Below, one piece after another: positions 1 to 64,000 of a DNA stretch of 64,000 bases (within the stretch, counting starts at the first letter, position 1; every line of letters begins with the position of its first letter). Origin of the DNA: Rhizaria sp. SCN 62-66 (taxonomy: Eukaryota). The DNA lies in the NCBI GenBank assembly GCA_001724265.1, contig MEDY01000097.1:1-64000 (forward strand). Reading direction: 5' to 3'. Below the pieces are notes generated by a model. It saw only the letters and a list, made by a program, of their open reading frames with translations. It was not told the origin of the DNA and did not search any database. The position numbers were made by a program, and so were the translations under genes.

Positions 1-2411
1 CGCTGCGGCCGCCGGCGCTCGCCGACACGGGCGCGGCGCCGAGCGCGGCCAGCACGGCGAAGCGCTGTGACTTCTTGGGGGCCGCAGCGCGCCGCGCCGC
101 CGCCGCCGCGCGCGCCGCGGCCGTGCGCGCCGCCGCCGCGCGCGCCGCAGTGGTGGGTGCGAGCCAGGGTCGGTGGAAGAGGCGGCGCAGCGTGTGCTCC
201 GCCTCGGGCGGGTCGGCGTCGTCCTCGCGCAGCGGCGTGATGAGCTCGTACGGGAACACGCCCTCGGCCGTGTGGTGCAACGCAGTGGCAGGCACGCGCT
301 GCAGCACAACGACCTGGCAGTTTACCGGGTTCCACAGGCGGTGGAAACGCGACACAGGCCAGTGGAAGTACTTCATCAGCAGCAGCCGCAGCGTCATGCC
401 GTGGGTGACGATGACAACGTTGGGCGCCGCGTCGTTCTGCTCGATCGCGCGGTTGACCGTCTCCCAGAAGCCCGCGACGCGGTTGTAGACGTCAGAGCCC
501 GACTCGCCCTGCGGGAAGCGGTAGTAGAAGGCGCCGTAGTACTCGCGCTCGCGGCGGCATTTGGTGATGTCGGCGAGCCGCTGCAGGTTGCCGAAGTCCT
601 GTTCGCGGATGCGCGGGTCCTCGCGGATCACGATGCGCGGACAACTGTTCTCGTCCTCCTCCTCTTCCTCCTCCTCAACAACCTCCGCGTCGGCCGCCTC
701 CTGCTGGTCCTGCTCCTGCTCAGCGCCGCCAGCAGCAGCAGTGACGGCGCCGCCGTCGACTGCGCGGCGGGACGGACTGCGCGACTTGCCGCTGCGTACT
801 GCGCGGCCGCTGCCACTGCCGCTGCCGCTGCTGTTGCTGCGCCTGCGGCGCACGCTGAGCTCCTTGACCACGGCGTCAGCCGTCTGTCGCGCGCGCAGGT
901 AGGGCGAGCAGTAGACGTCGACGGCCTCGTTCTGGCCAATGAGCCCGCGCAGGAGCTGGCCCGCGCGGCGCGCCTGCGTGTAGCCTTTGGGAGTGATGGG
1001 CACCTGGGAGTCGGGGACGCGCTCGAACACGCTTTCGTCGACGTTGCCCCAGGCTTCGCCGTGTCGGATCAGGTAGATGCGCCGCGGGAACGGGTACAGC
1101 GCGTCGCCGCCGTTGTTGTGGTTGGCGCTGGCGCTGTCGCCGTCCGCGGCGGGGTTGGTGGGGCGCAGCGCGGAGCTAGTGCCGGGGCTGGTCATGTTGG
1201 GCCGCGGACTGGGGAAGCTGGTCGACAGGGCCAGGCCGCCCAGCGACGCGGCAGGGGCGAGGGTCGGCTCCGCGGCCGCCACAGCCCCGGCCCCGGCGGC
1301 GAGGGCGTGGTGCGCAGAAGCCGCGGCGAGAATCGCGTTGGTGCTGCCTTCCGCGGCGCTCACAGGGTCTGCGTCTGCAGCGTTGCTCGCGGGATAACCC
1401 TGAATCTGGCCGTCTCTGGCCGCGCCGCTCGCGCTAAAGCTTGCGAGAGCGTCGCTATTGTCGAGAGCACTATTCCCGGCGACGTTGTCGATGTTGCGAT
1501 CAAGGGCGTTGGACGACGGCGACGTGACCGCGTTACTATATGATGCGTTGGAGCCAGTGGCTGACTCGTCGAGCGACCTCAACGCGGCATCCAGCGCCCT
1601 CACACCGCCACCGGGGGCTTCGCCCTCGCCCTCAGTCTCCGCATCGGCAACGACCACGGGCGACGCCGGGTTCGATGAGGCGGCAGCGCCAGAAGAAGCA
1701 GCGTTTGACGAGGCGTTTGCATTAGCGCGGGAGCGGGGGTACTGCGAGCGCGGCTGGCGCAGTAGGGGCAGCAGCGCCATGCGGCCGCTGCCGGGCGTGC
1801 TGGCGCCGTTGCCCGCGCTGCTGCCGTTGCCGCCGTTGTTGTTGTCGGCGTAGGAGGAGGACGAGGTCTGGGTCGGCTCGTGGGAACGGAGGCCGAACGC
1901 GGGGGGCGCGACGGGGCCCGCAGCGGCGGCGGCCGGAGGCAGCGGCAGCGTCGAGGCGGTCTGTCCTAACGCAGAGCCGTCGCTCGACGACGAGAACGCC
2001 GAAGAGGAGTTGTGCGTGCGCGGGCAGTGCAGCGTTGACGGCGGACACGCTGGCGAGCGCAGTGACGACAGAGCGAACGAACCAGTTGCTGCGGGGGCGG
2101 CAACTGCCGCTGAAGAACAAGAAGGCAGCATAGAAGCAACGCGGGTAGCGACACGGGCGGATGCTGCGGCGGTGGAACGCATTGCTGCTTCCTGGGAGGT
2201 TTGGGAAGGGGCGGACAGGGTAGCTGGGGCCGAGAGCTTCCGCAAACGGACCGATGACTGAAAGCACGAAAAAGGCGTTGTAGCAACACAGGAACAGATT
2301 TCGGAAATGTAAGCATCATATTTACATGAAGAAAATACTAAAGTAGTCTTAAGTGCCGCTCAATAGGAACTTAAGGCGGTATTGTAGGACTGGTAACGGA
2401 TAAGCTACCAT
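1..2411 (-). CDS. Histidine phosphatase / phosphoglycerate-mutase-like protein (DET1-type), 3' end beyond the window
   Basis: Absent from the ORF track because it runs off the left edge. Manual minus-strand translation gives PRRIYLIRHGEAWGNVDESVFERVPDSQVPITPKG (RHG at 1066-1058), YGAFYYRFPQGESGSDVYNRV and VVIVTHGMTLRLLLMKYFHW. The frame is open upstream to 2359. Proposed model: ATG 2411-2409, intron 2408-2258 (GTAGCT...TTTCAG, phase 0), exon 2257 to <1. Alternative unspliced start ATG 2182. Long low-complexity N-terminus. Confidence 0.85.
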
Positions 2412-2870
2412 GGAGGAGATACGACACGCACGCAGATCTTTGAGACTGTGTCGAGACAAGATTTGCGCACTAAAAAGATCACCACAGAGAGAGCAATAAG
2501 ATTGACAAAAAGATCCGCGCAAGGTCAGTACGAGCACTTCCGCAGCAGTCTGTTTACGGTTGAGAACGCGTCAGATAAGTTGATCGATTGACGCCCACCA
2601 CACGTCCCTCTCAAACGCGACCGTGGTGGGACCCAAGTCACGCTGATGATATCAAAACAACGTCAATCTACCCCGCTCTGTCCGATACCTGATCTATAAC
2701 AACATCGTTCTGGTATAAATTTAAGTCTAAAATCTAAATTTCAAATTGATTTGCTTCAACGTTATATCTATCTCCTTTGATCAGGCTTCCCGAGTCCAAA
2801 TAGACCACGGTCTTCCAGACCTTTTGCTTCTGCATAACGGTCTCGCTCCACGCGACCCTGCGCGAGCCCT

Positions 2871-5800
2871 ATGCAGCGCTACCCTTCCGGCGCGGACACT
2901 AACGGCCAAGGCTACGATGGTGGCGCCCGCGTGGCGTCCCGGCGCTCCTTCGGCCCGTCCGAGCCCCCGCCGTCGTCTGCCTCTGCGTCCTCTCTTCTGA
3001 CCTCGACTTCCTCCTCGTCCTCCTTGTCGTCCGCCGCTGCGGGCCCCGGCGCGGGCTCGTCCTCTGCGCGCACCGCGGCGGCCCTCCGCGCGCTTGCGCA
3101 GTCGTCCGGCCGCGACTTCGTGCTCACTGGCGCCGCCCCGGCCCACCGCGCCCTGGCCGAGCACTCGTCCACGCTCGCGCGCCTGCTCGCAACACACGCA
3201 AGCGGCACCGGCGGCGCCGGCGCTGTCGGCGCGTCGGGCGGCAAGCGGCGCTCGCTGTCGGCGCGCGTGCGGCTGACGATGACGCGCGAGGTCGCCGCGC
3301 TGGTGCACGCCACGACGGGCTTCACAGCCGCGCTCGGGCTCCTGCTCGCCTCGCTCGCGCAGCCTCACGCGCAACATTCACGGCAGCAACAACACTCGCA
3401 GCAACACGCACAGCAGCAGCAGCAGGCGCCCCACGCGCTCCCCGCGTCGCTGCTGGCCGACGTGGCGCCCGCGCGCGCGTTCTGCGTCCTCTTCGTACAC
3501 ACCGTGTGTTCTCCCGCGCAGCCCGCGCCGCCGCTGCCCGCGCTGCTGCCGCCTGCGCCCTTCTACGCGTCCTACGCGGCATCCCCCGCCGCAGCCGCTG
3601 CCGCCGCGGCCGCCGTGTCCGCCGCGGCCGCCGACCTGTCCGCGCCGCTCGTCGCCGCGCCCTTCCGCCGTGCCGCGCTCGCTTTCGCGGCCCCCGCGGC
3701 GACCGAGGCCGCTGCACACGTCGCCGCAGCCGCGCTCGCCGACTGGGCGGCCTTCGCGGCGGCCTGCGCTGGCACCGCGGCGCGCGCGGCGGCGGCCGCG
3801 GCAGAGGCGCGTGCGCTCGCGCTACTCGACGAGGTCGGCCGCCTCGCCTCAGGCTCCGGCTCCGGCAATGGCGCAAGCGCAGACTTAGCCTCAGGTGCCA
3901 GTGCAGGCTCCAGTGCGAGCGCGGGCGGTAGAGGCGGCAAGTCAAGCCGCCGCACCGCAAACAACAACAACAGCAGTAGCAGCTCTAGTGCGAGCGCGAG
4001 TGCGGGTGAAGGCGGCGTGTGTGCTGCGTTGGGCGCTGCTGTTGAGGCGTTGGAGACGGCCGCCGAGACGCTGACGGCCGTGGCCGCGCGCGCCGCTGTT
4101 GCGGCTGCCGTTGATGCCGCCGCCGCCGAGGCCGCCGCCGCCGCCGCCGAGGCTGCTGCCGCCGCTGCCGCTGCGGAGTCCAGTCCGAGCAAGGGCGGTC
4201 GCGCGCGCGGCCGCGGCCGTAAGAGCAGCAGCGCTAATAGTAGCAGCAACAGCAGCAGCAGCAACTGGGGCAAGAGCAGCGACACGATGTGGCTCGGCGA
4301 CACGGACCCTTGGGAGGACGCCGCCGCCGCCGCCGCCGCCGCGGTCGCCGCGGCCTCCCCTGCCGGCGCCGTCTCACTGCCCGCGAGCGCTAGTAACAGC
4401 AGCGCCGCGGCGTCCGTGGCGAGCACTGTGCGCAGCAGCGGCAGCAGCGGCAGCTACAACAGCAACAGCAGCAGCGCCGGCGTCAGCGCCGGCGTCGTCA
4501 AGCGGGGTGTTGCGCGTCATGGCCGCCATGGCCGTGAAGATGACGACGACGGCGCTGAGAACAGTGGCAGCGGCAGCGGCAGCGACGATGACCGCAAGCA
4601 CGACGACGCCGGCGCCGCTGTGAGCGAGGAGGAAGAGGAGGAGCAGGACGAGATGCGGCGCGCCAACTTCGGCTTCAACGCGCTCGGCGGCGGCAGCAGT
4701 GCCCGCTACAGAGGCGGTGGCAACAACTCAGTGCGTCGCCGCAACGCTGCCGGCAACAACGACGGAAACGCCGACGACGCCTCCACCGAAGGTCAGCAGC
4801 AGCAACAGCAACAGCAGCAGCAGCGCCTGCTGCTGCAGCAGCGCGCGCGCACTTCCCGCTCGGCGGCGGCGTTGGCGCTCGAGACGCGCGACGCCGAGGA
4901 GCGCGCACAGCTGTACTCGCAGCTGGGCCGCGACGTGGCGTGCGCGCGCGACGCCTTCGCGCAGCTGCAGCTGCTCGCGCTGCAGCAGGGCGATACAGTC
5001 GACAGCATCGAGAGTGAGGCCTCGGCCACGCGCGCGCGCGCCACCGAGGCCCGCCGCGAGGTCGTCAAGGCCGCACGCAGGCACCGCCACCCGCTCGCGC
5101 TCGCGGGCGGCGTCCTGGGCCTTGCACTGGCGGGTCCCGCGGCCGTCGTCGCGCTGGGGCTCAAGCTGGGCATCGCGGTCGGACTCGGCTCGGCGTTCGT
5201 CGGCGGCGTCGTCGGTGACCGCGTGGCGGGTGCTGTGGCGCGAAGCAATGCGCGCGCGGGGCTCAATCTCTCGCAGGATCACCCGCCGCGCGCGCAGTTG
5301 CTGCCCCCGTTGCGGGCGAGGCCCGAGTCGTCCGACAGCAAGACTGCGGCCGCAGCCGACGGCGGCGGCGGCGTGGACGGCGACTGGGGACGCGGGGGCG
5401 CGGCGCGGCGGATCCCGCGCGCGTTCAGCATCAACAACAGCGACGACGACGACGCGCGCCCGCCGTCCCCGCGCTCCGCCGCCGCCGCCGCCGCGATCCT
5501 GCAGCAGCAGCAGCAGCCGCCGCAGCAGTTGCCCGACGCCGAGGGCCCGTCGCGCGCCGGTGGGTACTTAGAGCGGCTGCGTTTCGCGCTTAGGGGCTGC
5601 GTGGCGGACTCGGCGCTGGATGAGGAGCGCGAGCGCGCGGCCGCCGAGGCCGAGACCGAGGTTGAGGAGGCCGCTGCCGCCGCGACGGCCGCGGCCGCGG
5701 AGGCCGTCAGCTCGCAGGATTTGCATCACGGCGGCCGCGGCTGGCTCGGCGCGCGCGTTAACAGGAACATCAGCAGCAGCAACGGCCACGGCGACGGTCG

Positions 5801-6175
5801 CGGCCGCGGTGGTGTTGATGCTGAGCCCGCTGCGGTACTCGTGACGAGTAGACACGGCGAGCTCTTCCGCCGGCAGTCGCGCGAAGACGCCAACAGCGTC
5901 GCTGCGACCGAGTCGCAGGCGCAGTGGCAGTGGGGCTTACCTGTTTCTGCCTCGGGCTCGATGCCCACCGCCAACGAACCCCTCTCGAAGCAACAGCTCC
6001 AGCAGCGCGCTCAACAGCAGCAGCAGCAACAACAGGCTCAGACACAGGGCCAGGGCGCGCAGCCGTCTCCGAGCGAGAGCGTGTCTGACCCCGAGGACTC
6101 GCCGTGGGGCGCGGTCTCGCCCTGGGACCGCCCGCTGCCGCCGCAGCGCGCACAACAGCAAGCGCAAGCGCAAGC

Positions 6176-6207
<32 letters not shown>

Positions 6208-7553
6208 CTCAGCAGCAGCAACAGCAGCAACAACAGCAGGCTGCTTGCGAACAGGGTCGCCGCCGCCGCCGTCCGCCCGCGGTGACCAAGAGCATCGTCT
6301 TCGACCCCGACCGCGACCTCGAGCCTGAGCATGACCAAAACAGAGACAACGACCGTGGTCATGAGCGTGAGCGTGAGCGTGAGCGTGAGCGGATGACTGT
6401 GGGCAGCGCCGGCGCCGATAACTCAGAGCCCTACCTGCGGCCGCACTCGCGCAGTACGTATGCCGACGCTGACGCGCACGACTACGACAGCCACAGCTAT
6501 CTCAACAGTCTCGCTCGCGGCAGCAGCGTTAGCGGCAGCAGCAACACGGCGGGCAGCAAGGCCGCCGCGGTTGCTGCGCGCGCGCGGGCGCAAAAGGCCG
6601 CCGCAGCCGCCGCTGCCGCCACCGCGGCGTCGTCGTCGCGCCCCGGCTTCGCGCCGAGTGACCGTGAGCGGGGTGACCGTGAGCGCGACGAGGACGAGGT
6701 CGACGTGTCGCTGCTGCGCCACCCGCAGTCGCCCGCCACGCCCCTCTCGCACGGCGCCAAGTTGAGCTCTGGCCTCCACGTGCACGCCGCGGGCGCAACC
6801 GCAGGCCGCTCTGCGGCGGCCGCGGCTGTGCCCAAGGTGGTGCTTGCAAGCAACGGCAACGGCAACGGCAAGGGTGACGGCGACGGCGACGGGGACGGCG
6901 ACAGCGACGACGACCGTGACGCTAGTGAGGACGTGGACTCGTCTTTCGCGTGGGGCCGTCTCCTGGGCGCCACTAACACCGCTAAACCCTCTGCTGCTGT
7001 CCCCGCCGCTGCCATTCCCGCTGCAGTTCCTGTTGCTGCGCGTGCTTCTGCGCCCGCGCCGATGACTGCGCCTGCTGCTGCGGTTCCAGCGACTGTGTCC
7101 GGCGGGCGCCGCAACTGGGGCTCTTCGCAGCTCCTCTCCGCCCCGACTGCGCCCCCCGCGTCCGCCGCCGCCGCCGCCGCTGGCACGACTGGCACTGGCA
7201 CTGCGTCGCTGCTAACCGGCGGTGGACTGGGCTCTCTGTTCGACTTCGGCCCCGCCTCGGCGTTGGATCTGGCTGCGCTGGGGGACCGCGTCAAGAGCTC
7301 CGTCTCGCTCGCGGCGTCCACAGTCTCTTCTTCGGTCTCCTCGGCCGTGTCGGGGCTCTCGGCGGCCGCGGCGTCGGCGTCGGCCGAGCTCGCCTCGGGC
7401 TCGGGCGTGCGCGCGCAGGGGCTGGTGTTTGCACCGCGCGAGCAGTTGCGCCAGCAGCAGCAACAGCAGCAGCAGTACCAGCAGCAGCCGCAGCAGGGGC
7501 AGTACGGCACGGTGTACAAGACGGGGCAGTTCGACTCCACGGAGATGCTTTAA
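2871..7553 (+). CDS. STX17: Syntaxin-17-like Qa-SNARE with very long low-complexity extensions (1560 aa)
   Basis: SNARE coil QLGRDVACARDAFAQLQLLALQQGDTVDSIESEASATRARATEARREVVKAARR (about 4910-5085) followed by two Gly-rich hydrophobic segments split by a Lys (LALAGGVLGLALAGPAAVVALGL-K-LGIAVGLGSAFVGGVVG), the STX17 hairpin arrangement. Stop TAA. Confidence 0.7.
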
Positions 7554-9903
7554 GCGTGTCTGTGAGCAGCATGTGAGTGACTATGAGTCACACGGCTCTT
7601 GTTCGCATTCCGTGAACTTTTTTGAATCGTCTTTAACGAATATTTATGAATTGAATACAATGGTTTACATTAGAATCAATCGCGTATTGCTGTAGTTTGG
7701 GTGATAGGTGATTAGTTTATGATTTGATAGGATACGTAAAGGAACATAACAGACTGAAAAGAGAACATACAGAAAAGACGACTTGCATTAAAGAGATTGT
7801 ACTTCATTCTTTACTTTTTCACAATATAATTTGGCAATGGATAAGGCATACTGCTTAATTTTTGAGATTAAGGGAACGTTAGATTGTGTGGAGAAAAAGA
7901 GATCGGTGCGAAGATGAAGGTGTTGTTGTGAGGGATCGAATGAGAGCTTGTTGATTGAGCTGATGGTGACGCTGTTTTTGATGTCATGGTAACGTAATGC
8001 TGGTGTCGTCGTCGTCGTGCTCATTGCTTTACTGTGCGCGCTCGCACGTGTCGCAGCGGCGGCGCGAAGCCACACCACCGGGCTCTCCTCTTGCCCGCCC
8101 TCACTCAGCAAGTGCGCAATTAATGAGCACTGGACGATGAGATTAGACTGTGAGCACTAGGGGCGAGCGAGTGCCCGAGCGGTGGCGACTGCGCCGCAAG
8201 AAAACACACGCAATGCACCAGAGAAGCAAGATAACAACCAGAAAGGTCACATTGCGTGAGAATGCGTGCGTGAGAACTTAACAGCGACGGCAAAGCGAGA
8301 CACAGACAAGCGAAAGGGGAAAACCAAGCCAAACGAAGCAAAAACGGATTAGCAAAGGTGGCGAGAACTAAGGACGACAAACAATAACAAACAGTGTGAC
8401 TAGTACGTAACAAGATAGCGACACGTGCACACAACACACGCTCCTCAAATTTGCCTCTGACTCTTGCACAACAACTGTGACGCAACAACATTATTGTTTG
8501 CGTCGCTCGAGAGAGCTTCAATATTAAACATACGATTAACTACATTTTGATTTTTTGATTATTTTGATTGAAATATTGTTCTAGTTGGTTTTTGTAGCTT
8601 GAAAAAGAGAGCAAAGATGACAAACAAAGAGCATCCTTCTCCGCACACACCGTGACTCTAGGACTCAATCCACTCACTTTGCTCTCACTGCCTCGCACTC
8701 ACGTGCACAGGGCTCAAAAGGGGGCGGAACCCAGGGACTCTTGCGAATCGACGCTGAGAATGCAGTCCCCCCGGTCTCGTTCGTTCGTCGCGGAGCTGAC
8801 GACACTGCACAAGACAGCTGCCAACAGATGAACTGCAATAACAGTCACACAGTCGCAGTTGCAGTCGCAGTTTGTAGTCACGTTGCAGTGAGAGTTACAC
8901 GAAGAACAACTGTGGGCGTGCTTGATTTGCAAAACAAGCTAAAAAAACAAGCCTGAAAAGATGCAAGCAAACAAGCAGCACACAGAAAAGCTAGAGTGCA
9001 CACGATCGAGATCGCAAGCGCATATTTGTAAATATACAGAAGACGAGAGGTGGGTGAGGAAACATGCGCGTGCCGACAAGACAGGAACGCCGAGAGACTC
9101 TGAGAGAAAAACGTGTGAGAGAGGGGCGCAGAACCGCCTGTGCTGCGCTGCTGACTGCGTTTACACTGGATCGTGATGTTAGCAGCGACAAATGACAGTG
9201 CTGGAGTTAGTGCAAGCTGCAGCGACAGTGGCAGCGATGTTGGCCGTTGATCACACCGTGCGACGACAAACGCGACAGCGCAGCGCAGTGCACTGCAGCG
9301 ATGACGCGTAGGCCACACGTGAACGCAGAGTTAGATTGAGGCGACGATAAGATGACAGACTTGAAGAGACAGGTTGAGACTGCCGGAAGCAAGACAAAGC
9401 GAATCAGAGCAATGCACATGATTACCGTTCATTCAACCATCGCAGTGATGTTAGCATTCAGATTTCAATCATTACCAACGTATCATAAATGCCGATGCCG
9501 TCATCGCTGGGCCGTTCTCATACTCGCACTCGCGGTGATAGCCGCAGACACAGACAGAGTGGGTTGCGGTTCACAGCGCGAGTGCGTGGCCCGGAGCGCA
9601 AGCGAAGGGTGCGGAGGTGGTAGTACGACAACTTAAGAGAACAGTCAAGAGCACAGGAAAGGGCAGAGGGCAAGAAACACAAGACAAACGAGACCAATAA
9701 ACAGAGAAAACAGCGTTGCTGAAAGACGAACTCGATCATATGAGTGCATCAAGCAGCAAGGTAGGCAGAGAAGTTAAAAGAAACACGCACTTGACACGTC
9801 AACAGTTAAAAGAGAGAGAATGAAAAAGCAAGAGACAACAGCGCCGCGATTTCACGCTGCACTGTTAAATCCCACCAATCTTGTACAATCTCGATTTCGC
9901 GGC

Positions 9904-12000
9904 TCACATAATGGTGCAGCACGTGTTGCCCTGGCTGACCTGCGAGGCCGCGGGGCGGTCCTGCGGCGCAAACTTCTCGAAGTTCCTGTTCTCGTCGGCC
10001 TTCTCCATCACCGACACAAGCTCCTCCTGCAGCGCGTAGAGCGAGACATAGCCGAAGTTCTGCACACGCAGCTTGAACTTGTCGTCGAGCTTGATGTGGC
10101 GGTACTTGGCCTTGTCGAAGTCGCCGATGTCGCGCAGCGACGCCGCGTTGACGTCGAAGCGGTTGGGCACGAACGGCGGGTCGATGTACCCGGCCTCGAG
10201 CAGCCCCCAGTCGATGGAGGAGAAGAAGCGGTGCTCCTTGATCTCCTCGATGCCGCGTTCGCCGCAGCCCAGGCGCAGCTCAGGCTTCTTCTGCAGCATG
10301 CCCGACAGCAGATGGATGGCGTCGCGCGAGAAGACGTCCGTGGGAAAAATAGGCTTCTTCTCAATCACGGCCTTGTCCAGGTCGGCCTCGGTCTTGCCCT
10401 TGAACGGCTTGGACCCGCACAGCATGCGGTAGAGCATGACGCCGTAGGAGAAGATGTCCGTCGCCGTGCCGTAAGGCCGGTTCTTGATCATCTCGGGCGA
10501 CGTGTACCCGGGCGTGCCGGCGTAGCCCTTGATCTTGACCGAGGTCATGACCGCCAGACCGAGGTCGGAGAGGCGGCAGTGGCCGTGGTGGTCCAACAGC
10601 ACGTTCTCCAGCTTCATGTCGCGGTAGATGGTCTGCTTCGAGTGCACGTGCTCCAGCCCCAGCAGAACCTGTGCGGCGTAAAACCGCGCGCGCTTCTCAG
10701 AGAACTTGCCCGCGTTGATGAGGTGGAACTTGAGGTCGCCGCCGAGCATGAGGTCCATGATGAAGTACAAGTTGTCTTCGTCCTGGAGCGCGTACTTGAG
10801 GTTGGTCACAAAGCTCGAGCTCATCATCGTCAGCACATTGCGCTCCTCGAGGATGTTGTCGAGTGCTGTCTTGACCTTAACGAGCTTCTTGTTAACGCAC
10901 TTCATGGCGTAGATAGAACCCGAGTTGGTCTTGCGGCACGCGTGCACGGCGCCGAAGCCGCCGCGGCCGAGCACGCGGAACGTGCTGAAGTCGCGCACTG
11001 ACACCTTGACAGTCTCGATGAACTTGCACCGGATGTACCGCTTGTAGAACTCGCTCTTGCAGAAGCGCGGGAACACGTCAAACTTGAGGTCGTTGAGCAC
11101 GTCCTGCGCCACTTCATCGAACAGGTTCTTGGGGGCTTCGCCGCGCAACACGCGCTCTTTGACGGCATCGACAGAGCGCCCGTACACGCCGATGGGGTTG
11201 TTCGCGGGCCCGATCAGCAGCATCGACGAGGGCGTCTCGGTGTACCGCTTGCCCGCGGGCGGCAGCTCGAGGCGCCCCGCGCTGGCGCTGTTTCCACCGC
11301 CGACGCCGGAGCCGCCCGAGCCCGCGGCGCCAGAGCCCAGAGACGTGCTCACGTCGGTTTTGTCGCCGCCAGAGCGGCCGCCGCCGCCGCCGCCGCTGCC
11401 GTCGCCGTCGCCGCTGAGGTTGCTGCCTGCGCCCGCCGCGCCGGCGCCGCGCCCGCGGCTGTGCGCGTTCTTCTGCTCGTCGCCGGCGCCGCCCTGTCCG
11501 CCCGCGGCGGCGCCGGGGGCCGTGCCGCCGGCCGCGTTGGAGTTGGACCCCGCGCCGCCGCCCTGGGCCTGCGCCGCGGCGCCCGCCTTGTTCTGCTGGT
11601 GGATGAGCTGGAAGACCGAGGACGCCTTGGCGAAGGCATACTGATCCCGGTCCTCCTGCGCCACGAAGCGCTGGTAGAGCAGCTTGGCGACGCGCTGGCG
11701 GGCCGACTCGAAGCGCATGGCGCGGTAGGCCTCGACGTCCTTGATGAAGATGGCGCGCTCGACCGAGTAGTCGCTGACGAGGAACGTCTTGAGCGAGTAG
11801 AAGCCGCACGGCTCGTGGAACACGCGGTCAAACGTGATCGCGCCCGAAGCGATGAGCTGCGCCTCGAGCTCGCGGAGCTCTTCGTACGGAGGGAGCTGAT
11901 TGAGCATCTCGAGCGAGACGCCCTTCTCTTCGACGGCCTTGAGGTACGCCGAGTTTTCAGCGATCTCCTCGATGTCCTCGAAAATGCCTTCGTCCAACAT
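9904..12000 (-). CDS. GRK: G protein-coupled receptor kinase (RGS-homology domain + AGC kinase, C-terminal CaaX)
   Basis: GRK-type N-terminal helix EDIEEIAENSAYLKA, RGS-like domain (FIKDVEAYR...DVFPRFCKSEFYKRY), kinase motifs GRGGFG, YAMK, YRDMKLEN, GRK-typical DLG, GTPGY, tail PPFVPNRFDVNAASLRDIGDF, ends CCTIM. Stop TGA. Confidence 0.93.
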   Translation of the reverse strand: MLDEGIFEDIEEIAENSAYLKAVEEKGVSLEMLNQLPPYEELRELEAQLIASGAITFDRVFHEPCGFYSLKTFLVSDYSVERAIFIKDVEAYRAMRFESARQRVAKLLYQRFVAQEDRDQYAFAKASSVFQLIHQQNKAGAAAQAQGGGAGSNSNAAGGTAPGAAAGGQGGAGDEQKNAHSRGRGAGAAGAGSNLSGDGDGSGGGGGGRSGGDKTDVSTSLGSGAAGSGGSGVGGGNSASAGRLELPPAGKRYTETPSSMLLIGPANNPIGVYGRSVDAVKERVLRGEAPKNLFDEVAQDVLNDLKFDVFPRFCKSEFYKRYIRCKFIETVKVSVRDFSTFRVLGRGGFGAVHACRKTNSGSIYAMKCVNKKLVKVKTALDNILEERNVLTMMSSSFVTNLKYALQDEDNLYFIMDLMLGGDLKFHLINAGKFSEKRARFYAAQVLLGLEHVHSKQTIYRDMKLENVLLDHHGHCRLSDLGLAVMTSVKIKGYAGTPGYTSPEMIKNRPYGTATDIFSYGVMLYRMLCGSKPFKGKTEADLDKAVIEKKPIFPTDVFSRDAIHLLSGMLQKKPELRLGCGERGIEEIKEHRFFSSIDWGLLEAGYIDPPFVPNRFDVNAASLRDIGDFDKAKYRHIKLDDKFKLRVQNFGYVSLYALQEELVSVMEKADENRNFEKFAPQDRPAASQVSQGNTCCTIM

Positions 12001-14051
12001 TGTGCTCTGGGGGTGCTCGGTGACTCTGAGTCCGACTGGGGCGCTGTGCTGGGCTAGACTGTGCTGGGCTGGGCGGCGGTGGCGCGCTGTTGTGGGGAAA
12101 GTGTTTACGGTGGCGTAGGTCTAAGTGAAAGACGGGGTTTTAGCTTTGACTGCGGTCGACTGGTGTCAGACTATAAAAGAAGCCTTGCTCGTTGACACAA
12201 CAGTGGTTGCAACAAAAGGCGTCGTGGGCTAGGTAAGTAAGAAAGTTTTAGTCGGCGATTTAAGTGACGACAGCGAAGCACCAAGACTAGGTAGCTGTGC
12301 TTGTTTTGTGTTTTGCGCTGCTGTCGTCAGCGGCGCTGCGTGCGTGTGTGCGAGCGTGCTCGAGACAGACAGCGGCCGGGAGAGCGACTAGACTGCTGCT
12401 GGCTGCTGCTGTTGTGGCAAGCGGCGGCGAGCAGCGAGCGATTGACTGCGAGCGGCGAGCTTTTGACTGCTGGCTGCGAGGGCGCGGCGAGGCGACAGCC
12501 GAGGTGGCAGCGCTGCGGGAACCTCCTGCGCGCGAGACACAAGAGCGGAAGAGCAAAAACAAGCAACGGACAGAGTGAGCAGTGGGATAAGAAAAAATAT
12601 GGCTTGGTAGGGAGTGAGCAAAGCAGCAGAGCGTGCGCGCAAAGCGCAAAGGAAGGGCGGGCGCGGGAAGTGAGGGAGAAACGTACGAAGGAAGCAGTGG
12701 CTGGGCGAGCGAAGACCCGGGCCAGAGCAGGAGAAAGCGGGAGGCTTTCTCGCGGAAACGGGACGCAGACAAGCTCTAGTGTGAGCTGGACAGGGCACTA
12801 CTCGTCGCGAAGGACTGGAGAGAGAGGCGCGGAAAGGCTGCGGGAGGGTCGGGAGAAGGGATTGAGACGGAGAGCGCCGGAGGGGAGAAAGAGGGTGAGA
12901 TGGGGCGATATCAAGGCAGATACAAAGAGAGAAGAATGAAAGCAGTATAAACTATACAGAAAACAAAACAAGGCCGTTATAATGATTCAAACGGGGACTG
13001 GGGACCACTTCATTAGACGGCGTGATACTGACTTCAAACTGTACTCGGGTGAGCTCCACTCCGCGCTCTCTTATGGCTTCTAGAAGAGCGACTGAAGAGC
13101 AAGCAGCGGCCAGTTCAACAAGATCAAAGGGTACGAGTCACTCGTCATTAACGACACCAGACTCTGAGGCGCGATATTTCAAGGCTGGTCGTCTTGAGGA
13201 CATTCACCGCTCAAAAGTCGGGCAACTGAGCGTGTGCTGAAAGCGGCCTCCGAAAAAGGAACAGAAGGACATAAAGTCGTGCTCTGGCAGCGGTGCTTCA
13301 AACAAAAATAGATACTATGCTGGCGGAATCTCACGGTATTAATCCGATGCGTGGGTAAGCCAGATGAACATGTCGCTAGAGTCTTGTGAATATGATGACA
13401 CTCGCCACCCCACAAACAGCAAGATCCTTGTTAGGCTTGCTCACGGTCACTTTGCAGAGCCGCTTATTGAAGTAAACCAAGAGTTTGAAGAGCATAACAA
13501 TCGAGTTTGCGGCAATAATTTCGAAATGTTATTAAATGCTTTTGATTGTATATTGTAGCTGTATTGTCTTTGCTAAGGAACGATTGATTGCTGCGATATC
13601 TGATGCGGGAGTTCGAGAACCAAGCCTTGTACGAGGCCAACTTTGTCATATCCCAAGGGATAAAGCGGGTCATATGAAGTCTCATGCATGCCACGCTTTG
13701 TTTTCAGCAATTTGTGCTTTTAACCTACCTTGTGAGACTGGCTGTTCCTCTTTACGGCGTCATCATGGGTTTAGATCCGCTGCTTTGTGATACTGACCTC
13801 GCATCCAGTCTTGCGCTGATGTGCATCTATCATTGTAATTTTCGGCATGATATTTACACTGTTCTGAAGTGACTTTGATGGAATCTTTTAAAAATAGTGC
13901 GGTTCATTTTCAAAATGTTATCTAAAACTCACTAGTACAATTCTACTCCCTTCTTTTCGCTCTTTTCTTCATTCAACTTTACGTTCGTGGTCACAATCAC
14001 TCACTATTATATTTTGCTTCCTACATCGCCTTCACCTTTATCAGATCGGCG

Positions 14052-15243
14052 ATGAGTGCGATGTCGGACTCCGCGAGTCTTTTAGACTCTAGCACGGACC
14101 CGTTTGGTACGTAACCCTTTTGTCTTATCGCTCTACATGCTTCGTCTCCCATCCAGACTTTCCACCTTCTCACCCAACACATGCCATTTGTCCCTCGCTG
14201 CTTCCATCCCACAGAACTCCCGTCGTTCGCGCTGCTCTCCCCGCCGCTGCTGGCCTCGGTCACCGCGCGCCTCTCCGCGCTGCCGCCCGTTTCGCGCCTG
14301 CATCGGCTCATCGCACTCCACGCGACCTCGAACTCTCTCCACCCGACCGCCCCGCCCGCCGCCTCCGCCGCGTCCGTCGCCGCGCACTGCGCCGCGATGC
14401 CGCAGCTCATCTCGGCCATGGCCTCCGCCGCCACGGAGACCACATCCGCGCCCGTCTGGGCCGAACTTGCCTCGTCTCTTCCTGCATCCTTTGCCGCTTC
14501 GTCTTCATCGTCGTCGTACGACCCGCACTCGCAGTCGGCGTCGTCGTCGCAGCAGGCGGCCATGCTCCGCGCCTTCGCTGGCCCGCGCCTGCCCGCGCTC
14601 GACTCCTGGCGCGCCGAGGCGACCGAGACGGCCTTTAGCGCGCGCCAGGCCGCTGAGGCCACGCTCGCCAAGGCGCGAGAACGCGTCGACTCGGCCGCGA
14701 TGGCCACCGCCTACGCCGCGTTGGGCGAGGCCATGCTCGCGCAGTCGCAGTTCATCGTCGCTTACAACGCCTACGAGGAGGCCGCTGCCGCCGCGGACAC
14801 CGCGTTTGCCTCGAACCCCAAGGTAGGCGCGTCCGAGGCCGCCGCCGTGGCCGCCGCGGTCGCCAGCAGTGAGGTCCCGACGCCCGGCTCGGTCTGCCCC
14901 ACCACGGGCGCGATGCTGCTCTCGCTCTCATTGCCGGCGCGCGCCGAGCCGGGCGCGCTGCTCGTCTTCGCGGCGCGCGCGCGCTTGCTCGCGCTTCAAT
15001 GCGTGTTCGCGCACCAGCTCTCCGACGCGCCGTACACGCCCTCGCCGTACCCGCCCGACTCCAAAGTCTTCACCGGCGCGATCCCATCGCGCCCGGACAT
15101 CCTGCACACGGCCATGCACGCCAAGTGGCTTGCCCCCGCGCTCGCGCTTACCAAGCCCGCCGCCGCCGCCGGCGTCACGACGCCGCCCGACGTCGCCGCA
15201 GGGCTCGCCGCGCTCGCTGCGCTGCAGCTGCTGCTCCTGGCCC

Positions 15244-15274
<31 letters not shown>

Positions 15275-16340
15275 AAATGGCAGCGGCAGCGGCAGCGGCG
15301 GCGGCGCCAGCGAGCACGCACTCGTGGCCCGCGCGACGCACGCCGCCGCGGAGACGGCCGCGGGCACGGGCGCGGGGCCCGCTCTGCAGCAGGCGTGGCA
15401 GGCGCTCTCCATGTGGTCCTTCGCTTTCGACCCAAATACACGCACAGGCGCTGCCAGTGCGAGTGAGAGCGCGGGCTCGCAGGGCGCGCGCTCGCCGCTG
15501 CCGTTGCTGCTGAGCGCGGCGGACACGGCGGACCTGTTTGCGCTGCTCACCCTTGCAGTCAAGCCCGCCGCCGAGGTCCGCGACCTGTACAACGCCGCCA
15601 CGAGCACCGCCACTGCCGGCGCCGGCGCTGGCGCGAATGCTGCCCAGGACGCGTGGACGCGCAAGTCGCTCGCGGCGGCGGCGGACGCGTCCCCGCATGC
15701 GCAGGCGCTGCTGCAGGCGAGCGCCACGTCGAGCTTCGGCGCGCTCTGGCCCGCGCTCGCGGCCGCGCACGCGCACACGGTCACTTCGCTGCCGCGCCTG
15801 CGCAACGTGCTTGCGCTGCTGCCCGCGCGCGCCGCTGCCCACGCGACCGTGGCGTGCGCGCGCGTCTTCGCCCGCGTGCCGCTGTCGGCGCTCGCCGCGC
15901 GCCTGGCGCTGCCGGTGCCCGCTGTGCGCGCGTTCGTCGCAGTGCAGACCGCGCAGGGAGAGATCCCCGCGCGGCTTACCTTCGAGCCGCGCGCGGAAGC
16001 TAAGCCGCATCACCAGCAGCAGCAGCTGCAGCACGAAGGCGAGAGCGAGTGGGGCGGCTGGGGCGCGTCCTGGGCCCAGCCTTCTTCATCTTCTGTTTCT
16101 GCTTCGGCTGAGGGGGACTCAGCCGACTCTGGGCTCGAGGAGCGTCTCGTGGCCGTCGACGCGGGCGTTGTGACCGCGACCGCGGCCGTCGCGCTGGCCG
16201 CTGCGGCGGCGCGCGCGCAGCGGGGTCCGGTGGAGCGCGCTACGGCGGCGCTGTCGGGCCATGCCATGGGCTGGACTGTCGCTGCCACCGTGCTCAGGGA
16301 CGGGGCGCGTCACTCTGCGGACGCTGCGACTATGGGTTGA
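14052..16340 (+). CDS. GPS1: Divergent PCI-domain protein, COP9 signalosome subunit 1 (CSN1)-like
   Basis: Model join(14052..14106,14215..16340); intron GTACGT...CCACAG is phase 1 and joins in frame to the 719-aa ORF. SRLHRLIAL, PALDSWRAEATETA...AYAALGEAMLAQSQFIVAYNAYEEA and the C-terminal PCI helix RVFARVPLSALAARLALPVPAVRAFVAVQTAQGEIPARL resemble the CSN1/Rpn7 family. Confidence 0.6.
14107..14214 (+). other. Spliceosomal intron (CSN1-like gene)
   Basis: GTACGT donor, pyrimidine-rich body, CACAG acceptor; links ATG 14052 to the long ORF in frame. Confidence 0.75.
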
Positions 16341-16893
16341 ACACAGTGTGATGCATTCCGATGCAATGCGAGGTCATGTTTGCAGGGCCAGATGTCTTGA
16401 TGCAATTTCGTAGCTTTTTTTTGCATGATATGGCCAAATGAAGATTTGATTGATTGATCAGAAACTGTGTATTATAATTTTCAACTCTGTTGATTTACAC
16501 GTATAAAAGTTCATCAAAAAAATATATCATGTCTTGTTCATCGTGCAAAACAAGAGTCATTAAGTTCAAACGCGAATGACAAAAGCGGCACGTGACAACG
16601 ACAATAACGTTGTCATTCTGTGACCAATAACTGAGCTGTGTGTGTGACAGACAGTTCACAGTCACAGAATATGTACACGCACGCAAAACGTACACGGGCG
16701 CGTCCCCACGGAATGCGCTCAAAACTCACTAAGTAGTCGAAATAAAGCAATATTAGATGATATTACAGAACTGATACCGACGCATAAGCGGTGATTTAGT
16801 ATCAGCAAAAAGAATGGCACTGCAATGCAATGTAACCAACAAAGTCGGCCCGATCTGCGACCACCTTTGCGTGGTTCGACAGAAGCGACACGC

Positions 16894-19428
16894 TTAGATG
16901 TCGCCGAACACGACCTTGATGTCGTGCGCAAGGTCCCGCACAGCGGCGGAGTCGCTCTTGGCGCACACGGCGCGCAGCGCGCTCATCTTGGCAGCCACGT
17001 CTGCGGCCATGGCGCGCGCCTGCGCGAGCGCGGGGTCACCGCCGGAGGACTTCGTGGCGAGCGCGATGACGGGCTTGATGTTGGCCAGCGCGGGCGCGAC
17101 CTGCGCAATCGAGACGAGCGTCGCAACGGCCTGGTACTGCGCCTCGGCGCCTGGCAGCGTGCCCGCGGCAATGGCGGCCGGCACGGCGGCGAGCAGGTCC
17201 GCGAAAGTCTTCATCAGCAGCGGCGACGTCGCCATGCCGCGGAGCCGGCCCAGCGCGACGGTGAGGTTGAACAGCACGCGCACGGCCTCGGCGCGGAAGC
17301 GCGCGGGCGCCGCGGGGGCGAGCGCGCCCGCAGCCAGCTCAGAGATGAAGTTGTAAAAGATCGCCACGGGCTCCGGCGCGGCCGCAGTGGGCGACGAGGG
17401 ACTCTCACCGGGCGCTGGGCTGCGGTAGACGATCCAATTGCCCATGGCCTGCAGGCACAGCACGACGTTGCCGACCACGGCGCCCGGCTGCGCGGCCGTG
17501 GAGACGTGGTCGTACAGCAGCTTGGACACGCCGATGAAGGCGTCGTCGGTCACCATGGGGTTCACCAACACGGCGTTGGCGCCCTTGTGCGCCATGAGCA
17601 CGCGGAACAGGTCCAGGCACGGCGTGATCTGCGCCGCGGGCCAGCGCAGCAGCTTGGCGACCACGGCGCGCGCGGCCGCGGTGAAGACGGGCGCCTCGAT
17701 GCGCGTGGCGTGTTCAGCACATCGCAACACGACGCCGGTCAGCGTGGCCTGCTCCTCGGCCGTCAGTGCCAGCGAGCGCGCGGAGGCGTCGGCTGACGCG
17801 GCCAGCTCGCCGCTGCGCCGCAGCAGCGCGTCGCGCATCAGCGCCGCGTTGCAGGTCGACACGCCCGCAAAGCCGGCCGAGCGCCACGTGGGCGTCTGCA
17901 GCAGCTGCACCGCGGCGGCGGCGGCGGCGACGCGCTCACTGCGCGCGCGCACGGCGTCCTGGTCGACCAGAGGGGTAATAAACGCGACGATCTCACTGTG
18001 GTAGTCGACGGGCAGCCCGTGGCGCGTAATGAAGCTCGCGGCAATCTCATCCGGGTCGTCGTCCTTGTTGAACGGCAGCTGCAGCGGCGGCAGCGACGGG
18101 TCGATGTCCACGGGCACCAGGCAGTCGTACTCGACGCCCTGGTAGAGCTTCTTCTGCGGCGCGCTCTCGTCCTTGCTCTTGGTGCCGATGGCCTCGCCCT
18201 GCAGCTCCCACTCCATCGCATCGTCGGACCAGAGGAACACCATCGGCCGCCCTTGGTCGTTGACGATCACCGTCCGCGGCTCCTTCGGCGCGGGCGGCTG
18301 CAGCAGTACGTCGAGCCCAGGCAGCGACGCAACATCAATGGCGTTCGCGCCCTTGGGCTTGAACAGCGCCTCGAACGCGCGCTGCTCCTCCTCGCCGGCG
18401 GCGCGCGCGGGATCCGCTGTGAGGATGATAACGCCGCCGGCACCGATGGCGACAACGTCGCCGTTGCCCAGCGCCACGAGCGCGCGCGCGGGCTGCGGCA
18501 GCGCAACCGTGGCCACGCGCGAGGCGCCCGCGCCGTCGGCGTTGAGGCGGAAGAAGGCGATCGTCTTGTCGTCGCCGGCGGCCGCGATGAGGTTGAGGGA
18601 CGGAATGAATGCAATGTCGTAGATGAACTCGGGCTGGTCAGGTCCGGGGACGAAGGCCTGGAAGCGGGCAAGCGCGGAGCCGTCGCGCGCCCAGAGCTTG
18701 ACCCAGCCGTCGTTGCCGGCCGAGAGCACGCCCAGCGGGTGCGGGATGAGCCGCCGGATCAAGTGACCGTGGGCCTGCTCCACAGTAGCGAGCCGCTCCA
18801 GACGGCCCGACGGCTCGCCAGAACTCGCACTCGAACTCGCACTCGCGCTGGCGCTCGAGGACGAAGACGATGCGCTCGCGGGGGTGTACTCGGAGGCGGG
18901 AAGGAGGCGGTCGAAGTGGAGCTCCTTGCTGCCGGAGCCGGAGACGAGGACGTCGGTGCCCGGGATGAGGCAGAGCGTGGTGGCATACACGTGCGGCTTG
19001 TCGCTCGACTGGAGCTCGTTGCCGCGCCACGTCTTGATGCAGCCGTCCCAGCCGCCCGTAACAACGGTGCCGTCGGCGGTGAACTCGATAGAGCCCACGG
19101 CACCGGAGTGGCCCGAGAGGCGCGCGAGCACGGTGCCGTCGGAGAGGGACACGGCTACTTCGCGGTCGCCGCCGCCGGAGATCACACTGCCTTCGGGGAA
19201 GACGGGGTGGCCCACGGGCACGGGCGCAACAGTGAAAACAATACCTTCGTGCACGGAGGGCGCGACAGCGCCCGGCTGGAAGTCGCTGCCGCCAGGCTTG
19301 GAGCAGTGGAACTGGGTGATGGTGCCGCTCTGATCGCCGATGAGCAGCGTCGAGGCGTCGGCCAGCGCGCCGCAGCGGGGCAGGCCCGTCCCGTTGAGAA
19401 GCGAGCTCAGCTGGTATTTCACAGACAT
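16894..19428 (-). CDS. PLAA: Phospholipase A2-activating protein / Doa1 / Ufd3 (WD40 + PFU + PUL)
   Basis: WD40 repeats (GHSGAV...VTGGWDGCIKTW, SAGNDGWVKLW), PFU domain (KKLYQGVEYDCLVPVDID...LQLPFNKDDDPDEIAASFITRHGLP), PUL-like C-terminus (LRWPAAQITPCLDLFR). Stop TAA. Confidence 0.92.
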   Translation of the reverse strand: MSVKYQLSSLLNGTGLPRCGALADASTLLIGDQSGTITQFHCSKPGGSDFQPGAVAPSVHEGIVFTVAPVPVGHPVFPEGSVISGGGDREVAVSLSDGTVLARLSGHSGAVGSIEFTADGTVVTGGWDGCIKTWRGNELQSSDKPHVYATTLCLIPGTDVLVSGSGSKELHFDRLLPASEYTPASASSSSSSASASASSSASSGEPSGRLERLATVEQAHGHLIRRLIPHPLGVLSAGNDGWVKLWARDGSALARFQAFVPGPDQPEFIYDIAFIPSLNLIAAAGDDKTIAFFRLNADGAGASRVATVALPQPARALVALGNGDVVAIGAGGVIILTADPARAAGEEEQRAFEALFKPKGANAIDVASLPGLDVLLQPPAPKEPRTVIVNDQGRPMVFLWSDDAMEWELQGEAIGTKSKDESAPQKKLYQGVEYDCLVPVDIDPSLPPLQLPFNKDDDPDEIAASFITRHGLPVDYHSEIVAFITPLVDQDAVRARSERVAAAAAAVQLLQTPTWRSAGFAGVSTCNAALMRDALLRRSGELAASADASARSLALTAEEQATLTGVVLRCAEHATRIEAPVFTAAARAVVAKLLRWPAAQITPCLDLFRVLMAHKGANAVLVNPMVTDDAFIGVSKLLYDHVSTAAQPGAVVGNVVLCLQAMGNWIVYRSPAPGESPSSPTAAAPEPVAIFYNFISELAAGALAPAAPARFRAEAVRVLFNLTVALGRLRGMATSPLLMKTFADLLAAVPAAIAAGTLPGAEAQYQAVATLVSIAQVAPALANIKPVIALATKSSGGDPALAQARAMAADVAAKMSALRAVCAKSDSAAVRDLAHDIKVVFGDI

Positions 19429-20203
19429 CGCACGCTATGAAGTAGATAATGCGCAGTATGGGAAGAGCCGGAGCGATGAAAGGTAGCAGCAGAGGTGTGA
19501 GAACGAAGGTTCGAAGGAACAAGCGGGTCAAGAGCAAAGCAAGTTAAAATCAACACATCTACTACGCGCTGTCAGTAGGATCTCACGCTCAAAAAAGAAT
19601 ATCATATTGTAAAGTATAATGACACTCTGAGAGTGGCAAAAACAAAAACAAACAACGAGTCTATGCGCAAGAGTTCAGCCTACGAAATATGCTGACTCTC
19701 CAACCACAAAAGCTTTTTGCCGCTGCCCACACACACCGAAGATCCGAGAGCATCAAAAAGCGCAGACAATATAAAACGTGCTTGAATATGGTCTCGATAA
19801 AGAGATATGAGTTAAAAATTACGATATGTTTCAGATTGCATTGTATTATTTATGATATCAGAAAAGAAAAGTTATTTTGTCCTAGACTATATGTTTTCTT
19901 GCACACGTAAATAGACACACTACCACCCCGCGCCATTTCTCGTTATTGTACACAGCAACAATAATTACTTAAACATGCTGTGTCGAGACGACGCTGACGG
20001 CGGCAGTGCACCCCGAGGCCCGCACCGGCCCTCACTACAGTAGTATCACTCCCATACCAACGGGAGTGTGTGCGGCGCATGCAATCACACCCTACACATC
20101 ATCATCATTTCACCACCCACACTGACTTCTTCCACGCCGCCGCCGACCGCGGCACATCCAGCACAGCAGCATCGCCCGTGCGGCGCGCTCACAGCGCGAG
20201 CAT

Positions 20204-22405
20204 TCAGAGCGCGAGGCGCGCGATGGTGTCGCCCTCGGGGACCTGGACCTCGATGACGTCCTTCTCGTCGTCGGAGGCGAGGCCGTGACGCAGCTCGATG
20301 CGCTCGTTGCGCTCCTTCTTGTGGATCTCCGCGCACCGCGCGCGGTACTCGCGCCAGGCCGACTTGATCGCCTGGCGCCGCTTCGTGTGCTCGCTCTTCT
20401 TGGCGCGCAGGATGTCGTTGTCCTCGGCGTCGAACGTCTTCCAGTACTTAGTCTTGAGCTGCGCGCGCGTCTCGGCCAGCTGCGCCGCAGTGAGCGCGGT
20501 GCGCGGGCGCGGGCGCCAGAGGAACTGGTGAAGCTTCTCCACGGTCGCCGCAACGAGGATCTCGCCCTGGAAGGACCAGATGCGGTACCCGTCCTCGATC
20601 TTGTCGCGCCAGGTGCCCGTGGCAGAACCCACGGCGCGCGTGATCGCGGTGGTGAAGAAGCGCCCCGAGGGGTCCCAGCACACCGTCGTGGCGTTATCAT
20701 GCTCGAGCGCGTCGATCATCACGGGCGCCGTGTCGTCCTTGGAGCAGTCGAAGAGGTACACGCCCGTGGGCGCGGGCGCGAGGATGGCGACGACGAGGTG
20801 GCCACCCGCGGGCGACCAGTGCAGCTGGAACGCGTCGTACTTGTGGTTCGGCGGGATCACCAGCGTGAAGACGGCGACGCGCTTCGTCACGATGCTCGGG
20901 CCCATCGACTCGACGCCCGCGGCAGCGGCAGCGGCAGCGGCGCCGGCGGCAGCAGCGCCACCGGCGGCGGCGGCCGCGCCCTTCTTGCCCTTGCCCTGCT
21001 GGGAGGTAACGACGGCGACGGGGGCGGCGACGGCGCCCTCGGTGGGGAGGCGGTAGATGGACACCTCGCACTTCCACACGGGCGAGCCGGGCGCGGCGGG
21101 CACGGCGGCGGTGCAGACGAAGAACGGGCGCACGGGGTCAAAGGCGAACTTGCCAGGATTGGCCAGCGTCACCTCCTCGACGGGCACGTCGCGCTTGGAC
21201 ATGTTGAAGAAGTCGATGCTGTACGCAAAGGCCTTCTTGCCCTTGCGGCGCGTGACGTACGAGGCGAGGTACTTGCCGCTGGCCTGCCAGTGCAGCGTGG
21301 CCGACACGACCTCGAACTTGTGCTTCTCGGCGAGCAGGCGGCGCGAGGGAATGTCCATGACCGCCACGACGGACTGCGACGACGCGGCGTCGAGCATTGA
21401 GTAGGCGAGCAGGTTACGGGTGGGGCACCAGGCGACCTCGGTGACGTTGGGGATGGCGATCGCCTTGTTGTCGAGCTGCGTCATCGCGGGCGCCTCGTAG
21501 ACCGAGATGCCCTTAGGCATGACGCGCGCGAGGTACTTGCCGTCAAAAGACCACTGCAGCGTAGAGAACACAGGCTTGTCGGCCGGCAGGTCGTCGAACT
21601 GGCGCAGCAGCGCGCCCGAGGCGACGGACCACGCCTTGACGATGGGCGCGGCGCCGGCGGCGGCGGGCGCCGAGGCCGTGAGCAGGTAGCGCTCGCATGG
21701 GGAGAAGAGCAGCTCCTGCACGTGCGCGTGCGCGAACTTGTTGATGCGCGAGAAGGCCGCCGCGCCCCAGAGCGCGATGCCCTGCAGGTGGAAGGTGACG
21801 AGGTAGGAGCCGGCGGGGGACCACTGGACGCCCAGCTCGGTCCACGAGCGGCCCGCCTTGCGGTTGCCCTCGTCGCCAGAGGTGACCCACTCGCGGCCCT
21901 GCTCCTCGGCCTTGCGCAGAGGGTCGTTGAAGAAGATGTGCGTCTCGGGGACAGAGTTCTCGGTGGTGCGGATCACAAACTGGTCGCGGAAGTGGCGGTC
22001 GAGCAGCCAAGAGCGCAGGAACGGCGTCGGCGGGGGCACCACGGACGTGTCGGGATCAGTGTACGCGTCAGGCGTGGAGACGACCTTGTCGAAGTCGGAG
22101 ATGACCGAGACCTTGAAGATGTGCGTCTTGTCCATGGGCTTGCCGTGCATGTTGGCGATCGCGGCCTGCGCCTCGGCCGCCGTAGAGTATTGGATGAAGA
22201 GGTAGCCGAGGGTGAGGCCGGAGGACTCGTCCTTGGGCATCACGATGTCGACGATCGTGCCAGAGGGCGCGAACTTGGCCTTGACGAAGTGGATCAGCTT
22301 GTCGTACTTGTCGGCACCGACAACGGGGATAGAGTCAACCAGGACGCACATGTCCATCGACTCGTCCAGGACGGGCGCTTCGGGCTTCTTGAGGCTTGCG
22401 CTCAT
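20204..22405 (-). CDS. EIF3B: Eukaryotic translation initiation factor 3 subunit B (PRT1)
   Basis: N-terminal RRM (VLVDSIPVV...GYLFIQY...MDKTHIFKV), WTELGVQWSPAGSYLVTFHLQGIALWG, WDPSGRFF, GYRIWSFQG, QFLWRPRP. True start taken as ATG 22405, directly after TTTACAG; the ORF-track extension to 22498 looks intronic. Confidence 0.95.
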   Translation of the reverse strand: MSASLKKPEAPVLDESMDMCVLVDSIPVVGADKYDKLIHFVKAKFAPSGTIVDIVMPKDESSGLTLGYLFIQYSTAAEAQAAIANMHGKPMDKTHIFKVSVISDFDKVVSTPDAYTDPDTSVVPPPTPFLRSWLLDRHFRDQFVIRTTENSVPETHIFFNDPLRKAEEQGREWVTSGDEGNRKAGRSWTELGVQWSPAGSYLVTFHLQGIALWGAAAFSRINKFAHAHVQELLFSPCERYLLTASAPAAAGAAPIVKAWSVASGALLRQFDDLPADKPVFSTLQWSFDGKYLARVMPKGISVYEAPAMTQLDNKAIAIPNVTEVAWCPTRNLLAYSMLDAASSQSVVAVMDIPSRRLLAEKHKFEVVSATLHWQASGKYLASYVTRRKGKKAFAYSIDFFNMSKRDVPVEEVTLANPGKFAFDPVRPFFVCTAAVPAAPGSPVWKCEVSIYRLPTEGAVAAPVAVVTSQQGKGKKGAAAAAGGAAAAGAAAAAAAAGVESMGPSIVTKRVAVFTLVIPPNHKYDAFQLHWSPAGGHLVVAILAPAPTGVYLFDCSKDDTAPVMIDALEHDNATTVCWDPSGRFFTTAITRAVGSATGTWRDKIEDGYRIWSFQGEILVAATVEKLHQFLWRPRPRTALTAAQLAETRAQLKTKYWKTFDAEDNDILRAKKSEHTKRRQAIKSAWREYRARCAEIHKKERNERIELRHGLASDDEKDVIEVQVPEGDTIARLAL

Positions 22406-22550
22406 CTGTAAACGCGGGGTGCGCCGAGCAACAACACGGAGGTGGTAAAGAGAGAGCACAAAGAGATATAAGCGGGCATGCAAAGCACAGGTTAGCAACG
22501 TCTCCTAAAGTCGTAATTGCGGATCTAGAAAATAAACAACAAAATCATAC
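22406..22550 (-). other. Probable 5'-UTR intron of eIF3b ending immediately before the ATG
   Basis: On the minus strand, GTATGA donor at 22550 and TTTACAG|ATG acceptor at 22406. Confidence 0.55.
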
Positions 22551-23073
22551 CACAACAAACACAGATAATCCCACAGGACCGTAGCCAGGACAGAAAATCA
22601 CCCCCGCGAGATCGCCGTGAAGAGAGACCGCAAAGCGTCGGACAGGGTCGGTGCCGTCCCGACCGCGAGTGATCGGTCGTCCTGCGGGGGAAGTTAAGCC
22701 GCGAGGTCGGCCGAACTGAGCCAGACCGAGACTGACCGAGGACCAACTCGCGGGTCAAAACGGGCCCTCTGGTGTGTGTCGGGGCGTCAGTGTTGCATTA
22801 TTTAATAGCGATTTATAGCAAGAATCGCCTCAATTAAATCCGGTCATTTTACTTATTCTTCATTTTGACCCTCTCTGGGTCTTATTGCGACCTTGAATCT
22901 CGCTGTCAGCTGCACTCTGTTACCAACGTGTTGGGGGAGTGGAAAACACCTCTTGCTTGGTCTCTATTTGTTCTTGAATGAGCTAAGCGCACGCTTTGAA
23001 CAATCCCTACTTATTTCTTTTGCTTCTCCTCCGTTTGTTGTCTCTTCCTGCTTGTTTCACTGCTGTAGTAGGG

Positions 23074-23946
23074 ATGTCGTTCCTTGGTCTGGCGCGCCGT
23101 ATGGCTGCGACTACCGCCAAGCCCGCCGCCGCCGCTGCGGCCGCCAGCCTTGCTGTGGTTGGCGCTGCTCCTGCCCGCGAGCTGAGCACGTCTCTCTTCT
23201 CTTCCTCGAAGCCCCTGTTCCGCTCGAGCTACGTCGCTCCCCTGACCAAGGGTGACTGGCGCGTCTCGAACAAGCGCCACCGCAAGGGCACTAAGGTCGT
23301 GCGTGGTATCCTCAATGACGAGGGCAAACTCGAGGTTCCTTCGATCCGCACCGAGGCTGAGGCTGCCGCCGAGAAGGCCGCGATTCGCTCTATGCGTCCC
23401 ACGCGTACCGTGTTCCCGCTGCGCAAGGTGTTCCTGCGCAACAAGTACCGCGATCTGTTCGACAAGGCGCAGCTCATGGTCGTGCTCCATTCGCTCGACT
23501 CGACCTCGTTCGAGCTCCTCAAGAACGACGTCTCGGACCACTTCACCTCGGCGCACCTCTGCACGGGCCTTATCCAGATTCAGGACAAGCCCTACGCCAA
23601 CCTGGTGAACCTGCTGCGCTCGACGGCGCGCGTGCTGTACCTCACCGACGCCTCTAAGGTTATCACGGGCCTCGCCGCGCTCAACACGGCCGTCAAGGCC
23701 TACCCCAATCTTCTCTTCCTGGGCGGCATGGTCCAGGGCGCCACGGTCACCTCGTACCAGATGGAGGAGCTGCTCCAGTTCCAGTCGATTGAGCAGGTCA
23801 AGGGCACTGTCATCCCCTACCTCAGCGCGCCCGCGCAAATCATCCCCGCGCTCCAGTCGCCCTCGATGCAGCTTATCCAGCTCCTCCAGCACCACTCCAA
23901 GGTCCTCGGCGGTGCCGGTGCCGAGGGCGCGGCCGCTCCCGCCTGA
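23074..23946 (+). CDS. MRPL10: Mitochondrial ribosomal protein uL10m with transit peptide
   Basis: First ATG at 23074 gives MSFLGLARRMAATT (Arg/Ser/Ala-rich presequence). L10-like core PLRKVFLRNKYRDLFDKAQLMVVLH...PYANLVNLLRS...LLFLGGMVQG...LQFQSIEQVKGTVIPYLSAPA. Confidence 0.8.
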   Translation: MSFLGLARRMAATTAKPAAAAAAASLAVVGAAPARELSTSLFSSSKPLFRSSYVAPLTKGDWRVSNKRHRKGTKVVRGILNDEGKLEVPSIRTEAEAAAEKAAIRSMRPTRTVFPLRKVFLRNKYRDLFDKAQLMVVLHSLDSTSFELLKNDVSDHFTSAHLCTGLIQIQDKPYANLVNLLRSTARVLYLTDASKVITGLAALNTAVKAYPNLLFLGGMVQGATVTSYQMEELLQFQSIEQVKGTVIPYLSAPAQIIPALQSPSMQLIQLLQHHSKVLGGAGAEGAAAPA

Positions 23947-26292
23947 GCGCCACGACCACCGCGTGAGCACCACCACCAACACAGTACAGTGTACATGCGA
24001 GTGCGACATCATTCTCGCAGCTCTTCTGTTGTTGTTTCTGGTGCTTGATGATGATTATTATAGCCCTTGGCTTTGTTGTTTATGTATTGGGACGCTTCAT
24101 CTGGAGTGTTCTGTTTCTCTCTTTATCTCTTGCTCTCTCTCTATCTTGTGTACCTACAGTTCTGTTGGCACCCACGAAACCTGACACACGCACTGCGACG
24201 TTACGCTGCGCTACTTAACGCTTATTCACGCACACGCTTTGTTTTGTATAGTATCTACGTACTAACATCGCGGCTGCGTTGGCGTGGGAGCTGTTAGCTG
24301 TAGTCTGTGTAGGTATCGGTATGTGTTTGTGTAAACAGATATGGCCAGTCTGAGCGGACCAGCGACACCGCAACACAAAACCTATTTTAATAAATAAAAC
24401 CCTTTAATTCAAACATATAGTTGTTGGGTCGTTTTTTCACATGCGGTGGCTGCTTCATTTTCGTCATTCTCTCTCCGATATCTTTTTTTCAGCAAGTCAA
24501 ACAGTGTGAAGAGACATTAAGATCGGGATCCCGATAGAACTTCGTCATTTCAACTTAAATTCACGGTGCATTTGCATGACCAAAAGTTGTAAAATGTCAT
24601 TTATCTTTTGATACTTCGTTCATGTCACGCCATCACTGCTATATAAGCAATATGTGTTATGTTCGAAATCGGCATAGACTTGTGAAGTGACACACACAGA
24701 AAGGCGACTGTATTTAGTTGTATTGCATAGCAAATGCTTTTTTTAAACGATTGTTTCTGATTCTTCTTGTCTACATAATGACTTCCGGTCAGATCAATCC
24801 CCTGACAATGATGTTGATGTTGTCGGCCGTGCTAATTAATGTGATGATTTTGTACTGTTGAAACGTGGTGGAGATGGTGCTGTTGATGTTGTTGTTGAGG
24901 TTGATCGTTGCCGCAACGCAACTGCAAAAAGCCGGACGCAGTTGCCGTCGCCGCGCGCTGCACATGAAGAGGCACAGACGCACGCACACATGCTGTCCAT
25001 GGCGTGCACAGACACACTCATGTGATGCTGCTGCTGCTGCCGCTGCTGATGCTACTGGTCGTTGCGACGTCGATGCTTTTGTCATGAGGACGGTTGGGGA
25101 AGTGGGGTTATTGTTGGAGAGGTGATGTTGAGGAATTGCCGAGTAACGACCCGCGCTCTGTCGCCACAACCGTAAACAGTCTGTTACAGCAGCGGCAGCA
25201 GTTGATATTATAATAGAAACAGAGAGCGCGGGGCGTGCAGCTGAGAGAGTGTGTGTGCGCGCGAGGGGATATGAGGAAAAACATACTGAGAACTAGAGAT
25301 AATACTGGTGACACTAAGATGTGATGAAATAAAATTTTACTAAGGCTAAACAAAAAAGGAAGCTCGATGCAAGGTTGTGATGATAAGAACTGACGAGGGA
25401 AGTAAACACAACAAACTAAAAAAACCTTTGTCAACAAGCTTTTTGAGATAGCATATTAATATTTTAAGTGACATGACGACATACTACAAAGCGTAAATGA
25501 AAAAAGAAAACGAAAAAAAGGAGAAAACAAGGGAGATGATGGGTCGGGAGCAGGGACAGGGATCGGCGGACTTGGGGAGTAATAGAGCGGGGGATTAAAG
25601 GAGGATGCGGCAGGAGCGGGGACAGAGAGGGGATAAGGAGAGGAATGCGAGTGGGACGGAGACGACAACGAGGAAAGATGATCAACAAAAGCGGGGGATT
25701 AGGATTAGGATTGGGAAGGGGAACACAAACGGTGTTCAACAGAGGGCGGTGCGGTGATGGGACGACAGGCGGGGCAAGGGCAAAGACGAGTGTGGGAGAA
25801 AGGGACACAGGAGAAAAGAAGAGGCGAGGAAGAGCAAAAGCAAGAGAGAAACGAAACGAAAAGAAGAGCAAAGCATACTGGCAAAACAATGGTCTGAAAA
25901 CCAAACTTAGTGTACGCAACACATCGCCACGTGGACACTGCGTCGAAAACGAACAACGTGTTCGTGTTTGTGTAGTTTCGTGTGACGAGTGTTTTTCGCG
26001 GCGAAGCGGCACCTGTGACGGACAAGGTCGTACACATGGGTTTTTTCAGAGACAGTGCTCTGTCTGAGGGAGCAAAGCAAAACACAATCCGCGGTGACAT
26101 TGACGTTCACAGCAAACAGTGAGCATAAACAGCAACACATGCACAAGCAACGGACACGAGCGCATTTGCTCGCGCGCGCTCGTGCAGTGAGCGCTACAAG
26201 ACAGACAACACGTATGAGGGGAGTGTAGCTGTACTGTCGCTGTCGCGGTGACTGTGGCTATGCGACAGGTGCAGCGCAGTGCATTGAACTGG

Positions 26293-26348
26293 ACTGCACT
26301 GCACTGCACTGCACTGCACTGCACTGCACTGCACTGCACTGCACTGCA
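26293..26348. repeat. (ACTGC)n pentanucleotide microsatellite, about 11 copies
   Basis: Perfect tandem actgc units seen directly in non-coding DNA. Confidence 0.95.
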
Positions 26349-26598
26349 TTTGAGCGCGGCTGCTCAAAGAGAAAAATACGAAAGGAACAGGAACGAAGAC
26401 GATAAGGACGGGGATGAGGATGAGGGGGAAGGTGATGAAGAAGGACAACAACAACAGCGACGAAGCAGAAGCGGGTGCATTAGCGGATGCAGGACGGAGT
26501 GAACGAGAGCGAAGAAGAGAGAAAGAGATGAATGGAGAGGCTGAAAGAGCGGGCTCAGGAGGACATAGGGGACTGGGAAAGGCGAATGATACGAACGA

Positions 26599-26647
<49 letters not shown>
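26599..26647. repeat. Compound (TG)n(AG)n microsatellite
   Basis: About 13 TG units abutting about 11 AG units. Confidence 0.95.
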
Positions 26648-29600
26648 GTGGTGATGAGTGCGCGTACAAGAGGCAAAGCGAGTGCAACTGACTGGGATGA
26701 CAGTGACAAAGCGCATATGTCGTTGATGCACGGGAGAAAAGAGAGAGAAAGAGAGAGCGTAAAGTAACTGTGTCTGACGAGAAGATGAGAGAAAATGAGG
26801 GGCCGGCGAAGGGCTAGGTAGAGATTGGTAGGTATAGATTATTGTGAGTAAGTTGGAGAGAGAGATAAATGATGATGGCAGCAGTTGCAACGGCATTAAC
26901 AGCTGCAACACCAACAACAGCAACACCAACAAGCAGCAGCAACAGAAGCAGCGACTACACGCGCGTTCCGTTACACGTGGCACAGAGAGTTAGTACATGT
27001 CAGAATGGCACAACAGCGAGCGGAGTGAGTGTGTGTGTCGAGTGATTGAGAGCACGAACACCGCGGCAGTCGCAGCAACTGCGAAGGCCCCGGGCTGCGC
27101 GAGTTGACACTGGCACCGACATTGACACTGGCACTGGCATTGTAGTCACGAGCACGGGCATTACACTAGCATGGGAGGACGCGAGTGAAATGAATTTGCA
27201 TCCACGTTGTACTAAGCACTACTGATCTAACGGAGTTGATGCTTGATCCTATTAGAAAATGACGAAAGCTGTGATTATTACGATTAAGGAGTGTTAAAAA
27301 CGTGATATTGGACGTGTTGTTGGTGCTGCATCAGGCGGGAGTTTGTTTAGTTCGTAAAAGAAAAAGAGGCTCAACAGAGAAACAAGTGTGGCCAAGCCGT
27401 AGTTAAACGAATGACACAGACAAGAAAACAGAGACAAAGGGGAAAATAAGCAGACTCCACAGCGGCTACAGCCTCGCGAACGGCTGCAGCAGCATTGTGG
27501 AAGTCCACGTTCACGCAATAGCGACGGTGACAGCAACTGCAACAGTGGCAGCCTCGACGGCAGCGATGGCAACGAGCGTCTGTGACGACGGCAGCGGCGG
27601 CAATCAGGCAGTCAAGTGATACAGTCCAGTCAGAAGTCGGCATGCTTCAGTCAATCAGTCAATTGGCCAGTCAGACAGGCGACAGTTAAGCGAGCAGTTA
27701 AGCACGCACGCGAGAAAGCGCGCGGGTGCAAGCAGTTAGACAATCATTTAGTCAGCAAATCAGCGATAGTAAACAGTCAGTCAGTCAGCCAGTCAGGCAC
27801 TAATCACTAGCAAGTCAATTACTAGGAAGTCATGAGCCATGAAAGCGTGCGCAAACGCACACGCACTGCGGACCCGCATACATAAACCTGGTGAAATAGG
27901 CGTGTGCGCCGCAGTACGTGCAGGCTGAGACACATGGCACGGTGTGTGTGCACAGTCGGCGGGCATTCTATCACATTGACCGACGACAGCGCACAGAAAC
28001 ACACTGGACGAATGGTGTGCGACTGTGTGCGCGTACTGAGACTGCTATAATGCGAGAGAGATGTTGGGAGAAATGAATGTTAAAACATGCAAGCAGATAA
28101 ACAGACTGAAAAGCAACGGTGTGGGGGAGCAGGGATAGTCATTGGCGAACTCAAAGAGTAAAGAGGAAAGCGAAAAAAAAAGCCGCTTCAGCGCGCGCCA
28201 CCCACAGTGTCTAGCAATGACGCGAACTCGCCGTACGTGAACTAAGGTCAAAACAGAATAGCACGAGTGTGCAGAGACGCAAAGCGAAATAAACTAAAGA
28301 TGCACGACCGCGCGCGGACAAAAGCACACACAGTGCACTTGACACCAAACACATACGCGGGTGTAAAGTGCAACCGAATGCAGCGAAGTGCTTTGTCACA
28401 GAGCGCGCGACGGGCATACGTTTGGCGAAAAAAAGCGAAACGAAAAGGCAATCTCGCGGAGACAACGACATCGACAGCGGTGGCGGCTGTTGCAATAGCG
28501 TAACAGCATAGCAATGATCGAGAGAGGTGTTTGTTGTGGGTATGAGGGCGACAGCATACTGAGAACAGAAAGAGTCTGAACGCAAGAGAGACAATGAGTG
28601 TGCATGAGAGCAAAGCAAGATGACTCCGGCAAAAATACGCGCCGTTTCACTCCAACATGCATTCACAGACACACACACTCAGAGGCTCACTGCATGGCAC
28701 AACGCAACGACAAGCTGTGCACAAAACAAACTCCAATGCATTTCAGTCAGTTTGCGCTCACTTTCACGATGATAACAAAGCGTCTCGATTACAACAAACA
28801 CATCCAAGGTCACATCCGTCGGCGTTGTCACTGAGAGCGCCAGTGCCCGTGCCAAGAAACGGCTGCGGCGCAAAGCGCAAAAAGCGCATGCAATAGAAAC
28901 AAGCTATACGGATAGCGTTAACAGATGTACACAGAGAGAGAGAAACAGAGCAAGATGTGGCGGGGAAAACAGGCCAATTCGGGATAGGGGGACAGCAGAT
29001 AGGGCGGGTACGAGGTAAGGGGTTCGGGGAGGAAGTGAGGTTCAAACACATAAAACATTACAGTAAACAAAAAACATTGAAACTCTAGCGATTGTCTAGA
29101 TAATCGCGGGGTTAAACTTTGAGTGGACACTTGACTAGTACAGGGGTAGACAGTACTTAGTTGCAAGATGGCAAGATACATAAACAAAGCATACGAATGT
29201 CGCAAATATGAATAAAAAAAGACAAGAAATAAACAAAAATACTACTACGCATAAGAATGACATATTTCTTACAAACAGAGGCGCTCATTAGCGAAAAAAC
29301 AGATTGAGCAAAATGGTTGAGCGCCCAAAGAAAAACCAGAAGTAGTCACCGTTGATTGACGACAGCAGCAAGCATTCACAAAGCACAAAAATAAGCAGCT
29401 ATCGGCCTCCGAGAGCTAATTCGTTTGGCACGCGAACAGTGTTAAGGGCGCTGCAAACGTCCGCAGGCAACGCATCACACACCATGGTTAACACAGAGTA
29501 GCATCGAAAAGACAGAGCTTTGCCGAGCAAAGCAGCAGGCGCGGCCAAGGGAGGCAGTCAATGCGCGTGTTAAGCGTGAGACGGTAAGTGCGCTGGTGAA

Positions 29601-29960
29601 GCAACGGCGTTAATGCAGAACCAGGGTCCGGTTCAGTTAGTGTGGGCGCAAAGCAGGTGCGCATCTTGATAGCGGATGCAGAGCGAGAGTTAAACATGAA
29701 TCACGAATCGCGCGCGCAAGCGCAAGTCGAGACGTAGGCAGTAGATGCAGCAGAGAATACAAGGCAGAAAAGCAAAGCAACAGCGTACAAACAGAGAGTA
29801 ACCTTTTGAGCAAAGAAACTTTCCGGGTTATCAATCAACACATGGTGCAGAGAAGCAGGACAGAGCGGTGCATTGGCGATCATTGACTCGCGTTTCGCAT
29901 GGACACGAGGCAACGACTGTGCGTAAGCGGGTAAGCATGGCAGGCGGCAGACTGGCACGC

Positions 29961-32900
29961 TTACTCTTGCTGGTAGCGCTGCTCAGCGGGGTTCCACGAC
30001 GCCTGTTGCCCCCAGCGGCCGCCAGACTGATGTTGCTGTTGCTGCTGCTGCTGCTGCTGCTGGGACTGCTGCTGAGACTGCGGCTGGCCGTAACCATCGC
30101 CCTGGTTCGCGTCGCCGTGGCCGTGGCCGGTGAGATTGCTGTTGCTGCGGCTGTGGCCGCTGCGGTGGCCTGGGCCCTGGCTGTAGCCATGGCCGCCATA
30201 GCCGCCGCGCGCGGGCGACCGGCTCTGCGGCGAGTGCCCGTGCTGCTGCTGCTGGTGGTGGCCGCCCCGCTGCTGCTGCTGTTGCTGCATGTGTTGCTGC
30301 TGCAGGTGCGAGTTGAGCATCTGCGGCGACGGCGGGTATGCCACAGCGCCCGCGCCTGCGCCCGCGCCCGCGGAGGAACCGCCGCCGCCGCGACTGCTGC
30401 GGGTCAACGCGCCGGGGCTGTTATGATACACGCTGCCGCTCTTGGGCCCGACGAGCCCGAGCCCAAGCCCCACGGGCGACTGCGGCGACGGCGCCTGTAG
30501 CGTCTGCGGGCCGCCGCTGCCGCTGCCGCTGCCGCTGCCGCTGCCGCTGCCGCTGCCGGCGCTGCCGGCGCCGCTGTTGGCGGCGTAGTAGCGCGGCGCT
30601 GCGCCCGCAGCAGTCGCGGCCGCGGCCGCGGCGGCCATGGACGCGGACGAGTAGTTGCCGTGCGGCGGGTACGCCGAAGTTAGGCCGCTTGCGTGCGCGT
30701 GCGCGTGCAGCATCACATGCGACTGTTGCTGCTGTTGCTGCTGCTGCGCGTAGCCGTACGCGGCGTACCCGACGGGCCCGTGCGCGTGTACCTGGCTGAG
30801 TCCGGCACCGCCGTGGCCCGGCTGGGCATGGCCGTGGCCGTGTGCGTGCGCGTGCGGCTGCGGCGGGTAGTGCTGCAGCTGCTGCATCTGCGGCGGTGGC
30901 GCGTTCGCGGCGGGGCCCGGCGCCGACGCGGCAGCCACGGCCGCGGCCGTCAGCGCGGCGGAGTTGCCGTCGCTGTTGCTGGGGCGCATCGGCGTGCCGG
31001 ACCCCGCGCCGACACCGGCGCCCGCGGGGACGCCCGCGAGCCCGCGGCCGTAGCCGCCGTGGGCGACGCCCAGCCCGCCCGGCATGCCCCCGTGGCCGCC
31101 GTGGCCGCCGAGCCCGCCGTGCAAGTGGGCGCCGTGCGCGTGCGCCTGCGGGTGGCCGTGGGCCGCGGCGAGCCCGTGCTGACCGGTGAGCCCATGCTGA
31201 CTGGTGAGCCCGTGCGAGACGCCGTGGCCGTGCGCCGGCTGCAGCCCGCTGTAGCCCACGGCGTGGGCGTGGGGCGGCGCCAGCGCGTGCGCGTGGACCG
31301 CGGGGTGGCCGTGCGCGTGTGCAGAGTGCGCGACGTAGGCGGCGTGCGCGGCCATCGCGTGGCCGTGGGCCGCGGAGTGACCGTGGGCTGCCGAGTGACC
31401 CTGGGCAGGGTGGCCGTGGTAGGCGGAGCCGGCGCCACCGTGCGGTTGCTGCTGCTGGGAGCCCGCTGCTGCCGCAGCGACCGCAGCTGCAGCGGCGGCC
31501 TGTTGCTGCTGTTGCTGCTGCTGGGTGTTGAGACTGAGGCCCATGGCAGCCGCCGCGGCCGCCGCAGCCGCGGCAGCATGCTGTTGCTGCTGCTGCTGCT
31601 GCTGCTGCTGTTGCGAGGGAGACGCGGCGGCGACGGCGGCGGCGGCCGCGGCGGCGACGGCGGCGTTGCTGTTCGCGGCCGCGGCGACGGCGGCGGAGAT
31701 GATGGGCGTGCCCGAGGCCGTGAGCGGGGTGAGGCCCGCGGGCATGGCGACTGGCGGCGCGCCAGGCAGCGTGGGCGCCATGGCGGCCGGCACCGGGCAC
31801 ATCACGGGCTCGAACAGCACGCGCGGGCGCAGCGCGGCCATGGCCTCGACGAGCACGCCGGGCGGGACGGGGCCCGTCAGGAGATCGAGCCCGCCGCCCG
31901 CTCCGGTGCCCGCGCTGGTGGAGCCCGCGGCGACCGCGGCGGCGGCGGCGGCGGCCGGGTGCGTCGTCGCGCCGCCCGCGCCCGCGCCCGCGGCAACCAC
32001 GGCAACGGCGGTGACCGAGGTCAGGACGTGGATCAGCGTCTGCGTCACGGCAGCCAGCACGCGCGACGGCGCGCCAGAGAAGGACACGGTTTTCTCGGTG
32101 GAACGCCCCACGGCCTCGTTGGCCACGCGCACGACAGCGCCAGTGCTCTGCCGCAACGCCGAGATGGTTGCGCCCGCGGGCCCGATCACCGCACCCGACA
32201 GCCCGGCAGGGATCAGCAGCGTCAGGTGCGCGACACAGGTGTCGTCGAGCGCGCCCGTGGTTAGCAGCGCGTCGGCCGGGACCAGCTGCGTGCGAGGGTA
32301 GTACTGGGCCGCCGCGGCCGCAGCAGCAGCGGCCGCCGCGCCGCCGCCGCCACTGCCGCCACCCGCGTGGTGACCGTGGCCGTGGCCGTGCGCGTGACCG
32401 TGAGCATGGGGGTACCCGTCGGGGTCCGAGCCCGAGCCCGCGGTCGAGGCGACGACGGCCGCGGCGGCCGCAGCGGCGCCCGCGGGCGTCAACGTGGTGA
32501 CTCCGTTGGCCGCGGTGGTTGCGACGAGTGTGTTGTGCGAGTCGTACACGAGTCCTTCCAGACCGGCCACGGGCGAGGCGATGATGACGGTGTGGTACGA
32601 CAGCTTCGACACGATAATGTGCAGCGCGGCGGTCACCGCGGGCAGCACGCCGCGCAGGAAGAGCACGCGCGTGTCGGCGCCCGGGCTGTGCGCCTCGAGG
32701 TTCACGTACGCGCCCGTGCGCTCGCGCAGCAGGCGGATGGTGGAGCCGCCGCGGCCGATGACGGCGCCCGCGGAGCGCGCGGTGAGCAGCAGTCGCACAG
32801 GCAGCAACATCTGTTCCAGCAGTACCGGCAGGCCGACCGTCGTGCTCATGCCGGGCAGGGGCAGCGCGGGGCCGGCGGTGCCCGTCGCGCCGCTCGTGCC

Positions 32901-34457
32901 AGCGCCGCCTGCGGTCGCGGCGGCGTTGGCGTTCCCCGCACTGGCGCCCGAGTTGAGGCCGCCAAGGTTGGCGAGGCTGCCGACGTGGAGACCGCCGAGG
33001 TTGAGGCCGCTCAGACTTCCTAGCCCGGAGAGGTTCGCATGAGAATTTGAATGAATCTGCGTCTGATGCTGGGACTGGGACTGGGACTGGGACTGTCCTG
33101 TGGTTGCTGCGGCGACGGCTGCTGCTGCAATCGCCGCCGGGCCCGCACCAGCGGTGTGCGGGTTCTGCTGGTGGGAGTGGTGACCGTGAGCGTGACCGTG
33201 CGCAGTCATGTGTGCAAGCGCGTGCTGGTTGTTGTGGCCGTGATGCTGCGGCTGCATGAGCTCGGCAGCAGGCGAGGCCGGAGTCGACGCGGACGTGGTC
33301 GTCAGCGACGAGGACGACGAGGACGAGGACGACGCGGGCGCCGAGGCCGGGGTCGCGCCAGCGGACGTGGTGCTGCCAGCAGCCGCGGCCGCAGTCGCCG
33401 CAGGGGTCGCCAACGCGAGCGAGGCCAAGCTCTGCGACAACGCGCGCGCGCCAACGTCGTCGCCGACACTGGCGGCGCCGCCGGAGACGTTGTTCTTGCT
33501 GTTGTTGCTACTGTTGTCGCCAACGCTGTGCCCGTTGTCGCTCCGGGCGACAGCGGCAGCGCCCCCGAGAGCGGTGGGCGCGTGGCCACTGACCGCAGGG
33601 GTGGGCTCCGACGGGGGCGCGGTGGTGGTGGCCGCCGCCGCGCTGTGCGACTGGAGGAGCGCCGCGGGGCCGGACTCGGGGCCCGAACCGGGGCTGAGTT
33701 CGTCCGCGGTCGTCGTCGCGGACGGGGACCGGCCCGCGGGCGGCTGCTGCGCGGCGGCTCTCGAACCCGGCACGGACGCCGCGGACGGCGACGCTGCCAA
33801 GGCCGAGGGACAGGCTGAGGCCGAGTCAGCGGCGATGTCGGCGGCGTCGCTGTCGGGCGGTGCGGGCGCGGTGGTCGCTGGGGAAGGATCCGAGCCGGAG
33901 CCGAGACCGGGGCCGGGGCCGCAGTGTGCGCCTGAGCCAGAGCCTGAGCCTGAGCTGCCTAAGAGTAATGGGGCGTTATTGGCGTTAGGCGAGCTTAGCT
34001 GAGTGCGCAGCATGTGCATGGCCGTCAGGGGCGCCCCAGCAGATGAAGTCGCAGCCACGGGCGCGTTGGCAGAGGCAGATGTAGCGTCTGACGCGGAGGA
34101 TGTGGCATTTGTTGTTGATGACGTCGACATGTCGCTTGTCGAGTGAGGAGGAGCTGGAGCGTCTGCAGGACGCGGGTCCTTGACGGTAACCCCTACACCG
34201 GGCGCTGGTACGGTAGAAGCGCCGCGTAGCAACGTTTGTGTGGCGGCGGTGCAAGGCGCGGTGAAGGCGCTGGCGTCTGCGGCGTCGGCAGAGGTACAGG
34301 CGTGGGTTTGGCGCGTGGATGTGTCGATGTCAACGCTTTGTAAATGCGGTGGGCGGGTACAGTTGTCCGCTCTACCAGGAGGGGTTTTGGGAACGAAAAA
34401 GCTCGACGGGTTGTCTCCTACAATGTGCGCATTAAGACAAAAGTCCAAAGAGTGCAT
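29961..34457 (-). CDS. KH-domain RNA-binding protein (PCBP/hnRNP K/Nova-like, two KH domains) with huge His/Gln/Ala-rich disordered regions
   Basis: Two type-I KH motifs: VRLLLTARSAGAVIGRGGSTIRLLRERTGAYVNL (about 32800-32610) and LTLLIPAGLSGAVIGPAGATISALRQSTGAVVRV (about 32230-32030). Start uncertain; ATG 34130 (MSTSSTTN) is an alternative. Stop TAA. Confidence 0.85.
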   Translation of the reverse strand: MHSLDFCLNAHIVGDNPSSFFVPKTPPGRADNCTRPPHLQSVDIDTSTRQTHACTSADAADASAFTAPCTAATQTLLRGASTVPAPGVGVTVKDPRPADAPAPPHSTSDMSTSSTTNATSSASDATSASANAPVAATSSAGAPLTAMHMLRTQLSSPNANNAPLLLGSSGSGSGSGAHCGPGPGLGSGSDPSPATTAPAPPDSDAADIAADSASACPSALAASPSAASVPGSRAAAQQPPAGRSPSATTTADELSPGSGPESGPAALLQSHSAAAATTTAPPSEPTPAVSGHAPTALGGAAAVARSDNGHSVGDNSSNNSKNNVSGGAASVGDDVGARALSQSLASLALATPAATAAAAAGSTTSAGATPASAPASSSSSSSSSLTTTSASTPASPAAELMQPQHHGHNNQHALAHMTAHGHAHGHHSHQQNPHTAGAGPAAIAAAAVAAATTGQSQSQSQSQHQTQIHSNSHANLSGLGSLSGLNLGGLHVGSLANLGGLNSGASAGNANAAATAGGAGTSGATGTAGPALPLPGMSTTVGLPVLLEQMLLPVRLLLTARSAGAVIGRGGSTIRLLRERTGAYVNLEAHSPGADTRVLFLRGVLPAVTAALHIIVSKLSYHTVIIASPVAGLEGLVYDSHNTLVATTAANGVTTLTPAGAAAAAAAVVASTAGSGSDPDGYPHAHGHAHGHGHGHHAGGGSGGGGAAAAAAAAAAAQYYPRTQLVPADALLTTGALDDTCVAHLTLLIPAGLSGAVIGPAGATISALRQSTGAVVRVANEAVGRSTEKTVSFSGAPSRVLAAVTQTLIHVLTSVTAVAVVAAGAGAGGATTHPAAAAAAAVAAGSTSAGTGAGGGLDLLTGPVPPGVLVEAMAALRPRVLFEPVMCPVPAAMAPTLPGAPPVAMPAGLTPLTASGTPIISAAVAAAANSNAAVAAAAAAAVAAASPSQQQQQQQQQQQHAAAAAAAAAAAMGLSLNTQQQQQQQQAAAAAAVAAAAAGSQQQQPHGGAGSAYHGHPAQGHSAAHGHSAAHGHAMAAHAAYVAHSAHAHGHPAVHAHALAPPHAHAVGYSGLQPAHGHGVSHGLTSQHGLTGQHGLAAAHGHPQAHAHGAHLHGGLGGHGGHGGMPGGLGVAHGGYGRGLAGVPAGAGVGAGSGTPMRPSNSDGNSAALTAAAVAAASAPGPAANAPPPQMQQLQHYPPQPHAHAHGHGHAQPGHGGAGLSQVHAHGPVGYAAYGYAQQQQQQQQSHVMLHAHAHASGLTSAYPPHGNYSSASMAAAAAAATAAGAAPRYYAANSGAGSAGSGSGSGSGSGSGSGGPQTLQAPSPQSPVGLGLGLVGPKSGSVYHNSPGALTRSSRGGGGSSAGAGAGAGAVAYPPSPQMLNSHLQQQHMQQQQQQRGGHHQQQQHGHSPQSRSPARGGYGGHGYSQGPGHRSGHSRSNSNLTGHGHGDANQGDGYGQPQSQQQSQQQQQQQQQQHQSGGRWGQQASWNPAEQRYQQE

Positions 34458-35062
34458 GAGAGACAGCAGGGGGGAGGGATCTATAACCTCGTGACAAAGT
34501 GACAGGTTCGCAACACATCAGAGTTAGTTATTGACAGATATGGACGGTTTTACTGCTGCATGAGGAGATAAGATCGATAAGACTGGATAGCACACGTATA
34601 ATACACAGAGGTGAGTGTTGTTTTCTTACCGTTCGAGCTCATCGCGTGGTCCCTAAGGGTGAGAAAATTGAGGGCACAGGAAAGATAGAAGGGTTGAAAA
34701 TGAGATATATTCGAGAGCGCCTTTAGGACGGCTATAGTGCCACAAGTACACTTTGATCCGATAAAATACACATAAAACAAGCTGATGAGACCCATTTTTT
34801 TTGAACTTGCACAAAATCGCGCAAGATTACGCCCCACAAAGCAAACGCTGCCAAGTGCTGCGGTAAGCTTTCGCCCTCGACTTTTGTGGTCGCTCTCTCT
34901 TGTCCGCTCTTGCGATGACTGGCCCCATTTTTCGGAAAGTGACCGTGAGCCTCACTTAGCCATTCGAGAACTTCGGCTGGGCCGAGCCTTGGGGCGGTGT
35001 GATGAGAGGTCGAATCTGGATTTTGCACGATTGTTGCTATTTCGCATTTCAAAGCGTTAATA

Positions 35063-37990
35063 ATGCCCAAGCTTAGCGTTGTTCCCCTGCTTCTTCTGGC
35101 TGCTGGTACGTTTCTTTATTTAATTCATCTCGTCGTCTTCGTTTTCGTTGTGAATTTAGGCGTACAAAATCTCGTCGTCCATGCTTGCTGACACAGCGAG
35201 CCCCGATCTTGGTTTCGTCCGGATAAGGCCGTATTGCTCCACTCGAAACGGCATTTTGTTTCTTATTCTGAACATCGATCTACTTGTTATACGCCAAACT
35301 ATCACGTAATTTGTGCTGGCTATCGTTTATTAGCAGATTTTCATGACTGGACAGATTTTGCGGGATGCTGACCAAGCTCTCAAAGGGTTGCGAAGACATG
35401 AATCTTCCCTCTCTTCCTCTTCACCCTTGCTCCATCATTCACCATTTCTCACTTTAAACCTGCTATTTCCTTCTATATTCCTTCTTCTATTGCTCCCGCC
35501 TTTGCATCTACAGCGGCTGCCGCCCCCTATGGCGCTGTTGCTGAGGAGACCACCATCTCGGCGACTGCGACTGCGACTCCCGTCGTGGACGCTGCTGCCC
35601 CCGTGGCCGTCTCTACTTCCGACATCTTCACTCCCGAGCAGCGTGCCGAGATCGAGAAGACTGAGCAGAAGTACGAGTTCCAGGCCGAGGTGAACCGCAT
35701 GATGGACATCATCATCAACTCGCTCTACACCAACCGCGACATTTTCCTCCGCGAGCTCATCTCCAACGCCGCCGATGCGCTCGACAAGATCCGCTTCCTG
35801 TCCCTCACGGACAAGGCCGCTCTTGGCGAGGGCGACGTCGCCAACCTCGACATCAAGATCCGTTTCGACAAGGAGGCCAAGACGCTCACGATCACCGACA
35901 AGGGTGTGGGTATGTCCCGCGAGGAGCTGATGAAGCACCTCGGTGTCGTCGCCAAGTCTGGCACGACCGAGTTCGTCGAGGCCGCGGCCTCTGGCAAGGA
36001 CGCCCTGTCGCTCATCGGTCAGTTCGGTGTCGGTTTCTACTCGATCTACCTTGTCGCCGACAAGGTCACGGTCACCTCCAAGGCCAACGGCCACGACCAG
36101 TACGTGTGGGAGTCGACCGCCAACTCGGTCTACACCATCGCCAAGGACCCCCGCGGCGACACTCTGGGCCGCGGTACCGAGATCACGCTCCACCTCAAGG
36201 ACGACGCCAAGGAGTACGTCAACGAGCGCAAGCTCACCGACCTCGTCGGCAAGTATTCGCAGTTCATCAACTTCCCTATCTACGTCCAGGTCACCAAGAC
36301 CGTCGAGGTGGACGAGCCGCTGCCCGAGGAGGAGGCCGCTGAGGACGCCAACAAGGACAAGGACGACGTCGAGGTCGGCGAGGAGGAGGACGCCGGCAAG
36401 AAGTCGAGCGAACCCAAGACCCGCAAGGTCTCGAAGCAGGTCACCGAGGACAAGCGCATCAACTCCGTCAAGGCCATCTGGACGCGCGCGCCCGCGGACA
36501 TCGAGGAGAGCGAGTACACTGACTTCTACAAGACCCTCACCAAGGCCACTGACGAGCCCCTGGAGAAGCTGCACTTCACTGCCGAGGGTGACATCTCGTT
36601 CAAGTCGATCCTGTTCGTGCCCAAGACGGCCGATGCCGGTCTCTACGACAAGTATTACGAGAAGTCTCACTCTCTCAAGCTCTACGTGCGCCGCGTGCTC
36701 ATCTCGGACGAGTTCAAGGAGTTCCTCCCGCGCTACATCAACTTCGTCAAGGGCGTGGTCGACTCGGACGACCTGCCGCTCAACGTGAACCGTGAGACGC
36801 TGGCGCAGAACCGCGTGCTTAAGGTCATGAGCAAGAAGGTCACGCGCAAGGTGCTCGACATGCTCAAGAAGATGGCCGCGGACGAGAAGAAGGCGATCGA
36901 GATTGAGGAGGAGAAGAAGGAGGCCGCCGCCAACAAGGACAAGGACGGTGACGACGCCGACGCCGAGGAGGACAAGAAGGACGAGGACGAGGCCAAGTAC
37001 CTCAAGCTCTACACTCCTTTCTGGGAGCAGTATGGCCGCTCCATCAAGCTCGGCTACCTCGACGACCAGACGAACAAGAACCTGCTGATGAAGCTGCTCC
37101 GCTTCAAGTCCTCCACGAGCGAGGACAAGTGGGTGTCTCTCGAGGACTACGTTGACCGCATGGGCGACAAGCAGAAGACCATCTACTACATCACCGGCGA
37201 GTCTGAGGCGGCCGTCAAGGCGTCGCCGTTCCTCGAGCAGGCGATGAAGAAGAAGGTCGAGGTGCTGTACCTCACCGACCCCCTGGACGAGTACATTGTC
37301 CAGTCCCTCACCGAGTTCGACGGCACCCCGCTGCAGTCGCTCACCAAGGAGGGCGTCAAGTTCGGCGATGAGAAGAAGAACCTGCTCAAGAAGCTCGAGG
37401 ACGACTTCAAGCCCCTCACGCAGTGGCTCAAGAACGTCTACGGCTCCAAGGTCGAGAAGGTCTCGGTGTCGAACCGCCTTGCGCAGTCGCCCATGGTGCT
37501 CGTCACGTCCCAGTACGGCTGGTCCGCCAACATGGAGCGCATCATGAAGTCCCAGGCGCTCGGCGACAACCGCGCCGCGGCCGGTGGCGCACGCAAGCAG
37601 CTCGAGATCAACCCGTTCCACCCCATGGTCAAGGCGCTGCTCGAGCGCGTCGGCGAGGACGCCGAGGCGAGCGAGACCAAGGACCTGGCCGAGCTGCTCT
37701 ACGACGCCGCGCTGCTGCGCTCCGGCTTCGGCATGGAGGCGCCCGAGAAGTTCGCCCAGCGCGTGCACCGCATCGTCTCGTCGTCGCTCTCGGTCGCCGA
37801 GGACGCCGCCGTGGAGGAGGAGCCCGAGGAGGACATCGACGAGCCCGAGGCTGAGGACTCCTCTAGCTCCAGCTCCAGCTCCGACACCAGCAGCGGCGAC
37901 GGCTCCAACGTCTACACGATCCCGCCCGAGGACATCAAGATCTCGGCCACGCCCTCCGCGCCCGCCGATGAGGACAAGGACGAGCTCTAA
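35063..37990 (+). CDS. HSP90B1: Endoplasmin / GRP94 (ER HSP90)
   Basis: Model join(35063..35105,35514..37990). Exon 1 plus the exon 2 start encode signal peptide MPKLSVVPLLLLAAAAAAPYGAVA; phase-1 intron GTACGT...CTACAG. HSP90 motifs FQAEVNRMMDIIINSLY, FLRELISNAADALDKIR, IGQFGVGFYS, GVVDSDDLPLNV; C-terminal KDEL. Confidence 0.97.
35106..35513 (+). other. Spliceosomal intron (GRP94)
   Basis: GTACGT donor, long polypyrimidine tract, TACAG acceptor; joins the signal-peptide exon in frame. Confidence 0.88.
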
Positions 37991-38926
37991 GTAAGCTTTC
38001 AAAGATGAAGTTAAAGAGTGCTCCGTGTGGTGCTCTTTGTCCTCTATTAAAGCTCGCTTATCTTTTCCTGCAACTCTTTTCCCCTCTTGTCTTGCTATGT
38101 TCTAACTGTTTTGTGCCGTGTTCCTCTGATGCGTCTTGTCGACTTTGTGTTGTTTTTGTTCATCAATTTTTCCCCCCGATGCTGCTGAAGCGTGCGGTGG
38201 GTGCGTGTTTCTGTTGTCTGTTTGTGCTGGTGCTGGTGTCGCGACGACGACGACGGACGGTGTCTGCTGTAGCTGCTATGATGCGCGCAGCCCTGGCCGT
38301 CTGTTGCTGATGTTAGTGCCCGTTCTCAGTCTCATTGCATGTGATTGTACGCCTCAGTCCCAATCACTTTTGTCTCTTCGCGAATAATACTAATGCTTCT
38401 CCGAAATACGATTTATCATAATGAAATACCTTTATTACCTATAAATAAAAAAAGGATTCTTAACGTAAAACTCCCATATCAGTTTCAATTGCATCGTATT
38501 AATATCATATTGTTCAGCTTTTCCGCATCATGCTACTCTGCTCTTCGTGGTGACAGCGGTTGGTGGCGGACTGGGGGGGACTCGGTTGCACGCGAAGAGA
38601 AGATGGTCGGACCAAAGCCTTATTATCTCGACAAAATTAACGTCAACACTTGTGAAACTATGTTATTGATTAAAAACCTAGAGTTAAAATATTATATCCA
38701 AATAGAATTATCAAAGACGATGTAACTGTTTCGCAGTCCGTGTTTAAAGTTTCTAACGTATCCAACCCCGCTCTAACAGCTCTTTCCGGTCTCTCTCGGC
38801 TCCACAACATTTCCTTCTCATCCCATTGCATTATAAAGGTGATATTCCAGCTTTAAAGCTCCGCACCTTTACGGAAACTACATTCACACCGCGACACACG
38901 CAACAGGAGGCGTGATACCGAGCGCG

Positions 38927-41900
38927 ATGGCAACAATGGCTGCCGTTGAGTCATCATCGTAGTTCGTCAACATCCTCGGTGACTTCACCGAGGAGGAGAT
39001 CTTCTCACTGTTCTCCGACGATGATTTGAACATCTTCTCTCCTGAGCGCGCTGACGCGATTCGGCAGCAGCAGGGCGAGTACCTCACCCGCATCCGCGCC
39101 TACCTGGCAGACCCCGCTCTGAGCGACACGGGGGACGTGCTCCATGACGTATGGCAGCCCTACATCAACTGGGCGCGCGACGTCTTCGACTCCGACCTAC
39201 AGGAACCGCTTGTGAGCTTTGTGCTTAAGCGGTGCGTTGTGTGGCTGTTTAACGACCCGCGGTACTACAACTCTGTGCAGTTTCTCGACGTCATCATCAT
39301 CCTGATTGACATCATGCACGACCACACCGACCAGGTACGACTTCACTCACGCAGACAGCACGCATATCTGTATAGCTTCAGATTATTGTTAATTATAACG
39401 CGTCATATTGTGTTTCGCATAATGTATCATTTTCTCACTTGATTTCCACTTAATTTCGTCGTGTTACCCCGCTATTATTTCCACCATGCACAGGTCTCGA
39501 CGTTCCAGGCACTGGACAGCTGCCAGCGCTTTCAGTCCCTGGCCAAGTTCTACGAGGCCTACGCCACAGTACTTGAGCTCAACGGCTACATTGCTCCCGC
39601 GGCCGACATCCTCGCGCGCGCCTATCTGGCCCACGCCACGCCCGCGACGACCCTCGAGGCGACCTTGGACGCCGCGCGCATTAACGCGCCGGAGCTGTAC
39701 AACCTCGCACAGGAGGCCATCGCGCGCTACACCGCGGGGCAGGCCGCCGACCAGGCCGCCGACCAGGCCGCTGCCGACGCGGCCGCCGCGGAGGCCGAGG
39801 CGCAAGCGCAGGCTGCAGCAGCGCAGGAGCAGGAGCAGAAGCAAGCGCAGGACACCAAGCGTGGCACCAAGGTCGCCCGCACAGGCGCCACCGCCGCCGC
39901 GTCCTCCTCCGCCGCTGCCGCTGCCGCTGTCGCTGCCGCTGCCGCTACTGCTGCTTTGCACAGTGCGCCCGCGACAGCGCCTGCACCGATGGCCGCGGCG
40001 CCTCTGCCCGTGTACACGTTCTCGGCCGCGCACGGGCTGTACACGGCCGCAGACGGCTGCGTCGTCGGCTTCGTGCCAGCGCTGCTGTATCCCACGGCCG
40101 GCGGCGAGCGTTCGCTCGAGGAGGTGCGCGCGGCGTGGTATTTCGCGCGCAAACGCGCGGCCGCGGCCGCTGCAGCTGCGAAAGCCAGCGCTAACGCCGC
40201 TCCTGCTGCCCATGCTGCTAAAACCAATGATGGTGATGACGATGACGATGATGATGCGGCACCAGTCACGGCCCCCGTCTCCGTCCCCGCCACCGTCAAC
40301 AGGGCCACGCCCCTGCGCCCCTTTTACGCCGCAGCGGGCGCCGGCGCGGGCGCTGGCGTGCGCGGTCTGCTCACTCCCGGCGCCTCGACAGGGCTGCCCG
40401 CCGCGCGCACGCCGTTCCGCAAGCACACGCCGGTGCGCAGCGGGGCGCCTGCGCAGACCTCGGCCTTTGCGTCCGCGGTTACCGCCGCCCACGGCCACGG
40501 CCACGGCCACGGCAATGGCCACGGGCATGGGCATGGACATGGGCATGGACACGGCGGGGGCTCGCCGTCGGACATGACGCGCAATGTGCTGCAGCGGCTC
40601 GACCGCGTGTTCGGCAACGGGTCGGACTCGGACTCGGACGACGACGACAACAAACCCGCTGCCAAGCCCGCCGCCAAGCCCGCTACCAAGGCGTCCGCTG
40701 CGAAGACCAAGACTCCCGCGCCCGCGCCCGGGCCTGCGCCTGCGCCTGTGCCCGCGTCTGCGTCAGCCAAGGCCAAACAGACTGCATCCGCCGTGCCCAC
40801 GCCCGCGCCTGCCGCTGCGCCTGCCGCCGCGCCGGCGACTGCGACCGCGAAGCGCATGCCTTTCGGCGTCTCAGCCGCTGCCACGTCTGCTGCGATCGCA
40901 ACGGCGACTGCGTCAACGACGCCCGCGGCGCGTACTGCGTTCGGCCCCGTCGCGCCCGCGCCCGCGTCTGCGGCCGCTGTCCCCGCCTCTGCGGCGCCCG
41001 CGCGCAGCAACCCGTTTGGCGCCAGCTCCGCCGCGGCGGCCACGTCCGCGTCCGCGTCGACCTCGGCCGCGGCGTCGAACGCGCTGTACCTCAGCGGCGA
41101 CAGCGATACCACGGTCGCGCTGGGTTCGTCCTCGCTCTTCACGTCGTCGACTGCCGCGGCCGCTGCGCAGCAGCAGCAGTCGGCGACGGCGGTGGCTGAT
41201 GATGACGTGACGGGCGACGTCACGCGCATGTTCATGCAGCGCAATCAGGTGCGTATACTTAATACCGACAAACTTTAACTGCAGATTTGAGAGTTCTCTA
41301 CAATTCATCACGAATCTAAAGAAAACGCGCTTAATTTACATATTTTTGTTACATGTTATTACTTTTTTCTTTTAATATTGCACAATTTCTCACTTTGTGT
41401 TCCTATTTCAATTTCCTTGCTACGGTTTTTCTTTTCGCAGGCGCTCAAGGCCAAGAAGGCCGCCACGTCGATCGCCATCTTCGACGACGAGGATGACATC
41501 GGCGGCAGTAGCACCGGCGGCGGCGGTGGCGGCAGTGGCGCTGGCTTTGGCGCGCGTCCCGCAGGCTTCGGCGCCCCCGCTGGCGTAGGTTTCGGTGCTG
41601 CCGCTGGTTTCGGCGCCGCTCGCCCCGCAGGCTTCGGCGGCGGCGCTGCTGCAGGCTTCGGTGCCAAGCCGCAATCGTCGTCCGCCATCTACTGCGACGA
41701 CGACGACGACGACGACGGCGGCAACGCCGGCGCTGCCGCTCGCAGCAACACTGCGAGCGAGAGCAGTCACAGCGAAGCCCCCGTGCGCCGTCCGTTCGGC
41801 GCCGCTCCTGCGCTCGTGTCCGCCGCCGCGGCGGTTACGGGCACTGGACCCAGCCATCCCAGCTTTGAGCGCCGCAAGTCGCTGCGTCAGTCACTCAGCG

Positions 41901-42367
41901 CCATGGTTGCACGGCCCAGCGCTGCGTCGCTCGCGTTCAACTCATCATCGTCATCGTCATCGGCGTTATCAGCTTCGGCAGCGGCTGCGCAGCACAACGC
42001 GGCTGCCGCTGCCGCCGCTGCCGCCTCTGCTGCCGCGGCCGAGGACGACAACGCTAGCTTCCTGCGGCAGCTCGAGAAGGCCGCCGCCTCCGGCAGCGCT
42101 GGCACTGGCGCTGGTGCGGGAGGGGGAGCATCAGCCGACGAAGGGGATGACTGGCAGAACGAGGCGCTGGGGCTGGGGCTCGGCGCGCGGCGCAAGAGCC
42201 TGGCGTACCCGCTGCCGAACGACAAGATCAACCCGCGGCGCGGCTCGCTGCGCGCGGGAGCGCACTTGCCGCTGGAGACGAGGAAGCGCCGAACAAGCGT
42301 GATGCTTGGGCAGTCGGGCCTGCCGCCGGTGCAGCAGCAGGGGCCGGGACAGGGGCCCGGCAAGTGA
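38927..42367 (+). CDS. BUB1: Bub1/BubR1/Mad3-family spindle checkpoint protein (TPR + GLEBS, no kinase), with an in-frame TAG at codon 12
   Basis: Model join(38927..39334,39494..41248,41441..42367); both introns are phase 0 GT-AG. Mad3/Bub1 TPR region (GDVLHDVWQPYINWARDVF...VLKRCVVWLFNDPRYYNSVQFL; SLAKFYEAYATVLELNGYIAPAADIL) and GLEBS-like LLYPTAGGERSLEEVRAAWY (about 40082-40143). TAG at 38960-38962 is in frame with ATG 38927. Confidence 0.8.
39335..39493 (+). other. Spliceosomal intron (Bub1/Mad3-like gene, within the TPR region)
   Basis: CAG|GTACGA...GCACAG|GTC, AT-rich, phase 0, joins the two halves of the TPR region. Confidence 0.85.
41249..41440 (+). other. Spliceosomal intron (Bub1/Mad3-like gene, second)
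   Basis: CAG|GTGCGT...TTTTCGCAG|GCG, very AT-rich, phase 0. Confidence 0.85.
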
Positions 42368-43169
42368 GGCTGCCTGCGATGCGATGCAGCTAACTTATTG
42401 TTGACGATGAACGTGGATAACGTGTCATGTGTTGTTTTATGAAGCCGTGGTTCGACATGTTGTTGAAGTTGCTGGTCACGGAATGTGTTTGTGGTTCCTT
42501 GAGAGTATTTGCGATTTACGCATCAGTATTTGGGGCCTAATGTGTAAAAACGTAATATATATATTTTGGTACCAATGAATAAATGTACTATTTAGCATTC
42601 GACTTTACAAATAACCGTTTCATCAAGATATGCACTGCTTTATTGTATTTTCGAGTCGCTCGGTCAGCGAGCGAAGCGTCGCGAACTGCTCCTGCGTGAG
42701 CGACTTTGCTATTGAGTCGCTTTCTATGGACCTTCCGTCAACCAAATTGATAAGAGCAATACTGAACATTCCACTAATACTTATAACCTGTCACTTAGCG
42801 GTAGTCTATTTCACGTTGATTATAAGGCACACGAGTCATCTTCATCTTGACGACGAGCTCAACTGACGTGCTTGAAGTGTGCGCCTACTTTTCGGAAACG
42901 CCGGATATCTGGTCTCAATCAAGTCATGTGCAACCTATTCTACATTTTCGCATATTAAGCTAATGCGACGTATATGGATAGCTTGGTAGCATATCTAATT
43001 TAGCCTTTATTCACTCGTAGTGATACTACCTTAATCAGGATGACGCAACGAAGCCCTGACAGGCTCACTCTCTCATTATCGTCCACCCAGGCCCTTCACA
43101 TTTATTTCTAGCAATTATAACACTTACCTGTCCGTTACCCACACTGTTTTCCTTCCGATCTAGCTGACG

Positions 43170-44162
43170 ATGGCTGCTGCCGTTGCTGACTGTGGGTGCC
43201 AGGCGTGGCGCTTCAACCCCGACGTGGACGTCGACGACAAGTTCGCGCCGCACCAGTTCACCCCCAACGTACCCGTGTCGCACGCCGAGCTGGAGAAGCT
43301 TGGCGTGCTCTACTTCAAGATGGCGCAGCTCGACGCGGACCCCCAGCTGGAGGTGCTGAAGAAGGAGCGCGGCTACACCAACTTCGACGTTGTCAACATC
43401 ACCGCGGCGACTCCGGCGGAGAAGCTCGAGATCTTTTACGATGAGCACCTGCATGAGGACGAGGAGATCCGCCTCTGCCTCGCCGGCACCGGCTACTTTG
43501 ACGTTCGCAGCGCTGGTGACTCGTGGATCCGCATCAAGTGCAACCCCGGCGACCTGTTGATTCTCCCGGCCGGCATCTACCACCGCTTCACGCTTGACTC
43601 GTCCAAGAGCATCACCGCGATGCGCCTCTTCACCTCCGCGCCTAAGTGGATCGCGCTCTCCCGCCAGGAGACGGCGACGGATGCCGTGCCGTCCCGCGCC
43701 GAGTACACCGCCGCCGTGCGCGCCGCCACCACGGGCGCGGGCGAGCCCATCATCATCGACGACGGGCCGCAGGCGCTCGCTCATTACCCCCACGCGCGCA
43801 AGGCCGGCGGACTCATCTATCTCTCCGGCTTCTCCTCGCGCCGCCCCGACAACACGCACCGCGGCGCCGTGGCGCGCGCCGAGGCCGACGGCGGTGGCTT
43901 CGAGCTGGACGTGTTCGAGCAGACCTGCGGCGTGATTGAGAACATGCGCACCGTGCTTAAGGCCGCCGGCGCGGACCTCAGTCACCTGCTCGACATCACC
44001 GTGTTCCTGACCGACATGGCGCACTTCAAGCGGTACAACGAGGCGTACAACAAGTACTTCACGGCACAGACGGGCCCCACGCGCACCACGGTCGCCGTCA
44101 AGCAGTTGCCGCACCCCAACCTCCTCATTGAGATCAAGGGCGTCGCTGCTGAGAAGATCTAA
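43170..44162 (+). CDS. ADI1: Fusion: acireductone dioxygenase (ARD/ADI1 cupin) + Rid/YjgF-family deaminase (2-aminomuconate deaminase-like)
   Basis: Single uninterrupted 330-aa ORF. N-half has ARD metal motif FYDEHLHEDEEIR and PGDLLILPAGIYHRFTLD. C-half has AHYPHARKAGGLIYLSGFSSRRPDNT...YNEAYNKYF...GPTRTTVAVKQLPHPNLLIEIKGVA (Rid fold, catalytic Arg in PTRTT). Confidence 0.92.
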   Translation: MAAAVADCGCQAWRFNPDVDVDDKFAPHQFTPNVPVSHAELEKLGVLYFKMAQLDADPQLEVLKKERGYTNFDVVNITAATPAEKLEIFYDEHLHEDEEIRLCLAGTGYFDVRSAGDSWIRIKCNPGDLLILPAGIYHRFTLDSSKSITAMRLFTSAPKWIALSRQETATDAVPSRAEYTAAVRAATTGAGEPIIIDDGPQALAHYPHARKAGGLIYLSGFSSRRPDNTHRGAVARAEADGGGFELDVFEQTCGVIENMRTVLKAAGADLSHLLDITVFLTDMAHFKRYNEAYNKYFTAQTGPTRTTVAVKQLPHPNLLIEIKGVAAEKI

Positions 44163-45053
44163 AAGACTACGACGTTTCCAAAAACTACGTTGTATTTGTT
44201 TATTGTTGTATTCGGGCGTTGTATGCGCCACTTGGTACAGTGTGACTTAAAGCAAACTAATAATAAAAATATTGTTGTTTTCTTCTTCGAATAGTCATTT
44301 TTCTTGACATTTGTACATTTGTAAACTGTGTGTACCACCGTCCGTCTGGCGCAGTTTGCGATAGCTCTTTCGGTCCATTATCATTCCATCAACATGCGCG
44401 TTAAAGAAAAGTAGATTGTATTGTTTTTGTAATGTGACATCATGAATATAAGAAGTCAGTCGTAGCCAAGCTTGTTGTCGTTACGTTCCATTCAATGATG
44501 GCGCAATCTGTACGTAACGTGTAGGGACACTTGCTCAAATGATTGCAAATGCGTACAGCGTACAGTCTGTGCTTCATTTTAAATGACATTACTCTTAGTG
44601 CAAGCTCCAACAGCGTCACTTTAAGGTAATCTATCTTGACACGACACCACATTGCATCACCTAACATACCTGCACACATTGACCTAATGTCTCATGCACG
44701 CCCCAATCTCCATCTCAGTGTGCGCAGCCGCAGCCGCAGTCTCACGACACAAGGAAGGTGGCGGCGCCGCTGCTAGCTGCTGCGGCGAGGCCCCCCGCAC
44801 ACTCGCGGCGATGAGACTGGGGTCTGGGGAACGACGTGGAGGAAGACTGATAACGCACGGCAGCGCAACACAGCAGCGTGTTCCACTGGCCATATCCGTA
44901 TTTCATATTTGGTTTCATTTTCTGTTGATAATAAGATATTGTTTTCTAAAAATCGTCGTTATGCTTGGCGAATATTCCATCGTAAGCTCACCTAATCCCC
45001 GATGCAATCCTCGGTCACATGTCATTGCGTTCACTCAGTCTATACGCGCTCGT

Positions 45054-48000
45054 TCACACAAGCGGCGGCGGCGGGGGCTCGTCATAGTCGTCGTCGCTGT
45101 AGTCCACCGCCTCCGGCATCGGCGGCGCGCTCACACTCGCGCGGGCGTCAGCGTTTCCGCCCGCGTTAGCCGCGTGCACGGCGGCGAAGAACGCAGCGCC
45201 ACGCAGAGGTGACTTGATCGCGAGGTCGTCGTCCTGCGGCCGCGGCGGCAGCACAGCAGGCGCGGCGGCCGAAGGGTGGAACCAGCTGCCCGCGGCGGCG
45301 GGAGCGGGCGGCATCGTGCCGGCGAACGGCCCGCCAGTCTTGCGCTCCACTGCGTCGTAGTCAGCGCCCGACTCGGCGGGCGGCGGCGGCGGCGGCGGGG
45401 ACAGCGGCTCCCCGCCGTCCATAGTAGCCGGCGGGGGCGGGATCGGGGACGAGAAGGCCGACGACGCGGGCGGGGCGCGCGGCGGCGACGCGAACGACTG
45501 CGATGGCGCGGGTGCGGCCGAGATGAACCCCGAGCTGGACCCGGGCGCGGCGGGCATGGGCGGCACCGGTGCCGGCGGGAGAACGGGCATGGGGGGCAGC
45601 GCGGGCGCGGAGCTCGGGGGCGCGGGCGCAGGCGGCAGGCCCGTCGCGGGGCGGCCGGGCGGGAGCGAGGTTGGCAGCGTCGGCACGGGTGGCACAGGCG
45701 CGGGCACAGCAACAGCAGTGGGAGCGGGAGAGGGAGCGGAGGGCAGCGTGGGAAGCGCGGGGCGCGTCTGCGGCAACACGGCCGGCAGCGGGGGCGGCAG
45801 GATCGACTGCGCGCGCGACTGCGCGAGCGACGGCGGCAGCGACGGTGGCTGAGACGGCGGCTGCGACGGCGGCTGCGACGGCGGCTGCGAGTGCGCGTGC
45901 GACTCAGTCTCGGAGTAGTCGTCAGTGGGCGACATCGGCGGCGGCGGCGGCGCGGGCGAGTTGGGCTCCGAATCGCTCGCAGCGGGCGGCGGCGGCGGCG
46001 GCGGCGACACGAGCCCCGGCGGCGGGGGTGGCGCGCCGAACTCGTCCTCGTCCTCCTCTTCGTCCGCCTCGTTGAACGCCGTGGGCGCCGGCAGCGACTG
46101 CAGCAGCGACGGCACAGCGGGCTCAGCGGAGGCGCCGCCGGCGGTCGGCGGGGCCATGAAGGGCGGCGGCAGCACGCTGGCGCGCTGCGCGACGTTGGGC
46201 GGCGGCGGCGGCGGCATGACGCTGGCGCGCTGCGCGGACGGCATGAAGGGCGGCGGCAGCACGCTGCCACGGGCAGCGCCAGCGCCAGCACCGGCGGCGC
46301 CCGGCAAGGGCAGCGGGTGCGCGTTCGCGGGCGTGAAAAACGACGAAGGCGACAGCGGACCACCGGCAGCAGGAGCAGCAACAGGAGCAGTGGTAGGGGG
46401 GAGAGCAGCGGCAGCAGCAGTGGTCGTCGAGAACATCGGCGGCAGCGGCGGGGCGCTGGAAGCAGCTGAGCCGCCCGAGACGGTGATGCCGCCAGAGGCC
46501 GAGAACGCGGGGCCGCAGTGGCTACCGCTGCGGGACTTCTTCTGCGCCAGCGCGGCGAGCGCCTTGATCCACTCAGCGTTGCGCGCGGCCGCCGCGGCGC
46601 CGGCGCCGACGTCGGCGTCGCCCGGCGCGATGGAGGAGCCCGTGGTGAGCCAGAAGCGCCGCGACGAGGTGTCTGACACCGAGGGCATGATGTAGAAGAG
46701 GCGGAGCTGGTCCTGCGGGGTCGCGAAGTACGTCGCCGCGGCCGTGATGGTCGCCGCGTCGGCCGCGCGCGCCGCAGAGGCGGACTGCACGCCCACGGCG
46801 CCGGCGCTGGCGTAGTCGTCGTCGTCGACCTCGCCGCCAGTCGCCAGCGCTGCCGCGGCTGCCGCAGCCGCGGCAGAGGGCGTGGTGCTGCGGGCCTCGT
46901 CCTGCGCCACCGCGGCCGCCGCGGCGACGTCGTTGGTGGAGATGAGCCCCACGGTGAAGTCGTCCGGCAGAGGGATCTCGCCGCGCGGCTCCGCGTCCGT
47001 CTTGCGGCGGTAGTACAGCAGGTGGTCCGAGTGCAGCACGGCGTAGCGCTTAGCCCACGCGCGGCCGCTGGACGACGCCTTGTACAGGTAGCCCTCGCGC
47101 AGCGCGGCGGGATCCTTGCGCTCCACAGCGGCGGCGGCCGCGGCGGCGATGGCCTGCGCCCAGCCCAGACAGTCATCGTCCGTCTCGGCAGCGAAAAAGA
47201 CGCGCTTCGAGTCCTCGTCGCCCGTCACGGGCAGCACAAAGCCGTGGGCCAGCGCGTCGCCCGCGGGCAGCACCTCGGGCATGGCGTCGCTGGTGAGGCG
47301 GATTTCCTTGCTCGCCGTGTCGACGTCGGCGCCGAGTGTGTGCATGTACACGAGGCGACCCGGGAAAAGCACCATGAAGCGCCGCGCGCCGCGGGCCTTC
47401 TTGTGGTTCTTGTACAGGTAACCCTCCTTGATGGACCCGGGGTACGACCGCGCGGGCTGCGCGGCGCGCACGGATTCGATAGCGGCGACCCAGGCGCGCG
47501 ACTCACTCTCGCGCGCCGTGGCCAGGAACGTGTCGACGCCCGTCTCGTCCATCGACGCGCAGAGCGAGAAGATCGAGTCGGGCGAGGTCGAGCTCAGCCC
47601 CTGCGCCATCTGCGCCTCGGCGTCGGCCGCGGACGGGACCGCGGCCGCGGCAGCGCTGGGCGAGACTGCAGAGGGCGCAACGTCGGGGTGCGCGCCGCAG
47701 AAGAGCACGCGCGCGTAGAGCGAGACGCCGATGCGCTCGGCCACCACGTCGTGGTCGCGGCTGCTGTACAGAGACAGCCCCTCGCCGTGGGTCAACACGG
47801 CGTACTTCTTGAGCCAGCGCTTCTGCGGCAGCGCGCGGTCGCGTGCCGTGAACACGTAGCCCTCCATCACGCTGTCGGGCACTTTGCGCACGGGCGAGCC
47901 GCTCGACAGCCCCGCGAGCGTGCGCGAAAAGGCGGAGTAGTCGCCGTCAGTGAAGGTGCAGAAGGTGAACTGGCGCTGGTTCTTGTCGCCCGACTCGGCG

Positions 48001-50446
48001 ATCGACAGCTGCCGCGGCCGCGCAGGGTCAGAGTTGCCCAACACGCGGAACTCGAACCCGGCGCGCAGCGCGACTTCGCCGACGGCCTTCTTGTCGGCGC
48101 GGTGCTTGTAATACATCAGCCGGTCGGGAAGCACGACGCAGTAGCGCTTGGCCCAGCGCGTGTGCGACGTGTTGGACTTGTAGATGTAGCCCTCGAGCAG
48201 CGACCCGGGGACCTGGCGGATCTGCCCCAGCTCGGGCCCCGCGGCGCGCTGCAGCGCGAGCCCCGCCGCGGCGCGCTCGACGGGGCCCGCGCAGACGAGG
48301 TAGTATAGCTGCGAGTCGTCGTCGTTGTTCTCGGCGAACAGCACCGTCGCCTCGGCGGTGATCTCGCCGTGCAAGTGCGGCGCGTAGCCAATGCTGGCGT
48401 CCTCGCCGGGGGAAAAGTCGATGAGCGTGGTCCCGCCCAGCGGCACTACCTGCTCGGGCTTGTCCGCGCCGGCTTCGGGGTAGATGAGCGCCGCGCCGGG
48501 CAGCACGAGCAGGTGCTTGACGCGGCCGTTGACGCGCAGAGTCTGGTCGAACATCGGCGGGCGCAGGATGGCCGAGTGCGAGCGCAGCGCGCCGAGCCAC
48601 TTGTCGCGCTCCGCCGCCAGCTCGGTGGCGAGGATGACCGTGGGCGGGACGTTCCACGCGGGGCCGTCGGCGGGCACGGCGGCGTCGGCGCCATACTCAT
48701 GCAGCCAGATGCCCAGCCGCGAGGGGCCGAGGAAGACGGGCGTAACGACAGTGCGGTACAGACGCAGTGTGTGCTTTGGCTTGCGCGCGCGCGACGTGTC
48801 GGTGCCTTCGAAGAGCTGGAACTCGCCGCAGCGCACGTAGGCGTGCGAGGGTGTCCACTCGCTCGAGAAGAGGCCCTTGGAGAAGCTCGAGAGCGTGCCG
48901 TCGATGGGCGCGTCAGGCGGCGTCAGCGGGGTCGGCGCAATGTTGACGCCGGAGCCCGGGATGAGGCCCAGCTCGGCGATCGCGGCGGCGCGCGCGGCGG
49001 CCGTGGGCGACAGCGCGCTGGCCGGGCTGGACGGGCCCGACATCGCGGCCGCTAGAACGACTCCGGTCAGCCCGGAGCCCGCCTGGCCGGTGGAGCGCAG
49101 AGTCGCAAACAGAGTCGGCCCGCCGCTGGAGCTGGGCGAGAGCGCGCTGGGAGAAGACACCATCAGGGGCACGCGAGCCACGGTCTGCGTCTGGCCCTGA
49201 GTTTGACTCTGGGTCTGCGCCTGTGCCTGGGGTAGCGTCACGGAGAGGTTCGACGGCAGAGCGGAGGCGGTGTTGGGCGCAACGGGCGCGGGGGCGGGCG
49301 CGGGGGCGGACTCGGGCGAGGAGGCGGCGGGGCGCGCGGCGACGGGGGGCCGCACGGGCAGCGCAGGCCGCGATGGCGAGCCAGGGATGGGCTCAGCATC
49401 AGCGTGCGCGACGGGTTCGACAGCAGGAGCAGCGGCAGGCGCAGCCGCAGGAGCTGGAGCTGGAGCCGGGGCGGCCGGGAGCGCGGGGGTGGCGGGCAGC
49501 GCGGGGGCAGCGGGGAGAGCAGGAGCGGTGGGGAGAGCGGGAGCGGTGGGGAGAGCGGGAGCGGTGGGGAGAGCGGGAGCGGTGGGGAGAGCGGGGGGCA
49601 CGAAGGCAGGTAGCGCGGGCACAGCAACAGCGGCGACGGCGACAGCGGCGGCGGGGGCCTCGTTCACGGCCTCGGGCATGGGTGCAAGCGCTGCGGGGGC
49701 TTCCTGCTGCACGGGCACAAGCACAGCCGCAGGCGCCGCCACGGCCACGGCCACTGCAGGCTCGGGCTCGGGCTCTGCAGGCTTCGCGGCGGGGACGGCA
49801 GCGGGCACAGGGAGCGGCGCGGAGGGCAGAGACGCGGCAGGGCGAGGGGACGCGGCCGCGGAGGGCGTGGGCGCGGCGGAGCCCGCGGCCTCGGGGTTGG
49901 TCCAGGAGGTCGCGCGCGTCGTGGGGTTGTAGTAGTAGGTGCGGCCTTCGGGGGTCTTCAGCTCGCGCCAGACAGGGACAGGCTCCGAGGCGCCGTCAGT
50001 CACTACGGGCTTCGTCCAGCTCGTTTCTTTGGTGATTTTGTTGTAGTAGTAGGTGCGGCCACGAGCATCAACAGCGCTCACCCAGTTAGGGGGCAAGTCC
50101 GTCGACGACTGGGGCATGCAGCAGTGTCGGAGAAGATCAAGAAGCAAACATGATGAACGGATAGTAGGGGGACGTTATGAGGCGCTTTGGAACTCAAGAT
50201 CAGACTATTCTCAGAATAAAACACGTCAAACAAATACTAAAGCAACAGTTATAAAACCATCAGATGCTGTCTTTCTTATTAGCGGAAGTATCGCAGCGCT
50301 ATGCTGGGACTTAACGTCAGCCAGAGAGTCCAACGTCAGACGACCAAATGCAATTAGAAAAGAGAGTTGTCTCGCTTATAACAGAATTTTTGGAGCAAGC
50401 TATAAGAAAAAATAAGTGTCCCAATAGAAAAAATAATACGTACCAT
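45054..50446 (-). CDS. Scaffold protein with 2 WW domains, about 6 PH domains and a proline-rich tail
   Basis: WW1 LPPNWVSAVDARGRTYYYNKITKETSWTKP, WW2 WRELKTPEGRTYYYNPTTRATSWTNP. Repeated PH starts EGYIYK, EGYVFT and EGYLYK (twice), with closing W helices in most repeats. Proposed model: ATG 50446-50444, intron 50443-50109 (GTACGT...CCCCAG, phase 0), exon 50108-45054. Alternative unspliced ATG 50117. Confidence 0.85.
49522..49593. repeat. 18-bp coding tandem repeat (GGAGCGGTGGGGAGAGCG) x4 encoding ALPTAP repeats
   Basis: Seen directly; flanked by degenerate copies (ALPAAP, ALPATP) in the WW/PH gene. Confidence 0.9.
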
Positions 50447-50703
50447 GACGACAGGCCGGATTTCTGATTCACAACACACAAACAAGGCAACGAAACTTGG
50501 TCTCGTCGTCTATTAGCCCAGCGCACGCCAGCGTCGGGCAAAGGTGACTGCATAGTGACCACAATGATTATGCACTGTTGCGACGATATAGATAAAGTGT
50601 ATTGTATATATAACGGCGGAATCCCACACCACGAGTGGTTCAGAGCCTCCTGGCCCGCATTGAACATCAGTCCACTTGAATATCACCGTGCATATCTCCG
50701 CAT

Positions 50704-53700
50704 TCAAGCGTTGTCCTGCATGAACGCAGCGAGCGTATCATCTTCCTCCCCGTCGGGAATCGGAGCATCAACAGCAGCAGCGAGCTCAGCCTCGGCCGCG
50801 GCAACCTCAGGAGCAACAGCATCAGCGGGCTTCTTGGGGTCGTGGTGCGCAGCCGCCTCCTGCTCGTCAGCCGCGGCCATGAACATCGCCATAGCGTCCT
50901 CCTCTTCCTCAGCAGCAACAGCAGCAACAGGTTCCTCCGCAGACTCGGCATTCGCGAGCTCTGCGTCAGAAGCGGCCTCCGCCTCAGCGGAGTGCTCGGC
51001 GGGGGCAGTGGGCTCGTCGCCGGACTGGGCCATGAATGCGTCCAAATCGAGTTCACCGTCACCTTCATCATTTGCAGTAGCCTCGGCCTCAGCAGCCTCG
51101 GCCTCAGGCTCAGCATTGCCCTCAGGCTCATGGACCTCAACCTCAGCCTCAGCCTCAGCAGGAGCGGCCTCAGCCTCAGCAGAAGCGACAACATGAGACT
51201 CAGCATGCTCCTCATGCTCCAGCTTTTGCTGCTCATGTTGCTCATGCTGCTGCTGATCAATCATGCGCTCGTGCTCGAACTGCGCCGCAGCAGCCGCGGC
51301 CTCGGCCTGCGACTCCTGTTGCGCAGGCGAGCGCTCGGTCGCCACAGGAGACGCCTCAGCCTCAGCCTCGGGCTCAGCCTCGGGCTCGGGAGCCTCAGCA
51401 GCAGCGACCGCATCGGTATCGGCAGCAGTCTCAACAGCAGCAACCACCGGCTCAGTTGTCGCAGCAACCGCCTCAGCCTCGGCTTCGCCCTCGGCCTCCG
51501 CCTCTGCCTCTGCCTCGTCGTCCTCGTCGCTGGCGGCGCCTTCGCGCGCGGCGGCCTCGTCCTCGGCCTCCTGCTGCTCGCTCCACCCATGGCGCTCACG
51601 CACCGCCGCTAGCGCGGCGCGGCTCACGGCCACAGCCTCGCCCGCCGCGCGCTCCTGCGCCCGCAGCGCTGCCGCCACGGCCGCGCCCGCCGCGGTGCCC
51701 AGCGCGCGGCCCAGCCGCTCCACCGCGTGCAACGCGCTGATTGGAGTCCCTGCCCAGCGCGCGAGGACCAGCACTGCGGCCGCGGCAGTCGCGGCGGCCG
51801 TCGGCGGTGCGCACGCGGAGGCGGTCACACTCTCCGCAGCGTCCTTGTCCTTGGGGTCCTTGGCATCCTTGGCGCTCTCGGCGGCGGCGGCAGCGTCGTC
51901 GCTCTCCTTCTTATCTTCGTTATCCGCAGCTGCAGCGGCGGCCTTGGCCTCGGCCTCAGCGAGCGCCTCGGCGTCGGCGTGCTCCCGGGCGGCATTGGGC
52001 AGCAGCGTGCGCGCGCGGTCCGCGTTGCTCTGCGCGACCACGTCCGCGGCGGCGCGCGCGCGGGCCTGCATGCGCGCGAACCTGCGCGCGCGCACCCGCA
52101 GCGCCCGGGCCGACGCGCGGTCCTTGCGCTCGTGCGCGCCGCCCAGCGCGGCAGTCGCGGCGGCGGCGGCGGCCTCGACCCGGGCGACTTCCGCGACGAT
52201 CTCGGCCGCCTCGCTCTGCAAGCGCGCAATCTCGGCCTCGCTGGCGGCCTTGACGGCCGTGAGGTCCGCGATCTGGTTCGTCAGCGCGCCCGCCTGCTTA
52301 AAGTTCTTGCCCGTCACGGCGGCGCGCTTCTCGGCCTGCAGCACTGGCAGCGAGCGGTCCGCCTCGGTGACCGTGTTGGCATGCTCGCTTTCACTCGTCT
52401 GCACCGCCAGCAGCCGGGCAGCAAGCGCCTCGCCCTCCTGCTCCACCCCGCGCAGCGCGGCGAGCTCAGAGTCGACCAGCGCGCGCGCCGCAGTCGCCGC
52501 GGCGGTCCACGCGTCGTGCGCGCCCACAGCAGCGCCTGCGCGGGCGGCGGCGTGGGCCAGTTCCGCGCGCGCGAGCTCGGCCGCGGCCACGTCGCCCGCC
52601 ATGATCGCGCGCTGCGCCGCGACAAACGCGGCGTCGGCGGCGTGGCGTTGCGCGCGGGCCGCGATCTCGCCCAGCTCGTGCTGCGCCGCGGCCTCCTCCT
52701 CGGCCACGGCGGCGCGGCGTTCCTCGACGCGCTTGAACTTGCGGTCGAACGCCTGCGCCGCGGTGCGCAGCTTGGCCTCGCAGGCCTCAAGCGCGCCCTC
52801 ACTGCGCTGCAACTCGGCGTATTTGTCCGCCAGCTGCGCCTCGAGACTGTCGATGTCGCCGCGCACGGCCATCTGCGCAGCCAGCAGCGACGTGCGCGTG
52901 GCCGAGTCCTCCTTGGTCTCCTCGTCGAGCTGCGCCTGGACCTCGTCCTGTTCACCCGCAGCTTTGGCGGCGTCCGCGGCCAGGTGGCGCAGCAGCACGC
53001 GCACGCGCTCCTCCTCGGCGGCCAGCGCGGCGGCGTCGCGCTCGAGCCGCCGGGTCTCACTGGAGCCGAACGCCGTGAGCTCCTCGCGTCGCACGCGGGT
53101 GTCGGCGGCGAGCGCGGCGGCGGCGGCGGCGAGCTGGTCCCCCGCCCCGCGCGCGGCAGACAGCTCCTCGGCCTCGGCGGCCTCGGCGCGCGCGGCGTCG
53201 ACGGCGGCGCGCTGCGCGTCGGCCTGCGCGCGCAGCGCCTCGATCTCGCCGTTGAGCGCGTCGGCACGCTCGAAGTCGTCGGCCTCGGCGGCGGCCTGCT
53301 GCTCCGCGGCCGCGGCAGAGAGCCGCTGCAGCAGCGCCGCGCCCGCGGCCTCGGCGGCGGCCTCGCGCGCGCGGGCGGCCTGCGCGGCGGCCACGGCCGT
53401 GCGGGCATGAGAGAACGAGCTGGACAACTGCGCTGCGAGCGCTGTGACGACACGGTCCACCTCGGACTCGGCCGGCAGGAGCGGATCCGGCGCGGAGTAC
53501 GCGCGCAGCGGGGCTGCGGTCGCCGCGGCGGCGGCGGGGGCGACGGCGACGGGCGGGCGCGAGGTCGGCGGGGCCGGGGGCGCACCGGACGGCGAAGTGG
53601 GCAACGTCAACGGCGTAGGGGCGGCGGTGTTCACAGCCGCGTTGCCATCACCCTCGTCGTCGTCGTCGCCGCCAATAAAGCCGAAGGCGGAGGGCTCGTT

Positions 53701-54237
53701 GTCGTCGTCGCCGTCAGCCGCGGCAGTCGCGACAGGAGTCACGACAGCTGGGGCAGCGGCAGCGTGCGCAGCGTCGACACCGCCGTTGGCAGCGGCGGCC
53801 GCGCGGCGCTGCGCGGCAGTCATTACGGGGGGCGCAAAGCCAGTCGTGCGCGGCGTGGCGAGCGCGGCGGCGGCCGTGGGCGGCTGGGCCCCGGCGCCGG
53901 AGGTCGCGGGCGCGAGCGGGGGCGGACGGAACGAGTCGGTGGCGGAAGGAGCGCGGGAGTCGCGGGTCACACCGGCGGGCGACGCCGAGGCGGGGTGCGC
54001 GGCCGCGGCGGGCTTCATGGCTAAGCCGGCAAAGAGCGAACCACCGCCCATGCCCGACGCGGGCGCGGCAGCGGGGCGCGGCGCGGCGGCGGCGGCAGGC
54101 GAGGCGGAAGTCGCGATCACAGCGGGCGCGGGTGTGCTCGAGACGGCCGCCATCGCGGCGTGGGCCGCAGCAGCAGCCTTGGCCTGGTCGGCCTTGGTCT
54201 GCTCAGCCTTTTTGTTGCCGAATATCGAGCTAAACAT
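50704..54237 (-). CDS. Long coiled-coil protein with two UVR-like motifs and an acidic tail
   Basis: 1177-aa ORF with coding-like composition. UVR-like QQAAAEADDFERADALNGEIEAL and EKRAAVTGKNFKQAGALTNQI, heptad Ala/Glu/Arg-rich core, Glu/Ala-rich C-terminus. Stop TGA. Confidence 0.75.
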   Translation of the reverse strand: MFSSIFGNKKAEQTKADQAKAAAAAHAAMAAVSSTPAPAVIATSASPAAAAAPRPAAAPASGMGGGSLFAGLAMKPAAAAHPASASPAGVTRDSRAPSATDSFRPPPLAPATSGAGAQPPTAAAALATPRTTGFAPPVMTAAQRRAAAAANGGVDAAHAAAAPAVVTPVATAAADGDDDNEPSAFGFIGGDDDDEGDGNAAVNTAAPTPLTLPTSPSGAPPAPPTSRPPVAVAPAAAAATAAPLRAYSAPDPLLPAESEVDRVVTALAAQLSSSFSHARTAVAAAQAARAREAAAEAAGAALLQRLSAAAAEQQAAAEADDFERADALNGEIEALRAQADAQRAAVDAARAEAAEAEELSAARGAGDQLAAAAAALAADTRVRREELTAFGSSETRRLERDAAALAAEEERVRVLLRHLAADAAKAAGEQDEVQAQLDEETKEDSATRTSLLAAQMAVRGDIDSLEAQLADKYAELQRSEGALEACEAKLRTAAQAFDRKFKRVEERRAAVAEEEAAAQHELGEIAARAQRHAADAAFVAAQRAIMAGDVAAAELARAELAHAAARAGAAVGAHDAWTAAATAARALVDSELAALRGVEQEGEALAARLLAVQTSESEHANTVTEADRSLPVLQAEKRAAVTGKNFKQAGALTNQIADLTAVKAASEAEIARLQSEAAEIVAEVARVEAAAAAATAALGGAHERKDRASARALRVRARRFARMQARARAAADVVAQSNADRARTLLPNAAREHADAEALAEAEAKAAAAAADNEDKKESDDAAAAAESAKDAKDPKDKDAAESVTASACAPPTAAATAAAAVLVLARWAGTPISALHAVERLGRALGTAAGAAVAAALRAQERAAGEAVAVSRAALAAVRERHGWSEQQEAEDEAAAREGAASDEDDEAEAEAEAEGEAEAEAVAATTEPVVAAVETAADTDAVAAAEAPEPEAEPEAEAEASPVATERSPAQQESQAEAAAAAAQFEHERMIDQQQHEQHEQQKLEHEEHAESHVVASAEAEAAPAEAEAEVEVHEPEGNAEPEAEAAEAEATANDEGDGELDLDAFMAQSGDEPTAPAEHSAEAEAASDAELANAESAEEPVAAVAAEEEEDAMAMFMAAADEQEAAAHHDPKKPADAVAPEVAAAEAELAAAVDAPIPDGEEDDTLAAFMQDNA

Positions 54238-55126
54238 CGTTCGACAGGCGGACTATGGAGCGCGGGCCGGCGCCGTGAGCAAGGTGGACAGTGTGCGCGT
54301 CGACGTCGAGAGGGGTGGAGGAGGGGCGAGGAGAGACATGATTGCAGGTGAGTAGTTGAATTTGATAGTTGAAAAGCAGAATGCTACAAAGTACTACTGC
54401 GTTTCCTCCACCTGCCAGCCATCGATTTGCAATCCGGGGCTTGTTTAGCACCTCAGGCGTGATGAATACGTGGGAGCGAGGTGATCAATGGCTGAAACCT
54501 AAGTGAAGTCGGTCCCTCAGTTGACCCTGATGTCGGCGACAGATGACACTGCGTACAACATCAGAGATCGACACTGTCACGAATAACGAAAATACACAAC
54601 TTTTATTTGACCAATATGTGTTTAGAAAGTACATATCTCTTTCGGACTCCCTGTCCTGGTCAGCTCCTCAAGCCCACGGTCACTGAGCGGGAGACACGAG
54701 GTCAGTGTGTGCAGAGGGGTCCACATTGCGGAGATGCTTTGCACTGTTCTTGATCATCAAGCGATATAATTCGACTTGTTATAGAATGATCATGCAGTGG
54801 CATGGTTGATGCTAAGTTTCCAGAGCTATCTCAGAAGCATATGCCCATCGCCAGTGCCAAATGCACCACACGCCCAATGTGCGACGACGTCACCTGTCCA
54901 TTTGTTAACGTCGCATATGCGGCTGAAAGACGCCACAAAGATACCGCATTTTGAGTATTTATTTAAAAAAAGCGTAGAAAATTGCGTATTCAACATAGTA
55001 CTCTTGATGAGCGTCATCTATGACGCGAGTTCTATGTGATGCAAAGGTAACCGTTCTTGCTCATCAACTCCCTTTGCTTTCTCCTCTGTTTTCTCCGCCG
55101 CTCACTGTCTCAGCCATGTATTAGCG

Positions 55127-57250
55127 ATGAAGTTCCGCTTCGCGCTAACGGCACTATGTCTGCTGTACCCGACAGCGATGTTCGGCGCCATGCTCGGCTC
55201 GAGCGTGACGCTGCTGCGTCTCATCTGCGTCGACAACGGCCTCGACGCATCATGCACAAGCAAGCCCGAGACACGCTCTCTGGCCGAATTCAACCGCATC
55301 TACTCGCTCGCCAGCGTCATGGGCATGTTCGCCACCAACAGTGTTCTTGCCGCGCTTGCCGACAAGTGGGGCCGCAAGGCCATCATCACCATCGTGCTCT
55401 GCGGCCTCATGTTCGGCGAAAGCATGTGGATGCTCACGACGCGCTCAGATACGGGATTCTTCCGCGAGAACTGGCGCATCATCCTCCCCATCACCGTCTT
55501 CCTTCAGTCCGCTGCCGGCAGCGTCGCTGTCGCGTTTTTCTGCATTTTCACGCTCGCGGCTGACTGGACCCGTTTCCGCCCCCAGATGCGCGGCTCCGTC
55601 TTCGCCATCATCGAGGGCTGTATCGGCGCCTCCGGCGTCCTCGGCTCCCAGGCCGCCGGACTCTTCCTCTCCACTATCGGACCCTTCTACGTCTTTATGT
55701 TTTCCTTCTGCTGCGCGCTGCTCGGTCTCATCATCGTCACGCTATTTCTGGACGACACGACGCCGCCCGAGATTAAGGCCCGCAAGGTCGACTGGTCTCG
55801 TGCCAACATCTTCGGCGCGCTGCTCATCCTCTGCCCCACGCGCCGCACGCGCGCGCTGCGCGACGAGGACGCGCACCAGTCGTACGAGGAGCTGTGCCAG
55901 GAGCTGCTGCGCTCGCACGTCGGTGACGCGATCACCGTGGACCCCGCGCTCGTGGCCGACAACACCGCGGGTATCGCCGCGACGGACGACACCGAGGGCG
56001 TGTACGTCGCGCCGCGTCCCTGCGATCTCGACACGCCGCGGCCCGACGAGGGCGCCGACGGCAACAGCGCCGACGGCACTGGCCTGCTCGACGCCGAGCT
56101 CGGCGGGCTCGCCAGCGACGGCAACGGCAACAACGGCGACGACACCGCGGGCCCGCTTAACCGGCGCAAGGCTCGCCACGGCGCCAAGGGCAAGAAGGGG
56201 TTTGACCCCGCGCTCACCGAGGGCCTTGCCGCCGCCGACTCGCTCTCCGCGCTCACCATCGTCGCTTCCCCCGCCTCTGCCCATAGTAGCGCGCTGACGG
56301 CCGCGCCCGACTCGGACCCCATGTCCCCGCTCCAGGCCGCGTCGCCCTCGGCCGTGGCGCTGTACGCGCAGGGCGTCGTGCTACCCGCGGAGCCGCAGCG
56401 GCCCGGCAACGCGCTGCTCGTCATGGCCTGCGTCGGCTTCCTCGCCATGAGCGCGATGCTCGGCGGAAACGGTTGCCGCACGGCGTATCTCAAGCAGGTC
56501 TACAGCATTTCGGACCGCGGGGTGTCGACCATCGCGACCATCGAGGCCACGGCGCGCTGCTTGGGCACGTTTCTCTTTGTTCCGGTGCTGCACAAGTACA
56601 TTTCCTCGCGCTTGGCGGAGCTGCGCACTGTGCGCGGGATGCTCTTGCTTAAGGGACTCGCGCTCATGGTGTATCTGTTCGCGGACGAGCTGTGGCAGAT
56701 CTACATCATCCTCGCCTTCGCGGGCTTCTTCGCGTCGATCCCCTTTGGTTTCATCAAGGGCATCGTGTCCACCGAGGTCGGCGTGCTGCTGCAGGGCAAG
56801 GTCCTCGCCGCGATGGCTGCGGTGGACATGATCACCACGTTCGTCGCATCCATGTCTTTCTCTTCGCTCTTCGCTGAGACTAACGACACGTTCCCCGAGG
56901 CCGTGTTTGTGCTTGCGGGCGCGCTCAACATTCTCGGCGCCATCGTCCCCGTCTTTATCTCAGACTCCAAGGCTGCGTTCAACTCGCGCCGCCGCCGCGC
57001 TAAGGGCCCCGCGCCCCCGGGCGCCGCCCCCGCGGCCGCCGTCACGGTCCTCCCGGGCCCTGTACAGACTGACGACGCGCGCGGTGATAAGGCGTTTGCC
57101 GCGGCGCTCACGTCCGGCGACACCGCGTCGTCGTCGTCGACGTTCTCGCAGCAGCAGGGGATGGGGGCGCGCACAGACAGCGTGCTCGTCGTGCCGCTGC
57201 CGCTGCCGGTGCCCGTCGCAGACGGCGCCAAGAGCGGCAGACTCAACTAA
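55127..57250 (+). CDS. Major facilitator superfamily transporter (SLC46/PCFT-like), paralogue 1
   Basis: About 12 hydrophobic segments, MFS motif A (AALADKWGRKA), Cys pair in the first loop (ICVDNGLDASC), large central loop, C-half motif VSTEVGVLLQGKVLA. Confidence 0.85.
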   Translation: MKFRFALTALCLLYPTAMFGAMLGSSVTLLRLICVDNGLDASCTSKPETRSLAEFNRIYSLASVMGMFATNSVLAALADKWGRKAIITIVLCGLMFGESMWMLTTRSDTGFFRENWRIILPITVFLQSAAGSVAVAFFCIFTLAADWTRFRPQMRGSVFAIIEGCIGASGVLGSQAAGLFLSTIGPFYVFMFSFCCALLGLIIVTLFLDDTTPPEIKARKVDWSRANIFGALLILCPTRRTRALRDEDAHQSYEELCQELLRSHVGDAITVDPALVADNTAGIAATDDTEGVYVAPRPCDLDTPRPDEGADGNSADGTGLLDAELGGLASDGNGNNGDDTAGPLNRRKARHGAKGKKGFDPALTEGLAAADSLSALTIVASPASAHSSALTAAPDSDPMSPLQAASPSAVALYAQGVVLPAEPQRPGNALLVMACVGFLAMSAMLGGNGCRTAYLKQVYSISDRGVSTIATIEATARCLGTFLFVPVLHKYISSRLAELRTVRGMLLLKGLALMVYLFADELWQIYIILAFAGFFASIPFGFIKGIVSTEVGVLLQGKVLAAMAAVDMITTFVASMSFSSLFAETNDTFPEAVFVLAGALNILGAIVPVFISDSKAAFNSRRRRAKGPAPPGAAPAAAVTVLPGPVQTDDARGDKAFAAALTSGDTASSSSTFSQQQGMGARTDSVLVVPLPLPVPVADGAKSGRLN

Positions 57251-59052
57251 GCGCCGAAGGAAAGAATGATAAGACGAGTCGAGGCGAGGCGATACGGGAC
57301 GAGGGAGCGTTTGCTGTTTGGGAGTGGCTGAATGAGAAACGACTGCTGAGAAAGACTTCAATTTCATAGTGTCCACAAGTCACTTACCTAACAACAACAA
57401 CGCTCACACACACACAACATGCGTGTACTTTGGTGTAATCTTTGTTTGTTTTCAATTTTTGAACAAATAAGTTTAACATTTGTATATTTGTTCTGCAATT
57501 CCCCCCTCTTCGTTCTTCTTGGACTTAATAGTCCTATTTGGTCATTAAGTTGCTTTGTTTTAGAACTGCCATCCACTACCACTTAGTTGCATCGATCGTA
57601 CGCAATCGCTCGTCTTCATTTTCGAGACGTTTGCGTGCTCCGATGTAACACGTGTTTTTGTTTCATTTTTTGTTTTGTATTTTGCTCTGTCCTTATTATT
57701 CCTGTCATTATTTGCTCCGTTTTGTTGTTCTTGTTGAAGCATGACTTTTTTATGACTAGACTTGTGTTTCCTGTCTCTCGATCGAACTCATTCGCGCCGT
57801 TGTTAGGTGCCCTTTTCACTAAAAAACGCTGTTCGTGTGTTCTATCTTGGGTGCAATATCATTTGTCGTTTGATTTGTTGCTATTCAATCACAACTGCTC
57901 CGTTTTCTTGTGTGTCTGTGTGCCTCGCACATACGCATCTTTGCGCTGTTTGCTACTACTGTTTATGTGCAACATTTGCCAATAATACTGTGTTTCAGTG
58001 AGATTTGAGGCCATGTTCTTCTTGATATATGTCACGACTGTGGCTTGCAATCGCGCGTTTTTACGCCGCAGAAACGCTTCACTTTTGGCTGAGTTATTGT
58101 GGTTGTTCTTTTGCGTTCATTCAGTTTCACTACAGTTTGCACACAACACAACGTGCATCGTGGTTTCGTTGTTGTATTTTTTCAGGAATCAATGGCGACA
58201 CCACAAGCGCGTTTACACGTGCGGACGCAGTCTTTTTAGTTTTCTCAATCTCTGTTTTGTTCTGTCTCAACTTGGTTGCGCTGAGCCTATGTGCTCGCCG
58301 GGGGGCCGTGCGCTGCTGCTGTGCAGGCAAAGTCAGCTCTACTTCACACGTAGGGATGCAGTCCTGCGTCGCTGTGCGCGCCCTCCCCCCTGGCGCGGTT
58401 CACATTAATAACACCCAAATCTGTGCGACCTGCTTTTTTGTCTCTTTTCATGGAATACATTCGATATGAATTCGACAACAACCCCCAGACCGAAATCACA
58501 CAAATCATGTTCTTTCTTAATGGGTGTGAATATCAGTCAAATTCCAATCGTCAAATATCTTTTCATACTGTCGACGTCGTCGACCCAGAGCCACCACAAG
58601 CCAGCTCGACTAGTGCCCAAATTTCGGCGTGCCGCAAGTCGGGCCGATCTAAGTAAGATGTCGCGGAGTATCTAGCGATGTGGCACGATCGTAGATAAGT
58701 TTTTATGTTTGTCATCAAGTTACTGCAGTTGTTAGACTCTTGACTCTACTTCACAAACTTTGCTCCAATCTATACTAGCGCGTGTTATTGACCTGTTTGT
58801 TTTTGCAATCGAAAGCAGGAAAGGGAGACGTCGCCCTTGTAGAAATGCATCGATGACGCTTTTTATTCGCACCAAATACGTTTTTTATCTTGTGCTATAA
58901 TTACAACTCGCTTGATTCTAGTAAATAATTTCAACAAACATTGCAATTTATGCTCACGTGACCCATATCACATCTTCCCTCTTTGCCTCACGTGTCTTTC
59001 CTTTTGACATTCTCGGTCAACACAATACCATCCAGAATTTTGTCATCTCGCG

Positions 59053-61017
59053 ATGAAGTTCTTCATTGCGATAGGGGCAATGTGCCTGTTGTACCCGACC
59101 GCGCTATACAGCGGCATTATCTCCACGAGCTCAACGGTACTACGCATGATTTGCGTCGACAACGGGCTCCCAGCGAGCTGCACGTCAACAAACGAGACCA
59201 GTGAGATGTCATCGTTCGCCACCATCTACGCAGGTGCAGGCTCGATTGGCATGCTCCTGACAAACACACTCATTACTGCACTGGCTGACCGCTGGGGCCG
59301 CAAAACGATTATCCTCCTTGTGCTTAGTGGCTGCCTCTTCGAGTCAACGATGTGGCTGCTGACCACGCGCTCAGAGACGGGCTTCTTCCGCGAAAACTGG
59401 CGCGTGCTGCTTCCTATCGCATCTTTTATCCAGAGCTCTGTTGGTAGCATCGCTATTGCCGTGTTTGCGATCTACACGATTGTCGCGGACTGGACGCGTT
59501 TCCGCACTGAATACCGCACTACGTTGTTTGCTTGTCTCGAAGGCGGGTTTGCTATCTCTGGCATCCTCGGCGCACAAGGCGCTGCGCTGTTTATGTCAAT
59601 CGACCCGTTCTACGCATTCGTCTTTTCCTGGAGTCTTATCGCCACTACACTTATCCTTAACGCACTCCTGCTTGAAGACACGACGCCACCCGAAGTCCGC
59701 AACCGCAAGATCGATTGGTGGCACGCGAACGCTTTCGGCGCGCTTCTCATCCTCTGCCCCACGCGCCGCACGCGCGCGCTGCGAGAGGAAGACGCGCACC
59801 AGTCGTATGAGGAGCTGTGCCAGGAGCTGCTCCGGTCTAAGATTGGCGACCCTATTGCCGTTGACCCAGTGCTTGTGGCCGAGAACACTGCCGGTGTGGC
59901 TGCCCCAGAAAACACGGGGCTGTACATTGCGCCGCGCACCGACACCGAGATTCTTGCCAGGGGCGTTCTGGCAAGCGACGACTACGCTGGCCGCGACGCC
60001 GGTGACGCATACGGTGACGGCGATGAGGGAGCGCGCATGCGCTCAACCAATAGCACGCTGACTGATAACACTAACAGGAATAAGCACAATGCCGGCAAGG
60101 GCTTCAACCCCGCGCTGAGCGAGAGTCTCACGGGCGCTGACTCCCTTTCCGCGCTCACGTTGCACGCACACAATAGCGATGGCGTTCTGGGGGACCACCA
60201 CGACGGCGCTATGTCTCCGCTGCAATCGGCGACGCCGTCGGCATTGGAGCTGGCGCGCCACGGAATCGCCTTGCCCGCAGAGCCACACGGCGTTGGCAAC
60301 GCACTGACGGTACTTGCAGTTGCCGCGTTCATTGGTACGTGCGCCGTGGTTGGTCTTATGACTGTGCGCATCCCGTACATGAAGCAAGAGTACAACGCGT
60401 CGGACCAAGTCGTGTCGAATCTTGCCACGATCGAGGCCGTCGCGCGCGCCACTGGCACGTTTGTGCTCGTCCCACTGCTGCACAAGTTCATCTCCTCGCG
60501 TGTGGCGGAATTGCGCACGGTTCAAGCACTGCTGTTTATGCAGGGCGTTGTGCTGCTGTTTTTTATGGCCGCGAATACGCTCTGGCAAACCTTTCTTATT
60601 TTCATCATCGGTGGCTTCTGCTCGTCTATTCCTTTCGGCTTCCTGCGCGGGTTGCTCTCCACCGAGGTGGGCGTGCTGCTGCAGGGTAAGGTCTTGTCTG
60701 CACTGGCCTCAGTCGACATCTTTACGATGTTGTTTGCGTCCACGGGCTTCTCTTCGCTCTTTGCGCACACCAACAAGACGTTCCCAGAGTCTGTGTATGT
60801 GGTCTGCGGCTTCTTTTTGATTACAGCCGCGCTCATTCCGCTCCTGGTCTCCGACACCAAGGCTATGTTCAACAGCCGTCGCAAGCGTGTGCCCAAGAAG
60901 TCCGCCGCTGATGTCGCTGCTGCTGATGCAGAGGCTAATGAGGGCGGCTTTGGTGCTGCTGGCGACCTTGCGCCGCTTGCACCTGGCGCGGACTCGGATG
61001 CGGGGTACATCAACTAA
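59053..61017 (+). CDS. Major facilitator superfamily transporter (SLC46/PCFT-like), paralogue 2
   Basis: Collinear with paralogue 1 (TALADRWGRKT, ICVDNGLPASC, TGFFRENWR, LSTEVGVLLQGKVLS); tandem duplicate on the same strand. Confidence 0.85.
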   Translation: MKFFIAIGAMCLLYPTALYSGIISTSSTVLRMICVDNGLPASCTSTNETSEMSSFATIYAGAGSIGMLLTNTLITALADRWGRKTIILLVLSGCLFESTMWLLTTRSETGFFRENWRVLLPIASFIQSSVGSIAIAVFAIYTIVADWTRFRTEYRTTLFACLEGGFAISGILGAQGAALFMSIDPFYAFVFSWSLIATTLILNALLLEDTTPPEVRNRKIDWWHANAFGALLILCPTRRTRALREEDAHQSYEELCQELLRSKIGDPIAVDPVLVAENTAGVAAPENTGLYIAPRTDTEILARGVLASDDYAGRDAGDAYGDGDEGARMRSTNSTLTDNTNRNKHNAGKGFNPALSESLTGADSLSALTLHAHNSDGVLGDHHDGAMSPLQSATPSALELARHGIALPAEPHGVGNALTVLAVAAFIGTCAVVGLMTVRIPYMKQEYNASDQVVSNLATIEAVARATGTFVLVPLLHKFISSRVAELRTVQALLFMQGVVLLFFMAANTLWQTFLIFIIGGFCSSIPFGFLRGLLSTEVGVLLQGKVLSALASVDIFTMLFASTGFSSLFAHTNKTFPESVYVVCGFFLITAALIPLLVSDTKAMFNSRRKRVPKKSAADVAAADAEANEGGFGAAGDLAPLAPGADSDAGYIN

Positions 61018-61548
61018 ACTCAACAGTGTTAATAGATGCAGCGTACAAAGCTGCTACTTTGGTGCTGAAATAACTTTGTTTGTCGATCCTTTGCTTTTAT
61101 TTTTTTTCCTTACTTGTTCGCACACGTGTTTCACTAAATCTGTTATCCGCCTTAATATGTTGTCACTCTTGTTCCTTGACTATTCATTCCTGACCGATAA
61201 ACACAATACATATCGTATGTAGTTTTGTGTTCTAGCTGATATACTTCGTCGCAATACATTGTTGATTGGTTTTTATTTAATCATGAAATCAAAATACTTG
61301 TCCGTCCTTGCATTCAGCACCAAATATCAGACACTGCACACGATATGCGATGGCGCAGTGATTCAAAGCCATTTCAGCTTCAGCAAAAAGTGAACCGTCG
61401 CGGGCTCTGCCAACCGCAGAGCTACCATCCGGTCCACATCGCCATACACGCACTCACGCCCTGTACTTGCGCTCTAGAGTATCAGCTGTGCAGCTACAGC
61501 GACGTCAGCGACGAGAGCATTGTACGCTCACCTCAGGTGTTAGTTCGC

Positions 61549-62409
61549 TTACGCGATGCGCATAATGATGTGCCAGCCCGAGGGGCTCTCGGTGGGCGGC
61601 GACACCTCGCCAACGTTGAGCGCAAAGGCCGCCCGCGAGAACTCGGGGTGCATCGTCTCGAACGTAAACGGGCCCAAGTCGCCGCCGCGCGTGTGCGACG
61701 AGCACTCGCTCTCGAGCGACGCCAGGTATTCGAAGCTCTCGTTGCCCTCAACAATGCGGCGGCGCAGCTCGGTGACACCCGCCAGCGCCTCGGCCGGGGT
61801 GCGCGTCACGGGGTTAGGCGACTTCCAGCAGATGGGGTTGCGGGAGCCGGTGTGCTTGAGCAGCAGGTGGCGCGCGCGCACCATCGGCGGCGCGGCGGCG
61901 GCCTGCTCCTTAGCGATCTTAAGGAAATGCTCCTCGCCGAGCGCGCGGCCGAGGCCCATGCCGCCGAAGACGAGGCTACGCGCCACAGCGGGGGTCTGGC
62001 CGATGTGGACAACGTCGCCGTCGAACACAGGCTCGCCCACGCCGGGCTGCATGCGCTGGCCGTTGAGCCATGAGCCGTGGCTCGAGTAGTTGTCAAACAG
62101 CATTAGGCCCTGGCGTGTGTAGATCAAAACCAGGTGGCTGCGCGAGAGGCCGTCCTCGCCCTGGGGAAGCACGAGGGTCATCACGTTGTCAAGCTTGCAG
62201 CGGCCCACAGCGTACGCGCGGTCGGACGACAGCGCCGCCCAAGGCTGCACACGCTCGATCAGCGTGCCGTCAGGCTGGTGCGCATCGATGTAGATCTGCT
62301 GCAGCATCGGGGGTGCGTTGATCGCCCAGTATGGCAGATCAAGCGAGGCAGAGTCAGACTTGGGCAGCACGCGCTGCTTGTAACCATCGCGCCAGGTGAG
62401 GGTGGTCAT
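61549..62409 (-). CDS. FHA-domain parvulin-type peptidyl-prolyl isomerase (Pin1-like catalytic domain)
   Basis: FHA motifs YAVGR, LSRSH, DNYSSHGSWLNG, DGDVVHIG. Parvulin motifs VRARHLLLKHTGSRNP, SECSSHTRGGDLGPF, MHPEFSRAAFALNVGEVS, SGWHIIMR. Stop TAA. Confidence 0.92.
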   Translation of the reverse strand: MTTLTWRDGYKQRVLPKSDSASLDLPYWAINAPPMLQQIYIDAHQPDGTLIERVQPWAALSSDRAYAVGRCKLDNVMTLVLPQGEDGLSRSHLVLIYTRQGLMLFDNYSSHGSWLNGQRMQPGVGEPVFDGDVVHIGQTPAVARSLVFGGMGLGRALGEEHFLKIAKEQAAAAPPMVRARHLLLKHTGSRNPICWKSPNPVTRTPAEALAGVTELRRRIVEGNESFEYLASLESECSSHTRGGDLGPFTFETMHPEFSRAAFALNVGEVSPPTESPSGWHIIMRIA

Positions 62410-62776
62410 ATCTCTACAGAAACACAGATTCAGGAAAAACGAAAAATGAAAAAGTTAAGAAAACTGCGCAGAGTATTGATATCTTCTAGCGGCAGTCTAG
62501 TTGCACGATGTGATGAGGCACATCGGTTTGGTCAGTTCAAATCCGAGTCCAACGGCTTTCACAACCTCTCAAAGAGACACCACAAATATCTGATTTTGCG
62601 ACTTTCAAGAGGATTCGACACAATAACAGTTGTGTATTGGAGTAGTTAGAAAAGAAAAATAAATGAAATACATATGTTTGGGATAAGAAGTATCACAAGA
62701 AGTTTGGGTTAGAACTACGGAGTGAATAATCTATTTGTTAGTTACGGTTAGCTAAGTCTGTCTCAATGCGGGGACG

Positions 62777-64000
62777 TTACATGACAGTGCAGCAGCCCTT
62801 AGGCTCGGGCTCGGGCGCACGGTAGCCCGTGCGGTCGACAGGCAGCCGGTCCAAGATGGCGACGAGATCCTTCTCGCGCGCGGTCCGCGCGACGTGTCCC
62901 CAGGTCGCGTAGAGCTTCTCCTCCTCCGGGCCCAGCTTGAGACTGCGGAAGCCGGCCTCGTTGAAGGCGCCAACCTCGTCGACTGACTTAGCGTGCACCT
63001 GCGACGGGTCGGGGCGGTACGGCGGCACAATCTGCAGCGCCAGCAGCGCCTGCCAGTCGATGGCGGGCAGCTCCAGCGCCTGTCCCGGACCTGTCGGCAC
63101 GGGATCCACGGGCGTGTAGTAGGAAGTGGGGCCGTGCGGGATTGCCACAGCCGAGGCCGGGAGACGCAGGGAACCAAAGAACGGGTGCTGCTTGATCTCG
63201 GCGATGCCCGCGGGACCGCAGCCGAGGCGGCGCGTGGGGTCCGGGTGGAACAGACGCATGATGAGGTCCTTGGCCTCGGGGATCGCGCCGAAGATCGTCG
63301 GCGGGTAAGTCACTTCGAGGTCAACGAGCGCGTGCGAGTTGGTCGCCAGCCCCTCGATCGCGGACGACGACTCGAACGGCGACCACCGCGGCGCCGACGC
63401 GGGTGACACACCGTGTATATAGTACTGGTACCGCGGAACCTGTGGCAGCACGCCGACCATGTGTCCCGCGACCGACAACCGCTTCGGCGGGCGCACCACA
63501 GGCGGAAGCGGGAGAAAGCCTGTCGCGAACGGCAGGTCGTCCCCGGCGTCATGGTCTTCGCCGTCGTAGCCCTGGTCGCCCGCGGACGGGCCCTCAGTCG
63601 CGCGGCGACTGCCACGGCTGCGGCCCGCGGACGCGCCATTGGACCGGTGCGTGCGCGAGCGCGACTGAGACGGCTCTGGCGCAACAGGCGCGGCCGCGGC
63701 CCCAGCGCCGGCGGCCTCTGTGGCCGCGGTGGAGGCCGAGGCGGCGAGCTTCTTGGGCCCCAGCGCGCGCGAGCTGGCGACGGGCGTGGCCGACGGCGTG
63801 ACGCCCTGGCCGCGGGGGTCCTCGACCACTTCCGCACCTGCGTCGGCGTCGGCGTCATCGGCGTCGGCGTCGCCGGCGTCCACGTCCAGCTCCAGCTGCA
63901 CGTTGCTGTCGTTCACCGTGCCCTCGCCCGCGCCGGCGCCGTCGCCGGAGCTCGTCGCAGCCGCCGCCGTGGCGGCCGATGAGGCGTTGGCGGCCGTCGC
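62777..64000 (-). CDS. C-terminal part of a second GRK-like AGC kinase with CaaX (5' part outside the window)
   Basis: Frame is open to the window edge. EAKDLIMRLFHPDPTRRLGCGPAGIAEIKQHPFF, IDWQALLALQIVPPYRPD, GRK-like tail VHAKSVDEVGAFNEAGFRSLKL, ends KGCCTVM. Stop TAA. Confidence 0.8.
   Translation of the reverse strand, partial: ATAANASSAATAAAATSSGDGAGAGEGTVNDSNVQLELDVDAGDADADDADADAGAEVVEDPRGQGVTPSATPVASSRALGPKKLAASASTAATEAAGAGAAAAPVAPEPSQSRSRTHRSNGASAGRSRGSRRATEGPSAGDQGYDGEDHDAGDDLPFATGFLPLPPVVRPPKRLSVAGHMVGVLPQVPRYQYYIHGVSPASAPRWSPFESSSAIEGLATNSHALVDLEVTYPPTIFGAIPEAKDLIMRLFHPDPTRRLGCGPAGIAEIKQHPFFGSLRLPASAVAIPHGPTSYYTPVDPVPTGPGQALELPAIDWQALLALQIVPPYRPDPSQVHAKSVDEVGAFNEAGFRSLKLGPEEEKLYATWGHVARTAREKDLVAILDRLPVDRTGYRAPEPEPKGCCTVM

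Follow-up and report, generated by a model that had tools for sequence, protein, structure and literature searches.

A TAG triplet occupies the twelfth codon of a Mad3/BUB1-type gene (38960–38962, plus strand, with T at +4), which raises the question of whether and how the protein encoded beyond it is made. The window, meaning the whole stretch of DNA analyzed here, comprises 64,000 nucleotides of contig MEDY01000097.1 from Rhizaria sp. SCN 62-66. The source, an uncultured wastewater protist, looks cercozoan on sequence grounds, the best named matches of its HSP90 being from Paulinella, Norrisiella, and Bigelowiella; one relative (P0007) has an HSP90 with 83% identity. As a tentative answer, in which our confidence falls somewhat short of even, we suggest that translation starting at 38927 passes the UAG at codon 12 and runs into the TPR domain.

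The start, the stop, and the domain belong together in one frame. ATG 38927–38929, the TAG, and the Mad3/BUB1 exon are in register exactly where the initial annotation had placed them, and a second in-frame ATG precedes the TAG at 38936–38938. The first in-frame ATG 3' of the TAG is found only at 39314–39316; initiation there would remove the whole exon-1 share of the domain (profile positions 15–80 of 123), so Pfam profile positions bear out the earlier expectation that this start would sacrifice TPR sequence. A three-exon model (38927–39334, 39494–41248, and 41441–42367) spans 1030 codons, in which the only stops are the codon-12 TAG and the TGA that ends the gene (42365–42367), in agreement with the impression that the remainder of the gene is free of decay; an AT-rich spacer follows the TGA. 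A base-call error had also been considered. The JGI contig L001 matches window positions 37961–42334 with 0 mismatches in 4374 bases, and the per-run contig of X3 is identical to the window over 38000–39766, both with the TAG included, while either may derive from the window's own source sample. Given this identity in two other assemblies, the TAG is real DNA and a sequencing error is an unlikely source of it.

The domain assignment relies on two partial matches to the Pfam family PF08311 (Mad3_BUB1_I). Residues 56–122 of exon 1 align with profile positions 15–80 (E 7.6e-07, 29.5 bits) and residues 3–42 of exon 2 with positions 82–121 (15.5 bits); each exon, scanned singly, stays under the cut-off of 31.4 bits, and the profile runs on from one match to the next across intron 1 (39335–39493, 159 nt, GTACGA...CACAG). 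The 124 codons of exon 1 that follow the TAG (38963–39334) probably carry the N-terminal part of the TPR domain, which resumes past the intron and ends in exon 2 (39494–41248). The latter continues with an alanine-rich linker and a stretch at 40106–40156 that we take, by eye, to be GLEBS-like. Beyond intron 2 (41249–41440, 192 nt, GTGCGT...TCGCAG), exon 3 (41441–42367) holds two motifs (41471–41491 and 41684–41701) that are presumably ABBA-like, judged in the same manner. No KEN box was found in the 1030-codon model or in the three plus-strand frames of 37991–38962, and exons 2 and 3 gave no Pkinase match at E up to 0.1. The closest homolog, P0002, is 41% identical and does have an N-terminal KEN. 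Besides the window's own ORF call, word-index searches and an exhaustive representative search produced no relative above 41% identity, a metagenome scan returned only one identical contig, and a 40-base exact pattern had no match among the genome contigs searched. Codon 12 itself lies in the non-conserved N-terminal stretch.

The eleven codons ahead of the TAG (38927–38959, plus strand; ATG GCA ACA ATG GCT GCC GTT GAG TCA TCA TCG, MATMAAVESSS) form the N-terminal end of the protein or else a separate upstream ORF of 11 codons. Each ATG is flanked by a purine at −3 and by G at +4, and the 207 nt preceding 38927 are free of ATG, a stretch among the longest at 15 gene starts. The codon score of the eleven codons (−3.1) falls between those of real N-termini and 5' leaders in the window, so their coding bias is not clear; the first 11 codons 3' of the TAG score +14.9, and the best-scoring coding segment is exactly 38963–39334. 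A TATA-like motif, TATAAAG, lies 95 nt 5' of the ATG (38832–38838, plus strand) and is weak evidence; the TATA box was set aside as a marker of transcription start, being too rare in the window (2 of 15 gene starts).

The onset of coding bias precisely at 38963 could also be explained if TAG/TTC were a 3' splice site, the true start lying in a short upstream exon joined in cis or as a spliced leader. YAG is a legal acceptor, and the neighboring HSP90 gene offers a local precedent, with a first coding exon of 43 nt followed by a 407-nt intron. RNA evidence is compatible with this arrangement. Four sequencing runs were compared with window positions 38000–55000 at 90% likeness, a comparison in which GC-rich low-complexity matches from other organisms swamped the joint, loose-end, and piece tables. 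In the RNA run (X5), mean depth was 2.47 in the bin 38567–39133 and 0 at 38807, which fits an RNA start either near 38870 or at 38963; among the matches listed, no piece from this run crosses 38927–38962. The run contains parts of exons 2 and 3, including a contig (record 16) that covers 41961–42446 in exon 3. Several features nevertheless weigh against a hidden splice. The three introns in the window (159, 192, and 407 nt) have the donors GTACGA, GTGCGT, and GTACGT, that is GTRCGW, and CAG acceptors in 3 of 3 cases; among the 31 phase-0 pairings of an ATG with a GT in 37991–38926, not one has such a GTRCG donor, and GTGCG, which occurs at 38192 and at 38202, is out of phase in both places. 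The search space is narrow, as the same-strand HSP90 gene ends at 37990 and leaves only 937 nt. The 80 nt 5' of the TAG are purine-rich with an exon-like GC content of 0.52–0.58 (intron 1: 0.32–0.33), whereas real intron ends here are pyrimidine-rich and AT-rich, and a rival AG lies 13 nt upstream. Neither a spliced-leader RNA nor any other Rfam family was detected, in the window or in 37900–39100. The unseen upstream exon proposed earlier has therefore found no candidate, and we regard it as unlikely.

A smaller splicing event had been suggested as well, in which GTTGAGTCATCATCGTAG (38945–38962), an 18-nt in-frame segment bounded exactly by GT and AG, or a GC...AG variant of it measuring 24 or 33 nt, would be removed. 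Chlorarachniophyte nucleomorph introns measure 18–21 nt. The putative donor, GTTGAG, departs from the GTRCGW donors of the three real introns, whose lengths of 159–407 nt are of another order, and the contig, with its GC-rich exons and kilobase spacers, is unlike a nucleomorph. The table of bases left out of or put into reads, whose RNA may not span the site, contains no 18-base row. A micro-intron is consequently an extremely improbable account of the TAG.

Initiation at a codon other than AUG would leave AUG...UAG as an 11-codon regulatory upstream ORF and start the protein at a near-cognate codon such as AUC 38972, which has A at −3. This ATC is the fourth codon past the TAG, the place that an ATG would take in three other genes of the window that have an in-frame TAG 2–5 codons 5' of their ATG. 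Upstream AUG...UAG leaders do occur in the window, as a second ATG...TAG case on the minus strand illustrates. There, an in-frame ATG at 54339 opens 28 codons closed by TAG 54255–54253 (54253–54339), as originally located; the accompanying view that this TAG resembles a splice acceptor did not hold, because the gene has an in-frame ATG of its own at 54237, five codons past the TAG, and codon scores, −1.4 for the 28 codons and −7.0 for the linker of five codons, rise to +21.7 over the first 28 codons after that ATG. The second case belongs simply to the 5' leader of the gene starting at ATG 54237; an RNA contig (X5, record 22) follows the window colinearly across 53942–54299. For the Mad3/BUB1 gene, a non-AUG start is very unlikely. 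The 13 other gene starts inspected all use ATG, AUC initiates weakly, and reinitiation as close as 9 nt to a stop has low efficiency. Structure about 14 nt downstream of a start helps initiation, but the hairpin described below begins one base past the A of the AUC. Other mechanisms were set aside: frameshifting, since the ATG and the ORF already share one frame; ribosome hopping, as no in-frame codon matches as a landing site; editing of the UAG from A to I, as ADARs are known as animal enzymes; and pyrrolysine, which depends on pyl genes of archaea or bacteria.

Readthrough gains support from predicted RNA structure that the initial annotation, which had named readthrough among its options, had not seen. 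A perfect hairpin with a 9-bp stem, TCCTCGGTG / CACCGAGGA, and the loop ACTT is predicted at 38973–38994 (plus strand), separated from the TAG by a 10-nt spacer. It is embedded in a 79-nt structured element (38950–39028, plus strand) with a predicted fold of −31.6 kcal/mol (z −4.08; 1 of 200 shuffles equally stable), whose outer 8-bp stem pairs 38953–38960 with 39018–39025, includes the U of the UAG, and surrounds the 9-bp hairpin plus one smaller hairpin. In a set of 721 GC-matched coding segments, just one reaches this stability, although this fraction and the z score must be read in light of the hairpin having been noticed after inspection of many features. The stem codons of the element are rare ones (TCA TCA, GGT, and GAT GAT, with usage of 3–11%). 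Rfam has no match for the element, with nothing at the gathering score across the window and nothing in 37900–39100 at E ≤ 5. A perfect inverted repeat of this kind could equally be a protein-binding site at the DNA level. At the known readthrough sites covered in the cited part of PMC3159437, stimulatory stems begin 7–12 nt 3' of the stop, and the predicted hairpin falls inside that range. The nucleotide context, TAG-TTC-GTC, is not a known leaky hexanucleotide, being neither CAA-UUA nor CGG and lacking C at +4; it also differs from the terminators of the window, where the +4 base is a purine in 15 of 16 cases and T in none.

The locus has the layout of a readthrough site: two coding stretches are separated by an in-frame stop, and the second lacks a start of its own. 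From this arrangement we infer use of the AUG, an mRNA that runs colinear through the TAG, and readthrough by the ribosome. In such a scheme, a ribosome would initiate at AUG 38927 or 38936, an amino acid would be inserted at the UAG, and reading would carry on into the TPR domain. With the UAG in the A site, the 10-nt spacer would place the 9-bp hairpin at the mRNA entrance of the ribosome and so aid readthrough; the U at +4, a non-terminator context, would be a further aid, as perhaps would a general weakness of UAG termination in an organism with UAG at none of 16 gene ends. In a less likely variant, UAG would be a rare sense codon throughout the genome. It would be unusual for a gene's main product to hinge on readthrough at its twelfth codon.

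A recent mutation could instead have placed a stop at codon 12 in one population, leaving a gene that is null, hypomorphic, or decaying. A young nonsense mutation would look much like this, with one premature stop and the gene intact elsewhere, all assemblies examined may come from related samples, and a protein without a KEN box or kinase domain may already have a reduced checkpoint role. The strong structure exactly 10 nt past the stop would then have arisen there by chance. Distinct perfect hairpins with stems of 9 bp or more number only 9 across the 64 kb, and at about that density p is ~0.002–0.01. Also opposed to a nonsense allele is an ORF call of 138 aa, opening with the earliest start codon 3' of the TAG, that recurs identically in 8 contigs and is nowhere recorded in a longer form; exons 2 and 3, moreover, are present in a polyA RNA run of 2025. 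A nonsense allele is thus somewhat unlikely, and readthrough remains our preferred reading.

Whether UAG is a terminator at all in this organism was approached through stop-codon use. Nuclear codes in which UAG alone is sense include those of the rhizarian exLh (UAG=Leu) and of Iotanema spirale (UAG=Gln). A recount of the 16 gene ends in the window reproduced the earlier figures of 9 TAA, 7 TGA, and no TAG, and the claim of a single internal TAG in more than ten thousand codons also stands: 12,430 codons of the 15 other genes have none and the 1030 codons of this gene have one, giving 1 in 13,460 codons. The first in-frame stop 5' of gene starts is TAG in 6 of 15 cases. If TAG closed 20% of genes, its absence from 16 ends would have p ~0.03; taken alone, this absence is weak evidence, because nearly all known transcripts of Guttulinopsis vulgaris, a rhizarian with the standard code, likewise end in UAA according to the cited part of PMC5304391. 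The same part of that source reports 56 UAA and 15 UGA ends for exLh, together with 384 in-frame UAG in 71 genes. The window, from an organism that is probably rhizarian too, resembles exLh in having only UAA and UGA at its gene ends (9 and 7) and differs in having 1 in-frame UAG in 16 genes. Full reassignment is disfavored: the internal count lies far below that of exLh, which makes site-specific, structure-aided readthrough more likely than genome-wide sense use. A screen for in-frame TAGs by GC3 of the flanks returned antisense frames only, the 64-kb window contains no tRNA gene and no eRF1 gene, and a literature search on UAG codes of sainouroids or wastewater protists yielded nothing relevant beyond PMC5304391. 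It seems improbable that UAG no longer terminates, having been lost from gene ends and now re-emerging as a rare sense codon; such a codon-capture intermediate would represent a second, independent UAG change within Rhizaria, with the Mad3/Bub1 codon among its first sense uses.

Were readthrough correct, recoding at codon 12, aided by a dedicated RNA structure, would gate the entire product of a cellular gene and determine how much of a spindle-checkpoint protein is made; this layout is documented chiefly in viruses and in a few genes of animals. If UAG were no terminator, the locus would give a rare view of a rhizarian genetic code in the course of changing. The finding would be ordinary in the case of a nonsense allele or a missed exon.

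The protein resembles Mad3/BubR1/Bub1 (MadBub) proteins in its probable Mad3_BUB1_I TPR domain, here divided between exons 1 and 2, and, by our visual calls, in its GLEBS-like stretch and ABBA-like motifs; it differs from the Mad3/BubR1 type, which has an N-terminal KEN box, and from the Bub1 type, which has a C-terminal kinase domain. The exact 18-nt in-frame GT...AG segment resembles a chlorarachniophyte nucleomorph intron, but in a genome of that type all introns would be tiny and the sequence compact and AT-rich, in contrast to the introns of 159–407 nt, the exon GC3 of ~0.85, and the spacers of ~1 kb found here. Codes with UAG as sense call for many in-frame UAG at conserved positions in many genes, a pattern that the window does not have. 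Viral readthrough shares with this locus an in-frame stop and a downstream stretch without a start. In viruses it adds a C-terminal extension, whereas the stop at codon 12 would make the whole functional protein dependent on it; the present case is also a cellular protist gene and has no CAA-UUA, CUAG, or CGG context. The spacing is similar: the UAG of MuLV gag-pol has a pseudoknot 8 nt downstream, and the stems of alphaviruses, tobraviruses, and furoviruses lie 7–12 nt downstream in the cited part of PMC3159437, compared with 10 nt for the predicted stem here.

The Mad3/Bub1-type gene carries an in-frame TAG at codon 12 (38960-38962, + strand), downstream of two ATGs, at 38927 and 38936, that share the frame of the TPR domain. 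A three-exon model (38927-39334, 39494-41248 and 41441-42367, +) comprises 1030 codons, in which this TAG and the terminal TGA are the only stops. The gene is thus otherwise intact, as the initial annotation stated, and its placement of the ATG, the TAG, the 18-nt GT...AG string (38945-38962, +) and the next ATG of the open frame 3′ of the TAG (39314) was confirmed. That frame matches the Mad3_BUB1_I profile in exon 1 (residues 56-122, profile 15-80, E 7.6e-07), and the match resumes in exon 2 (profile 82-121) past a 159-nt intron. Both a KEN box and a kinase domain are absent from 38927-42367, and a KEN box is encoded nowhere upstream of the gene; the nearest homologues, P0002 and P0003, have one near the N-terminus. 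By eye, we noted what we take to be a GLEBS-like stretch (40106-40156) and three presumably ABBA-like motifs (39002-39019, 41471-41491 and 41684-41701). Searches of metagenome and protein collections returned no relative above 41% identity.

As far as assembled sequences tell, a base-call error, one of the explanations first offered for the TAG, is ruled out: the window shows no mismatch with JGI metagenome contig L001 over 37961-42334, nor with the per-run contig of sequencing run X3 over 38000-39766. Because these assemblies may have a common source, this result leaves room for a population-specific allele. In the protein collection, a single ORF call derives from the locus, present on 8 contigs and always beginning at TTG 39026, the earliest start codon past the TAG; that collection has no longer call.

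According to a codon model with 13 genes as its training set, the coding segment spans exactly 38963-39334, with scores of +14.9 for the 11 codons past the TAG and -3.1 for the 11 preceding it. The latter value falls within the range of real N-termini (-3.7 to +11.9) as well as that of leaders (-17 to +6.7), and the sharp onset at the TAG is therefore compatible with an exon boundary or with a short N-terminus lacking codon bias. Splicing of a hidden upstream exon to 38963 would agree with this onset, and short first exons do occur in the window; however, no candidate exon was found, since none of 31 open combinations of an upstream ATG with a phase-0 GT in 37991-38926 has a GTRCG donor. This part of the initial proposal we consider unlikely. 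Two GTGCG sites (38192 and 38202) have the wrong phase for the sole possible acceptor. The 80 nt 5′ of the TAG are exon-like (GC 0.52-0.58 versus 0.32-0.33 in intron 1) and not pyrimidine-rich, and a pyrimidine-rich tract precedes the CAG acceptor in all three introns definable in the window: the HSP90 intron (35107-35513, donor GTACGT) and Mad3 introns 1 (39335-39493, +, GTACGA) and 2 (41249-41440, +, GTGCGT). An 18-nt micro-intron at 38945-38962 would match neither the size nor the donor consensus of any of these introns, making this earlier suggestion very improbable. The same-strand HSP90 gene ends 937 nt upstream; a 207-nt ATG-free stretch precedes ATG 38927, and the two ATGs that follow this stretch (38927 and 38936) lie in the domain frame. 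Non-AUG initiation at AUC 38972 found no support and seems quite doubtful. The AT-rich HSP90-Mad3/Bub1 spacer also contains a 100-nt GC-rich island (38518-38620, 0.62-0.65), preceded by an acceptor-like TTGTTCAG and devoid of a usable ORF, donor or Rfam match.

Read runs were placed at 90% likeness, and GC-rich matches dominated the result. The polyA RNA run X5 behaves as RNA because its depth is zero in intergenic bins 42536-43102 and 54443-55000; it covers part of exon 2 (39959-40347) and part of exon 3 together with the 3′ UTR (41961-42446). Its mean depth is 2.47 in bin 38567-39133 and 0 at 38807, with none of the listed pieces falling there, and its table of left-out and put-in letters has no row at 38962|38963.

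Ten nucleotides after the TAG, a perfect inverted repeat (38973-38981/38986-38994, loop ACTT) forms a predicted 9-bp hairpin, a modeled feature new to the present analysis. According to PMC3159437, a distance of 7-12 nt separates the stop from the stimulatory stem at known readthrough sites. Across all 64 kb there are only nine distinct perfect hairpins of the 9-bp size, mostly in CAG/CGG-type low complexity. The 35 nt beginning 6 nt after the TAG have a predicted fold of -16.4 kcal/mol, equaled by 1 of 721 GC-matched coding segments and by 7.4% of 4148 unmatched ones. An outer 8-bp stem is predicted between 38953-38960, which includes the U of the UAG, and 39018-39025, and the 79-nt element reaches a predicted -31.6 kcal/mol (z -4.08; 1 of 200 shuffles equally stable). 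Rare codons build the stems, namely two TCA (3% of Ser), GGT (11% of Gly) and two GAT (9.9% of Asp), which suggests that selection acts on RNA rather than on protein. The hairpin was noticed post hoc, after many features had been inspected, and its strand is not assignable because all pairs are Watson-Crick; the palindrome at 38973-38994 could be a protein-binding site in DNA. An Rfam search at the element gave no match. A nonsense allele accounts for all observations but this RNA structure, and we hold it to be rather unlikely. The leading explanation is that the UAG would be translated rather than terminating at codon 12, to which, by all routes together, we give somewhat less than even weight; structure-aided readthrough is the likelier, though still tentative, route within it. 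Other causes share the remaining probability.

The window, a eukaryotic contig found in bioreactor and wastewater metagenomes and one polyA metatranscriptome, combines exons of high GC3 (about 0.8-0.9) with AT-rich spacers and contains few introns. The genes around Mad3/Bub1 are ordinary: ER-type HSP90 (KDEL end), an RGS-kinase, a PLAA/Doa1-like protein, eIF3B, FHA-parvulin, an ARD (acireductone dioxygenase) domain fused with RidA/L-PSP in a single ORF (43170-44162), and two adjacent same-strand MFS transporters sharing domain placement (55127-57250 and 59047-61017), probably a tandem duplication. CaaX-type boxes end two genes, with the residues CTIM in one (9904-12000, -) and CTVM in the other (62777-64000, -); the former gene encodes an RGS-domain protein kinase, an unusual prenylation candidate. 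The roughly 6 kb at 24000-29900, with nearly no coding signal, lowered GC (0.46-0.52), strong + strand purine skew and microsatellites ((GCACT)n 26276-26348, (TG)n 26599-26625), resembles a low-complexity spacer poor in genes. The coding signal of the left-end partial gene (1-2359, -) changes frame near 1983-2017, which suggests an additional intron or frameshift. The best named HSP90 matches, at 54-57% identity, are Paulinella chromatophora (TSA prefix GEZN01, per PMC12569754), Norrisiella and Bigelowiella, a weak hint of a cercozoan source.

A second ATG...TAG case (ATG 54339, TAG 54255-54253, -), previously read as a splice acceptor, is an ordinary 5′ leader with an upstream AUG: an RNA-run contig (X5 record 22, 53942-54299) is colinear across the TAG, and the gene starts at the in-frame ATG 54237(-), five codons past it. 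Codon scores are -1.4 for the 28 upstream codons, -7.0 for the five-codon linker and +21.7 for the first 28 from 54237; this TAG is neither a splice acceptor nor a sense codon. In-frame TAGs lie 2-5 codons 5′ of the start ATG in three genes (43161-43172, 19428-19437(-) and 54237-54255(-)), which is not significant because about 1.2 are expected among 15 genes.

Our recount of 16 visible gene ends, several anchored by KDEL, the two CaaX boxes or Pfam domains reaching the last residues, agrees with the original tally (TAA 9, TGA 7, TAG 0). Internal TAG is absent from 12,430 codons of 15 other genes, so that the Mad3 TAG is one in 13,460, as rare as first proposed. The triplet itself is not scarce, being the first in-frame stop 5′ of 6 of 15 gene starts. 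The base after the terminator is a purine at 15 ends, C at one and T at none, and T follows the Mad3 TAG; TAAGCG occurs at five of nine TAA ends (7551-7556, 16891-16896(-), 29958-29963(-), 57248-57253 and 61546-61551(-)) and, with the purine, resembles a strong extended context for termination in this organism. Were TAG to end a fifth of genes, its absence from 16 ends would have p of about 0.03, which is no more than suggestive. In Guttulinopsis vulgaris, a rhizarian taken as standard-code, UAA ends all but one known transcript, as PMC5304391 relates. Rare or incipient sense use of UAG may occur in this organism, and this part of the reassignment proposal survives, although UAG as a genome-wide non-terminator is improbable. 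Full reassignment misfits one TAG in 16 genes: the uncultured rhizarian exLh, with UAG as Leu, has 384 in-frame UAGs in 71 genes according to PMC5304391, against one in 16 here, and its ends are UAA (56) and UGA (15), compared with TAA (9) and TGA (7) in the window.

Follow-up and report, generated by a model that had tools for sequence, protein, structure and literature searches.

A fused acireductone dioxygenase (ARD, ADI1/MtnD) is known from Tetrahymena thermophila, where MtnB and MtnD are joined as MtnBD (PMC2759508 and PMC6302742, in the parts available); according to the accessible portion of PMC2759508, the enzymes so linked belong to the same pathway, and the genome lacks MtnC. In human ARD, H/H/E/H positions are the metal ligands (PMC8315008, available text). 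Among Rid proteins, AmnE of Pseudomonas sp. AP-3 assembles into a hexamer by means of loop residue R56, as stated in the accessible part of PMC6742747, which also gives the cleft residues and reports that the enzyme could not be assayed. For the 2-aminomuconate deaminase (AMD) of A. flavus, the available text of bioRxiv 10.64898/2026.06.05.730449 describes deamination of 2-aminomuconate and no speed-up of the hydrolysis of a threonine-derived imine; it was not until this 2026 preprint that the eukaryotic step after 2-aminomuconate was assigned, to a deaminase in fungi and to a reductase in animals, and the eukaryotic AMD is called fungal there.

Here, we follow up an earlier note on a 64,000-nucleotide stretch of DNA (the window), in which one reading frame had been interpreted as ARD fused to a Rid protein. 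Like MtnBD, the product is a protist fusion that contains MtnD/ARD (PMC2759508, available part), but here ARD occupies the N-terminus, the enzyme joined to it belongs to tryptophan breakdown, and the host encodes MtnB and MtnC in genes of their own. A literature search, with most subscription papers outside its reach, found no description of an ARD fusion with 2-aminomuconate deaminase, and the accessible main text of 10.64898/2026.06.05.730449 contains none of the words ‘fusion’, ‘acireductone’ and ‘ADI1’; its supplements may show AMD in other eukaryotes. What emerges is a conserved fusion, apparently undescribed, that joins two known enzymes; its architecture is widespread in protists but, within that search, not described.

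One reading frame encodes both domains

The frame runs from ATG to TAA with no internal stop (Table 1), and the spacers on either side have a lower GC content (0.43 and 0.45) than the ORF. Its neighbours are eukaryotic: a Grp94-type Hsp90 gene upstream and a gene for a WW/PH protein downstream. Pfam recognizes ARD (PF03079) at residues 12–162 (E = 1.8e-42) and Ribonuc_L-PSP at residues 200–327 (E = 1.2e-25), and a search of the host genome (G000) with the protein itself returned one stop-free frame as the top match. Together with the homologues below, these results bear out the single-ORF fusion.

Run X5, which is poly-A RNA, gives a contig over the junction (43634–43972, depth 2.9) and another inside a spacer (44404–44657), the latter meaning that DNA carry-over is possible. 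The RNA-seq check across the linker thus yields a bridging contig with that qualification, and RNA support for the fusion in the host is weak, being one low-depth contig. This thinness is what could speak for an assembly or annotation artefact, or for two genes sharing one frame. Against such a reading, contigs of X4, X5 and X6 cross the junction at at least 99% (under the bridging rule applied, X7 does not bridge it); a homologue search found 359 proteins among 8000 scored, and in 80 of the 120 clusters listed, query included, our own profiles detect both domains; complete transcriptome ORFs carry both; and both motifs lie in one frame at 6 of 6 metagenome loci checked. We regard an artefact as practically negligible and the fusion as confirmed.

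Table 1. Features of the fusion gene, in window coordinates
Feature	Position	Strand	Basis
ARD–AMD fusion, single ORF, 330 aa	43170..44162	+	ORF, Pfam and host-genome match
ARD (ADI1/MtnD) cupin with C-terminal helices, residues 12–183	43203..43718	+	Pfam, PDB matches, Foldseek
Metal ligands H93, H95, E99	43446..43466	+	Mouse ARD alignment; PMC8315008 (available part)
Fourth metal ligand H138	43581..43583	+	Mouse ARD alignment; PMC8315008 (available part)
Junction R184–G191: ARD helix end, short hinge, G191 as first conserved AMD residue	43719..43742	+	Model, conservation, pN/pS
AmnE/AMD-type Rid domain, residues 191–327, predicted trimer-forming part	43740..44150	+	Pfam, AmnE match, tree, Foldseek, trimer model, identities
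SSRR motif, residues 222–225	43833..43844	+	Common to AmnE-type deaminases; not in E. coli RidA
Predicted catalytic Arg R305 (RidA R105, AmnE R117)	44082..44084	+	56/56 fusions; cleft residues of PMC6742747 (available part)
E321 (RidA E120) and K323 (RidA E122, AmnE K135)	44130..44138	+	Alignment

The ARD half

The ARD half scores 145.7 bits in Pfam against a curated cut-off of 27; its closest PDB matches are mouse and human ARD (E = 3e-41), and ARDs are the top two Foldseek matches, with a TM-score of 0.91 (by target length) to 1VR3. As had been noticed at first sight, all four ligands are kept, H93, H95, E99 and H138 aligning with H88, H90, E94 and H133 of mouse ARD. F89, R101, F110, F140 and A150 align with mouse F84, R96, F105, F135 and A145, which we take to be pocket residues, and the pocket of the host copy is that of an ordinary ARD at all positions checked. 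The half thus shares its fold, ligands and pocket-equivalent residues with ADI1/MtnD (mouse 5I8S and 1VR3, human 4QGN), and likewise it is the sole ARD match (one candidate) in a genome with MtnA, MtnB and MtnC; it differs in having AMD attached at its C-terminus, from which a trimeric state is predicted. These comparisons suggest that it serves as the cell's acireductone dioxygenase. An assignment of the cupin to HAAO was ruled out, the cupin being ADI1-like and HAAO a separate host gene.

The four ligands are retained in 62 of 64 full-length fusions and lost in the other two, a Lapot copy and one labelled Hirondellea gigas (an amphipod). Five foraminiferan-type copies keep H/H/E/H and R101, with F89, F140 and A150 replaced. 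These fusions (P0084, P0085, P0090, P0091 and P0100, Ammonia sp. being in one cluster) have a cupin diverged to 24–37% identity and a deaminase half that stays at 54–56%.

The Rid half and its bacterial relatives

AmnE (6IZH) is the top PDB match of the Rid half (E = 1.5e-29; the next, 1e-18), and Foldseek aligns the two with a TM-score of 0.93 (by target length). SSRRPDNT and QLPHPNLLIEIK, given in the earlier note as typical of AMD-like members, both occur in this half and match AmnE. Identity is 47% to the amn-operon (2-aminophenol-type) deaminase of Pseudomonas veronii and 28% to E. coli RidA, and the scores lie under the RidA cut-offs (NCBIfam TIGR00004, 81.7 versus 106.25 bits; PRK11401, 44.9 versus 222). 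The Rid tree, with two outgroup rows, both long, groups it with AmnE-type proteins and away from RidA.

At the level of residues, S35, G36, R117 and K135 of the AmnE cleft, as listed in the accessible part of PMC6742747, correspond to S219, G220, R305 and K323, and the extended loop after SSRR is present; K323, SSRR and the long loop are common to 31 of 31 aligned bacterial relatives. The catalytic arginine predicted at the outset, R305, aligns with R105 of E. coli RidA and is Arg in every fusion aligned; being common to RidA and AMD, it is not diagnostic of RidA. R224, found in 55 of 56 fusions and all 31 bacterial relatives, may with SSRR hold the second carboxylate of 2-aminomuconate. E321 is invariant (56/56), and position 323 is K in 47 of the 56 fusions and Q in 9. 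With RidA the half shares the Rid fold and equivalents of Y17, G31, N88, R105, P114 and E120, whereas K stands for E122 and SSRR replaces the RidA loop. It has SSRR, the long loop and the R117 and K135 equivalents in common with AmnE and, as for AmnE and the fungal AMD of A. flavus, kynurenine genes upstream of AMD are present in the genome; it differs from both in being fused to ARD and carried by protists. Judged by these comparisons, the Rid half is of the AMD/AmnE type, not RidA.

AMD-like Rid domains also occur in other fusions, with an aldehyde dehydrogenase and three Rid domains in P0134, an FAH-family domain in P0173 and a biotin/lipoyl domain in P0088; the architectures of P0134 and P0173 are in keeping with the pathway to which the deaminase belongs.

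Among the best 80 of 235 confirmed GTDB relatives, 52 loci have a kynurenine-pathway gene within 6 kb (we counted HAAO, ACMSD, semialdehyde dehydrogenase and kynureninase, and an ALDH match may be another pathway's ALDH) and 28 have none nearby; among GTDB loci of at least 10 kb, the proportion is 33 of 44. The seven closest bacterial matches (L111–L117) lack a kynurenine neighbour. Downstream enzymes are also found at the best 80 loci: the hydratase/decarboxylase family at 33, the aldolase at 25 and the acylating dehydrogenase at 29. ARD, MtnB or MtnC lies near the Rid relative at none of these 80.

The host and its pathway genes

The nearest named matches of the window's Grp94, ranked by score and not by a tree, are Paulinella, Norrisiella, Lapot and Bigelowiella, then Guttulinopsis and Cafeteria, at 52–57% identity. 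We take the record labels ‘Norr’ and ‘Bigna1’ to mean Norrisiella and Bigelowiella and place both in Rhizaria; on this ranking the host is probably rhizarian. The polyubiquitin junction, presumably a rhizarian marker, occurs at none of 8 host ubiquitin loci and is uninformative on this identity. Five of the loci listed (L193, L194, L196, L197 and L200) are single-unit ubiquitin genes with an extra Met-Ser start and a three-residue tail.

For methionine salvage, MtnA, MtnB and MtnC are all found apart from the fusion, MtnB as two exons that are each below the cut-off. For tryptophan, the genome holds TDO, a KMO-like gene, kynureninase, HAAO, ACMSD (top PDB matches all ACMSD, E = 1e-54) and aminomuconate-semialdehyde dehydrogenase (the seven best of nine PDB matches), and the last three provide a source of 2-aminomuconate. 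ASPDH, the animal alternative, has no match in this genome assembly, which may be incomplete. The 3-HAO profile matches the HAAO locus twice (G000:C165:56199-57586 (-), L003–L005), suggesting a two-cupin form. The fusion is the only ARD and the only AMD detected in the genome, and its Rid half is probably the cell's 2-aminomuconate deaminase.

Separate RidA-like genes lie at G000:C192 and G000:C15. The latter (G000:C15:153207-154817 (-), L007) encodes at least three Rid domains in tandem, spread over two long frames that an intron apparently separates; the former (G000:C192:29889-30352 (+), L008) contains an intron and has an N-terminal extension that, by eye, resembles a mitochondrial targeting peptide.

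The initial reading had also suggested imine/enamine damage control, in which the Rid half would hydrolyse imines or enamines of methionine metabolism to ARD's keto acid, or protect a PLP transaminase. RidA does hydrolyse a methionine-derived imine well (PMC4433059, available part), and Y206, R305 and E321 are the equivalents of its Y17, R105 and E120. Such a role is nonetheless quite unlikely: the half groups with AmnE-type enzymes, the A. flavus AMD is inactive on the threonine-derived imine (10.64898/2026.06.05.730449, accessible text), the host has its own RidA-like genes, and none of the 80 bacterial loci scored above lies near ARD, MtnB or MtnC.

The bacterial downstream set (hydratase/decarboxylase family, aldolase, acylating dehydrogenase) was not found in the host genome, in which FAH-family genes resemble fumarylacetoacetase and a generic FAH protein, and the aldolase match is HMG-CoA lyase. 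This gap would suit a cupin that cleaves the enol AMD product (2-hydroxymuconate) with O2 as the next step of eukaryotic tryptophan breakdown, as would the foraminiferan-type pockets and the fate of the product in fungi, left open in the accessible part of PMC7842363. Opposed to it are the ordinary pocket of the host copy, the occurrence of AMD without the fusion in fungi and dictyostelids, and the simpler alternative of reduction to 2-oxoadipate by some reductase. ARD chemistry also requires an enediol, which counts against this activity. We hold it to be very unlikely, whether as a side activity in most carriers or as the main activity in foraminiferan copies.

Junction, predicted trimer and probable independence of the two sites

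RAATTGAG had been read as the linker. In an AlphaFold2 model of the fusion (pLDDT 91.4, pTM 0.63), R184–T188 lie inside the ARD C-terminal helix, and G191 is conserved in all but one of 56 fusions and in all seven stand-alone eukaryotic AMDs, leaving a hinge of about three residues here; the short hinge stands, but most of RAATTGAG belongs to the helix end and the conserved glycine. Across fusions, the inter-domain gap ranges from 1 to 69 residues. At residues 166–190, pN/pS is 0.58–1.45 as compared with 0.19–0.42 in the domains, values that come from three pairs with synonymous sites near saturation; both domains are under purifying selection in all three.

ESMFold2 gives the trimer a score of 0.90 (best of three controls, 0.00); at least 89% of contacts recur between runs, and the pLDDT is at least 81. 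All confident contacts fall in residues 189–327 and none involves an ARD residue, a residue not named being uncertain. Among solved pairs, 21 of 30 attain the trimer mark, against 0 of 23 single chains; for eukaryotes the figure is 17 of 29, dropping to 1 of 7 without an older relative. As similar Rid trimers are already solved, the score shows likeness and may be the model's memory of them. With this reservation, the modelling agrees with the proposed trimerization through the Rid domain, and the fusion is most likely trimerized via its AMD domain.

ARD is fused to many other partners among the matches, including thioredoxin-like, GST, phosphorylase, MtnB-like and second ARD domains. ARD with a TXD17-like thioredoxin has seven representatives at 50% identity (P0177, P0180, P0188, P0218, P0249, P0250 and P0262); ARD-GST, ARD-phosphorylase, MtnB-like-ARD and tandem ARD make up further architectures (P0150, P0116, P0251, P0255, P0015, P0124, P0128 and P0137), and tandem ARDs have two to four copies, with chytrids among the named carriers. 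One further publication reportedly bears on the MtnBD fusion. These partners, together with Tetrahymena MtnBD (PMC2759508, available part), weaken the view that ARD normally stands alone.

Mataza has an AMD of the same clade without ARD. A variable, near-neutral linker, the many ARD partners and an ARD half that is dead or lost in some lineages point to independent sites without channelling; we count the pTM of 0.63 beside a pLDDT of 91 in the same direction. No reaction step is common to the substrates of both halves. Independent sites are therefore favoured; the metabolic link first suggested is unsupported. A stabilising or regulatory tie would have the trimer stabilise ARD, bias its metal choice or fix a 1:1 ratio of the pathways; in mammals, two O2-dependent amino-acid pathways share a transaminase (PMC7022959, available part). 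Retention in many deep lineages with ARD always first (102 of 102 fetched proteins with both domains), and a cupin that persists without ligands in two fusions, are compatible with such a tie, but the confident trimer interface contains no ARD residue, again with unnamed residues uncertain, and the linker is unconstrained in length and sequence; we consider it unlikely.

Distribution of the fusion

Named carriers, all transcriptome ORFs, are Leptophrys vorax, Lapot gusevi, Ammonia sp., Ploeotia vitrea, Mayorella and the Hirondellea gigas record. Leptophrys, Lapot and Ammonia are Rhizaria, and we propose that the fusion spans Rhizaria and, within protists, is centred on them; no chlorarachniophyte, Paulinella or Plasmodiophora fusion is among the 120 clusters listed. 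The euglenid, amoebozoan and amphipod records may reflect older inheritance, transfer or passengers, and the backbone of a full-length tree (54 rows) gives Ploeotia and Mayorella no resolved place relative to the named rhizarians. Metagenome contigs carry both halves at 11 of 80 loci, one of which (L030) is identical to the query; another locus, L038, is eukaryotic since it lies between zf-UBR and ubiquitin-hydrolase genes. Stand-alone AMD without the fusion occurs in fungi, early-branching ones among them, and in dictyostelids.

Short-pattern scans found no fusion among the best 80 of the 235 confirmed GTDB relatives and confirmed none of 14 viral-contig candidates; a plasmid scan with only the Rid half as query matched 35 records. 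Being built on short patterns, these scans may have missed a fusion. A long bacterial match (L119) has no ARD match. Automatic JGI labels name both halves on one cluster. ESM Atlas gave no feature matches, and its structure matches are single domains, none with both.

Evolutionary history

Removing 8 near-duplicates left 56 of the 64 full-length fusions for the trees. The Rid tree, built by a quick method from 118 rows and 134 columns, has a branch (SH-aLRT 92) with 54 of these 56 fused domains on one side, together with three short proteins that include the Mataza AMD; P0068 and the divergent P0127 fall outside. This support is below our threshold and leaves monophyly of the fusions unproven. 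Eukaryotic AMDs held as one clade are acceptable (p-AU 0.72), and an N-G start is common to the fusions and all seven stand-alone eukaryotic AMDs. In the ARD tree, from which seven degenerate rows were excluded, the free search scatters the fusions (8 changes), but a single clade, chosen after viewing the tree, scores higher (p-AU 0.90). Distances measured on the one tree correlate with those on the other (rho 0.51, 0 of 2000 permutations). Separate trees of the halves, proposed in the earlier note, hence agree with a single old fusion between two eukaryotic genes and do not prove it.

GC3 is 0.91 in the Rid half, 0.88 in the ARD half and 0.94 in Grp94, and such host-like values speak against a recent transfer of the Rid half. 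With the N-G start and the acceptable single eukaryotic clade, they run counter to the bacterial source first suggested for this half: its immediate source looks eukaryotic, and its ancient origin may be bacterial.

Discussion

We think it probable that the protein is a cytosolic bifunctional housekeeping enzyme with two independent sites, an AMD trimer and an origin in one old protist fusion. The ORF, domain identities, residues, genome complement and wide conservation are direct observations; both activities, the trimer, the independence of the sites and the cytosolic location are what we infer. The N-terminal cupin, with Fe(II) and O2, would convert acireductone from MtnB and MtnC to the keto acid precursor of methionine and formate. 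Three C-terminal domains would form the Rid trimer, whose clefts would take 2-aminomuconate supplied by the kynurenine pathway and release 2-oxohex-3-enedioate and ammonia by hydrolysis. The three ARD domains would be attached without a fixed interface and both sites would act independently, handing no substrate between them, and the fusion may persist because it is harmless and jointly expressed.

Several points count against this two-site enzyme. It has persisted across deep lineages for longer than pure neutrality would lead one to expect; the pocket changes of the foraminiferan-type copies, with ligands kept, find no explanation in simple housekeeping; no known enzyme acting on the AMD product turned up in the host; and the seven closest bacterial matches, like 28 of the 80 loci overall, lack a kynurenine gene in their neighbourhood.

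The fusion extends the AMD branch to Rhizaria and probably to other protists, beside the stand-alone copies of dictyostelids and early-branching fungi, so that the deaminase step of tryptophan breakdown is not confined to fungi and bacteria. Domain-based annotation names one half only, and one pathway therefore looks broken in carrier genomes. A single ancient fusion followed by decay or loss of ARD would be a candidate rare genomic marker. The protein also offers a test case for two questions, whether joining unrelated pathways has any effect and what uses up the deaminase product in eukaryotes; a cupin that cleaved that product would, if true, be a Rosetta stone for how tryptophan breakdown ends in eukaryotes.
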